Of a stretch of 64,000 nucleotides of DNA, positions 1-64,000 are shown one piece after another. The notes beneath the pieces were generated by a model that did not search any database, was not told the origin of the DNA, and was given only the letters and a program-made list of their open reading frames with translations. The DNA comes from Azolla caroliniana (Eukaryota > Plantae > Polypodiophyta), in the NCBI GenBank assembly GCA_043228905.1, contig JBHGNT010000003.1:25978001-26042000 (forward strand), given 5' to 3'. The stretch's first letter is position 1; each line of letters opens with the position of its first letter. The position numbers and the translations under genes are program-made.

Positions 1-138
1 GGCTGTAACAATATAAATTGACCTCTTATAAGGTAGCTGAAACAATATTTTGGCCTCTTATACGGTAGCTGAAACAAGTGGAATCAGAAACAATAAATGT
101 TGAGCCGGGTAAAAACTGAAAAGAAATGGAAGCATTAC

Positions 139-266
139 CAGAATGTCAGATGAGGAAGGTTTTCCCTTGGATGCCATTTCTACCATGTGGTTCCTAATCT
201 CTTGTTTTGATGAAACTACAGATTTCTGGAGCCGCCCTCTCTGTTTATAGGATTTACCAAATTCCT
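139..266 (-). CDS. SAP30/AFR-like gene, internal coding exon (gene continues beyond left edge; next acceptor tacag probably at ~3-7)
   Basis: Acceptor ttaacag, donor CTG|gtaatg. Open phase-1 frame (E)EFGKSYKQRGRLQKSVV...SSDIL joins the phase-1 donor at 990. Confidence 0.7.
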
Positions 267-357
267 CTGTTAAGAAAAAGCTAACTCAGGGAGAAACAAA
301 GGCAAAGATAGAGATATGCAAAATTACCAGTCAATCAATCCTAAGGTGAAAATGTCA

Positions 358-521
358 TACCTCTTAGTATTTATTAAAATCATTCAATTGAATTCGTACC
401 TCTTAGAATGAATCCAAAACATCCTTGAAATGAATATCTTTTAATACAAATCAGAATGACCCATATATTAACAGAGTACAACAAAGAGAATGGACCCATC
501 TATCTATCTATAGTTTCCTTT

Positions 522-564
<43 letters not shown>

Positions 565-890
565 GAAAGGAAACTATGTGTTCAGTAGCAAACTATCACC
601 CAATTAGTCCTAAATGTTGTAAATCAAGTTGAACCTATGTGTCAATAGAATACAAATAAGAATTCATGTCTGTTAATATGCAATGAAATTGAACGTATAC
701 CTCTTAGTATGAGTCAAGATGAACCTCTATGCTACCGAATACAAAGAAAATATACGATCAGATCTGATCAGAGTTGAATTTCAAACCTTCTAGTATGAAT
801 CCAATTTGTGCTAAGTTGAATTCATACTTCATAAGTATAGAATCAAGATGATTTCAGGTTGGAATGTGTACCTCTAACTATGAATCAAGG
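358..890. repeat. Dispersed degenerate intronic motif TACCTCTTAGTATGAAT (about 5 copies)
   Basis: Copies visible near 358, 397, 697, 785 and 868. Confidence 0.5.
510..577. repeat. (TA)n microsatellite flanked by an inverted repeat (near-perfect palindrome)
   Basis: ATAGTTTCCTTTCC-(TA)n-GGGAAAGGAAACTAT. Confidence 0.9.
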
Positions 891-990
891 CAATCCTAAG
901 TTGCTAAGAACAAAAAATGAAGACATGCATTAACACCATACAAAGAAGACATAAAGACTAGGTCTGTACATATATGTAAAAGAAACGAAC

Positions 991-1114
991 CAATATGTGT
1001 TCTATAGGGGACTAGATCTTCAGAATCCTCGTCATCTTCTTCTAGTCCTGTAGGATGCTCAAGCACACTTAATGCGTTACGCTGAAGCTTCACTTCAAGC
1101 CCATTCGTAAGAAC
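991..1114 (-). CDS. SAP30/AFR-like gene, coding exon
   Basis: Acceptor aaacag|GTT. Encodes VLTNGLEVKLQRNALSVLEHPTG, the conserved plant SAP30-related (AFR1/AFR2) block. Donor G|gttcgt. Confidence 0.85.
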
Positions 1115-1578
1115 CTGTTTGATTGGAAGACAAATACATATGCATATACATGTAAGGATTTTCTTTCAGATGACGATGTGGCAAGATTATACCAATTATG
1201 AGAAAACCGTAATGCGAAATCTTGGTGCAGATGTCAGTTTGATAATGCTTTATGCATAGATAGATAATTTTATAATAACGGAAAACGTGGAAAAACGCTT
1301 TAAAGACATATATGGAAATACGGGCAATGTTCATCGATTAGTAAAGTTGTTGTAGTTCAATTACGACAGGATATCTATAAACCCTAAAGAAAAGAGGGAT
1401 GAAATGGAAGAAAGAATTGCCTTGGGAAAACATCTGAGATGGAATTGGCGACATAATGTGAAGAAAAGAAGAAGCTCGCAAATGTGGAATGTGGAAAGAA
1501 GGAAGACGAATCTGATGACGAAGACGAAAAGGATGAAGAGTTAACTTGGTAATTTAACACAGGAGAAGCACAACTCAC

Positions 1579-1851
1579 CAGCCAATGCCAACCTCCGAGG
1601 CCAACCGCTTTCTTCACGATGCCCTGGAGTCCAACAAGAACAGATTTGGTTCTATTATTACCCGTCACAATCACTTTCGTATGACGAGGCAATACAGCCA
1701 GTTCTTCCTCCTCCTCCTCTTCCTCCTCTTCTCCCCGTCTTTCTTCCTCTTCCCTGGCCACTCTGCAAGGAAAAGACTCTACCTGCCTCCCCGCTACATC
1801 TAATTCCATCTGCATTTCTTCAGATTCTTCAAAATTATTCCCACTCAATCC
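1579..1851 (-). CDS. Histone deacetylase complex subunit SAP30/AFR-like, main N-terminal coding exon
   Basis: EEELAVLPRHTKVIVTGNNRTKSVLVGLQGIVKKAVGLGGWHWL matches the plant AFR/SAP30L signature. Acceptor ttgcag at 1852-1854, donor CTG|gtgagt at 1578. Confidence 0.9.
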
Positions 1852-2921
1852 CTGCAATGCACCACAAAATAGAATGACCCGGATAAATTGGGAGAATCAC
1901 CGTTGCATAAAACCTATTCAGGAATTGATGAATCCACAATTTATAGGCCACATTGCATAAATTAGATAAATTCGTTTCAATATCATAATCCCAGGCCAGG
2001 CTTCTAAAGGCTTTACATTTTTAGCCTACGATTCTCCTCTTCCTCCTAATGACATTTCTGACACAATTTAATCTATCATATAGGCTACATTGTAGAATGC
2101 AGTGTGTTTTCTGACTGAGTATACTTACTGAGCAACCTTTTCCTATTTTCACATCTCATTTTCTGACTGTATTGGACCTACATTAGACTAGCTGCATTTC
2201 CTCCTAAATTAGCAACGTTCCTGATAGAGTTGAATTTCGGTAGTTGCTGAAACGTTTCGGAATGAAAATGATTGTATCGAACTACATCCTAGCGTTTCTT
2301 CTCTTCTTAATCCGTTTCCTACATGCATCGAAAATTGAGCTCTTGGTGTTTCGTACAGAATTGAAGCCATATACTAATCTTAGAAAGCCTAAAAGCTTCT
2401 AATCGTAACAATCATTCATTTAATCCAATAAGTTTACAGTACATGAGCAGAATAGGGAAGACAAAGCCTGATGCACACTACCTTAACAGTGGAGTGAGAG
2501 GATTCAAATCTAATGATGTGTGAAATCTAGAGATAGAAAAGACAAAGAGTAACGCACAGAGGCAAACTGAATTTATGTTAGATCTAAAATGAATTGTCTA
2601 GAATTATTATCTAATATTGTGTTCAGCTAGGATCAAATTGTGATATACAATACGTGAATTCATTTTGATTATCCGAAGAAGAATTAGCTTGACTTAAAAA
2701 ATTCAATGTCTTTTAGCTTCAGCGGATATCCATTAACAGCTTAAAAAATATGAGTCCGAGCTTGGAAATTCAAGTGACAAAGTAAGATTAAATCAAAAAA
2801 GGAGAATGATTGCATTCTTAAATTGAGCTGGGAAGATTGCTTACAAGATATGAGAATCTCAATGTTATCGAAGTAAAGAGAAGGTAAAGTAGAGGAAGAG
2901 GAAGAATTATCTTCACCTTAC

Positions 2922-2938
2922 CATGAACAATCTCAAAA
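2922..2938 (-). other. Candidate 17-nt microexon ending in the SAP30-like start ATG
   Basis: gttagcag|TTTTGAGATTGTTCATG|gtaagg. The ATG is in frame with exon 1851 (MGLSGNNFEE...). Confidence 0.45.
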
Positions 2939-3027
2939 CTGCTAACATGAGAGTTAAGTGATGAAATAAGGGAAAAAAAGTAGATAAAGAAATATCGCTA
3001 AAAGAATAAGCAGCAGTTTACGCTTAC

Positions 3028-3098
3028 CTTGATCTGAGGAGAAGAAAAATTCTACTCTGTAGATTCATGGATCGGATCCAACAGGAAGGGGAATCCAT
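3028..3098 (-). promoter_or_regulatory. 5' leader exon with upstream ORF start (MDSPSCWIRSMNLQSRIFLLLRS...)
   Basis: aacATGg context at 3098, strong donor AAG|gtaagc at 3027, CT-rich leader upstream (~3250-3390). Confidence 0.45.
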
Positions 3099-3620
3099 GT
3101 TGGAACAAATTATTTGGCAAATGGAAGTGAGTAAAAAAAATTTAAGGTGTGAATAAATTATATTAGAGGTATCAAAATTGGAGAGAAATGGTGATTAATT
3201 ATATCAGAATATAGCAGGCACTATTTTGCATTGTCAGGTAGGAAACTCTAGAAATGGATCAATTAGAGCAGAAGCAGATTCAGAGGATGAATGAATGAAT
3301 TGAATGAAGAATCAGAGAATGACAATGGTAATGGTAAGGATGAGAAAAAAAGGAGGCGCGGAGAGAAGAAGAAGGAAGAATGGCTATGGAGAAAACCCTA
3401 ATTATTTTTCACCCAATCTTTTTGGTGTTATTTCTTTCATGTTTTTCCATTTTTACTTTTTAAATCGAATTGTTTTCTTCTGTCTTCGCTCGGTTTCCTT
3501 TCTGTTTGTGTTTCATTTGCTCTTCGCTTTATTTATTTCTGACGAAAAATACAGAAGTACAATAAATTTTCACCGTAGTTTTAGGGTTTTAAACTTCCCC
3601 GCCCCCAAAAAATCACAAAA

Positions 3621-3926
<306 letters not shown>

Positions 3927-4043
3927 TGTGGCCTTTTATGGCATAAAGGTAGACTTATGTCTGTGCAAAGGGTGTGAGCAGACTGACTGTGTGTGTGTAG
4001 CTTCCCGAAATGCCCTCCTTCGAGCAGATGCTCGTTGTTTTGC

Positions 4044-4075
<32 letters not shown>

Positions 4076-4341
4076 TTGAACTTTCCCAAAATACGTACTA
4101 TCCCCCTTTGTGTTGTTATCTCCCCAAAATGCTCCCGCACCTAAAGTTTTGTTTTAAATACTTTGCCACCATGAGCATGCCCCTCGAGAAAAGAAGACCC
4201 CTCATGTTTCGTAATCATGGGCCTCCGAGTGGGAGGAAGGAGGGAGGACATTGCATCCCTTTGTCATTCTCGGTTCAATGAGTGGTAGTTTTGATACATA
4301 CTATGGAAATTTCTCTGGCTATACATACATAAGTGCATACA

Positions 4342-4378
<37 letters not shown>

Positions 4379-6464
4379 ATTTCCGCTCATTTTGATATAT
4401 TGGGGGAGGATGGAGGGGTTGTATTTTCAAAACTTTTCATCGTTTGTAGTGAAACCGTAATTAGTCGTAACTATATAAAAGACTGAAATTTACTCAAATA
4501 TGCTTGATTGTTTTCAAATTTACATGTATAACTAAATTACAAAATGTAGGATATCAATATATAATAAAGAATAAGCATAAGCAATGTTTAATCGGCATAA
4601 TAATAATCACAATTTATTGAGAGTCTACTAGAGACCACGAAATTTCAATTTAAGCTTTATCCTCTTTTTAATAAGACAAAATCAGATGCAAAGCTATCAA
4701 ATTAACCTTCTAATATCTCAGCAATTAAGGAATACCAGCTTTGCAATCATAAAATAGCTAGTAATTCAACTTTGCTAACTCAATCTCAATTAACTCTAAT
4801 GCGCTAATGCTCATAGCTCCACATTCCTAGTTCATAGTGGAGGATGGATTCCTTGAGAGGTCATCCATCCCAATGTCACCTTTATGCTTTGTGCTTAACA
4901 ATGACATCCCCAAATACATCTAGGAATCATCTCTATGCATATTCACCCACTCCTCCCCCCCACCCCCCATCCAAAGCAAAAAAATTGATTGAGTTATTTT
5001 TAATCCCCCGAGACCATAACTTGTTAGGAACCTAAGCATTGACAATTTGGTAGTTATTGTATCGAGAGTGTCCTATGCATGGTTTAGAAGATGAATAAGG
5101 CTTGACTATAGGTGTAGCCACAAGGTGTAGGCACATCAATTATCAGTTGCCCATTCGATCTCACTCTCATACAGATTGTTTTTTTATTTGGAGGGAAGGG
5201 GGCGTCCAAATAGGTAATAGAATCCAATGTTATCTCTATACTTGTGCATTTTTATCAAGAGGCTTTGGTCTAACCAATATGATCCGCAAATCTAGTATGT
5301 TAGGGACATGTACTCTTCTTCTATTTTAGGGATCTATGGTATAGGCACCTTACAACAAGCCTACTTCTAAGAGTAGTCCTACTTTATATAGTTTATAATT
5401 GTAATTTGTGATATCCCATTCAATCCTAATGTTTCTAGAACTAGTCAAAGCGATTTGCCTACTTAGCGTACTAGTTGATGAGGAACAAAGTGTCCTCTTA
5501 TGTCTTAGAATGACCTCTTTGACGTAGAATGCATTCCATTTTGCCCAAGCATTGTTTTTTTATCACATTGGATTTATCGATGATAGGATTGATGTGGGAC
5601 TACCAAAAGGCTTCAATGATTAATTCATTTATATTTATTACATGATATCCATTAAAAAATGACATTACTTCCAAAAAACACATATTTGGAATGGAAAAGT
5701 TTCACAAATGAAGTTTGCCTACATTTATTGTGGATAGTGTCAATGGAGTGCTATTGTGCACGAACCTCATGCAAGCAAAGATACCTTAATAATAAATATG
5801 GCCATTCATTCGAGACTTTATCCATCATTTGGTGTTTGGAAGACTATAATAACAAATAAGCTTTCCTCTCCTATGCAAAACATTTTGCATGAAGTGAATG
5901 CATAACAACAATAACTTTAAGCTACCATTTTGTTTGCAGTACATCTTCTTGTCAATATTTATATGTTGACAAAGCTCCTTTACCTGCATTATGTATGCAT
6001 CTACCAAGTTCAAGGTCTTAAAATTTTGTTAATAATCATATGATATATCATTGTTAGTGTTTGTTTTAACGTCAAGTAAAGTATCTTTTTACATTCCATA
6101 ATACATAAGAGTTCTTTTCATCTAAAGAAAGATGAAAAAAACCATAGTCAATGGAAATCACCATAGATCCTTGATCAAATCCATTCTAGACCCTTGACAA
6201 AAGCCATCAAAAAGATCAAAATTTGCATCAACCACACCATATTTATCAATCAAGTTGTTTATTGCCCAACCCATCAAAAGAATCAAAGAGTTTTGTTGCT
6301 CAAAAGAATCGATTGTTTAATGTAACTTGTCCTTAATGAAGCCATTGCCATCGTTATACTTATCTAAATGGTGGGAACTTCAATTAAATTACATTGACAT
6401 GACATGATCTTATTTGACTTTTCAATGCTTTTCATCGAGGCGCATAATGCTAAAAGGGTACCCA

Positions 6465-8579
6465 ATGGAATGGCTGTTAAATATTTGGGTTTTTTGGTGG
6501 GCGTTGAGACACCTAAAAAACAGCAACTTGAGCAAGTGAAAGACAAAATCAGAAAAAAGCTTCAGGTATGGGCATCAGTAAAGCTTTCTCTTGCAGGTAG
6601 GGTGGTCGTGGTAAACCACATTTTGTTAGCCACCATGTGGCACTCGGTGGCATGTTGGGTGTTAGACAAAACTTGCATCAAAAATATTAAGGCAATGGTG
6701 AGAGGGTTCCTATGGTCAGGTAGAGACCATGAGAGGGCATCAGCTAAAGTGGCGTGGAGTTGTTTGATCAAGGCGAAAAACCAAGGTGGACTTGGGTTGG
6801 TGGATCCAATTCACCAAAGTAAGGCTTTACTCGGTAAGCTACTTGTGCGAAGTTTACAACCTGGACCTGAACTATGGAAGATGCTTCTTAGGGACATAGC
6901 TAACCTTTGGTGTCCAAGGAATGGTGGCCCTTGGAAGGCAAAGATGTGGTGGTTGTTCAGTCCAGATCTAAAGGTGAAAGAACCAACTAACATGGAGGAC
7001 AGGGTGGCCCGTGCCATAATGATGGCTTGGTCAAGTGTAAGAGAAGGGTTGTTCTTAATGCAACCGAAAACATTGGAGGAACAACTCCGACACCTGTTAT
7101 TTTGGAACCCTAGGATAAGATGCGAGGACAGCATGATGCTTGGACAGAAAAAATATTTGCCATGGGGCCGCATGTTAGGGTACAATGTTAGTTCAGTAAG
7201 AGAGTGGGATGTTTTCGAAATGAAGAGGAGTGAGGGTCAGTTTGGTAGCATTTCTTGTAGGCTTGAGAAGGTGACCCAACTGATAAATAAGGTTGTTGAT
7301 GGTCTAGATCGGTTGAATAAGGAAGAGGGGGTTTGGTCTGGGTGGTTTGTAGGTGAGAGTGATGGACAAATTATCTGTGGCAAGTGTCCATCTAATGAAT
7401 ATCGCTTGTGGGGAAACCTAAGTGCTTTGTCCAACAATGGTCGGTGGTTGGCAATGCAGGTGGCAATGTTGGAAGGTAAGAAGTGACAAGTAAACCCGGA
7501 CCCAGGGAAGCTAGATACTGATTGTAAACTATGGCTATTTGACAACAAGCCTCTACATGATTTGGAGTGGGATCCACTAGAGGTATGGTGGCAAAAACCG
7601 GGAACGAACAAATTGGAGGGGTTTTTTTATTATAGTACTAAGCTCGGAAGGCAAATCATTGGCTCCAAATCAGTGGGTGTTGTTTAGACTCGCAATAGTT
7701 GGAGGGATAAAGGCATATCAGATGACTTGTTGAAGTCGTTTTGGAGGAGACTATGGGCATCAGATATGCTAGAAAAAATAAAGGTGTGGTTTTGGCTTCT
7801 TAGTCATAAGGCGTTACCCGTAGGGGAGTGGATGAGGTCTCGTGGTGGGGAGGCTGGTTGTACATTATGTGGTCACTCTTTGGAATCGATACCTCATTGT
7901 TTTTGGAACTGTGCCCAGGCAATCAACATTTGGGGTCGAAGTCTCAGGATAGTGGCAACATGCGGTGTAAATGGGAGAGTTGTGTGGGGGTCCTTACAGG
8001 GTTTGAAACTAACTAAGGAAGGCTGGGCGGAACATCTAAATCCACATGGTCATGGTTCTATAGTGCAGGGCGGTAGTGTATTCAAATGTGTTGGAGTGGA
8101 ACCTGGTACAAACTCTGATTTTTTTGAGGAGATATGGATGTTGGTGGCATGCTTCTCGGTCTGGCACATTTGGACCAGACGATGTTTGGTTGTTTTTTAG
8201 CAACGAAAACTCCCAAGCGGTGAGGTGTTGCTAAACATTTGGTTCGAGCGACAATACAACTCGATTGAAGGGAACTTAGATGTAGCAGAAAGGGCTTGGT
8301 CGAAGTTTTTGCTGAAATGGGGTCGTTCTCCTATGATGGTAAATTCAGTGTCAGGGCCTAAATGGAACTACCAAGCACCGAGATGGCTGTTTCCGCCATT
8401 GACTTCCATGAATGGACAGGAGTTGTAAATATGTGGTCACCATGTACAAAGTGTTAGCGGGATACTTTTGTTGTAAATAGTAGGGTGGGGATTATGTTGT
8501 TTTGATTATGTCTGATCTTTGATGTACTTCTTTTGCTAACTAATGGGAAGTAGTGTTTTTTTTGGAAAATAAAAATAAA
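6465..8579 (+). mobile_element. 5'-truncated L1-type LINE (3' part of ORF2 with zf-RVT), degenerate
   Basis: KYLG...LSLAGRVVVVNHIL...KVAWSCL...GGLGL RT C-terminal motifs; CTLCGHSLESIPHCFWNC zinc finger; (AAAAT)n tail; 19-bp TSD AATGCTAAAAGGGTACCCA at 6446-6464 and 8580-8598. Confidence 0.93.
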
Positions 8580-9752
8580 AATGCTAAAAGGGTACCCATG
8601 AATCCCAAAGTATCAAGAAAGTAAGCATTCAATAAAATGAAGACAACATTGTCGTCTTGATGATCCAAAAAATTGCAAAACTTTTTTCTATATGGTCAGT
8701 GGGTCACTAGATTCTACTTAGTGGTGCATTGTGTGCTCTTAAATTTTACTCCGAAGGATGATAACACATGTGAATTAGTATTGATATTTGATGCTATCAA
8801 TTATACACGATTGCATTGAACAAGGGGTATTAGGTGCTAAAGACCAACATATTTTTGAAGTTTGGTAATTGAAAATCGTGTTTTGAGGTTTCATGTTGCA
8901 TTCGTTTGGTAATTGAAAATCATTTGATGTATTTCAATGTTGTGCTTATGAGCAACTTGCCCTAAAAAAAAGAGTTACGAAAATTCACTTTCTTGGGGGG
9001 GAATGATAATAGCATTGTAGAATCATAGTTATTGTTGCAAAGGAAAACTTTTAGGGGGACTTGAAGATAGTAGCAGATTATGTGTAAATTCAATGCTTTC
9101 ACATTGTGATGTTTATGACCAATGTTTTCTTCATTCTCAATGTCTATGTACAAGAATTTGATCCTTATGTGATTCATGTTCATTTGCTAGGTTCCCTTCC
9201 GCCTATTCAAATTTACCAAATTGAAATACTCTAATGTATTAGATTATGCTTCCGACATCAAGGAAATTTAGTATGTGGCATAATTAACTTATTCTTTTGA
9301 TATCTCTTTCGCTTTAGTTTTTAAAACTTCTCTTCTAAGCCAATTACCACATTTATATCTTGCTCAAAATCAATCGATTGTTTAGTTTACGATATTCAAT
9401 AGCTTGCTCTAATCAAATTACTTACCATAATATTTTGCTACCCGAAATGAGGCTAATTGTTTTAATCATCTAAAGATTGCATGGTAAATTTGTGACTATC
9501 CACCTGATACACCCATCAAAATAACATAGCCAAAATATTTGTCGATATATCTAAATATTTTGCACTTTTATATGTTTCTCTACATAAAACTATATTTTTG
9601 GAAAATTCTCATGAGGTTCTCGATCAAGTCCTATTTTGATTGGTTGAAAACGGCTGATTTTTTGTGGCCATTGAGGTCTCCTATTAAATATAAATTTATC
9701 TATACATGAGATTTTTATTCTCATGGCAACAAGGATAAGATGAACCCTACAT

Positions 9753-9800
<48 letters not shown>

Positions 9801-11248
9801 GATTTTAACACGACAAAAATATTTAAATGAACATAATAAAACATGTAAGTATATACATAAACACACACACACATTTATATTTATTTATTTATTTATATAT
9901 AAACACAAAATAAGATCTTATGACAAGCATATGATGACCCTAAAATACACACATAGAAAGAGGATATTTTGTATACAAGGTGACGTGGGATGCCAACGAC
10001 CAAGGTGAGTTATGATCTTCCATAGACTCACCATGCCAAAACTCAAGGACTTACCCTTCTTTATACTCTAATTTCCGCCCCTTTTCTTCCTAATCATGTC
10101 ATCAATGTAAACGGGCTTTCCTTGCTTATGTATTCTAATCCTTAATCTTTTCTCAATTTACATTGTAACTTTTTGGATTTTAGAACTCCTAATCACTTCA
10201 TGTGTGTGTGTGTGGATTTGTTGATATCTCCTCATTCAATATCATATACAATCTTGTTTGTTTTAGGGAAGAATTGTTGAAGGAAGGGAAATGATTTTTC
10301 TCCCCAATTTCTTGCAAGTTGGTTCCATTGACAACAAAGAAAAAGTGCGCGGTTAGGTTCTCCTAAAAAAGAACACTCTTGTGTCCTTGTGGAACCTACA
10401 TATTCTCTCTTTTTGTGTAGACTGAGCATAGGGTTCACACAACATCAACACTTGAGTTTCCCCAAATCCTCTTGCCCATAATACTAACTCTACCTAGTTA
10501 ATAATAAAGGATAGGGGGCACTTTATGGTCCCCCAATACCCCTATTAAGGGAAACAATGTTATACTTCTTTAGTTGTCACAAACCCTATAAGGCTTTAGT
10601 TCTTAACTATTGATCATAAGCCAGATGTAGTCATGAAACATGGTTAATTGTAATTTGTGGGAACCACCCTTTATTATTTAGGAACAATCAATGGCCAATG
10701 GGCTTGTAATGTGAAAAAGACCCTTTAGGAATTCCAACTTATATAAAAGGGAGAAAGATCTAATGTAAGAGAGACCTTTGGAAGCCCTAACTTTGTGTTG
10801 CCTTTTGGTCCTCATTCTCTCCCCTTTACATCCACTAAGAGTTTATTTCCTCCATGTATGTTTCCAACCTAATCAATCAAGATATACATGTTTCTTATTT
10901 AGTAATTATCTATTTAATTAAGATACCTATTCTTTTCATATATAGTGATTATCTATGGAATTAAGACTAACATATTTCTTAATTGGTGTAATAATTTATA
11001 TTAACTTAAGAAGCCTTTAGGGCTTTTGCAATTGCATGGAGTGGAGATTAAGTGCTTTTATGTGTTGATGTGTGACATAGTTTTTGCTATTGAGAGTGAC
11101 TTCCCCCAATCCCTTGGTTACCCACCAAGAGGAAGGCAACCCCTTGGGACTCAATAGCAACCCTTGAAAGTTGGAAGTGCAACACTCCAAGTTATGAATC
11201 ATGTTAATCCCTTCACCAAAATGTGATTCAACCGTTGAGTATTAACAA

Positions 11249-11561
11249 GGGAAAAGTACCAGGATACCCCCGAAAGTTCGTCTATTTACCAGAATGCCCC
11301 TGGAAGTTCCAAATTTACCAAACTACCCCTATGTCCAAAAAATTACACTTAATAAAGTAATTATACACTCAAATATTTGGTAAATAGGGCTAGTTCAGGT
11401 CCATTTCTTCCATCTTTGGTAAATAAGGCTTGTAGATTTTAGTGTATAATTACTTTATAAAGTGTAATTTTTTGGACATAGGGGTAGTTTGGTAAATTTG
11501 GAACTTTCAGGGGCATTATGGTAAATAGACGAACTTCCAGGGGTATCCTGGTACTTTTCCC
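11249..11561. mobile_element. Mutator-like MITE (313 bp)
   Basis: About 120-bp terminal inverted repeats GGGAAAAGTACCAGGATACCCC.../...GGGGTATCCTGGTACTTTTCCC; 9-bp TSD TATTAACAA / TATTAATAA. Confidence 0.92.
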
Positions 11562-12232
11562 TATTAATAAATTATAATGGTACTTACTTACCTTATTTTG
11601 TAACATATACATCCCCTTCCTTTCCCCTTTGAAACTACAAAAACTATAGAGCATATAGACTCCCAAACCACACATAAGCATGAATATACACACTCTTATA
11701 CGCTTGCAAATCTTTCCACTAACACACAAACACATCTTTTGCCAACTTCGATGAGTCTTTAGCACTTGATGATCGCTAATTTCGGCAATTTCACGCAACT
11801 CATAGAAGTCCCTCTACTCATCAATTTAAAAGTTAGATGAATTGTAAATTTAAAACTACTTAGGCAAGTCCTACAATTCATCATTTAAGAATTTAGACGA
11901 GCCTTCAAAACTTGGACGAGTTGGACTCCCCTAAGTCAAAGGATTGCACATCTTTGGACTAGTTTGTACTTGTTGACATAATGTGGGCTTGACAGATTAT
12001 GACATATATACTTTGTGTTGGTCGCAAATCTCAATGGACTTTGTGACGGATTTTTGGAACGAGGCAAAATCGCTAGTGGAATTTGATGTGAGCTCGGGTT
12101 CCGACAAGCGCATGCATATAAATATGCACACACATGAATATTTACATACACGCTCACAAATAATTTAAGAAAGTAAAATTCAAGCTCTAAAAAAGGAAAG
12201 CAAGTGTAGACATCGGCATCCTCAGCCACAAC

Positions 12233-13286
12233 CATAGTACGTAAAATTCGTGTTCGTCTGCCATATCATTCGTTTTCATACGTTGGAAAACGAACACGAA
12301 TGATATGCAAATATTCGTGTGTTTTTTTTTTTTCATTTTTTTCATTTTTTTTTTCATTTTTTTTCATTTTTTTTTCAATTTTTTTCAATTTTTCCCTCTT
12401 TTCTCCCTTTTCCTCTGCACTAACGTTACGCTCTCTTCTCCTCTACAACCTAGCCTCAAACGATTTGCGATTCTGCAGAGTGCATTCAACCTTCAGGTAT
12501 ATTTAGTGTAGAAATATGGTTTTAATTTCAGTGATGAAATTTCTGTGCTGAAAAATCAGAAATTTCTGTGCTAAAAAATCAGAAATTTCATCACAGAAAT
12601 TTCTGTGATGAAATTTCATCAACGAAATTTTGATTGAAATTTCTGAAATTTCTGTGATGATTGAAGTACATTTTCATTAATACATACTAAAAGGAGAAAT
12701 AGATTGAGTTCAAATCATGTGCAAAAATTGGTTTTTTTGCACACAAATCTTCGTATTCTTAAGAGGATTAAAGAAAGAGGTTTCAATCCTATTGAGGTTA
12801 CTATTGACATGATAGAGAAAGAAAATGATGAAGAACGATTATTGGTGTTGCAAAGTGAACAAGAAGCACAAGAAGTTGATGAAAATGAGAGCCTCACCAA
12901 TGTGATGTCTTATCTTGATGATAATGCACAAGATGAGGATGATGATTTTGAGGATGATGATTTTGAAGATAATGATATCACCTTGAATGAAGATTAGGAA
13001 TGCTCGTTTTGATGTAACACCTCATTGAGGATTTTTTTGGAGACTAGGCATTTTGGGTAGTTGTTATTAGAATTTACGAAAAAAAGCATATTGTTATTAA
13101 GAAGGTAATATGTTTTTTTTTTTGCAATTTTTTAAATTTTTTTTCCGTGAAAAAATGTTTACCTTATAGTAAACCATTTATCCAAAAGTATGGTATTTAT
13201 CATTCTTCGAGAGTGTTTATCATTCTCGAATGATTGAATCATTCTCGAACACGAATGCACGAATGGTATGCATGGTTCATACTATG
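12233..13286 (+). mobile_element. Non-autonomous hAT deletion derivative retaining the transposase C-terminus
   Basis: TIR CATAGTACG / CATACTATG; 8-bp TSD GCCACAAC at 12225-12232 and 13287-13294; RRNRLSSNHVQKLVFLHTNLR (hAT dimerisation-domain end) plus acidic tail at ~12690-12997; subterminal TTCG/CGAA repeats. Confidence 0.88.
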
Positions 13287-14526
13287 GCCACAACTACCTC
13301 CTCTCGATTATATAGTCTGCACTTTTGTAGGCATGTGGCCAAGCAGATAATTTCCCACCTCTATTCCTGATATGACCTTTTTGTCCTCTGCATATGATGG
13401 TGGATTTTAACTTATCAAGAATGACTGAGCACCCAAACTTCTCTCCTTCTATAATAAGCTACTAATTTTCATTTTATCCTTGAGATCTTCAATGAAACGA
13501 CCAAAATGGTTGAATCAAACTTGCATAAATTGCTCCCAAAAGGCACCTCTAATGTGGTGGATCAAGCAAGAACTGTTATCATCCATCTCTAATATAGTAA
13601 TATGTATATAGTTGAGTCGGTCACATGCTTGCACGACTGAAATCCATTCACCATAACTAGCCATATGGTCAGATGTGTTTTAGTCCATGAATCACATGTC
13701 ATCAATCCCTGTTGTCCTTATCGACATGGTTCTAGTTGTATGGCTTATTGTCATGAACAATTCATCTCACCATTAGTATGGTTTTAGGAGTTGGAGGCGT
13801 ACTTTGTGAGTTGTATTTTTATCTTCAAGGCATGGTTTTGAATTGGCATACTTCAATGTGTGTTGCATATCGTTCAACTCCTCTCTGAGCTTAAGATTGT
13901 TTGTATATCTGTTGACAACAAATATCTTGATAAGATTAGGCTCCACACCCGTCAACATTTTGGCATCTTCTATGTAGCGTAATACGTGATCTTACATAAT
14001 CACATAGGTAGAAAATTTGTGATGTAGTTGCCCCCTTGTTTTTAGCCTACGTAATCAAGACTATGTGGCTTTCGTGTATAAAACAATGGAACACTAATCT
14101 CAATAGTTCTCACTCTCTCTCTTAATAGATTACATCAGTTAAGCACATATATATAAACAAGGCATTTATAGGAGAAAAGAGTTCAATACTTCTATTATAA
14201 AGATAGTATACAACACACATGACATAGAGTGATTAGGGTTTGGCTAATTAGCACTTCACCTTAAATCACTCTTAAGCTCAAGTGCAAGATTGAGGAGATG
14301 GATTAGGGCTCTAAACAAGATCATGGGAAAGGAGAAAACCCAAGAAGGAAAAAGAGAGTTACCAAAGTCACCAAAAGATGAATTTTATATAGCTTTTTAC
14401 TCTAGGGTTGGGCCTTTTTCATATTAGAGAGGTCGTTCTCCTTCTAGTTTGGGTAAGATTTACTCTATCCCCCCTCTTCTAGTGTTACTATTGAGCTTCT
14501 TATGTATTATGGTGCTAATGTCTTTG

Positions 14527-14947
14527 TGGTTCTTGCCCCAAATGGCAGATACTGAACACACACTACATCTAGAATTGTCAATGTACCCCAATATCTTTGT
14601 CCAAGAGGGAACTAATTACTCTCATATTTCTAGCTTGTGAAGGGTTTTTTTAAACACTTTTCATTCGGGAGATAACTACCCATTTGCAAAGAAAACCCGC
14701 ATACTATTTGGTTAACGATTTGACCTCACAACAATGGTTCTTGTGCCAAATGGCAGATACTTAACACACACTACATCTAGAATATTCAATGTACCCTAAT
14801 ATCTTTGTCCAACAAGGAACTAATTCATCTCATATTTCTAGCTTGTGAAGTGTTTTTTTTTAAACTTTTCATTTGGGAGATAACTATCCATTTGCAAAGA
14901 AAACCTGCATACAACTCGGTTAAAGATTTGACCTCACAACAATGGTA
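14527..14947. repeat. Tandem duplication, 2 x ~208 bp
   Basis: TGGTTCTTG..CCAAATGGCAGATACT...GATTTGACCTCACAACAATGGT occurs twice consecutively. Confidence 0.9.
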
Positions 14948-15582
14948 AGTGTTTGCATGCATTGTGAAATGTTTGTCCACCTAGCCCCTACTGATCTTGG
15001 GAAAATCAATTATTTCCTTTCAAAATAGCATGGTTTACCTTCATTCCCATGAATATCAGTTTGCAATGATACATGGCTAGCTTTCATGGTCCATTGTTAG
15101 ATTGTATTGTTGGCGCCTTTTGAACCATCAATATGCTATATTTCTATGTTTTTCCAAATGCATTTTACACGTCTCTTCCTCAAATTTGGCTAGATGATCC
15201 TTTTTTATTCTTTTGAACAAATAATAGAAATAGTATCTAGTCATACCAATAGGTATACTGTATAAGCCTCTAGAATTGTATCCTTCTAAGGAAAGTCTTT
15301 TGCTATATTTACCATCACACCAAATGTTTCTAGGAGGCCTTCATATTTGTATTGTGACACATGGGCTTTTACGGGGAGAAAAACATATTTTGTGGGTTTG
15401 TATATAGCCTCCATTAATGGCATTGTGACATATCTAGGAGTAGGGAAAGGCTTGGTTCAAAGCCAAAACTCACTCGTTAAACCGTTTTTAAATAATTTAG
15501 TAGTTCAACTTGGCTCGGTTTAGTCTTGAGCTTCCTTGATCGCGTTGAGCTTCATGCTTGATGCGTCGAACCATTGAACAAG

Positions 15583-16021
15583 TGTTGCCGTTTAGGAACA
15601 CGGTCCGTGGTTAGTCCTTCGACCTAGACCTCAAGGTGGGTGTGGAATAACGAACAGGGTTTAAGCGTAATGCGTAAGGGGAGAACCTCTGTATTTCCTC
15701 CATGTATAAGGGAAGACGGCTACAACCGAATCCCTATCACAAGTTACACTTACGTACTACTACGCTTAAGTATCCGAGACACCGACACTGAATTAGCCGC
15801 AGCTATACACAGAAACTCAGAGAAGATAGAATTCTATTATCAGGCGTTCTTTACATTTCCAAATATTACACGCACCTCCATAAGAGGTTTTCTGCCCTTT
15901 ATATATGCAGGGTCTAATTAGCCGTTCACGCTTCCTGTGTGAACCGTTACATGCGTTATGATCTTATATAGTTTCTTATTCCTACGCTTTTGTCCGTCGG
16001 TTACTATTCCGGCGGACAACA
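15583..16021 (-). repeat. 3' LTR of the large Gypsy element
   Basis: Direct repeat of 30710-31148 with roughly a dozen substitutions by eye; TATATAAAGG TATA-like box on the minus strand. Confidence 0.95.
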
Positions 16022-16511
16022 CTTGGCACACTGCGGGACAGTGCCTTTGCACGTCGGACCCATCCCGTTAATCTTCTTCCAAAATGGCCTGGATGTTCGG
16101 CTCTGTTGTGGTGTCCTCGTCCGGAGTTGATGTAGGGCTCGTAGGTGCATCGTGGTGCGGCTCCTCTGCTTGGTTGGCCTGGTTTCTCCCAGAGTCGCCT
16201 TCGCCGTGTGCGGGTGGTCCGGGTACGGTGGGCTCTTCTTGAGTTTGTGGGCTGGGCTCCGCCGTTGGCGTGCTTGCAGTTGGTTGCAGCTCAGCCTCTA
16301 TTGTTACGTCCTCCGCGGTGTTGGCCGTTTTTGTGTGTCCCTAGGCGTGGGGCGGGGATTCCGCCTAGTCCGCACTATTTTCCGCGTGTTCTGAAGATGG
16401 TGTGGGCTGGTGCGGCTGGACCTCTTGTTGGGTAATGGTTTCACTGTCTGTTCCTGTGGGGAACTCCGCTCGTTGGTCCCCGCTATTCTCCCCCGTTGTC
16501 ATCTCTGGTGA

Positions 16512-19019
16512 TCAGGCATGAGGTTCCTCTTCTTCGGCTGTGACCGGAATTGGTGTCACGCTAGGTTCCTCGGTTGTGCACATGTTGCCGGCTTGTGTGA
16601 TCTGGTGAAATAGCTCCTCCTGACTTTCACCAAAATCATCTAAGAGTTGTGCGAGTTCTTCGGAGTGTTGGTCTGCTAGCGCACGATAGTCTTGCGCTAG
16701 GTCCTCCCGTACGGTCGCAATGCTCTCCTCGTTTAGCTTATAAAACCCTCGGCCGTCTTTCCGCCGGTTCTCCCAGTCCGCACGATACGCGTGCAATTCC
16801 GCTACTTGGGTTGCCCACGCCATCCATCCTTTGTCCAGCGCCGTTTTCAATTGCGCTGTGAACCTTTCCCAGTTTGTTTGGAGAAGGATGCGCACGTTAT
16901 CCGTGATGGCCTGGCAGCGGTTGCGTGCGTCTTCCATTGACTTCTGGAGATTTGCGATTTCCTACTGTTTAACGGCTGCCGCTTCCTCATACGTGGCCTT
17001 CAGGCCCGCCCACAGCTGGGATTCCTTTGCATGTTGTTCTTCTAATTTCACCATTTCATTGTTTAGGCGGATTTCGAGTTGATGCCTTCTGTCTTGTTCG
17101 ACCACCAACTGCTCATCGAACCATACCTTCTTTTTTTCTAATAAGGCCCGAAGTCCCGCTATTGCCGCCTCCGATTTCGTCGCGTCCTCTCGTAATTGGG
17201 CGTTGTCGTCTTTTGTCCGGATGTGCTGAGCTACCTCCGTAGCTAGTTTCTCTTCAAGAGTTTTTACGGCCTTCCGTCCGTTAGCCCGTATCTCCTTTTC
17301 TCTGTCGGAGGATTGGCGTAGTTCTGCTCGAAGACGGTCAATTTCGGATTCCGCTAGCTGCACGACCCTTTTTGCTTTTGAGGCGATGGCGGTCTGAGCC
17401 TCAATTTCTTCTTTTAGAGCGTCGATGGAGTGGTTCCGTGGCGGGGTTCCATGTTGCGCCGTAGTCACGTGAACTTCCAACTCCGCGATGCGTGCGTTGG
17501 CTTTTTGTAGTTCAGCTTCGGTCAATTTAACCTTCTTCCAGACATTCTTATTTTTTATGGCCATCTCCTTGGCGCCCGTGCTGACCTTTGCCAGTTCTCG
17601 ATGGACTTCGACTAGGGCCATGTTTAAGGGTGGTATTTCCATCCCTACTCGCCGTACCCCGACGTTCCTCTATCTGCCGACCCTGGCTAGCCGGTCCTCA
17701 TCGTCGCTCTCCGTTGTTTGTGTTAGGGCGCGCTCGATCATCTAACGTTCTGCATGCTCCTCGGCCATTCGTTGGGCGGCTTTGACCTGTTGTATTGCCA
17801 GGAACTCCATGAGCTCAAAAGAGGTACTGAACTGCAAGAGGGGGCTGAATTCGTGGGCCGTATCCGGGATATCCGAATATGCCAAAACCTCGCTTTCCAC
17901 CGTCAATACGGCTTTCCCTCGTTGGGACTGAGTCGTAATAATCGGTCGCGGCTCTCGGATGATTTCGAAGGTGGTATTCGGTTCTGCTGTTGCGGAGCCT
18001 TCGCCTTCGGTCGGTGCCTTCGGAGCCGTGGGGGCGTTTTTTACCAACCCCCACCCATCTTTCTTGTCCAATCTGCGTCGTTTTGGTCTAGGGCTTTCTC
18101 GCCGTGTTTCGGTGTCAGGTTCTGGGGCTGCTTCCATGGAGTGTCTCGGTTGTTCCTCCTGTGTCGCCCGTGTGTCCGGCTGGTCGGTAGGTGTTGTCCT
18201 TGGGTCTGGCTGGGCCGGTTGGGGTTCCTCCCACTCTGGGGCCGCTAACTCCGCTAACTTGCGTTTCGCGGATCGCGGCGGGGCCGTGGGTTGGCAGGGC
18301 TACGATGCTAGCAGGCCTCAGGGTGGAAACAGTACCGTAAGGTATTGTTGGATGATTGGCCTGAGCTTTTTGCCTGCTTGGTACGCATGCAAGCCTTCTC
18401 TTAACGTCGGCCCTGTGATGACCCCCCAATCGACTGCACGCCCTTCAAAGGTGTCGATAATGATGCTCGCCTTCTGCTTAGGCATCCCGTATGCGTTGAC
18501 ATGGACGCAGCCGACTTCCAGTAGGAACTTGGCAACTTCACAGAAGAAGGGATCTGGAATCTGTTTTGTTCTATAGGCCTTGGTGGAGGATGAATATGGT
18601 CCAAAATACCGTTGCAGCGCCTCTACAGGAGGTATTTCGAAATGTCTTTCGCCTAGTGAGGATAGGTCCAACTTCTTCCGAATGGAAGAGTTGGTGACCG
18701 TGTCTATGTTAAGCTTCATGGCGATGTTCATGGCGTCCGGGTGCGGAGGTGCTTCTGCGACCCGGATGTAGCCATCCAGGCGTTTCTCTACGAGCCATCG
18801 GCGTAAGGCAGTAGAGATGAAAATCGGCATCGCTAGAGTAGGTTCGTGGGGAGGAGACGGGAGGTTGTGGTGGGTTGGAGCTCTGAGATAGGATGGGGAA
18901 GAAGGTAAGGAGGACGAGCGATGGGAGCGCTGATAGCTAGAAGATGAGTTTCTGCTTTGTGCAGACGATCTTTTGTTTCCTTCTTTTTGTGGCTTAGGGT
19001 TCATTGGGCGGTGAGCCAT
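16512..19019 (-). pseudogene. Extra ORF downstream of pol (~835 codons; globular domain, disordered linker, long coiled coil), 5 in-frame stops
   Basis: ORFs 18318-19019, 17742-18137, 16962-17642 and 16512-16937 share one frame, separated only by TGA/TAG codons. Confidence 0.8.
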
Positions 19020-19249
19020 CGTGGTGCCGCGTGTTCTTCAACTAGGAGTTTGTGCATGCCTTTAGTCGTTGTAATAGTCACTATCTTCTCTTCTTTTTTT
19101 CTTTTTTTCTTTTTCTTTTTTTCTTTTTTTTCTTTTTTTCTTTTTCGTAACGGTTATTTACAACCTATTTTTACATTATAGTACAAATGGGGCTTGTCCA
19201 TTTTACGATGCAGGTTCTCCGGCTTTGTACCGTTCGGCGGTGAATGGGT

Positions 19250-20767
19250 TATGTGGTGTAGGGCCCAGGTAAGGTTTGAGCCGAAACCCATTCACTTTTT
19301 GCCGTACTATTTCTCCAGCCAACGTTCCTAGTTGGAACGTGCCCTGTTCCGCTCCAATTATCCAGTATGGGCCGGTCTAGCGGAAATGTAACTTCCCCGG
19401 CATATGGCCCATGCACGTTTGAAAAACTAGCCCCGCTCGGCCCACGGTGAACTCCTTTTCCCTTGCGCTCCGATGTTGATCGACAAACGCTTTACGCTGT
19501 CGCTGTTCCAACACAGCCATGCTGTGGACGCATTTTTTCCCTAGTTCGAGGAGTTGGTAGAGCCGTTCCTCCTCCGATTTGGCTTCTGATAATCGGTTCC
19601 GTACCTGAATGCGCAAACTAGGTACCCGAAATTTGATTGGCATCACAGCCTCTAGTCCAAACGCTAGCCGGAACGGTGTCGACTGTATGCTTGTTTTGTA
19701 ACTAGTTCTGTACGCCCATAACGCACTCTGGAGTTTGGTATCCCAGTCCGTTCTATTTTCATTGACGGTTTTCTTCAAAATGGTCTGTAATGTTTTGTTC
19801 GTGGATTCTGCTAATCCATTCGCCTGTAGGTAATATGGCGTGCTCTTCTTGTGGACTACTGCATAATGTTGTGTTAGTTCCCGAACCACCGTATTGAGGA
19901 AGTGGCTCCCCTGGTCACTGATCAGCTCAATCGGACAGCCGAACCGGCACCAGATGTGCTCGTAAAGAAATTTGGTTGTGACGGCCGCCGTATTTTCACG
20001 TAGTGCCTTTGCTTCTACCCATTTGGTGCAGTAATCCGTGGCTACCAATATGTATTTATTGCTCGTACGGGCCGCTGCTGGTGTGAAGGGCCCTACAAAA
20101 TCCAATCCCCACTTTTGGAAGGGGTCTAGCGGTAATACGGGTTGGTGTGGCATCCTTGCGTCCTCCGCGGGCTAACCCATCCGCTGGCACAAATCACACT
20201 TTCTACAATACTCGGATGCGTCCTTCTGCGTTATTGGCCACCATAAGCCCGCATGCCATACTTTGCGAGCTGTCACGTCGCCCGCGTAATGGCCACCAGC
20301 TGTGCCGTAGTGTGCCTCCCCTAAAACTGCTTCCTTCTCATCCTGACGGACTCCACGTCGCCAAATGCCGTCACTTCCTTTGTGATATAAATTTCCTTCG
20401 ACGAGGCAGAAGTGACGGCTTCGGACGGCTAGTCGTTTCTTCTCGTCCATTGTGGTGGAGGCAGTCCTGTAGTTAAAAAGTACGTCATTTCCATAAGCCA
20501 TCGGTCCGGAAAGGTGGATTCCGTTTTTTCTACAAGACTTGTCCCTACTCGCCAGATGTCGGCGTCTGGAAAACCGTCGTCGTCTTTCTATACTGTTTCT
20601 CCATTCTCAAGTCTGCTCAAAAAATCCGCCACTGCGTGTTGCGTCCCTAGTCGGTGCTGAATTACGAACTCGAATTCCTTGAGCAGCAGCATCCATCGCG
20701 CCAATTTCCCTGTCAAGGCTTGTTTCTCCACCAAATACAATAATGCCGAATGATCCACGTGGAACGT
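19250..20767 (-). pseudogene. Outer Gypsy pol: end of RNase H and integrase (HHCC, DDE, GPY/F), disrupted
   Basis: TFHVDHSALLYLV...ARW...ADFLSR; AHYG..GGH...CDLCQ; WGLDFVGP...LISDQGSHF...ANGLAE. Confidence 0.9.
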
Positions 20768-21470
20768 TGTCGAGGTATTCCTCGCGGATGCGTGGAATGA
20801 GGCGGGACCTCGGGGGTCTTGTACCGAAGAGCAAGAGAGAAAGGAGAAGGGAAGGGACCCACTACGTGCGAGCGTAGATTCACAGGGACACGGCCCTTCA
20901 ACACAAAGACACGAGTGGGACACCGACACAGAGAGACGCGAATGTATGTATATATATATGTTAACAAGACAAACAACAAGAAGCACGACGTTGGTTACAA
21001 TCGAACAGGCCGGCGAACAGATGCCGATGCCTGTTTGTAAACGTACAGAAAGGAAGAAGTAGGTTGGAGGTGCTGCCGGAAGCACTCGGGCCTTCCTTAG
21101 AGCAGCGCGAGCCTCCCAAAACCTGCACAGAACGAAGCTACCGAGCTTGGCAGAGAGAGAAACCTTCCCCCAACAACCCGACAACCCTTTTTCCTCTCTA
21201 TCCGCGATCCCCCCTCTTTTTTCCTCCTCGTCTCCCTCCCCCTCTAGGCAAGAAGGGAGCCGTTTCCTATTAACTTCCTACCTACCGAATCTACCTACCT
21301 AGGATCTTCTATGTACAACATAAGGCGTAATGCATGAAGAGCCGGTTCCTACGCTCCAGTGCACCGATTCCGCTTGTGGACGGTTTTCTTCACGACATCC
21401 GCCCCCACCTAACCGCGCATCCACCGGCATGCACCAAATTGAGTTGGGATGGAGAAAACCGGTCCAGCCT

Positions 21471-24400
21471 TCATTCCCCGCCCGTCGGTTCTTCCTCGGT
21501 TTCGGATTGTTCGTTGTCGCGGTCCAGGTTAACCGGATCTGGCTCGTCGTCGTGACGCTTCTTGAACGCTTTGATCCGCTTCCCAGCTACCGGTATCGCC
21601 ATTCTCGTGCCGTCGAGTTCCGCCAGATGGTACGTCCCGTTGTCGTTGGCGCTTTGGACCACGTAAGGCCCGAACCACCTTCTTGCGAACTTCCGTGTCG
21701 CTCGGTGCTGGTTGTCGAGGCTGCTGTCGTAGACTAGCACCCAGTCGCCTTCCTCAATCTTCTTTGGTCGGAGCCGGTGCATCCGGTCGAACCGGGCTTT
21801 GTTCCTCGTCCTTGCCACCCGAAGCTTTCCCGCAGCCTGCTCCACGTCCTCCGGTCTTCGCTCGAGCTGTCGTATACGCGCCGCCAACAGTTCCTCCCGG
21901 CTCATCTCGTCTCTCCAGTCCACGGTTTCCCACGAGGAGATCATACGTTCCATCGGCATGATCGGCTTCTGCCCAAACATGAGCTCTGCCGGCATGAATC
22001 CGGTTACCGAACTGTGCGTAGTTCGGTCCGCCCACAACGCGTAAGGCAGCAGTCGCGGCCAGTTCCCGACTTGACCTCTGCATGCCCGAACTAACGCCTT
22101 GACGATCGGTCCGTGTCCGCGCTCCACCTTCCCATTCGCCTCCGGATTGTACGCAGTGGTAAGCGAGAGCTTGACTCCTAGCCGGTCGAACAGCTCCTTG
22201 GCCTCTTCGGCGTCCAACTCCCCGCGATCAGCCACGATCTTCCCGACGCACCCGTACCGGCATATCACGTCCTCGATCAGGAACCGACATACGGCCGCGG
22301 TCGTTTTGTTCTGAAGGGCTCGGCCTTCCACCTGGTTCGTCAGATCTTCCCGAGCCAGGACCAGATACCGCATCTGTCCTACGCCCATCGGCATCGTCAC
22401 CAGATCTACCATCCATTTGAAGTGGATGGTCGGAGGGTACGTAGGGTGAAGCTCGTCCCGATGCCGGACTATGGAGTGCATCTGACAGCTCTCGCAGGTT
22501 GTCACGAACCGATGCACGTCCCGGTACAGTCCCGGCCACCAGTACTTCCCTTTTATCTTCTCAAACGTGGCCCACGTTCCACGGTGTCCAGCCCAAGGGC
22601 TGTCGTGGTAGGCCGTCAGCAGCTCCTCCTGTTCTTCCTTCATCGCCACCACCCGGAGCGGGACGCCGTTCCTCTTCTTCGGGTGCTTCCATAAGTATCC
22701 GTCCCGGAGAAAGAATCGGTATGCTTTCTTCCGGATCCGGTTGGCCTCGTCTCTCGTCCATGACTCATCCGGCGTCATTGTCCTCAAGAAACCACCGATC
22801 CGCAGCCACTCGCCGTCGTACTTGCTCTCGTCGAAGCTGTTAAGTGCCGGAGTGCTCGTCCCATCGGTCGTCACGTACGCCGCCTCGAAGAAGTCCACGC
22901 CGACTTCTTCGTCCTCCGAAACCATGCCGCCCTCGTCATCAAACCTCGCCCTCGAAAGCATGTCGGCCATGGCGTTGTCCTTTCCGGAAATGTGCCGTAT
23001 TTCCGGGTCCAGGGACTTGATGTACGCTATCCACCTGAGCATCGCCAGGTCCGGTGTCGCGCATCCGGAAACCATGCCGAGAATTGGCAGGCAATCCGTC
23101 TCGATAATCACTTCTGTCCCGATCAGGTAGTCTTTGTCGGCCTTTACTGTCGAAACGATACCCCAGAGTTCGCATTTAACCTGGGCGTACCCTCGCTGTC
23201 GCTCACTGAGGACCTTTGCGCCGAATCGGATCGGGAACCGGGTGCCGTCCTCGTCTTCTTGGTTGACGACCCATCCGATCCCGGTCGGGCTCGTATCCAC
23301 CGTTATGTATACCGGGGTACCCTTCTCGTAGACAGCCTTCCGGAGCGCCGGTGCTGCCGCAGGAGCTTCCTTCAGCTTCTGGACCGACTCCGTGTGCTCT
23401 TCTCGCCACTCGAATATCCGCCCTTTCTTCAGCAACCCGTATAGCGGCTCCGCAACGTGGGCGTAATGCGGGATTCATATGTGGTAGAACGCGCACGCCC
23501 CCAGGAACCTCCGAACTTCCGTAACCGAGCTACAGTCGGTCTTCATCGCGGAGATGGCTTCTACCTTTGCCGAAGACGGCTTCCGGCCATATGGTCCACA
23601 TAGGTGTCCGACCACCAGGATTTCTGATTGCCCGAAGGCCGATTTCTCCCCGGGGAAGGTGAGCCTCGCATCCTCTAGCCTTTGTAGCACCTTCTCGCAG
23701 TCGTCGATGTGTGTTGCCACGAATCGCCGGCATCCGTCCGGTCCGAGTGTTGCGTCCTTCTCTTCCACCGGGCACCCCTTGATCGGGATGTCGTCTAGAA
23801 ATGGCATGGTGACGTCTGGGATGCAATCCCTCAGTACCTTGTTCATTGCATTCACCATGTGGGCCACCGAGTTGGTCCCTCCTTGTGGCAGGGTACACAT
23901 TCGCACTAGGCCGAGGGGAGTTCGCATCGTCGTAATGTCTCTGCTCTCCACGGCTAGCTGGAACTGGTCGTACCCCGAGTACAGATCATCGACCGAGTAA
24001 ATCGACCTTCCGACGAAGGCCTCCACGAACTCGTCTATGGTCGGTCCGATTCCTGCATTCCGAATGGTCACTCTGTTGACCGGCTGCAGGTCCTGAATGA
24101 AGCGCAATGTTCCGTTTTTCTTTGGTACGGTAAACCATCGGTTCGAGTATGGCGCACTCGACGGTTCGAGAATACCCATATCGACTTTCTGCCTCAGTAG
24201 CTCCATCAACTCCGGGATGTGAGCTCTCGGTACTGGAATTGGCTTGAGATTCCACGGCACATGCGGTACTGTGAATATCACCATCGGCTCCACGATCGTC
24301 GGGTCTACGCACCCGATCTCTTCCGGTGAGAATGCAAAGGCTTTTCCGTGCCTTCCGAGCATTCTCCGGAACCGGTCTTCCTCCGCCGGCAGTAGGAACC

Positions 24401-24974
24401 CGCCCCCACCGATTTTGAGCTCCCGGAGCGTCCCGTTGGTGAAGGTGTGTCCTATGCAGACCGGATCTCGTAAACTGGGGTCCGACGCAACCCCTCTGAT
24501 TCAGGACTCGCTGTCCTCCGGTAAGGGTGCCGCGACTGGCCTTACCTTCCGGTCCATAGTCTTGTACTTCGTGCTAACTCGGGCCGTCCGATCCGACCGG
24601 AGCCCCTGGCTGAAGTTCGCGATGACTTCGTACATCTCTTCGGAACATACCGGTATCGTCCGGTCTTCGTTAAGGTCTTCTCCGGCTACCTTCCTCAGCA
24701 TCCCCAAGGTGTCGTCGAAGGAGACCGCCTCCACGGCCCCGCTGATTTCCTCGTCCAGGCCGACAACTCCGCACGCTCGAAGTCACTCCTCCGCCCTTGC
24801 CCTTTCTCGGCCAACGATGCCGACTAACATACACCCTCCGTTGCCAGAGAAGCAAAATCTTGTACTTATCGTACAGGGTTTCTTCGGTTTTGGTTCTATC
24901 GTACAGCTGTGGGGTCTTTCCCGAGTGTCCGGACTATCTCGGCCCCACGCCTTGGCAGCCCTCTCTAAAAATCC
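21471..24974 (-). pseudogene. Nested element pol (RT-RH-INT), one frame with 3 in-frame stops
   Basis: LPQGGTNSVAHM and PFLDDIPIKG (RT); TVDTS...ETDCLPI...ADMLSR (RH); H..H..CESCQ, WMVDL, ADRG, NGKVERGH (INT). Confidence 0.9.
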
Positions 24975-26915
24975 TCCCGGTTCTCGCCACCGAGGGATTC
25001 GCGGTTCCGCTCGTGGTTTGGTCGCACCGTCAGAAATTGGACTGAATGGCGCCCGTCCTGGCTCTTGACCCTCGCGTAGGCCGAACCGTTGTCCAGCACT
25101 TTGGTCTCCATTCGCACTGCTGTGATGTATGGTTCCCCTAATATGACCGGATGCGAGGACATCTCCTGCACGAAGAAGTGCTGGTCAATCTCAACGTCGC
25201 CGATCTTGACGCGCACATTCGGGCAGGCCCCGTGCAGTTCCTCGGTGGCGTGCATCGCCGCCCGTATCTTCCACCCGTGCTTGGTGTTGATCGGCCATTT
25301 TCCCCTTTTGTAGAAGTCCATGGACATCAGGTTTATTTCCGAACCGTGGTCCACCAGTGCCACCACCGGTTCCTGAACATCTCCGATCTTTACCGGGGTC
25401 TCCGTGGTCGCTCGGGCCCAGTGCGGCCACGAATAGTGGCTCTCCGCCCACTCATCTTCCAGCGCCAAGTCGTCGATGTGCGTCGTCCACACCTCCACCG
25501 GTCTTTCCGGTTCCGTCTCCGTCGACAGCCTCTTCCGTTTCACCAAGTCCACAATGGAGTCGTGGAACTCCTTCTTGGCGATCCCTAGCACCTCCCGCAA
25601 TGACAGCTCCACCTTGCTATCAAGGATCCGTTCTTCTAGGACCTTTCGTAGGTCCGTGGTCCTTTCTATTTCCATCCCCAGTCGGTATCCGCCCTTCCTG
25701 GGGTTATCTTGCACGCTAGACCCACCGGCTTCGTTCCGTTGTTGCCGGAATCGGGTCTCGTATCGTTGTGAGGGCCCGACCGCTCCGGCTTTCCCCACTC
25801 GTTTGTCTTCTACCAGAGCCTCGTAGTTCCGGCAGGCGGCTTCTACGAAGCCCGTCTTCTCCTCGACCGGATCGCTCCACCCGGTTATTTCCCGGACCCG
25901 TCTCTCAGCGCGGTCCGTTTCATCTTTCCTTAGTTGTGCGCCGGCGAGACCTTCCAGCATTGCCGACAAGAATCCGTCTTTGCTCTCCTTTCGGGCCTCG
26001 CTGCCCCCGACCCGAATGCCGACCGACGCCGAGTAGTGGATGGCCTCCACGTGTCGGGCCGCTGCCTCTTCCATCAGTCTCTTCATACCTCCTCGCCCGT
26101 CGTTTCGGTTTAGGGCCCTTCTGGTGTCGTCGGCGTGCACCCGGCCTTCCCACAGGTACACCACCCAGTTCCTCAACGCTTCTGCGAAATCACCGCAATC
26201 CTTCCGGATGTGGCCGACCTCATCGCACCACATGCACCTGTTCCCTGCTGCCGGCCGTCGGTCACGAGCCGGTTCGCCGCCTTCCCTTCGAGTCTGGGCG
26301 ATCTAGAGATCCTTTATCGCCCGCGTCAACTCCTCCAGCGCTGCTCCTCCGGACGAGTCATTGACCATGCCGGTCGAAGCCGAACCGGTTTCGAGCCACT
26401 CCCGGGTCTCTGCCCTTCGCCCTTGTGGTGCCGGTTCAAGCCTCCTTGCTGTGACAGAGCCCGCTCCGGTCGCCCCGTTGTCAGCCCATTCTCGTCGTTT
26501 GTCGAAACGGCCACAAACTCTCTTAACCGCAGTCCAGTCGGTCGTCAGCCCGTCTTCGGTTTCTAGCAAGGAGCCGACTTGATCCCGGTCCCGCTCGTCC
26601 ACCGACTTGACGAACAATAGGACCCGGCTCGTATCCAGAACGGTTCGGTCAAGCGCCGAAAGGCGTGCAAAGCGTTCCTCAAACTCCCAGAGGAGTGCCG
26701 ACGCGTTTCTTCCTTTGTCGGGGGACTCCACCCATTCCATGAAGTCCCGTTTCGAAAGCCGGAGCGCGTCGTCCAGCCCGTATTTCTCTAGGAGTCGGCC
26801 TTCGAACTCCTCCCAGGTACGGCTCTCCGCCCGTACCTCGAGCACCTCCGCATGGATGCTCGGCATCGCCACTCGAGGGAACCCTGCAAGACGCCTCTCT
26901 TCCGGAATGTACCGC
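24965..26915 (-). pseudogene. Nested element ORF1: partial gag, CCHC knuckle, aspartic protease
   Basis: CMWCDEVGHIRKDC; ALVDHGSEINLM; ILGEPY; one TAG at 26303; ends GAG GAT TTT TAG. Confidence 0.85.
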
Positions 26916-29855
26916 AAAATCGTCTAGAAAGACTTGCATGAACGCCAGAATGTATTCCCCAAAGATCTCTGTAATCGTTCGTTGAAATGTTGTTGGCGCT
27001 GTCTTTAGCCCGAACATCATGACGACTGCCACATATACTCCCCAGTCTGTGACAAACGTCGTCTTCTCCTGGTCCTCGGGGTGCATGCGTACTTGGTTAT
27101 AGCCACTGAAGCCATCTAAGAAACTATACATCGCATGGCTTGCGACGGTGTCCAGCACGCTATCGGTGAAGGGTAAGGGAAATGCGTCCGTAATGGTTAT
27201 CGCGTTTAATTTTCGGTAATCTACGCATACCCGTATTTTGCCGTTTTTCTTTGGGACAACCACTATCGGGCTTAGCCATGTCGCTTGTTTAACTGGCCAT
27301 ATGAACCCCGCCCTCAGGAGCTTGTCAATTTCTTCTTTCACTCGGGTCGCGTAATTGGGGTTCATGCGGTAGCGGCGCTGCTGGACAGGTTTCGCGTCAG
27401 TTGCTAAATTGATCTTATGCTGATAGAACTTGGAATCTAACCCCTTCATGTCCTCATGAGCCCAAGCAAACACATCTTTATATTCCGTGAGTAGTGCGAT
27501 CATTGTGATTCTCTGGTCCGGCCTTAATTCCTTTGCGATGGAGAGGAATTGGGGCTCCGATTCCGTACCCACATTCACTTCGTCGAGAGCGGAAGCGGTG
27601 ACTCATCGTGACATCTCCATTTCCCTTTCGAATGCCGCCCGTGCTCTGTTGAGTTCCAATATGGACTCTGGGTTTGGTTCGTACGGCTCTTCGTGCGAAA
27701 CAGTGGTTGTAGTATATTCTGCCGCAGTTGCGATGACATCTATTTCGAACAGCGGAATAATCCGAGGATGTTCGTCCAAGTACGCTTCCAATTCGGCATC
27801 CTCCACCCCAGCCAGCATATTTATGTCTTCCACGTATAACGGTGTTATCCCCTAGGTTGTGGCGTGTTGCCTTCCGTAGGTACGCGAACCTTAGTGCGTC
27901 CATGCCGGAAACTAATACACTCGTGTTGCCAGCTCTGCTTGATATTTGTTGTCCGAAGCCATGGTCTGCCCAGAAGCACTGGGTACGCTCCTGGGGCGTC
28001 CAAAGCGAGACGACCGTCGATATGTCGAAGCGGTGTCCGCCCATGATGATGCCTATTTTGCGAATTAACCCCAACGGTCGCACTGAGCGGGTATCTGCCA
28101 TGCGGAGCCAGAATGGACACGCCTCCCATTCGGAAATGCCTAATTGTTCGCAAGTTTTTGCGCTAATCACATTGACACCTGAGCCGTCGTCGATTACGCA
28201 TCTAGGAACTTCCTGTCCGTGCAATATTACTGTAATAGCCGGGTTGTGCTGATCCACCACCGGTGGTCCATCGTTGACGTCTGTCAGGTGTGTGGCAACG
28301 CTCGCCCCGAGCATGCCCGCCACTTGTGCTTCCATGGTCTGGCGGAAACGTGGAACTAGCTGTAGCAGTTTTTCCATAGTTAACGTGATTTCACAACCTG
28401 CTAACACCTGCCAAATGGGGTCCGGCCCCGATCTTTCGTTCTCTGTTTGCTCCATTGTGTTCGCGGACTCCTGTCGCATACGTTCCGTATTGGTCGCGTT
28501 TGCTTTTTCCACCCAGGCTTGGGCTTGTCATCGTACCTCGTCCTACACAGCCCAATCCGTCGTTTTTGTTTGCTGGCGTGTTGTGACTTGTTTCACCTCC
28601 GCCGTAATCGTATTGACGGCAGGCCCCTTTCCCTTGCGTGCTAGGCATTGCGTGGCATAGTGTCCGGGTTGATGACAAATAAAACAATGGATGCTTGATT
28701 CTCCCTTCTCAGCCCCAGGTGGTGTGTGCCGCTCTCCGGGCGCTACTTGCTCTTCGCGGTCCGGCCTCGTTTGTCAGAACGTACGCGGTGGCTGTTGTTG
28801 GTCCCGTCGTTGTTCCTGGTGCCGCTCATCCCCCGAGCTTTCGTCGTAACGCCGGTGATCCCTATATTGCCGAGGCTTACCCCGATAGCTATTGAAGCCG
28901 CCCCATTTGTTTGTCGGGCGTTGATGTTCGTATCGCCGACCCCCTTTGGCGTAACTCGGATGTCCACGATAATCCTCGTCCTTTGGGTCGTCCTCCTCGG
29001 ACTCGTTGTGATTCCGGCGATTCCGGTTGTACCGGTCCTCCCACAGGTTGCGATCCTTATACCGAGATCGGTCTTCTTGCCTCCTTTGTTCCGCCCAGTG
29101 CGGTTGACGTTGTGTGTCCATGCTATGGACCGCGGGAGTGGCTCTGTTTAACATATTGTACTCGCATTGGTCGATTGTGTGAACCTTCGAGTGGCAGATT
29201 GGGCAGTGGATTCACATATTGCACTCCACCGCGGAATGCCCCGAGTTCAAGCAAATCGTGCACTAGATTGCTTGACGAAATTGGCGTTCCTCATCCTGAG
29301 GTAACGCTTGTCGTAAGGATGACATCGAAAACCTCTCCTCCTCGTCATCCAACTCGAGCTATAACACTCGTTCAATCACCATATCCGCCGTTTCCCCTTT
29401 CACGCTATTGTTGTTGAGCGTTGCCCGGATGGGCCGGCGTAACGCTGCCAGAAATGTCTCCCAAGCCTCCTCCTCCGCGGGGCTTTGTTCCAATTTCTGT
29501 CGTAAATTTTGGAAACGTAAGCTGAAGTCTGTTATCGTCTCAGTCGGTAGTTGCTTAATCGTATAAAACTGCCCGAGAATCTCGCATTGTGGAACCCTCC
29601 GATGGAAGAATCGCAAGAAAGCGGACTGCAGCTGATCGAAGGTTGTTATGGCTGGTAAGTCCATCTGTGAATGTCAAAACGCTGCACGCCCATCTAATGT
29701 TAATCCGAACTCCGTCATTTTCGACTAGTGTGCCACCGTCTCAGAGAGATTCTGCGCCATGTGGTTCGCATTCCAAACATTCAAAAACATGTGAATATGA
29801 GTTGCGGCGTCGGTTTCACCGTTAAAGCGGGGGTAGGCAAAGGCCATAGGGGGAG
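26916..29855 (-). pseudogene. Outer Gypsy gag, zinc knuckle, protease and RT N-terminal half (frameshifted)
   Basis: Retrotrans_gag-like TTFDQLQSAFLRFF; CFICHQPGHYATQC; IDDGSGVN; YKDVFAW...RVCVDYRKLN...FGLKTAP...FLDD. Confidence 0.9.
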
Positions 29856-29955
29856 CTACGGCGGATCGGAAAAGGTAACAGGGTGGCTGCGGTGAGTGTG
29901 GTCCCCGCGTCCCGTCGAGGTAGTACTAAGGTCGCTGATGCGCGGCTTTTGCCGG

Positions 29956-30565
29956 TGTCGTGAAGAAAACCGGCCATAGGCGGAATCGGAGAGAAAGCGC
30001 GTAAACCAGCCCTTACACGGATGGACGCGTGACTTGATATTTGTACACGAACCGGTGGATGTAAATACTAAGCCGCACGCATTTATTAGGGGGGGGATTG
30101 TGCATATCCCGGTCAGAGGGACAGGGAATAAAGGGAAGAGGACAAGGGAAAACGGGTATCGCGCATTGGGAAAGAAAAAGGGGTTGCTGCAGAACGGAAG
30201 GCGGAGCTCTTTCTCTTCGACTCGAATCGTCGCTCTCTGTGGGTGTCGGGAGGTCGGTGCCTCTGCTTTGTAGACAAACCGTGTGCTTCCAGCAGAGTCG
30301 CTCCCTTTCCCCTTTTGTTTCTTTGAGTCGTGTGACTGTCGTCGGTGTGCGCGAGTAGGGTCCCCGTGTCGGGTCCGTCGCCGCTTTGTCGGTTGTAACT
30401 GTCGGAGTTTGTACTCTCTTGTCGTTATAACTAAGTGTTACGTTCTATATCTCTCTTTCTCGCTTCTACGTGTCGGTGAATCTATCTCTCTCTCTCTCTC
30501 GCTCCTCGGTCCAAGACCCCCGTGGTCCCGCCCCTTTCTACACGTACGCGCGTAACAACGCGACA
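29956..30565 (+). mobile_element. Solo LTR (610 bp) related to the nested Ylt1-like LTR
   Basis: Starts TGTCGTGAAGAAAACCG and ends ..AAGACCCCCG.GGTCCCGCC..CGACA, like the 20768-21397 LTR; flanked by CCGG on both sides. Confidence 0.88.
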
Positions 30566-30688
30566 CCGGGCGCGTTCTTCTGCTTGGCGTGTGACGGACC
30601 TTGTTATTGGCCGGTCTTGTCTTGTTAGTTCTCTGGGTCTTCTGCAGCTAAACATCCATTCGTTGTTGCTCGTCTATGAGGAAACACA

Positions 30689-30705
30689 GATCACCAGGCG
30701 TGCCA
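30689..30705 (-). promoter_or_regulatory. Primer binding site of outer Gypsy (TGGCACGCCTGGTGATC)
   Basis: TGG-starting motif 4 nt after the 5' LTR, on the coding strand. Confidence 0.7.
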
Positions 30706-30709
30706 AAAG

Positions 30710-31148
30710 TGTTGCCGTTTAGGAACACAGTCCGTGGTCAATCCTTCAACCTAGACCTCAAGGTGGGTGTGGAATAACGAACAGGGTTTAAGCGTAATGC
30801 GTCAGGGGAGAACCTCTGTATTTCCTCCATGTATAAGGGAAGACGGCTACAACCGAATCCCTATCACAAGTTACACTTACGTACTACTACGCTTAAGTAT
30901 CCGAGACACCAACACTGAATTAGCCGCAGCTATACACAGAAACTCAGAGAAGATAGAATTCTATTATCAGGCGTTCTTTACATTTCCAAAAATTACACGC
31001 ACCTCCATAAGAGGTTTTCTGCCCTTTATATATGCAGGGTCTAATTAGCCGTTCACGCTTCCTACGTGAAACGTTACATGCGTTATGCTCTTATATAGTT
31101 TCTTATTCCTACGCTTTTGTCCATCGGTTACTATTCCGGCGGACAACA
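30710..31148 (-). repeat. 5' LTR of the large Gypsy element
   Basis: Direct repeat of 15583-16021, followed by TSD ACAAG. Confidence 0.95.
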
Positions 31149-31510
31149 ACAAGCGAGAGAGGCGAGCACGAACAAGAGATAGAGACGGTATATGATTTAA
31201 GAAGCAAGAGTATACAATACAACATTTTACTAAACTTAACAATGCTCGATCGCAAAGATTAAACTTTTTTTTGTTTTCTTTTCCCAAAAAAACTCCTTCC
31301 ATTAGCTATAAAATTTTACAAATGCGAAGGTTATTATTATATAAATCTCAGTATGGACATGATAGTTCCATCTTATGTGGAGGCCCAATGACTCAAGAAA
31401 GGGAGAGGACAATCATAATGCTAATTGTTGGATGAAGGCTAATCGTTGTCTTTCGACTCCATCGGATCCGCTCATAAGGCCATCGTATTGGTTGATTGGC
31501 TACAACTTTA

Positions 31511-33835
31511 TGTTGAATATAGGGATATAATGGTCGTATCACATTGTCCCATTTGGACAAACTAGAGTAGGACATATTTGTAATATGATCAAAGGCAAGT
31601 TGCCCTAGCTCAATTAGTATATAAATGAACTTAAAACTAGTTTGTAAAATGATGTTGAGGTAGATGCCGCCATTCTTTGTAACTTCTTGATTTGAATATA
31701 CAGTTACATCTTTGTGTGCCTCTCTATCTCTCTTTGATTGTTCTTGTTGGTCTTGTTAAGTCGTTTCAATTCCTCCCTGTTCATCTTGTTTATTTCTATC
31801 AATCTGATGTTCTTCATCCAATAGTTTTGTTCATGTTTATCTTCGCTGGCGACCGTCTCCAACATTTGGTATTAGAGCGAAGTTGGTATCCATTGTCGGC
31901 CGTCATCAATCCTATCATTAGCACTTTTGTTTAGGCCGTTGAAGACTTCAAGTTTTATGAAAACATATTGAACAAACTTTCCAAGATTTCTGCTAGATAG
32001 AAATCTTCCGATTGGCAACTACAAATTTTCATTCTGTGAGATGAATAGCCACTTTGCTTATTTGTACCCTATCCACCTAGACAAAACTTCAGGTAAGCTA
32101 GTCGTTTGTAACCCCTCGTTGGTTGCAGTCACTCAAAGTGGAATCTTGATTTAGTCGGCACCATCCGTGCTCAATTCGACTAGGAGACATTCGAGCAGAC
32201 CACTCAACTCTATTCATCTATCCGTCGTAGCCACTCCAAGTAGGATCAACAATCCAATCGACATAGTTTGTGCCCAATTTGACTAGGCACCATTCTGGAT
32301 AGACAAGTCATTTCAATTCCGTTTTCGGCCATAGTCACTTTGACCAGGACAAGCCGACAACCAACTTGGTTTGTGTTCGACTCGACTATATCAAATCCAG
32401 GTGAATCATCCGGTTACACCCACTTATTGATCATAGCCACTATGGACAAAACTTTCAAACAAGTCAGCTCATATCAAAAATGGTCTCAACATCTGACTCA
32501 TAAAAGATGAGTCTTAGGAAGTTCAATGTCTATAGAACTTCAATTTCCGGAAGGAGCAAATGCAAGACTATCTTATCGTGAAAGGTCAGATCGATCCAAT
32601 CGAAACAAAAATCCTCCCAAAGAGTACAAGCCGAATGAATGGACGAAAGCTCATATCAGAAATTGTCTCAACATCCGACTCATAAAAGATGAGTCTTAGG
32701 AAGTTCAATGTCTATAGAACTTCAATTTCCGGAAGGAGCAAATGCAAGACTATCTGATCGTGAAAGGTCAGATCGATCCAATCGAAACAAAATTACTCCC
32801 AAAGAGTACAAGCCGAATGAATGGACGAAATTGGATCAGATAGCACGAGCCACCATTCGGATGCACTTATCCAAATCGGTTTACTACACTGTACAATTGT
32901 GTTTGACAATATTTCAATTATGGAAGATGTCGAACAGTTATGAGAAGAAGGTGGCCACCACCAAAATCTATCTTTATTTGGTGATTGCAGAACCTTCGGA
33001 TGAAAGAATCTGACTCGGTCCAAGCACATTTAAATGAGTATGAAAGTATAAACTCCCAAATTTCAGCTCAGGGAATGGCGATTGACGACGAGCTGAAAGC
33101 TCTTTTGCTTATGAGCAGTCTCCCCTTTTGCTTATGAGCAGTCTCCCCCCTTTATGGGAAACTTTCGTTACTACCGTGTGCAATGTGTCAATTGTTGTTG
33201 TCAAGTAGTCTGAAGCCACGAGCTTAATTCTAACGGAAGATGCTCATAGAAATCGTTCGTACATGATTCGGCTAATGATATGTAGTACAAAGTTTGGTCG
33301 ATTGACCGAACAGTCAGAGAAGAAGTTCTTCCCAACAACCGAACAATGCTTGAAGCCAAAGCAAGTGAAGAGACACGAGAATTTGCAACTATTGCAAGAA
33401 ACCTAGACAAATCAAGACCGATTGCCGTGCCCTCAAGGCCAAGAACAACTTAACCTATTCAACATTCAGCATCTAGGAGTTCGAACTAGCTAATACGGCT
33501 CTGGTTATTAAGCCCATGCCAATTGAGGAAAACAATCAATCAGTTTATCATCTCTTTGTATAATCTATATATTTGTTTTCTTTATTACAAATTCTTTGAT
33601 GTATACGCCCATTATTGGGGAGTGTCGAATACGGGGATACAATGGTCGTATTTACATTGTCCCATTTGGACAAACTAGACTAGAACATATTTGCAATATG
33701 ATCAAAGGGCAGTTGCCTAGCTTAGTTAGTATATAACTGAACCTTGTAATTAGTTTGTAAAATGATGTTGACGTAGATGTCGCCATTCCTTGTAACTTCT
33801 TGATTTGAATGTACAGTTACATCTTTGTGACAATG

Positions 33836-33883
<48 letters not shown>

Positions 33884-33997
33884 ATCTTGCTAAGTCGTTT
33901 CATCTCCTCCCTGTTCATCTTGTTTATGTCTATCAATTCATGTTCTTCATACAATAGTGTTGTTCCTGTTTATCTTCACTTACGAATGTCTCCAACA
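31511..33997 (+). mobile_element. Non-autonomous gag-only Ty1/Copia derivative
   Basis: LTRs 31511-31864 and 33623-33997; tRNA-iMet PBS TGGTATTAGAGC; PPT TGGGGAG; TSD CTTTA/CTTCA; gag remnant EWTKLDQIARATIRMHLS and degenerate knuckle CNYCKK; no pol. Confidence 0.85.
32466..32830. repeat. Tandem duplication, 2 x ~182 bp, in Copia gag
   Basis: AGCTCATATCA...GAATGGACGAAA repeated. Confidence 0.9.
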
Positions 33998-35399
33998 CTT
34001 CACTCCACATCTCTTGCAATAACATTGCTTGATGCACGGTTTGATTGGAAAAGACTCGTTTATACCATTGTTTCTAGAGAATCCCAAAAGGTATTGGGTT
34101 GACCAATTCCAACACAACTTGACCTTTGGCATTTATAGGAGTTGAGTGGATATTGTCGATGGTGGAAAACAAGATCCCTCTTGCCTTTATCACTAACGTC
34201 ATCCCCTCCTCATGATGTTCGTACTTGTCAACTAGGGCCTACCAAACATACATTCCCCCACTTGATTCTGCTTTGCATATGGCGTAATTGCAATAGGAGG
34301 TCAATCCCCTGCTATATTCAATGGGTCCTCTGCCAAACTCTGGATTTGAACCCTTCACTTCAGTTTTAAAAGACAAAACACTTCACAAATCCTTATTTGA
34401 TTTTCTGATTTGATCAATCGATGCCTACATGCATCTTCCCTCTCTTTGTATATGTGCTCACATGCATAAGATGTATGTGAGGATGCATGACATACATGCA
34501 ATGCATATGACGCATGATCGCCATTTGGCACACATGTGTTACATGTGATGGACTCATCTTAGTTCCCATGTATGAAAATAGGCATAAGTATGATGTTGAG
34601 AATATAACTATACAAAATAGTGTATCCTAATGTACAAGGCTATGCGTTTAAGGCTCACAAATATCATTTGACATAATATTTGAGTTTGTTTTTATATCAT
34701 GAAGCAATTGCTTCACAACATCTGTTAAGGCTTAACAGTTTGGCTTGGACAAGGCCAAATTGGTTAAGCCGAAACCAAACCGTTGTCAATTCCTAAGCAT
34801 ATCCATTTGGATTTCCCTCAATTCATCATATACCATTGACTCATACATGTGTAAAGATGCCTCCTCAAAATCATATGGTGATACATGTGTGTCTCATCCA
34901 CTCAAATCAATGCTATTGTGAACAAGAAAGAAGGCAACGAATCTCCTATTTTCTTTTACAAGAGGGAACATTTAATACTTGATATGGCATGTTGACAACT
35001 TTTCCACACACAAGCGAAAACATATATTTGTAAAGGAACAAGATTTGGAAACAAATGTTGTTTAGGAAAAGTTTTGTATCAACCAATATATTTTCACTTG
35101 TATAAAATTAGGCTGAAAATGCAAAGGAAATATCTAATTATCTAGGAATTTAGTGCAAACTTCTCAAATGTTATTCAATTTTTTCCCATTATTAATATAT
35201 TCAACCAGCAATTTTTACCTAGATTTTAATTAATGAAACATAATTAGTGAACTGATTCACAAAAGGAAAATAATGATTTCCACATTTGCACTAAGCAAAA
35301 TAACTACACCACATAATGGCAAATTGCAATGTCCTTCAACATAACCTGAACATATGTATTCTTCATAGGTTTACTGTAAGGTCATTACACAAACAATTC

Positions 35400-36030
35400 A
35401 CAAGTGCGTTCTACAACATGAATCCACTCACCACAACAAAAGGTTCAAATTTTTACTTTGAGTTCATCCCACTTCTAAGACTTTTCACCTTAAATAATGG
35501 CTTTACAAATTCATAGCAACAACCAAGCATTGATATTTTACTTTGAGAAACTAATGCTTTTCTCTTAGAAGAATAGCTTTACAAGTTGAATGGCCACAAT
35601 CAAGCATTGAGAGTTTTACATGTGATATCAATATACTATTTGTTTGCAAACACTTTTCACCCACAAGAACGGCTTTACAATCTCAATGGATACAACAAAG
35701 CACTCATATTTTTACTTTGAGATTATTACAATTGTAGTAACCTAAAACCTTTCCCCTACAAGAATGGCCTTACAAGTTCACTAGAAACATCAATTCATTC
35801 ATACTTTTATTTAGACTACTCTCTTCTACAAGACCAATTTTACAAGTTCCCTACCAATTAGAAGTGATTCATATTTTTTACTTTGAGATCATTATATTAA
35901 TAAACTAGGATTAGCCACAATACATGAATGGGTTTGCTTGTTTATACATTGGCCACAACAAAGCATTAATGTTTTTATTTGAAATTATTAAATTTGTTAA
36001 TTGATAGTTTTCTATTAAAGAATGGATTTA
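35400..36030. repeat. Degenerate ~85-bp tandem array (about 7 units)
   Basis: Recurrent CAAAGCATT..ATTTTTACTTTGAG..AAGAATGGCTTTACAA motifs. Confidence 0.55.
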
Positions 36031-37963
36031 ATAAGTAATATAAGACAAAAAGATAGAGGAATTGAGGTGAGATCTTAGAGACAATGCAATAGCACGCACA
36101 CCACATGGTTGTCAATCTTGATATGCCCCCCCACACACACATGTACCCATTATTCGAAATGAGCTAGTTATAGCCTTATTAGTGCCAAGCCATGCATAAA
36201 ACACAAGTTGTCACAAAATTTGAATCATTTATCATTATCTCAAAATATATTCTTTACAAGTTCAAAATCTTACAAGCAAATGCATATCTTGATCATCGAA
36301 AGCTAGAACCCACTACCATTTCTCAAATGCATGACGAACAATTATGTATGGCCGAATATCGATATATTTCCATTCAATTTTGTTGACACATGAATTGAGG
36401 TCCCCCATATAGAATGTAGATCATGCATGCATCTATGTGACAATGTCAACATAGGAGGCACTCCACATTCGTATGGAACGGCTTTTGATGTGCATGGTAC
36501 TACTAAACCCTAGCCCAAAAAACCATGCATGCATGCACCTTCAACATGATGAACTAAATTTATGACAGTCACATAAACACACCTATATGAAATAGTAACG
36601 ACAATGCTTATATTCCATTCTACTTTATTTTCTATGACCCTTGCCATGTGGGTATTGTACCAAGACTTGATGAATACACTACACATGTGTAGCACCGAGT
36701 AAAAGGCAATGAATGCATGTAATCCAAAGAGATGATGATTACAATAAAGATAACTTCCTTTATTAGATGAATTTCTTAATAAAAAAAGGTTGCATCCTTT
36801 ACTTGCTTATTCCATTCAAACTTTCTTCCTTGCATCCTTTTTCATGTGTATTTGAACAAAACAAAAAACATTACAATATCAAATGTATAAAGCAGACAAT
36901 ATACCATAAACTTTCTGGAATCCCATTGCAAAAACGAGTACAATAAGATTCACTTTTTTGACTTACATCATCACAAGAATCTAAAAAAACTTTCTTCAAT
37001 ATCATTGAAGGGGAAAAGAAGTACAATAAGATTCACTTTGACCCTTTGGCCCTCTATTGCATTGTATTGATGAGACCTCAAGGAGAGTCACACATACAAG
37101 CATTTGGCAAGTAATAGAATGCTAGTGCAAATTCAATGCAAGAGAGTGCCAAGGGGGGAATGGGGGTATTAACCATCTAAACAAAGTGAAACAATACAAC
37201 AAAAAAGAGTACTGTCCTGAGCAGCTAAATCTAGTAAAAAAAGGCCTGCATGCATGCATGACAGCCATATACAAGGTAGGTGAGTTTTGGAGGAGGGTAA
37301 GATAGCCGAAGGTTAGCTATAGTGGAGAGAGCACTGGATTCACTTCTGCTAAATATAAGTGTGATTATAACTAGTTAATGTAGCTAATAAGAGTGGGTAG
37401 TCAAAGAAGTAGGAAGCTAAATTAAATAGAGAGATCAATTTGATACTATAACCCAGCATTCGGTAATCTATTGCATTGTATTGATGAGATTTCTAAGAAC
37501 AACATTCCAACTAGTGATTATGGAATGCTATGTTAAAGCCAATTCAATTCATTGCAAGAGAGTGCCGTAGGGGCATTACCTAACAATGCAAAGCAACGCT
37601 AAACTAGAAAACTAAACCTAGAAAAGCTGAGGGCTGCAATGCATAACAAGCACATACATACAAATTGAGAGGTTACTAAAGCTTCATAGTTATGGAGGCG
37701 GAGAGTCGAATATATTATGTAGGGGGATGTGATGACAGATAGGGTAATTAGAGAGATCGGATACTTGCTGTAGGTATTTCAGGTAGTCAAAGTAGCTAAG
37801 GTATTTAGTGAATCTAGCTAGTTAGTTTGTTGAGACAGTCCAAATGATCTCTAAGGCAAATGGGTAATTTAACTCGATTTTCCAGTAGTCTTCAAGAGCA
37901 AAATTCAGAGCCATATCCTATGATTTGGGGTTTAATGTTTGCTTTGTGGTTTAGGCAAACAGC

Positions 37964-37987
37964 AAACCCTAAACCCTAAACCCTAAT
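37964..37987. repeat. Telo-box run (AAACCCT)3 in the 3' UTR region
   Basis: AAACCCTAAACCCTAAACCCTAA. Confidence 0.8.
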
Positions 37988-37994
37988 ACTTGAA

Positions 37995-38770
37995 CTAACA
38001 ATTATATAGGACAATGAAGCAAGGCAAAACAGCCCTGGAATTAAAGACTACGAGCTCTTCAAGATCAGTGAATTGGGTAGCTTCACCAGAAACTGAATCA
38101 TAAACACTTGGAATGTTGCCATCTTGAGAGCTATCAGAAGAGAGGCCCATTTTCTTCACTCGGCCAGCAATGACCCGACAAACAATCATTGCTCGCAGCG
38201 TTCGTCTCTCTCCATCAAGTTTCCGTTCTTTCGCAAAGCAAACCGAATCATGTGCTTTTCCACTGCTAGCATTTGTATAGATCCCAGGATGACCTTTCAT
38301 GGCAGGGGCAAATCCATGCCTTAGTATGTTACATACACCACAAGATGATGATGGGCATAAAGATGTCGACGAAGACGGTGATGGGGAGGATGACGATGAT
38401 GAGGAAGATGATGTTGATGAGTATGGGTATGATGATGATGATGATGTTGTTGTATATGATGATGAGTGTAATGATGGTGATGATGATGATGATGATGGTG
38501 ACATTCCCATACTGCATGAAATAGTGGTGCTGTAGAACCTTAGCAGCTCATTCCCATCAACAAGACATCTAGAATTCTTTCTAGAGGTTTTGCTTGCTTT
38601 AGCTTTCACCATGTCTCTGTACTCTTCAAATCTGGCTAGTGTTTTAGGGCTGTTGTGGACCTTGAAGATGGACTCTGGTTTCACACTGGGTATGTCTTGC
38701 CTCAACCAACTTGTTTGGAATATTATCTCCACTATGCTTCTGGCTGAATCACCCTCTTTTAGCTCTGTAA
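37995..38770 (-). CDS. Plant C2H2 zinc-finger / PARP-like (ADP-ribosyltransferase fold) protein, exon 2
   Basis: Acceptor tttccag|TT. VTELKEGDSARSIVEIIFQTSW...FEEYR...DGNELLRF...GIYT.ASSGKAH...AMIVCRVIAGRV...EELVVFNSRAVLPCFIVLY, then stop. Confidence 0.9.
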
Positions 38771-38837
38771 CTGGAAAAACGCAAAATGAAACAATGGAGT
38801 GACACCAAACATTAGCCTGATTAAGTTTGGTAAGAGC

Positions 38838-39010
38838 AGCCATAGCAGCAGTTTTTTTTAAGACCATTTCTTTTTTTACACTCAAAACAAATTAACATTT
38901 TCATGAGTCATGTTATAATGCAAAGAATAGCAGCAGTTTTTAAGACCATTTTGTTTACAGTCAAAACCAAATTAACATTTTCATGAGTCATGTCGTAATG
39001 CAAAGAAGGC
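38838..39010. repeat. Tandem duplication, 2 x ~87 bp, in intron
   Basis: AGCAGCAGTTTTTAAGACCATT...CATGAGTCATG..TAATGCAAAGAA occurs twice. Confidence 0.8.
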
Positions 39011-39704
39011 ATCAACAAGAACATCATTTTCATGGTAGCACTTAACATAACACAGTTAAGTGCAAAAAACAGCTTCCTCGGATAAATTTCAACTACTAAT
39101 TTTACGAAACAGAAAGACTGAATATTTGACCTTACCGTAGAGACCATTGATCCTGAATTACTATCTCTGAAAACTGTAAATTTAAATTTTCACTGGAAAA
39201 CTACCAACTGCAATGCAGTCCATACGAGTAAAAATCTATACCCTGGTACGGAAATTTTGGAACTTTAAACTTGAATTAATCTATTGACCAATCAAATCTT
39301 CAAATATAAAGCGATTACATACATAACATTTGTAAAAAAAACTTTCCATACGCTTGAACCCTAAATTCCCTAATCTTTACCTTCCTAAAACTTGGAACCC
39401 TCAGCCGGAAACCTTATTACTCCTGCAACAAATTCTAATCCGTAACTCTAAACGTCCAAAACCTGGACATGAACCACAAACCCTAACCAACCCAAAAACC
39501 TCAAAAACTCTTTGCAATTCTAAAATCCTGAAAAATAGCCCAAAACCTGCGTAGCTAGGGCAGACCTAAATCGAGAACAACGAGATGTACCTCTGAAATA
39601 AGTATGTAAGTCTTAATTCATTTCCACAACCCCAAAACAGTTTCCAATCACAACCATAGAAATACAGAGAATCGTGTTAATGTATAGCAAGTCACAACAC
39701 TCAC

Positions 39705-40497
39705 CTGAATGACGATTAGCATGATGCATTTCGAGAGCTTCATGCCCTTGACATATCTCTCCACACTTGAGGCAAGTAGAAGGAGGCTTGACATTAGTAG
39801 CATTGACAGTGTGCCTTGCAGAATGTTGTGAAGATTGGAATTGAAGAAGGCCATGGCCTTGTGGGGGAACTACCTTAGGTGGGTGTCTATCACATGAAAA
39901 AGAAGAAGATTCATACAAGCTACCATGATTATATGAGGATTTTGTGTTGACTAGAGACTTGTCAGAGACACTACCAATAGAATGATCACTGATAATATCA
40001 CGACTACAAGATTGTTTGGAAGCATTTTGTGTGGATACTTGATGGGGTTTCGTGGTTGCATTGATGAGATCTAATTTGCTGGCATGGAGTTGTGCAGAGG
40101 TCTTATGAGTAGAAGCAATGTGATGAGAGAGTGGGCTCTCATGGTCACCTCTGTGGAAAACTTTGGTGTTTCCATGGACAACATTCTTGAGGTTATTACA
40201 ACATACTGATGGGCTAGAGAGTGGAAGGCCATTCCTCATCCTTCCTCTTCTCTTCTTGGTGTTGGACTGTGAACCTTTCACAAAAGAAGATGATGAAGAT
40301 GCAGAAGCAGAAGCAGAGGATGAGAGAGGTGTAATTAGAGATGCTGATGATGATGATGATGATGATGATGATTGTGGTGGTGAAGAAGAAGAAGAAGAAG
40401 AAATTGAAGGTTTGCAAGGATCATGGACTGATCTGGTTATTTGTGAGTCCTGTTTGCAAGACAATATATTCTTCCAAGCTATCCATGGAGTTGGCAT
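39705..40497 (-). CDS. Plant C2H2 zinc-finger / PARP-like protein, exon 1 (spliced CDS ~522 aa)
   Basis: MPTPWIAWKNILSCK...VHDP family N-terminus; CLKCGEICQGHEALEMHHANRH C2H2 finger; phase-1 donor G|gtgagt joins exon 2 in frame. Confidence 0.88.
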
Positions 40498-40779
40498 TCT
40501 TGCTTCTCTTCCTTTTCTTCTATGTATCTATCTCCTTTGTTTCTTTTCTGTGCTGCTGTTCACTTGATTGGTTAGAAGAAGGAAAGAGGTTAAGGATTGC
40601 TTACCTTGGACCTTAATGTATATATACATACATACATATGGAGACAGAGACAGAGAGACAGAGAGATGGGCAGGGTGGACATCTAATGAAAGGATAGGTA
40701 AGACTAGGTGTGGAACAGGGCTACTACATACATGCTAGTAACTACTATATGGAGGCCATAAGTGTAAGTGTGTGTGTGT

Positions 40780-40995
40780 GTGTGTGTGTGGACCAAACCA
40801 TGTTTATTGATGTTATGTAAATTTGTGTGTGTGGACCAAATGTATGTTTTATTGATGTTATGTAAATTTGTTTGTGTGGACCAAATGTATGTTTATTGAT
40901 GTTATGTAAATTTGTGTGTGTGTGTGAGTGAGTGAGTGAGTGAGTGTGTGAGTGTGTGTGGACCAAAAGCATATTTATTGATGTTATGTAAATTT
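40780..40995. repeat. Minisatellite GTGTGGACCAAA..ATGTTTATTGATGTTATGTAAATTT (4 copies) mixed with GT repeats
   Basis: Direct reading, upstream of the zinc-finger gene. Confidence 0.85.
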
Positions 40996-41117
40996 TTGAA
41001 TTTTACTTTGTTTGAGTTCTTCATTCACACTCATTCATCAGCATGTTTTAAATTTTACTTCTGTATGTATCATCATCATATAGACAGATAGAGAGAGTCT
41101 CGTGATTGGGAGCTCTA

Positions 41118-41119
<2 letters not shown>

Positions 41120-41179
<60 letters not shown>
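41120..41179. repeat. (GT)n microsatellite
   Basis: Direct reading. Confidence 0.97.
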
Positions 41180-41180
<1 letters not shown>

Positions 41181-42303
41181 ACTTGCCTATCTGTCATGTG
41201 TGTGCCGTTGTCCGTCTGTCTTTATGCAATCTTTACATTCAGGCATGCCTCATAATATATAGAAGATCGAAGAACCTCATGCAAATGTATGGCCTCATTC
41301 TTCCGATGTTTGTATTCTGAAGATAGAGACATATAGTGACTGTGTAGATCATTTTGTTGTGACCATTTTTTGTCGGTTTTTCAGAGTATGTCAAAGTTTC
41401 CCACTAAGGTTTCCCACTGATTATATTATCTATCACAAAAGAAAAAGGGGCATGAGTGAGAGAGATGGGGGGGGAGGGAGAGAGGGATCCACTCATAAAG
41501 CAAGAAATGTCTTCTAAAAGAATAAATGGAGTTTTGAAAGAGAGACATCCAATCAAAACATTAAGGAAGAAAAAAATTACAAGGGCCATGTGAAAACATA
41601 ACTATAAATGTGAGAAAGTGAAACACTAGGTTGAATTTGATCCATTGCAAGAACATAGACACCAAGAGGACTAGTCTCTTCGTAAATAGAGGTCATAGGA
41701 GTGTGGATAAAAAGATAAAGAGAGGCCCTGAATCGACAAAACAAATGAAAAAAGCAAGCATTGTCATTCGAATGAATTGTAAGTGTGAAATGTGAGGGAA
41801 GTGAAAAGCGAGAAAAGCAAGGGATGGAATGTGATACATATATGTATATATATTATATAGCATGTATGCCACTTACTCTAGAAACTAGACATAGAGAGTG
41901 TTGACGTTCTAAAGGTGAAAACGAAATGCTAGAAAATCAAGGGGTTGAATGAGATTAAAGAGACAAACCATCCTAACATTTGCTTGCATCCTTATTTTGT
42001 GGGCATGATTATGTGAAACCATTTTCTTTCTAATCAAACAATCCATATGCATTTTGTGTGATTTTACATAACATGCTGCTTTCTTGCTTATGTTATGAAA
42101 GGTGAATTTAGGAAGTGGTAACTTAAAGAGAGTGTGATGTGAAATACATCCACATGAATTTGCATAGTAATTCTTTTTGTATGCTTCTAGATAACAACAA
42201 ACCAATCATATAAATAGTTTAAAGTGCATCTACTCTTGAAATTTATGAAAGATAGATTCCTCCACTACTCACTCATTTATTTGCCAGTAAAATTTCTAGT
42301 TCC

Positions 42304-42365
42304 TATGTATGTATGTATGTATGTATGTATGTATGTATGTATGTATGTATGTATGTATGTATGTA

Positions 42366-42431
<66 letters not shown>
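42304..42431. repeat. Compound (TATG)n(TG)n microsatellite
   Basis: Direct reading. Confidence 0.97.
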
Positions 42432-42432
<1 letters not shown>

Positions 42433-45400
42433 ACATTAGTTCAATGTGTAGAGTATCAAAGAAATGCTTGAGCATGTAATGCTTTGTTTTATGCTTCTAT
42501 TCATGTGTTGTGTTTGATTTTCTTTCTACTAGGTGTTCATATTGCCTATGTCTTCCTTTCTTTATTATAGTAACCATCTCCCGATGTTTATCAGCCCATC
42601 ACTTTTTCTTGCCCGTCAATTACCTAGGAGCGTTAAAAAAACCTCACAAATGACCATTGATTCATCACATTACCGCAAAGGATGATTATTTTTACCCAAA
42701 AATGTCTTGTAAGAGCATGGTCCATCCCTTCTAGGACTAAAACAAAATCTCCGTGTGAGTTCCAAAAAACATACCATGATAACAATGAGTGTTCATGTAA
42801 ACATTGATGGCCGTTCATACATCAATAAGATTCTCATTCAAACTATGAGGTTCATTCTCAACCTATTGAGATTCTTGTGTGAGGCCAAGGATGAAGGGAA
42901 TTTAACAAATGTTGGATGCACATAAGTGTCCCTACAACATTGAGATAACATTTCATCAACACAAGCATTTGATCGTTTTCCTACTCTTTCGTAAGCTTTC
43001 ATGATTGCAACATAAAGGGGTTGTATTTTGCACATAAGCTTCCTTTTTTGTGGCGAAATGAAAATTAAATGTTGATGGGAAGAAATGATATGATCCCTAC
43101 ATACTCTAGCTATAAAGATAAAGGATCTAAATAGACTATAGCAAAAAAGTTAAGTTGAATTAATTGATATAGTTATCCTTAAATCAAGCAACATCTCTAT
43201 GACTATATAATTGAAAGTGAATGATATCGACAAGATAAATGTGCATTTGGAATAATGAAAGATGTGATGTGGTGTCTCTGGTCAATAGAGTATGTAGGAG
43301 AAATGGGAGAGGAATGGCTGAGATGTAAAAGGAATGAGAGGCCTAACATAAAGAGGGGGTTGCTATGTTAGAAACGTAATAACAAACTTTTATTCAATTG
43401 TCTAGAAAAATAAATACATAAGACATCGAAATACCAACAAGAATCTTTATATTATGCTCAATTCGGATCAAAACCATATTACCTTAAATAAATCTTTTAT
43501 GGTTTTCAAAATGAGATTCTTATGAACAGTATCATCTTTATCCTAAAGTTGGATATTGACATGTCAATATATAATTTATGAAATTCCTTAAGTTAAGATG
43601 GCCAACTCAATCGGTACGTTATCACGTGGAAACTAGAAGGTCGTGTGTTCAACTTCAAATATTGCACTAGAAGTATTCAATTAATAAGGTTTGGACCCTT
43701 GACATCTTGTGAAACTTGTATAGCAAAGCAATTAATATAATTACCCATTACAAATGTGAGTGTGGATATATATATATATATTATATGTGTGTATGCATAT
43801 ATTATATAGATATAGATATAGATAGATAGATAATGAGATTGCTTATTTGATACAACGTTGTGAACTTTATGGCAAGGTGTATGGTGTGACAAACATGTGC
43901 ATTAACATGTATTGATAGCCCAATGCTTACTAGTAGAGTAAGCCCATAGATGGTCATCACAACTATTCCAAAATTGTGAGGCCATTAGTTTGTTACGCCG
44001 ACGTGGAATGTAGTTTAGGAGTAGTTTGACATGAAAAAGTTTATGGGGGCAACCGATAAGTGTTAGAAACTAATGTTAGGGTTAAATGTTTAACAAGGGC
44101 GAGGCAACAAAAGGGCATTTTTTTCCGAACAAATGACTATTTAAAGAAAAGAATACATACCAAAACCATGTTAGTGTCAAGATCTAAACTTGTAAACTTA
44201 GAGAAAATGATATTATCAATATAACAATTCGATGATTTTTTCTTTAGTCATATTATGAAACTTGAGAAGATTCAATGATATAGGAGCATAATTTAACAAA
44301 ATGTAAAGGTTCCATTGGTATTGTCTTTTAGAGTACAATCCTTAAGTTATGAAAAGCAATTTTGTCAAAAATGGTTGGTTAGAAGATACTTTTTAGTGTG
44401 GATTGAGCATGATATAAGCTATACCCAAATATGAAGGAATTTTTATAAATGCACTTTTTACCCAAACTTATCAAAGCATGTTCGTCCATAAATGTTGTTA
44501 CATTCAACTAAAGCGATAATATATCTTATTATTATTAGCCTCAATAACTCTTTGGATTCTATGGAAACAACAATGTAGGCGAGTCTTCTCCAACCAAACC
44601 ACACATCCAACAAGGTTACTACAAGAGATATGGAGTGAAATTGTAGCCACTCTAAAGAGCCAATATAATGGCCTCAAGGGCGGCTCCAATGGAGTTGAAA
44701 GACAACGAATAGCCTTCATCCAACAATGGTCGTTCTCTCCCTTTCTTGAGTCAGTGGGCATCTACATAAGATGGAACTATCGTGTCCCTACAGGGATTTG
44801 TACATAATCGTCTCATTTGTAAAATTTTATAACAAATGGAAGGAGTTTTTTTTGGAAAAAAAAAACTTATTATTATTAGACACGCATCATTAGAGCACGA
44901 GAAATCGCCAAGGTCTTTCATATTATTTTCATGATCCTCATTTAGTTCTTGTATGGGAATCTAAAGCCACACCATGCAGAAATAGGAATAAAAGAATGAC
45001 AACAATAGTTGTAAAAAATCAATATTGAGTTGTCATATACTATTTATAAACTCATGGAAACAATGAATGACCATTGGGCACCCACAAGTATGGTCTCTTC
45101 ATGCAAGTAGAAGGAAAAATTATATGGTGTGCTTATGGGAGTGGAATTACTATTGTTTGCTCATGAACAAGATCACAACGATCAATACATTCACAAACAA
45201 AAAGTTTAATTGTTTCTAGGGTCTAACCTATATAAAACCGTTGATTTGATGTAGGTAGCTTGTATTTCTCATTGCCTCATATTTGGATTGATTTAGTGAG
45301 AGTGTAGGGGGTTTATAGAAATTCCATCCTGTACTCCATTTAATTCTTCGAACAAGGTCCAATACAATGTACATATAGAATACCTCTTCCAATCATATAT

Positions 45401-47049
45401 AAGTCATGCCTATCTGCAATGCATTGTCTTTTGTAACTTTTGTTTGAGAAACAAAGTTAATTTGATGCATTCACATGGTTAATATTGACACAAATACCAC
45501 CTTCTTTAGCGTGCACTTTCTGCATTATGATAAAACACGTCGACTACATTATTTTATGCACAAAATAATCCCCAAATGGGAACAACAAAATGGGAGAGCA
45601 CATAAAGAGCATACATGACGTTTAGGAGTGATTTATTGCAACAATTTATCCATTATTTCTCCAATGGACAACTACTTGTTGGTTGTAGTCTACATACAAT
45701 GGTGTGATGGTACCATATTACACGGCTAAGTTTGTTGAAGTCTCCTAAAAATGATTAATTAGTTTATATCCTTATACATTATTCTATAATGGGTTTGTGT
45801 GAGTTTGTTTTGTCATAGGAGTCAATGGACACTATCCTTATTCATAAGATTTTATGGACATAATCAAAGCACATCTGTGATCTCTACAACTAGGTTATCA
45901 CACATCTCCATGTTGAATCCATATATAATGCTAGTTTTTTATTTTTAATGTCAACTAAGAATCTTCGTAAACTAATCAAGCATACATTTCTAAGTACAGC
46001 TTACATCGAAAGCATCTTCTTGGTATTTTGATTGACGATCATGTGGCCATTGAACGATATGTCTATTTATCACATAGTGTATTTTCATGCGTTACTAATA
46101 CCAAGTATATGGTTTCCTTGTAAATCACATTGATGCTTTAAATGAGCTTTGTGTTTCTCACAAGATAGCCATACATATCAATACATTAATATCGCACATT
46201 ACCGTTAATATCAATGAGATAAATTTCTCCGTAAGACATGTTCCTCGCTTTTTATACGACGTAATAACCACATGGAATTACAATATTGGATTAAAAATAT
46301 GTTGATATGGTATTAATAATTATATTTAGTTATTAGTGATTGTTTCAAGAATTTAAGAAACAAAGAACTTGGCCCCTTAATGTTTATGGTAACTTCATAG
46401 ATTGAAAACGTTGGAACTCTCGTTTAAATTTTGGGAAATGTTAAGGTCAATTTTTGTACGGTAAGAATAAGTGTCGATTTTGGTAACTTTCTCATAGGAT
46501 GAAGTACCCTTAAGTTGTTGGGTATTTACCATAACACCTCTAAGCAAGCTTTACATTTTTTATAATACCCCTATTTTTCAAGATATTATGTGAATACCCT
46601 ATGGGTATTACTATGTTTTAGCCTTCATGCACACATATATACGTATATATAGATGGACTCTTCATACATGTTTCACAAAATATAAGTACAAGATAAAGAG
46701 AATCGAAAGATCGAATCTAGATAAGTCTAAGATCTGTGATAAAAAATCCAACATAATAGGTACAAAAATGTTCATTGTAGACATTTCCACTAATTGCATT
46801 TTTAGATTAAAATATGACAGCCAATTGACTACATAGTTAGAATTCTTCCTTGCTTGGGGATGTGGAGTAACTTAACGGTCATGTAAATTTTAACTTCACC
46901 AATTCTATTGATGTTTTAAAAGTTTGGTTGACATGTGCAAAGTTTTTATGAGACCACCAAACCACCCAAACTAGTAGTGGGATACAATGATCAACCTACG
47001 TAAATCTTATCCAACAAACAAAGTGTGCATTGCTACATTGGATTGAGAT

Positions 47050-47950
47050 GCATCCCCAATTAAGAATATAATGCCCTAGTTTTTCTATGTTTTTTCATAC
47101 TAACAACTTGGGTCTTCGTGTTTGGATCTATCATGTTCAATATTGACTCTTTGCATCAAGGAAACTTGATTCAAGTGTGCGACCGTTGTACACTGAACTT
47201 TGATCTTAAGTCTTTCATTATGGAGATGACACATTGGTTCCAATGCATTCACGACACACGTTTCATAGAGTAAATTGTTCATGGTTCATAATTCACTTAT
47301 TTATTTTGATCTTCAAATCAAAACCCAACACATGTTAACAACCTTATAAATTGTTTGACAAATTTATATAGCTACCAGTTTTCATTGATTTTCGTTGGTC
47401 AACATTACATCTTTGGTGAACCATGATTCCAAACTTCTATAGTCACCCTAGAGGGTCTTTACCCAAATTCATCACTAAACCATATGACTTATTGGCACAT
47501 GAATTCTTGTCATACATCAAACACAAACCCCAAGTACGCATCAACACTCATTTGCACATTTTATGTGTCCTAGTCAACCCATTGACCGTAAGTCAATATG
47601 ACTTACCCCTGATGAATCCATAGTCCAATCAATCTGTAAATATGGTGTATCTTTCGTACAAGAACATACTTGAAATTGGAGGTTGAATATCCAATATTTT
47701 GTTAATAGCCTAGAGGCTAGACCCAGAATATGTTGCTACACTAAGAATTGTCATCTATGCATGCACATCAGCCATCGATACATTTGCTTGATCGTTAAAT
47801 TGTCATAGTAGGCATGGGGCATTAACACATCAAAAGTTGCATACTTTCGAACGGCAAGCTATTTGTAGGGTTCCAAAGGTAACCTTGGTTAGACTTGTCT
47901 AAATTTGGATTTCGGGATGGGATGGTGCCCATTGCGGAAGTATGTTAATG
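47050..47950 (-). pseudogene. Highly decayed Gypsy RT/RNase H remnant
   Basis: Minus-strand traces ...VNAP.., (C)IDD.. near 47750 and an RH-like VVNALEPMCHL...TVAHL near 47200. Boundaries uncertain. Confidence 0.4.
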
Positions 47951-49420
47951 ATAGGTACCTATAAAGTCTAGAGAGATGATTAGGATATGTATTATGCATA
48001 TATTTATATTGTTTGCAATGATATCCTCCTATCTTTGATGAAGATATTTGTAGTAAAATTGACATTGGCAAGCATGATTTCAAGGTCATTAGGTGTGATG
48101 GGAGGGAAGAGTGAAGTGACATGGAGGAAGGTTATATGCTACACGCATTCAGGAAGTAGTGAGTCTTTAAACATTTGCCAAGTGTGTTCCTGTCTCCTTC
48201 CTATTCTCACACACACTACTCCACACTCCTGTATTGGAATTGAGAGAGAGAGAGAAAGTTTGTGTGTTATGTTTTTTGTTTTTTTGTTCATTCATCAAAA
48301 TCAGTAGTTTAACTTTACCCTAGGACTAATAACAATTGGTTGGTTAATTATGTATAAATAAGGATAATATTAATATTAAGTTATTATTGGGAATATATTT
48401 GTATCTGTGGTTTTTTTTTTCTGTTCTGATCAGTCAGGAGTCATTTCAAATTAAATGAAATGTAAAACAGGAGCGAAAGCGCAGACGCAGGGGCAGGGGC
48501 AGGAGGGAGGAATCGTTTTAGATGCTTGTGCTCAGGATTCTTATTATGTATTATTATTATTATTGTACATATATATCCTTAATATACATACTTAATCAAT
48601 CTTCTTCTTCCTCTTCTGCTCTGCTCTCTGCCACTGTTTCGAAAAATTTGGGAAAACGCAGAAAAGCAGAGTGAGTTCTATCCAAAACCAATTTAAACCT
48701 AAGAAACGATGTGTTTTTATTTTATCTCTATCTCTCTCTCTCACTCACTCACTCACTCACTGTGTGTGTGTGTGTGTCTCTGTGCTTCTCTGACTTTTTG
48801 CTGATGTTTGTTTTCTTTCTGTCCCACCCAGGAAAAAAAAAACAAAAACAAAAAAGAAACTAGCGGAGGATAATAAATTATGTATCATTAATATATATAT
48901 ATATATGTGAGAGGATTTTCATTTATTTAATCAGCACCTACCTCTATCTAATTAATACATTGCAAACATACAGTATAGGCTGTGTGCCACGTCATGCCCA
49001 TCCCACCCCACTCCAACATTTACTCCCACCCATCCCTTCACATAAATTTTAATTTTGTCCCCCCCGCCCCCCCCCATTCCAATTCCCATTCCCCCTCCCG
49101 CCGATTGCTGGGCAAACAAAGAATTGAAACACCAACGGAAAATGAATCTGACTCTCTCTGTTCCTTTAACTGATAAATAAGAGCCACAAAACTGAAGTCA
49201 CATCGATTTGTTTTCCTTTTAGAAGCAAATGGGGAATATGTATGTATAGATACATACATACATGCATTAATAGATGTCTTCAATTCTTCACAGGATAAGA
49301 GAGAAGACATCCTCCTCCTTTCTGTTGGTTAAAACCTCCCTAGTCCCCCCCACCCCCCCCCCCCCCTCTTTCTTCTGTTTTTCTTCCTCCCCTTGTCAAT
49401 GATTTAAAGTTGAATTAATG

Positions 49421-49456
<36 letters not shown>

Positions 49457-52400
49457 CTTCTCATCCATGGGTAAATCCCACACATTTTGGTGACATCCCA
49501 TCCCCATCCCCATATTTGGGGGGGGGGTTGGCAAGTCAGGCTAGCACTCAACCTCATCACACATACATACATACATACCCATCATGCCAAGTAGCTATAT
49601 TTATGAATGTAGGTAGATATAGTCTTATAGATATATATAGCTTCCGCATCTTCTCACACATGCATGTTCCATTTGCCTTCTTACGGTTTACCTTTGGTAA
49701 ATAAATAAATAAATATATTCTATAACTCTTTTTCTTTTAATGTCTCCCAACCTTGACCTCTCTCGGTGGCTATTTGTGTGGTCAATGTCAATTATATGTA
49801 AATTTTCGCACATTATGATCTTTATTTAATCAGTGGTCACCTTGCTATTTTAGTTGTCTTGCAAGCTGTGGCTGAATGTCCTTGACGTTTTTTGACCTTG
49901 CGAGGCCAAGACCATTTGTTTTGTAACTCGGAAGTGGATCCCCCCACATGAGGATCCTTCACCTTGACCCTATCTTCATTCATTTACTTTTGTCACAATC
50001 ATGTCTCCACCTTTGACCTCGACCTTGTTATTGCATTTGATGTTACAAGTTCTTACTAATCTCCCCACAAGAGGGTTTTCAACCTTGGCCTTCACTTTGC
50101 TATTTGTATTATATGTTGTTGTAGGTGAATCTCCCCAATATTAGGACATTTGACCTTACTCTCGACATTGTCCTTGTCATTACCCTTCACCTTCACCCTA
50201 CTATTTGCGTCATAAGCCACAACTAACGAATTACCCAAGATCCAATGCATCAACAACACTATGATATAGATAACATCCTCTTTGATGCACACAATGTGTG
50301 CGGGATCCCATCTTACAGAAGTATACATTGACCATGACAACTAGTGTCTTCTCACATGCACAACGTGCGGGAACCCCTTTGTACCAAATTACAAATTGTA
50401 TTAGGTCTCGAACCTTCACATTCCTAAGCCTTTCTTATCAAAGTAATATTCGTTTTAAAGTTATTATATCCTTGACCTCTTTACATTGACCATATCTTTG
50501 TTGACCTTAGCCATGATGCCCAAGCCTCCGCTGTCCACATATGTGAAATATGGAAGCCCATAATACCCGCAGTATTTTATGATTGACTCTTGTATTTGAA
50601 AAATGGTATCTCATTTATCAAAACACGGATTTAAATTCTAAACTTTGTATATTAATAGAGGGAGCAAAATCAAATATAATATAATATAATTGTTGAGAAT
50701 CAAACCCAACTTCCCCAATGAAGTGACTTTCACACTAGCAAGTGGACATATTAGGCTAGTGTTGTAAGTAGAAAGGGCAATTGCCCTTGGTTAGTTGGTA
50801 TTTAAACCAAACTTTTGTAACTTAGTTACTAGTTGGATTTAATCATTTTTCTTGTCTAATATAGCCTCTTGTTCTAATCTCTCTCTCTCTCTCTCTCTCT
50901 CTACTTGTCACACACACACACACACACACACATCTCTCTTCTGCTGCACAACATCACCTACACTCACGATTCTTTACATGGTATCAGAGCGTGTGGTTTT
51001 CTAATTGAGCTTGTTCAACTGTGTTGTGTCTCACGCCTACAGTCAAAATAGAATTGGCTCAGCACTAGAGAAGAAAAACGCCACCATGAACACTCAGATG
51101 GGAAGCGCTCTTCCTACAGAGAAGCTTGACAAGACAAACTTCACATCTTGGGAATACAAGATGCATCAATACCTTGTCGGTCAAGGATATTGGAGTTATA
51201 TCGAAGGAGCTCAAGAAACGCAACCCAACCCAACTCACGCTGACTACCCAACATGGGAGCAAGCGACAAGCTGTGTGTTGTATTGCCTTGCATCATGCGT
51301 TCATGATCACATGCTCAACTATATTCGAGAGGCAAAAATGTCAAAGGAAACTTGGGGCAATCTCAAGAATATTTCCGTGGCCAATACAACTACACGTCGG
51401 AGTTGAACAATATATAATGAAGGGATATGTCGATCACCAGCTATACCTTGAAAATCAAGGAGTTGTGCGATGCCCTCATATTGATTAACGTCATCATCGA
51501 CGATGAAGAAATGGTGCAAATAGGCTTTGGTGACTAAGCACCACGATTCGGCATGATCAAATCGGCCATCATTGCAAGGGAGAATCCCCCCTCATTTTTT
51601 CATCTATAGTCGATATTGTTGGTTGAGGAAAACCATGTTCGACAAAGGAGCAATGCACTCGATGGTCAGATGCTCTACTCCCAGTCGGATGAAGGAAGAG
51701 GATTCAGTCGATTCAGACGAGGCCGACGGGTTAGTTGGCCCGAGAACGCAATTCCCACCATTGGTAGGAGGTCAGGAATATTCCTAGGGAGTTCGGCAGA
51801 AGGGGGACCATCCTGCCGGACCAAGCCACCAAAACAACCCGATCGAATGCAGGTACTATGGAAAACTCGGCCACTACGAAGAGGAGTGCCAAAAGAAGAA
51901 ACGAGGGTGGGCTTCGACCAACTGACAACTCACGAGCTATGCCACAAATTCCAATTATGACGATCATGGCGGAATGTTCATAATGAGGCATAAAGCACAT
52001 TTGATGCCGACATAGGGTCCGAATAACACCTCTTCCTAAGACAATGTATGGTTTGTAGACTCTGGAGCGTCCAATCACATGACGTCTCACGAAGATTGGT
52101 TTCGAGAGTTGAGAAAGCCTGATCGACCCGGCTATGTCAAAAACATGACGTCTCACGAAGATTGGTTCTAAGAGTTGAGAAAGCCTAATCGACCCAGCTA
52201 CATCAAAACTGGAGATGACACAACTCACCCAATTCAACATATCAGAAATGTTCCATTCGAGAACAACGACAAACAAACTTACCTCAAGAACGTCTTGCAT
52301 GTCCCAACCATTACGAAAAATCTGGTCTCGGTTGGCTAGATAGTAGAACAAGGCATGCAAGTGCGGTTCAACAATGAAGGGCACTTCATTGAAAAACACG

Positions 52401-54722
52401 ATCGACTCATAGCTCACGGTCGATGAGAAGGCCAAATGTTCATCCTCGAGTTGAACGAGGTAAAATCAGCCATGTTTGTAGAAGGCCTCAAAGTCAAAAC
52501 TGACTTGAAACTGTGGCACAAGAGAATTGGCCACATCAATCTCCAAAAGCTCTAGAACATACAATCGAAAGGAGTTGTCATAGGACTCCTGTACTTTATG
52601 GAAATAGAGAGCACTAACATATGTGAGGTGTGCTAGTTCGGCAAATAACACTGACATCCATTCGCAATAGAGAGGAATGTGAGCAAAGGAGTCATCATGG
52701 ACGTAATCCACTTCGACGTATGGGGACCGGCACAGACAACCACATTCAGTGGATGCCGATATTGTCATGTTCATTGACGGCTTCTCCAGACACACCTGGA
52801 TCTACCATATGCGACAGAAGTACGAAGTGTTCAGACACTTCCAAAAATTTAAGAATGATGTCGAAAAAGCCATAGGTCGGCATGTCTGATGCCTTTGATC
52901 GGACGGAGGCAAGGAGTATTTATCAGATGAATTTACAACTTATCTCCGAAAGGAAGGAATTCAACGAGAATTCTCCTGCTGACATACACCCCGGCAAAAT
53001 GGATTAGCCGAACGAAAGATTCGACACATAGTAGAGGTAACTAGGGCAATGATGAACGAGAAGAACTTGTCGAAGTCGTACTGGGGAGAAGCGGCAAACA
53101 CAACCGTTTACCTTATGAATAGGTGTACAACCTCTACGGTACATGACGTTACTCCCCATGAGAAGTTCTTCGAAAAGAAGCCGGATTCATCCCATGACAG
53201 GATATTCGCCTCAATCGCTTATGTACATATTCCCGATGAAAAGCGACAAAAACTTGATCCAAAGTCGGAGAAATGTATCCTTGTAGGGTACTCACTTGAC
53301 CAAAAGGGGTACAAATGTTATAATCCATCTACCCGAAAAGTTCGAGTGAGTCAAGATGTCGTTTTCGACAAATTGGCATCCTAGTATGAATCAAAGAAGA
53401 CTTTGACCACAACCCCAGTCGACCCGGATTCGGTCGACCTAGAGATAGAAGATGAAGATCGACTTAGGCACATGTTCGAAGAAAGTTTGATTACAACCAG
53501 ACTGAGTGGACCTCAAGAGCCGAGCGATCAAAGCACATTGCGGCCGAGTCCGAAGTTGGACAAAGGGAAGGCCAAAATGCCGGAATACGAAGATCCGGTC
53601 GACATCGAGTCAACTCATTCCCTCAATAGCGAGCTCGAAGGCCTTGACGTCCTGGTTATCTAGACAAATGGAGTTAAGAAAGTCATAGTTGCCGCAAACA
53701 AGAAGTTCCGTCGCTCCACCCGAGAGAAAAACCCGGTTAGCCGATTCAGCTATGACAATTATATGGCATATCATTATGCCTTTATGATGAAGGTGGCGAC
53801 AATCTAAGAACTAGAAACTTTTTTCGAGGCAACCAAGGATTCACGATGAATCGAGGCCATGAACGAAGAAATGCAGGCTCTATGCAAGAATGAGACATGG
53901 GATCTCATCCCCCGTTCCCCACACAAGAAAGCGATCGGCTGCAAATGGATATATAAAGTGAAATATAATGCTGACGGCTTGGTCAACCGCCACAAGGCAA
54001 GACTCGTAGCTAAGGGATACGCTCAAACACACGGTGTTGATTATGAGGACACCTTTGCCCCGATGGCAAAGATGACAACTATTTAGACAATCATTGCTCT
54101 AGCAACTGCTAAAGGCTAGCACCTCCACCAAATGGACGTAAAGAACACCTTTTTTCAAGGTGAGTTAGTAGAGGAGGTCTTCATGATTCAACCACCTGGT
54201 TTCGAATTGACCAAGCATCCAACCACAATCTGCTGTTACCCCGTATGAGATGTACGGAGAGTCAAGTGTGGTGAGCGAGGGTCGAATATTATCACGATGA
54301 TGTTGTATATGTGTAGGGAACATAAATGTAATTGTGAGTCGATATGTATGTGAACACATGCACACGTGTGTGCATGTGGAGGGATACGATGAGGTGTGAG
54401 TGAGTGTCCAATATGAATGCTATAGGGGGCTTACACCCCTATGTATCTACCCCCTCTTGTACTATTTAACCCCCTTATGGGGAATGAATGAAACAGGAAT
54501 GAACATTTCTCTCTATCTCTCTTTTCATCTCTCTCTCTCTCTCTCTCCCCCTCAACGTTGAACCCCTTGGGAGGGGGGTGGAGCCATTCTAGGCACCACC
54601 CCCCACCCCGCAATGCTCATCAATGTCATCCTTACCCCGCAATGCTTCTCAATAATTCTCAACATCTTCATGTCAATCTCTCTCACCATCATACTCTTCA
54701 TCATCTTTGCTATTTCACCATG

Positions 54723-56759
54723 TGTCATGATAACAGTCACATCATGCATCGAAAGGATCATGACACTCACATTATGACTCGAAAGGATTTGAACCCACGA
54801 CCTTGTTGTACACATGTCAAATCCTTAACCATTGTATTAATATTCTTATATGTATAGTCTCTAGAATATGAAATCTAATATCATAGGAATATTCTATATT
54901 ACTCTACATTCTAGAATGACCTAGAATATTCTAGAGTGTTCTATACCACTAGAACCTTCTACAAGTTTTGCAACATTGCCATGACTCACCAATGGCTGGT
55001 CATTTTGGAGTTCACAAGACTCTAGAATTAATTTCTCGACGCTATTGGTGGCCTCGCCTTCGTCATTTTGTTGAGGAGTATGTTCGGAGTTGTGATATAT
55101 GTTGTCGATCAAAGAATCCTCGTCACCGACCCTATGGCTTACTACAACCACTTCCCATTCCGGAAACACCTTGGAAGTCTATATCCTTGGACTTCATTAC
55201 TGATCTCCCAGTTTCAAAAGGTTTTGATGCAATTCTCACAATGGTTGATCGATTTACCAAAATGGCACATTTCTTGCCATGTACAAAGTCAATTACTAGT
55301 CAAGAGACGGCTGATCTCGTTATGCGGGAGGTATTTAAGCATCATGGTCTGCCAGATGATATTATTAGTGATCGTGGTCCACAATTCATCTCAAAGTTTT
55401 GGAAGCACCTGTTCAAACTTCTCCACATTTCAGTTAAGCTTTCTTCGGGCTATCATCCTGAAACAAATGGCCAAACAGAGCGTACCAACCAGACATTGGA
55501 ACAATATCTTCGTTGTTTCATCAACTATCAACAAGATGATTGGGTTGCATTTTTGCACTTGGCGGAATTCGCTTACAACAACTCAGCCCATTCTTCTACA
55601 GGATATTCCCCATTTTTCGCAAATACGGGCTGTCATCCTCGATGGACGATGAATGCGCATCCAGAAGTTCCTACCAACCCTGCTGCTGAGGATCGTCTTA
55701 GTCGCCTCCAAGAAATTCAAGCTAACATTCTCCACAATTTGCACGATGCTCAATTTACACACAAGAGGCTTGCCGATCGTCATCGTCTAGACTCCTCAAA
55801 AAAGTTCCGCATTGGGGATCATGTATGGCTTCTCCAACACAACATCAAGACCACTCGACCTTGTAGTAAATTGGATTACCAACGTTTTGGCCCTTACATG
55901 ATCACTGGTAAGATAAGTGATGTTGCATTTCGTCTTGACCTCCCTCCGCACATGCATCTTCATCCGGTGTTTCATGTATCCCTTTTGGAACCTTATACTA
56001 CAAGTTCAATTCCGGGCCGTCTTACGACACCCCCACCACCTGTCGAGTTCTTGGACGGGCCTGAATTTGAAGTTGCTGCCGTTCTCGATTCTAAAATCGT
56101 GCGCAACAAGTTGTATTACTTGGTCGATTGGCTAGGCTATACCCCCAATGATCGAACTTGGGAACCTGCCACAAATCTTTCCAATGCTGCAGAACTCGTC
56201 AATGCATTTCATCGCCAATATCCTTGTAAACCAGGTCCTAATACAAACCCTACGACCCGTGAGACGTGTCGTCGAAGAAGGGGGATAGTGTCATGATAAC
56301 AGTCACATCATGCATCGAAAGGATCATGACACTCACATTATGACTCGAAAGGATTTGAACCCACGACCTTGTTGTACACATGTCAAATCCTTAACCATTG
56401 TATTAATATTCTTATATGTATAGTCTCTAGAATATGAAATCTAATATCATAGGAATATTCTATATTACTCTACATTCTAGAATGACCTAGAATATTCTAG
56501 AGTGTTCTATACCACTAGAACCTTCTAGAATACTCTAGAGATCTTCTAGATTACTCTACATTCTAGGATAACCTAGAATATTCTAGAGAGTTCTCTATTA
56601 CTTATAAATAGGGATCTACCACCCATCCCAAACCTAAATTGGTTCAACGCCATTTTGTAGCCTACTCTTTGTAATCCATTTTACGCTTCAATATAATAAT
56701 TCTCTTTCAATTATCTCTCTATCTCTTTTTCTCTCTCTTTCTCTCTCTCAGTCTTGACA
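54723..56759 (+). mobile_element. Internally deleted chromovirus (Tcn1-like Gypsy)
   Basis: TSD CCATG (54718-54722, 56760-56764); partial 5' LTR 54723-~54962; full 3' LTR 56289-56759; PPT AGAAGGGGGATAG. Confidence 0.92.
54962..56296 (+). CDS. Uninterrupted integrase plus chromodomain frame (no native start; gag/PR/RT deleted)
   Basis: HDSPMAGHFG...CDIC; SLDFITDLP, SDRGPQF, TNGQTER; GPY; FEVAAVLDSK...YLVDWLGY...TWEP. Confidence 0.88.
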   Translation, partial: QVLQHCHDSPMAGHFGVHKTLELISRRYWWPRLRHFVEEYVRSCDICCRSKNPRHRPYGLLQPLPIPETPWKSISLDFITDLPVSKGFDAILTMVDRFTKMAHFLPCTKSITSQETADLVMREVFKHHGLPDDIISDRGPQFISKFWKHLFKLLHISVKLSSGYHPETNGQTERTNQTLEQYLRCFINYQQDDWVAFLHLAEFAYNNSAHSSTGYSPFFANTGCHPRWTMNAHPEVPTNPAAEDRLSRLQEIQANILHNLHDAQFTHKRLADRHRLDSSKKFRIGDHVWLLQHNIKTTRPCSKLDYQRFGPYMITGKISDVAFRLDLPPHMHLHPVFHVSLLEPYTTSSIPGRLTTPPPPVEFLDGPEFEVAAVLDSKIVRNKLYYLVDWLGYTPNDRTWEPATNLSNAAELVNAFHRQYPCKPGPNTNPTTRETCRRRRGIVS

Positions 56760-58391
56760 CCATGTCTATCTTCGTCATCGTTAACCATCATCATCCTTAA
56801 CCCTAACCCTAACTCTAAAACCTACAACATCTGCCGACTCAAGAAGCCATTGTACAGACTCAAGCAAGCACCACGTGCTTGGCACTCGAAGATCACTCAG
56901 TATCTTCATCAAATCAGCTTTCGAATGCCAAAATTGGATAATTCCCTCTACATCAGAAGCATGTCTGACAACTGATTGTCATCATCCTGTACGTGGATGA
57001 TCTAGTCATCAGAGGAACGAATCTTGCCAATATTAGTAAGGTCAAATCACTCCTATCCGGTAGATTCGAAATGAAAGAAATGCACGAGCTCCATTACTTC
57101 CTCGGTATAGAAGTAATTAGGACACCAGTTGGGATTTTGATCTATCAGTGACACTACATCCTCAACTTGCTCTACAAGTTCGGGATGACTGAGTGCAAAC
57201 CTATGTCCACCCCCCTCGATCGAGATTTGAAACCTTAAGCTCGATGCTAACTTAGGAACACAAGAGTGCGAGCTGACTCAGTATCGTCAACTAATTGACA
57301 ACGTAATCTATTTAACCATCACACGACCCTATCTTAGCTATTCGATCGGTCTACTTAGTCAATTCATGCGGAAAGCTCGGGATATTCATCTGGATTGCGC
57401 TAAGAGGGTACTCAAGTATGTGCGTTGGATGATGGATTATGGTATCATGTATAAGTCGGACACGATCGTTCGACTCGAAGAGTACACAGATGCAGATTAG
57501 GCCGGTTATAAGGCTGACAGACGATCAACTTCAGGATTCGTCCTCTCCATCGACAACGGAGCAATCTCCTGGAGCAACAAAAAGCAATCGACAGTCGCAT
57601 TGTCGAGCATAGAAGTCGAATATAGGGTCGCGGCTGTCACTGCATGTGAAGCCATTTGGCTTAATCATATATTGAAGGATTTGGGCGTTCCCATCACGGA
57701 TCCGATTCTCCTGTACTACGACAACATGAGTAGAATTCATCTAGCTCGGAAACCCCTATTCCACGCATGCACGAAGCATATCGAATTACAACAGGTCAAT
57801 ATGCACTATCACTTCATCCGAGAGCACGTTTAGGCTGGAGATGTCGACCTGTTGCACATTAGCACGAACCTTCAGGTTGCTGACATTTTCACAAAGGCCT
57901 TAGGAGTTGACAAGCTCAGGCAATTTTCATCTGACCTTGATCTTACGGTCTCTGCATTACCGAGCTTGAGGGGGAGTACAACAACAGATGTTGAGTAAAA
58001 CCCTTGAATGATTCGAACGAAGAGGTTGCTACATGCAACAGAATAACAATCGACCGGTTGATCAGTGGACACAAATCAAACAATGAGCCGAAATAATCGA
58101 AGCCGGCTGACCATCCAGCCACAGAGGTGAGAAACCTAGAAAGCTAAAATGAGCCGAACAACAACACAATCTCTCCGACAACAAGAAGTTGTGTTCGAAG
58201 GGGCGTGATGAGAATTAAACCCAACTTCCCTAGTGAAGTGGCTTTTGCACTAGCAAGTGGACATACTAGGCTAGTGTTGTAAATAGTAGAAAGCCGTTGC
58301 CCTAGGTTAGTTGGTATTTAAATAAACCTTTTGTAACTTAGTTACTAGTTGGATGTAAATAATTTTTCTTGTCTAATATAGCCTCTTGTTC

Positions 58392-58440
<49 letters not shown>

Positions 58441-58444
58441 ATTG

Positions 58445-58481
<37 letters not shown>

Positions 58482-61099
58482 TCACTTCTACTGCACAACA
58501 TCACCTACACTCACGATTCTTTTTATAAGCCTATTAAACTATGATAAATTTTTATAATTTCGTGTTATTGCGTGCATCACAATGAATATCGGCTTACTAG
58601 TAAAGAAAAGTTTCCCTTTTAGACACTCTGTTGTTATATATAACGACCACCTAAATTATATATATATTGTTTCTTCATTACGTGCTTATCTTTGTGGACC
58701 TAGTTGAAAAATATGTGAATATTCAAAAAGTTAAATTCCTTCAAACGACCCCTTTGAGCAACATATTGATGCAAATATAAGGTGTCAATATATAGCACTT
58801 GAAGTTATTGAATACGGATTAGGCTATAAAAAACGAGTGTTTGTAGCATGTAATGTGTTATACTTATACACGTTGCAACATTATTTTCCAATCAATGAAG
58901 ATCTGAAGTATAGTCAACAAATCTTTTTGGTAGGCAACACCGGGACATTTAAAACAGGTAATATGTTGCATTTTGAGAACTGTCCATAAAAAAATGACAC
59001 AAATTAGGGTGATTCACAAAAAGGGGTGCCACATGTGTAAAGGATTTTAAAAAATGACCCAAAAATATATTGATTTCTAGCATGTACGAAAATTTAGGTG
59101 TTCAAAAAAATGCCTAGATACGTGTAACGTGCCTAAAGCCTCTTTGTGTATCACATGTCAACAACCATCCTTGTGCCCATACCGTCTTGTATAAATGCAT
59201 TTCTCTGAATATAGCTAGTCCCAAACCTTCACACGTGTCAAATATAACTTTCCGGATTAAGATTACCACTCTCATATGGACATGCTTTAAATACAAACTT
59301 TGCAATCTTTCAATACATCCCATTAAAAAATTGTTAAGAACTATCGAGTGTCGCGTGCTTGCAAATATGATGGACCTCATACATTTTTGGAATGTAGTCA
59401 CAATGTTTCTAGAAATAAAATTGGCATGCATTCATATGTTAAGGAAAACCAAGAATATGTCAACACTCATTCTGAACTCAACTAAAACATGCATATAGAC
59501 TATGATGTTAAAGTCTTGTCAAACATGCCAAAATCCACACCGTTTCAAGCTTTTATGCAATTCAGAGTCACCACCCACGAGGAAAAGAAAGAGAGAGAAG
59601 TCCATAAAGTTTCAAGCTCCTTGTACTCATTAAGGTAATGGCTATGACATATTACATCAAGAACCTCACTTTGAACTATCAATAAGGACAATTATGACGC
59701 AAAATATGTTGCAAGTGATGCTTCATTTAAAGATGTGTGATTCTTTTACATCACTTTCGACAACATATAATTCGTAGCACTTATTGTCTAAGGAGTTGTG
59801 ATGGAGAGAGAATAAAATTAGAGAGGAAAGTTCAAAAGAAGAATAAGGAGAGGGGTATTAAGTTTTAATTTCTTAAAAAAAGGCCAATGATGTTCTGTGA
59901 ACCAAAGTAACATCCATCGTGTTTATCTGCAAACAATAGATAGAGATAAAAAGGTAAATTTCGCCATGTTGACCAATCACATGACATACCCTATCTTGAT
60001 TGTAATGTTGTGCTTGAGTAGGAACAACTCAAGCCCTAGATGCATTGTTATGATGACTCTTATTTGTTTGTGGAGAGGGTGTTTGATTCTTCCCCCATGC
60101 AATCTAGGACGTCTCTTAGCCCTAACTTCATAAACTTTCTCCACTATAATCCCACTTTCCGCTTACAAACTCAATTTGGCTTAAGTGAGATGATAGGGCA
60201 TGTGGTATACATGCCCTATCATGCTTACTGTTCAATATGCTTACTCTCAACCTATCTTTTGACTTCAACTTACTGTTCAATATGCCAAAGAATGATGTAT
60301 TATATTCCATGATGATCGATGCATAAAAAACAACAATAAAATTATCCAATGACCACATTGCAATCTATGAGGTTTAAGAAGAATCTCACGATTACGATTC
60401 AGGGCCACCTTGTCTAAATTAGAAATTTACATGAGTATTATACCATAAAAGACGAATGAAAGTTCCATGTGTATTTTAGAGGTATAACTTGTTCTACTAA
60501 AGATTATGAGCTCTTTTCAAGTGAATTTTCCTCCCTTTTTTTTGCCATTGGAGAACTTGTACCTCTATTTGATATGATTGTAGAATCATTTGTTTCCTTG
60601 GTGTTTGATGCATACCAACTTATGTCAATACAATTTTCCAATCATGATCACCATCTAGAATCATGAGAAGATTCAAGAAACTCATCAACATAATATCAAC
60701 TCATTCTCTCCAACTTCCTTCCTTACATGATTCTCCATCCTAATTCGGTAAAAGACAAAATAAAAGTTCCAAAAGGATTTAAATATTTAACTTTCCCTAC
60801 TAATGATTACTTGTACCTTTCATATGAATACTCCGCTTAGTCTATGCACACAATTATTCAATGACAAATGTCTCTATATATGAGTTGTGAGAAGAACCTC
60901 ATTAGTATAATTGCAACTTACTCTCTCCAACTTCCTTGTTTACATTAATGTCCTTACAATTCCGTAAAAGACCACCTCAAAATCACTTAATCATTTGGGG
61001 ATGTAACTTGTTTCAATTTACATACTTACAAGCCCCTTTAATATGAATTTACCTCATAAAAGTTTAGTCACATACTTACTATTCAAAGTAAGAATCACA

Positions 61100-62600
61100 T
61101 TATTCCATGGTTTTTTCAAGTAAGGCATGATGGATGAACTTTAACCTTGGTGACCATATGTGAATGTCTAATTGATGCTTCAGATGTGGAGTATGATAAC
61201 TAAAAGAGAAATAGAGATTCAATCACTATGCAATGACTAGAATCTAGTGCTAGTACACGAAGTACAAACTATGCAAATTGTGCCTTTGACTCTTCCTAGA
61301 CAAGGAGATCTTGTGGTTATATTTGCCTTTGTAAAAACCAACTCATTCTAGTTTGTAGTATTATGTGATGAATGGGCTTCATTTGCTAAATTATAAGCTA
61401 TCAATTATGGTGTTATTTTTAAGACTATGCTAATATAAAATGCTTTACAATATAAATATTTTTTCACTTAAGCAAATTATCCTCATTATTTCATTTGTTG
61501 CTTTTGTAAAGGGGTGATTAAACATATGCAGGCAATATTTGCCACCATTGACATAAGAGACATCTCCTTGGTCCTAAGTAACAATCAGCAACGGTTTGGT
61601 TCGGTTTGAGAGTGTCAAAACCAAACCATTTAAAAATTTTGAAACTTGAACCAAACCACGAACCATGAAACTGTTAAAAAATTTCAAACCATTAAACTGT
61701 TAAAACTGTGGTTTGGTTTTGGTTTTCAACTTAGGTCAAAATTCAAAATTCAAAATTCAAAATATTTAATTATTTTAAAATTTAAAGATTTTCCTAAAAT
61801 GTGAGAATAAGGCCTGAAAATGAAAAGTTTGTTTAAAAACAATTAAAAAAAAAAAAAACCCATTAAACTGAACGGAACCGTTTAAACCATTAAGCCATGG
61901 TTTCGTAGTTCAACTCGGTTCAAACGTACCATTGCCAACTATTAGTCCAAAGAATGGAGATTTTCAATCTAGAACAAGGGAAACATATCCTTCCATTAGT
62001 TTTTAAAAGCATATAAGCAACAAAATACAAAATAGATGGAAAGGAAGCGACTATCCTTACCAAGTCTGTCTTGTGTAAGACAATGGCTAGCCATGAATCC
62101 TTCATTTGATAGATTTGATTGAGCACTTCCTCAATTTTCCCATTCTCAGCATATCCTACAATCAGTGCATTCCAAGAGACCTGTTCGTGGACTAAAAGCA
62201 TGTTAAATACTACCTATTCCTGGCCAAGCGATCCACATTTAGCATACATATCCACTAATGTATTGCCGATGAAATAATCTCTTTCAATAGTTTTTTGTAT
62301 AATTTCTTTGTGAATTTCATTGCATGCTAATGTAGCTATAATGTTACCACATGCTTTTAGGTAGCAAACAAAGTGGGACAGTATTTGTAGGGATGCCTAG
62401 TCTTTGCATTTGCTCAAAGAGGGAAAGATATCCATGTTCCACATATCCTGCAGCCAATATATTCCATGAAATTGCATGTTTCATAGGAAGATCATCGAAA
62501 ATTTCCTTTGTTATTGAGAGAAAACCACATTTGGCATACATATCACTAAGGTTTTGGCAATGAAGGTCTCGGTCTGTAACCCTTTCTTCACAATATCGTC
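61100..62600 (-). pseudogene. PLS-class PPR pseudogene fragments
   Basis: MYAKCGFL...ISWNILAAGYVEHG; NTLVDMYAKCGSL..VSWNALIVGYAENG; stops and frameshifts; AT-rich insert at ~61590-61935. Confidence 0.8.
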
Positions 62601-62844
62601 ATATGGAAACATATCAATTTATTGTTACTAGCCATTAATCAATGTATTGCTCCCTATTCAACCACTTAATTCTTTCCATCCTTTTTGCCCGTTTCTAGAA
62701 CAATCTATTTCTTTCATCCCAAAATTTCCATCATAATTTTCCTTTTTGCTATAGTTTTGATGTCATATTTTTTATACATAGAAGATAATGTCCATGTATA
62801 ATCTTCACCAAGTCGCATAATTATTAATTCACCTTGGAGCTAAA

Positions 62845-63030
62845 AACATTCTAAAGTGTTGAAGATTTGATATCATAACATATAGGTTGTTTGATTGTAC
62901 CTTGGCCAAAGTGAATGGTACATGACATAAATGAGACTAACATTCTATAGTGTTGAAGATTTGATATCATAACATATAGGTTGTTTGATTGTATCTTGGC
63001 CAAAGTGAATGGTACGTGACATAAATGAGA
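62845..63030. repeat. Tandem duplication, 2 x ~94 bp
   Basis: AACATTCTA.AGTGTTGAAGATTTG...CATAAATGAGACT occurs twice. Confidence 0.9.
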
Positions 63031-64000
63031 CTCCCCTTGTGATCCATTTCCATCACTTTTGCTAGAACACATTTCTTTAACGAATGTCGATCGGGGTAGT
63101 AGTTATTATTGGCTAGGTTTAAGAACTTTACGGGGTGGTACCTTTGATTATTAATATGTCACAATGTAGGATATCACTCTAGACAATATATGAATGTAAT
63201 TATGTGCTAAAGTGAATATGTACTTTTATGCTATGTAATTGTATACTTGATTTTAGAATGATATAATGCTAGTAATAACTTGAAATGTAGTCATTGAAAT
63301 ATGATGATTTGAATCACAACATGTACATGTTTTGGTACCAATCTATGGTTTAATGATAATAATAACCCCTATACAAGCTTTGGGTATTGAATCAAAAGAT
63401 TAACCACACTATCATTCTTTGATTTCTCCATTATAACTTCTTGATCCTATCCTTAATTGAGTTTGTAAATAATTTTTCACGGAGCAATAAAATGATTCCA
63501 CAAGTTTTAGAAATAGAATAGAAATAACATAAATTATAATATCTTGGGCAAATTCTCTACATTACATATCATGCCCATGATTTCAACAAAAGACGAGAAT
63601 GTACTAATGTTTTTTGTACCAAGCAAGCATTCTACTAGATGTCTCTAGGTAATATTATTTTCAAATTTGTAACTAAAGCGCTTATTGAATTTGGAAATGT
63701 TATAAACAACATGTTAGAGACGAGAATGGACTAATGTTTATAAAACATGACATCAATTTGGGTACTTATATGTTGTTTATCTTACTATCTTTTGATGTAG
63801 TCTCTTTCTTGGTCAACCCAAATGGTAGTTCACAGTTGATTGTTTCTTAGTAATTATTGTATTGAATTATTGTCTTATAGTCAACTAATTATGTGGATAT
63901 GCTAACTTGACGGACCAATTTATGTGTTGATGCTTTCCTTTACATGTCATTTTAAGATAGTTTTGTTCAAGCAATGTTGGTTATGAAACACAATCTGATG

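Follow-up and report, generated by a model that had tools for sequence, protein, structure and literature searches.

A tRNA-Arg(UCU)-complementary site occupies the place of the polypurine tract in a Ty3/gypsy lineage of Azolla caroliniana and probably serves plus-strand priming

Introduction

How does an LTR retrotransposon start its plus strand when no polypurine tract (PPT) precedes its 3' LTR? The available sections of PMC5371799 and PMC10886601 take it as a general rule that retroviruses and LTR retrotransposons prime their second strand from a PPT. The question is raised by an element in a 64,000-nt stretch of the Azolla caroliniana genome (contig JBHGNT010000003.1, positions 25,978,001 to 26,042,000; hereafter the window). 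An initial annotation of this stretch, made from its letters, described a PBS behind the 5' LTR, gag-pol on the minus strand, no 3' PPT, and a PBS-like motif on the opposite strand, 2 nt from the 3' LTR. It proposed that a tRNA annealed to the motif could prime the plus strand, or that the motif could pair with the element's own PBS.

Results

Structure of the Element in the Window

The element spans window positions 15583-31148 on the minus strand, with LTRs at both ends (Table 1) that are identical at 427 of 439 positions. Pfam searches of the window frames placed gag-pol on the minus strand, and coordinates and frames agree with the layout first described. Read on the minus strand, the 5' LTR ends in CAACA, followed by CTTT and TGGCACGCCTGGTG; read on the plus strand at the 3' LTR, CAACA is followed by CT and TGGCACACTGCGGGAC, which is the PBS-like motif at the distance of 2 nt that had been reported.

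Table 1. Features of the element and its insertions (window coordinates)
Feature	Position	Strand	Remark
TSD ACAAG, left	15578..15582		flanks 3' LTR
3' LTR, 439 bp, TG...CA	15583..16021	-	
Spacer of 2 nt, U3 end to inverted tRNA site	16022..16023	+	CT here
Inverted PBS, proximal block TGGCACACTGCGGGAC	16024..16039	+	complement of tRNA-Arg(UCU) 3' end
4-bp hairpin insert, at tRNA nt 59/58	16040..16053	+	stem 16041-16044 with 16049-16052
Inverted PBS, distal block (TCGGACCC...)	16054..16066	+	complement of tRNA T-loop and T-stem
3' extra ORF region, sense orientation	16068..18833	-	broken in window copy
RNase H end and integrase	19200..20767	-	broken; start approximate
Nested 5'-truncated gag-pol fragment	~20768..26906	-	distant Ty3/gypsy lineage
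gag, protease, RT of element	26907..29809	-	stops and frameshifts
Solo LTR of another family, in 5' leader	29956..30565	+	CCGG flanks
Hairpin and CGAGC block behind sense PBS	30668..30691	-	CTGTG / CACAG in sisters
Sense PBS TGGCACGCCTGGTG, 14 nt	30692..30705	-	complementary to tRNA-Arg(UCU)
Spacer CTTT of 4 nt, U5 to PBS	30706..30709	-	
5' LTR, 439 bp	30710..31148	-	
TSD ACAAG, right	31149..31153		beyond 5' LTR

The 15.6-kb span of the element is due to the insertion of the solo LTR and the nested gag-pol fragment; its sisters are 8.7-9.4 kb long (seven with both ends in view, of ten fetched). The nested fragment brings its own G-rich PPT and LTR and has taken the place of ~0.6 kb of RT-RNase H sequence in the element that it entered. 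A distant Ty3/gypsy lineage, characterised by a DUF4100 gag match, the G-rich PPT and the 4-bp CCGG flanks at the solo LTR, has struck the window element twice. Distantly related RT/integrase sequences also lie inside the loci L190, L278, L280, and L281, and this distant Ty3/gypsy lineage may prefer the tRNA-site lineage as an insertion target. The 3' extra ORF region matched no Pfam family above the curated cut-off; in relatives this ORF encodes ~1000-1200 aa, and its first part has 116 homologues, none of them named.

No polypurine tract abuts the 3' LTR in the window element, its sisters or a second family described below, which bears out the reported absence in the window copy and extends it to the sisters. 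The closest purine run of at least 11 nt ends 502 nt short of the 3' LTR of the window element, and the purine share of the last 15 nt before the junction is at most 0.67 across 132 sites. A G-rich tract precedes the 3' LTR in two other Ty3/gypsy elements of the window. A chromovirus element at window 50691-58522, with a G-rich PPT, a chromodomain and an internal 243-bp repeat, provides a local PPT-bearing control; its PBS is presumably of the tRNA-Met type. Scans of viral contigs for the motif and for the RT returned no matches.

Conservation of the Inverted Site

We sampled sisters from the best 30 of 1447 candidate junctions, which comprised 29 sisters. The motif was kept at all 29 of these sister junctions and read exactly TGGCACGCCTGTGGGAC in 18. 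A pattern consisting of the LTR end plus the motif gave 256 exact genome matches versus 0 for the reversed control, and a chance origin of the motif was dismissed on this basis. The spacer at the U3 end reads CT, CC or CA in sisters, and also CG. Both motifs were present in all ten full-length sisters, and the 5-bp TSDs were exact in five of the seven sisters with both flanks in view and differed by one base in the other two. At the opposite end of the element, the sense PBS read TGGCACGCTTGGTG in 21 of 31 LTR-adjacent sites (30 loci, after removal of two chance pattern matches). The alignment inside both LTRs of other copies that the initial annotation had proposed thus revealed a conserved motif and no PPT in the sisters.

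The window copy itself has decayed. Its proximal block has 16 nt, compared with 17 nt in sisters; relative to the family form TGGCACGCCTGTGGGAC, one nucleotide is deleted and two are substituted. When the whole genome was searched for this variant with one mismatch allowed, the window copy alone was returned, indicating that the CACTG/CAGTG hairpin is private to it. The CACTG/CGGGA/CAGTG hairpin originally drawn is hence a mutation of this copy only, and the conserved hairpin is the next one, at 16041-16052. Likewise, the suggestion that transposition took place with the site as it now stands is valid for the family form of the site, but not for the window copy's own letters. The distal block complementary to the T-loop, found here, was absent from that first description.

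We next considered 81 sites selected by pattern, namely four further sites in the same genome, whose inserts differ in length, and 77 from contigs of metagenomes. All 81 are 17-mers, one base under a perfect 18-mer, which the pattern permitted, and 73 come after AACA plus 2 nt. The 3' ORF was in view at 50 of them, and in 50 of 50 cases the site was antisense and interior, at the 3' LTR. A plus-strand element in which the inverted site is the true PBS was rejected, as the ORFs all run in the opposite direction (50/50 sites antisense). Because the 81 sites had been chosen by their motif, we sampled a second family by protein alone. The site was present in 26 of 30 loci, and the remaining four were truncated or rearranged before or within the junction, none of them with a PPT. 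The hairpin stem displayed 16 double changes in 17 sites, a score reached by none of 500 shuffles and far above the slid controls; these 17 sites were hand-picked from the 81 for distinct hairpins, and kinship among the sequences inflates the score. The initial observation is confirmed and lineage-wide, and the arrangement is apparently undescribed.

Match to tRNA-Arg(UCU)

The 3' ends of host tRNA-Arg(UCU) genes, with CCA, are complementary to TGGCACGCCCGGTGGGAC, and gene variants ending in CAAGCGTG or CAGGCGTG fit the sense PBS exactly. Both motifs, which were to be compared with host tRNA 3' ends, fit tRNA-Arg(UCU). In the inverted site, the proximal block of 17 nt lies against the last 18 nt of the tRNA with one tRNA base bulged; the 4-bp hairpin follows at tRNA nt 59/58, and then the T-loop/T-stem block. 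The tRNA nt 58 is normally m1A, which stops RT. The sense PBSs share this split layout, with 13-14 nt, a hairpin, and CGAAC or CGAGC.

The duplex of tRNA-Arg(UCU) with a sister's site was predicted at -50.5 kcal/mol; this and all other pairing energies use RNA parameters as a proxy for tRNA on DNA. The distal block taken alone, in one sister, was equalled by 56 of 2000 shuffles, a modest significance. The two changes most often seen relative to the exact tRNA complement, C to T at position 10 (48/132) and A to G opposite nt 55 (78/132), leave pairing of the tRNA with minus-strand DNA possible, through wobble or an isoform. A mismatch opposite T54 occurs in one clade (6/132 sites).

The L187/L188 family has a PBS that fits tRNA-Arg(UCG) at 13 of 13 nt, while the 3' site is still that of Arg(UCU). 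The non-autonomous elements L276 and L290 show the same combination of an Arg(UCG)-type PBS and an Arg(UCU) 3' site. These two elements (L276:2365-5505 and L290:6742-9441) are ~3 kb each and have a spacer of 4-5 nt rather than 2. Elsewhere in the genome, many tRNA genes (Leu, Arg) stand in tandem arrays together with decayed copies, at L076-L089, L220, L221, and L223 and in clusters on C4, C5, and C7; tRNA-Arg(UCU) variants with an altered acceptor stem are among them.

Classification of the Lineage

Pfam was run on the window frames and on the relative L146. The domain order is gag (with three zinc knuckles), PR, RT, RNase H and INT, followed by one long sense ORF. The gag-PR-RT-RH-INT order, the direct LTRs with TG...CA ends and a TSD, and the tRNA-complementary PBS are features of Ty3/gypsy elements. 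Pfam detected no Chromo match in the window element or L146, while an element at window 54953-56296 has one. There was no family match for a second (archaeal-type) RNase H, the single RNase H being followed directly by integrase. A non-chromovirus without aRH and with extra ORFs has the layout of the Athila clade. The Athila ORF-1 domain PF03078, which occurs in only 16% of Athila, was undetected in the window element and L146. The extra ORF region of ~3 kb departs from the short Phygy/Selgy layout, where the polyprotein fills almost all of the internal region, and the match of the PBS to host tRNAs departs from self-priming of the Tf1/Tcn1 type, where the PBS lacks complementarity to a tRNA.

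Five RTs from site-bearing elements were 64-77% identical to that of the window element and formed one clade in the RT tree together with six unnamed proteins (support 100/98). The nearest named RTs were unclassified proteins of the fern Adiantum (53-61%) and of Marchantia (54%). The nested PPT-bearing element, at 23% RT identity and on a long branch, is too distant for a sister comparison. On these domains, the lineage is classed as Ty3/gypsy, non-chromovirus and not Tat, with an Athila-like layout.

Genomic tRNA Footprints

We searched the genome with the last 28 nt of the tRNA plus CCA, allowing up to two mismatches. The 29 matches consisted of five tRNA genes and 18 PBS-side read-throughs, which are uninformative on the plus strand, and six matches on the U3 side. 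The latter, at four loci, are unsplit tRNA copies of 56-64 nt with the family's own spacer at the junction. At two of the four loci, the tRNA copy precedes a 5' LTR, and the PBS of these elements is of the Arg(UCG) type. In the element at C2:12.74 Mb, an unsplit tRNA precedes the 5' LTR, the PBS is of the Arg(UCG) type, and the split 17-mer stands in front of the 3' LTR; its 3' flank falls in an assembly gap. A very young element at C2:12.00-12.02 Mb shows the same tRNA arrangement, and its flank is duplicated over 600 bp or more, a product that fits one-ended integration. The window's own family is represented at none of the four loci. The region C2:12003663-12019180 (L187, L188) is a tandem array of three tRNA-capped LTRs with a repeated 728-bp flank, and holds a young autonomous element and a non-autonomous partner. 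In such an array, identical LTRs can recombine, which may have brought the tRNA to its position in front of the 5' LTR at C2:12.01 Mb.

According to the standard scheme (PMC5371799), the 5' U3 of a completed element derives from plus-strand strong-stop DNA. Sequence preceding this U3 is therefore most simply explained as having been joined to the 5' end of that DNA, and a plus-strand primer left attached would leave a trace such as the U3-side tRNA copies. The copies could also stem from a template switch onto free tRNA over 10-11 nt of shared sequence, made either by the minus-strand DNA itself or by way of an RNA remnant that was retained and then copied into this DNA. We infer that a template switch would likewise need tRNA-Arg(UCU) paired with minus-strand DNA at the site, a pairing that the PBS does not call for in Arg(UCG)-type particles.

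On the PBS side, eighteen LTRs (L198-L202, L204-L213, L216, L219, and L222, without L203) have the PBS replaced by a tRNA-Arg(UCU) read-through; L198, L210, L213, and L219 were assigned from short matches or ORF direction only. These copies are 28-76 nt long, some of them full length, and the RT of this lineage often passes the usual stop. Several read-throughs jump on to internal genes, giving deletion derivatives such as L193, the LTRs of which are 99.6% identical.

Discussion

Proposed Mechanism of Plus-Strand Priming

The 3' end of a plus-strand primer must adjoin U3 to produce TG...CA ends, and the CCA complement sits exactly there, 2 nt from U3 (4-5 nt in one family). Judging from these genomic sequences, tRNA-Arg(UCU) is likely the primer of the plus strand, annealed to minus-strand DNA. 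This role, as put forward in the initial annotation, is the best-supported reading of the conserved site, the tRNA match and the footprints, and none of the findings named there as contrary (a PPT in sisters, a motif that is not conserved, the lack of a tRNA match) was made. We also regard it as fairly probable that, throughout this autonomous Ty3/gypsy lineage and its non-autonomous partners, host tRNAs prime both strands via mirror-image split sites, the PPT having been lost, with two tRNA-Arg isoacceptors in some families and with fossil copies that keep the plus-strand tRNA.

In this scheme, a tRNA at the sense PBS would prime the minus strand in the usual way. RT would copy U3, the spacer and the site, after which RNase H would expose the minus-strand DNA, and a second tRNA-Arg(UCU) would anneal through ~17 bp plus 7-9 bp, flanking the hairpin. 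Extension of its CCA end by RT, via the spacer and the LTR, would generate plus-strand strong-stop DNA. RNase H would normally cut off the tRNA at the CCA junction, and integrase would trim the short end remaining, giving TG...CA with a 5-bp TSD. Where removal of the tRNA fails, RT would copy it into the left end of the cDNA, resulting in the genomic footprints. Simple priming gives no account of the base constantly missing in 81 of 81 sites; we speculate that this base deficit, together with the hairpin, may determine how the primer complex is shaped or where RNase H cleaves.

Alternative Explanations

A possible but rather unlikely alternative is that no second tRNA takes part, and that the tRNA-like 3' segment of the sense RNA survives RNase H and primes as a PPT does, RNase H cleaving after CCA through its likeness to a tRNA/DNA junction. 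The standard PPT mechanism, as given in the available text of PMC5371799, would then suffice. The CCA end falls exactly at the spacer, a T-arm-like hairpin can fold in the sense strand, and the constant 1-nt deletion would require no tRNA partner. However, a surviving RNA segment leaves unaccounted for both the T-loop complement 30-45 nt off, with its mostly pairing-compatible changes, and the Arg(UCU) site kept in families with an Arg(UCG) PBS. A tRNA before the 5' LTR would also demand two rare events, failed removal and a template switch, rather than one.

The footprints show tRNA pairing at the site rather than priming, and the site might have another job, in tRNA capture for packaging or as the primer site of an antisense RNA, with the plus strand starting from an unrecognised non-purine RNA fragment. 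We consider this improbable, since the CCA complement is placed exactly where the end of a plus-strand primer is required and no other candidate primer is conserved there (132 sites).

Pairing of the RNA's 3' tRNA mimic with its own PBS, leading to circularised RNA or self-priming, was the second function originally suggested. It was calculated at -34.6 kcal/mol in sisters of the window family and -26.1 in the window copy, and a T at position 10 is common to mimic and PBS. We rejected co-evolution of mimic and PBS as the source of this T, because the host tRNA gene variants ending in CAAGCGTG or CAGGCGTG carry it as well. In the L187/L188 family, the 3' motif pairs with its own PBS at -8.9 kcal/mol, compared with -47.4 when tRNA-Arg(UCU) pairs with the antisense site. 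Such Arg(UCG)-PBS families, L276 and L290 included, keep the same 3' site, so self-pairing is not its general function. It would also leave the plus-strand primer unnamed, and the tRNA footprints at U3 argue against it. As a general mechanism it is largely refuted by the Arg(UCG) families and is very improbable.

A local rearrangement of one copy or an assembly artefact, which the nested and broken state of the window copy and its private motif variant might suggest, is virtually impossible given the 256 exact genome sites and the 77 contigs from independent metagenome assemblies.

Two other candidate functions were rejected. Compared by eye, the sense sequence departs from the Pol III B-box consensus. 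Contrary to a kissing-loop dimer signal, the loops of the hairpin differ from site to site, and most of them lack self-complementarity.

Relation to Known Systems

In Ty1, with its boxes, and in HIV-1, with its primer activation signal, T-arm pairing past the 3' 18 nt marks a working primer site. To our knowledge, such extended tRNA-template pairings are known only on an RNA template, for the minus strand. The window lineage resembles Ty1 and HIV-1 in the predicted T-arm pairing and differs in the strand, the proposed template being minus-strand DNA, not RNA.

Yeast Ty3 has a bipartite PBS, one part of which lies near the 3' end, and starts its plus strand from a 12-nt PPT (PMC5371799, available sections). 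The window lineage shares with Ty3 the tRNA-primed minus strand, the RT-RNase H-integrase order, TG...CA LTRs and a 5-bp TSD. In contrast, the second PBS part of Ty3 is on the RNA and serves the minus-strand primer, whereas here the site is on the opposite strand and there is no PPT. As in OTA non-chromoviruses on the Athila side, there is no chromodomain and no aRH, the PBS is of an Arg (non-Met) type, and a long ORF lies between pol and the 3' LTR (PMC6317226, available sections). For plant OTA non-chromoviruses, the same sections (REXdb) give a PPT before the 3' LTR in most and describe no inverted site. The Helenus and Cassandra TRIMs likewise contain small-RNA-derived sequence within an LTR element. 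According to the available text of PMC10886601, their tRNA-like or 5S-like part lies in the LTR as a promoter, PBS and PPT are kept, and no priming role was found; unlike these, the tRNA-like sequence of the window lineage lies beyond the LTR, where it has taken over the place of the PPT, and has CCA as its end. Self-priming in Tf1 and Tcn1 is also an exception to standard priming (PMC6317226), but it replaces the minus-strand tRNA primer, whereas in the window lineage the plus-strand PPT is what gets replaced.

We found no precedent in the literature searched, which covered openly accessible papers and some of the REXdb supplementary material. The only match to "inverted PBS" concerned iPBS fingerprinting primers. 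Within that scope, the statement that no family with such symmetry has been described agrees with our search. The arrangement apparently represents an undescribed replication variant of LTR elements, for which the genomic data argue.

If the reading is true, a high-copy, recently active lineage with a tRNA in place of the PPT would be a rare exception, with an RT able to start on a tRNA:DNA hybrid and with the U3 end set by RNase H without a purine tract. This would bear on the evolution of PBS and PPT priming and predicts cDNA as a second target for tRNA fragments. Annotation tools that seek a PPT, or that take the best PBS as their guide to orientation, may overlook such elements or annotate them the wrong way round.

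Other Features of the Window

Right next to the 5' LTR, at 31541-33937, lies a short element that has two LTRs and a decayed region resembling gag. Fragments at 37995-40527 had no Pfam match; by eye, they are host gene fragments resembling a C2H2 zinc-finger protein gene, with serine-rich tracts. An inverted repeat at 11248-11562, with arms of 127 nt that are 95% complementary and 61 nt apart, is possibly a MITE.
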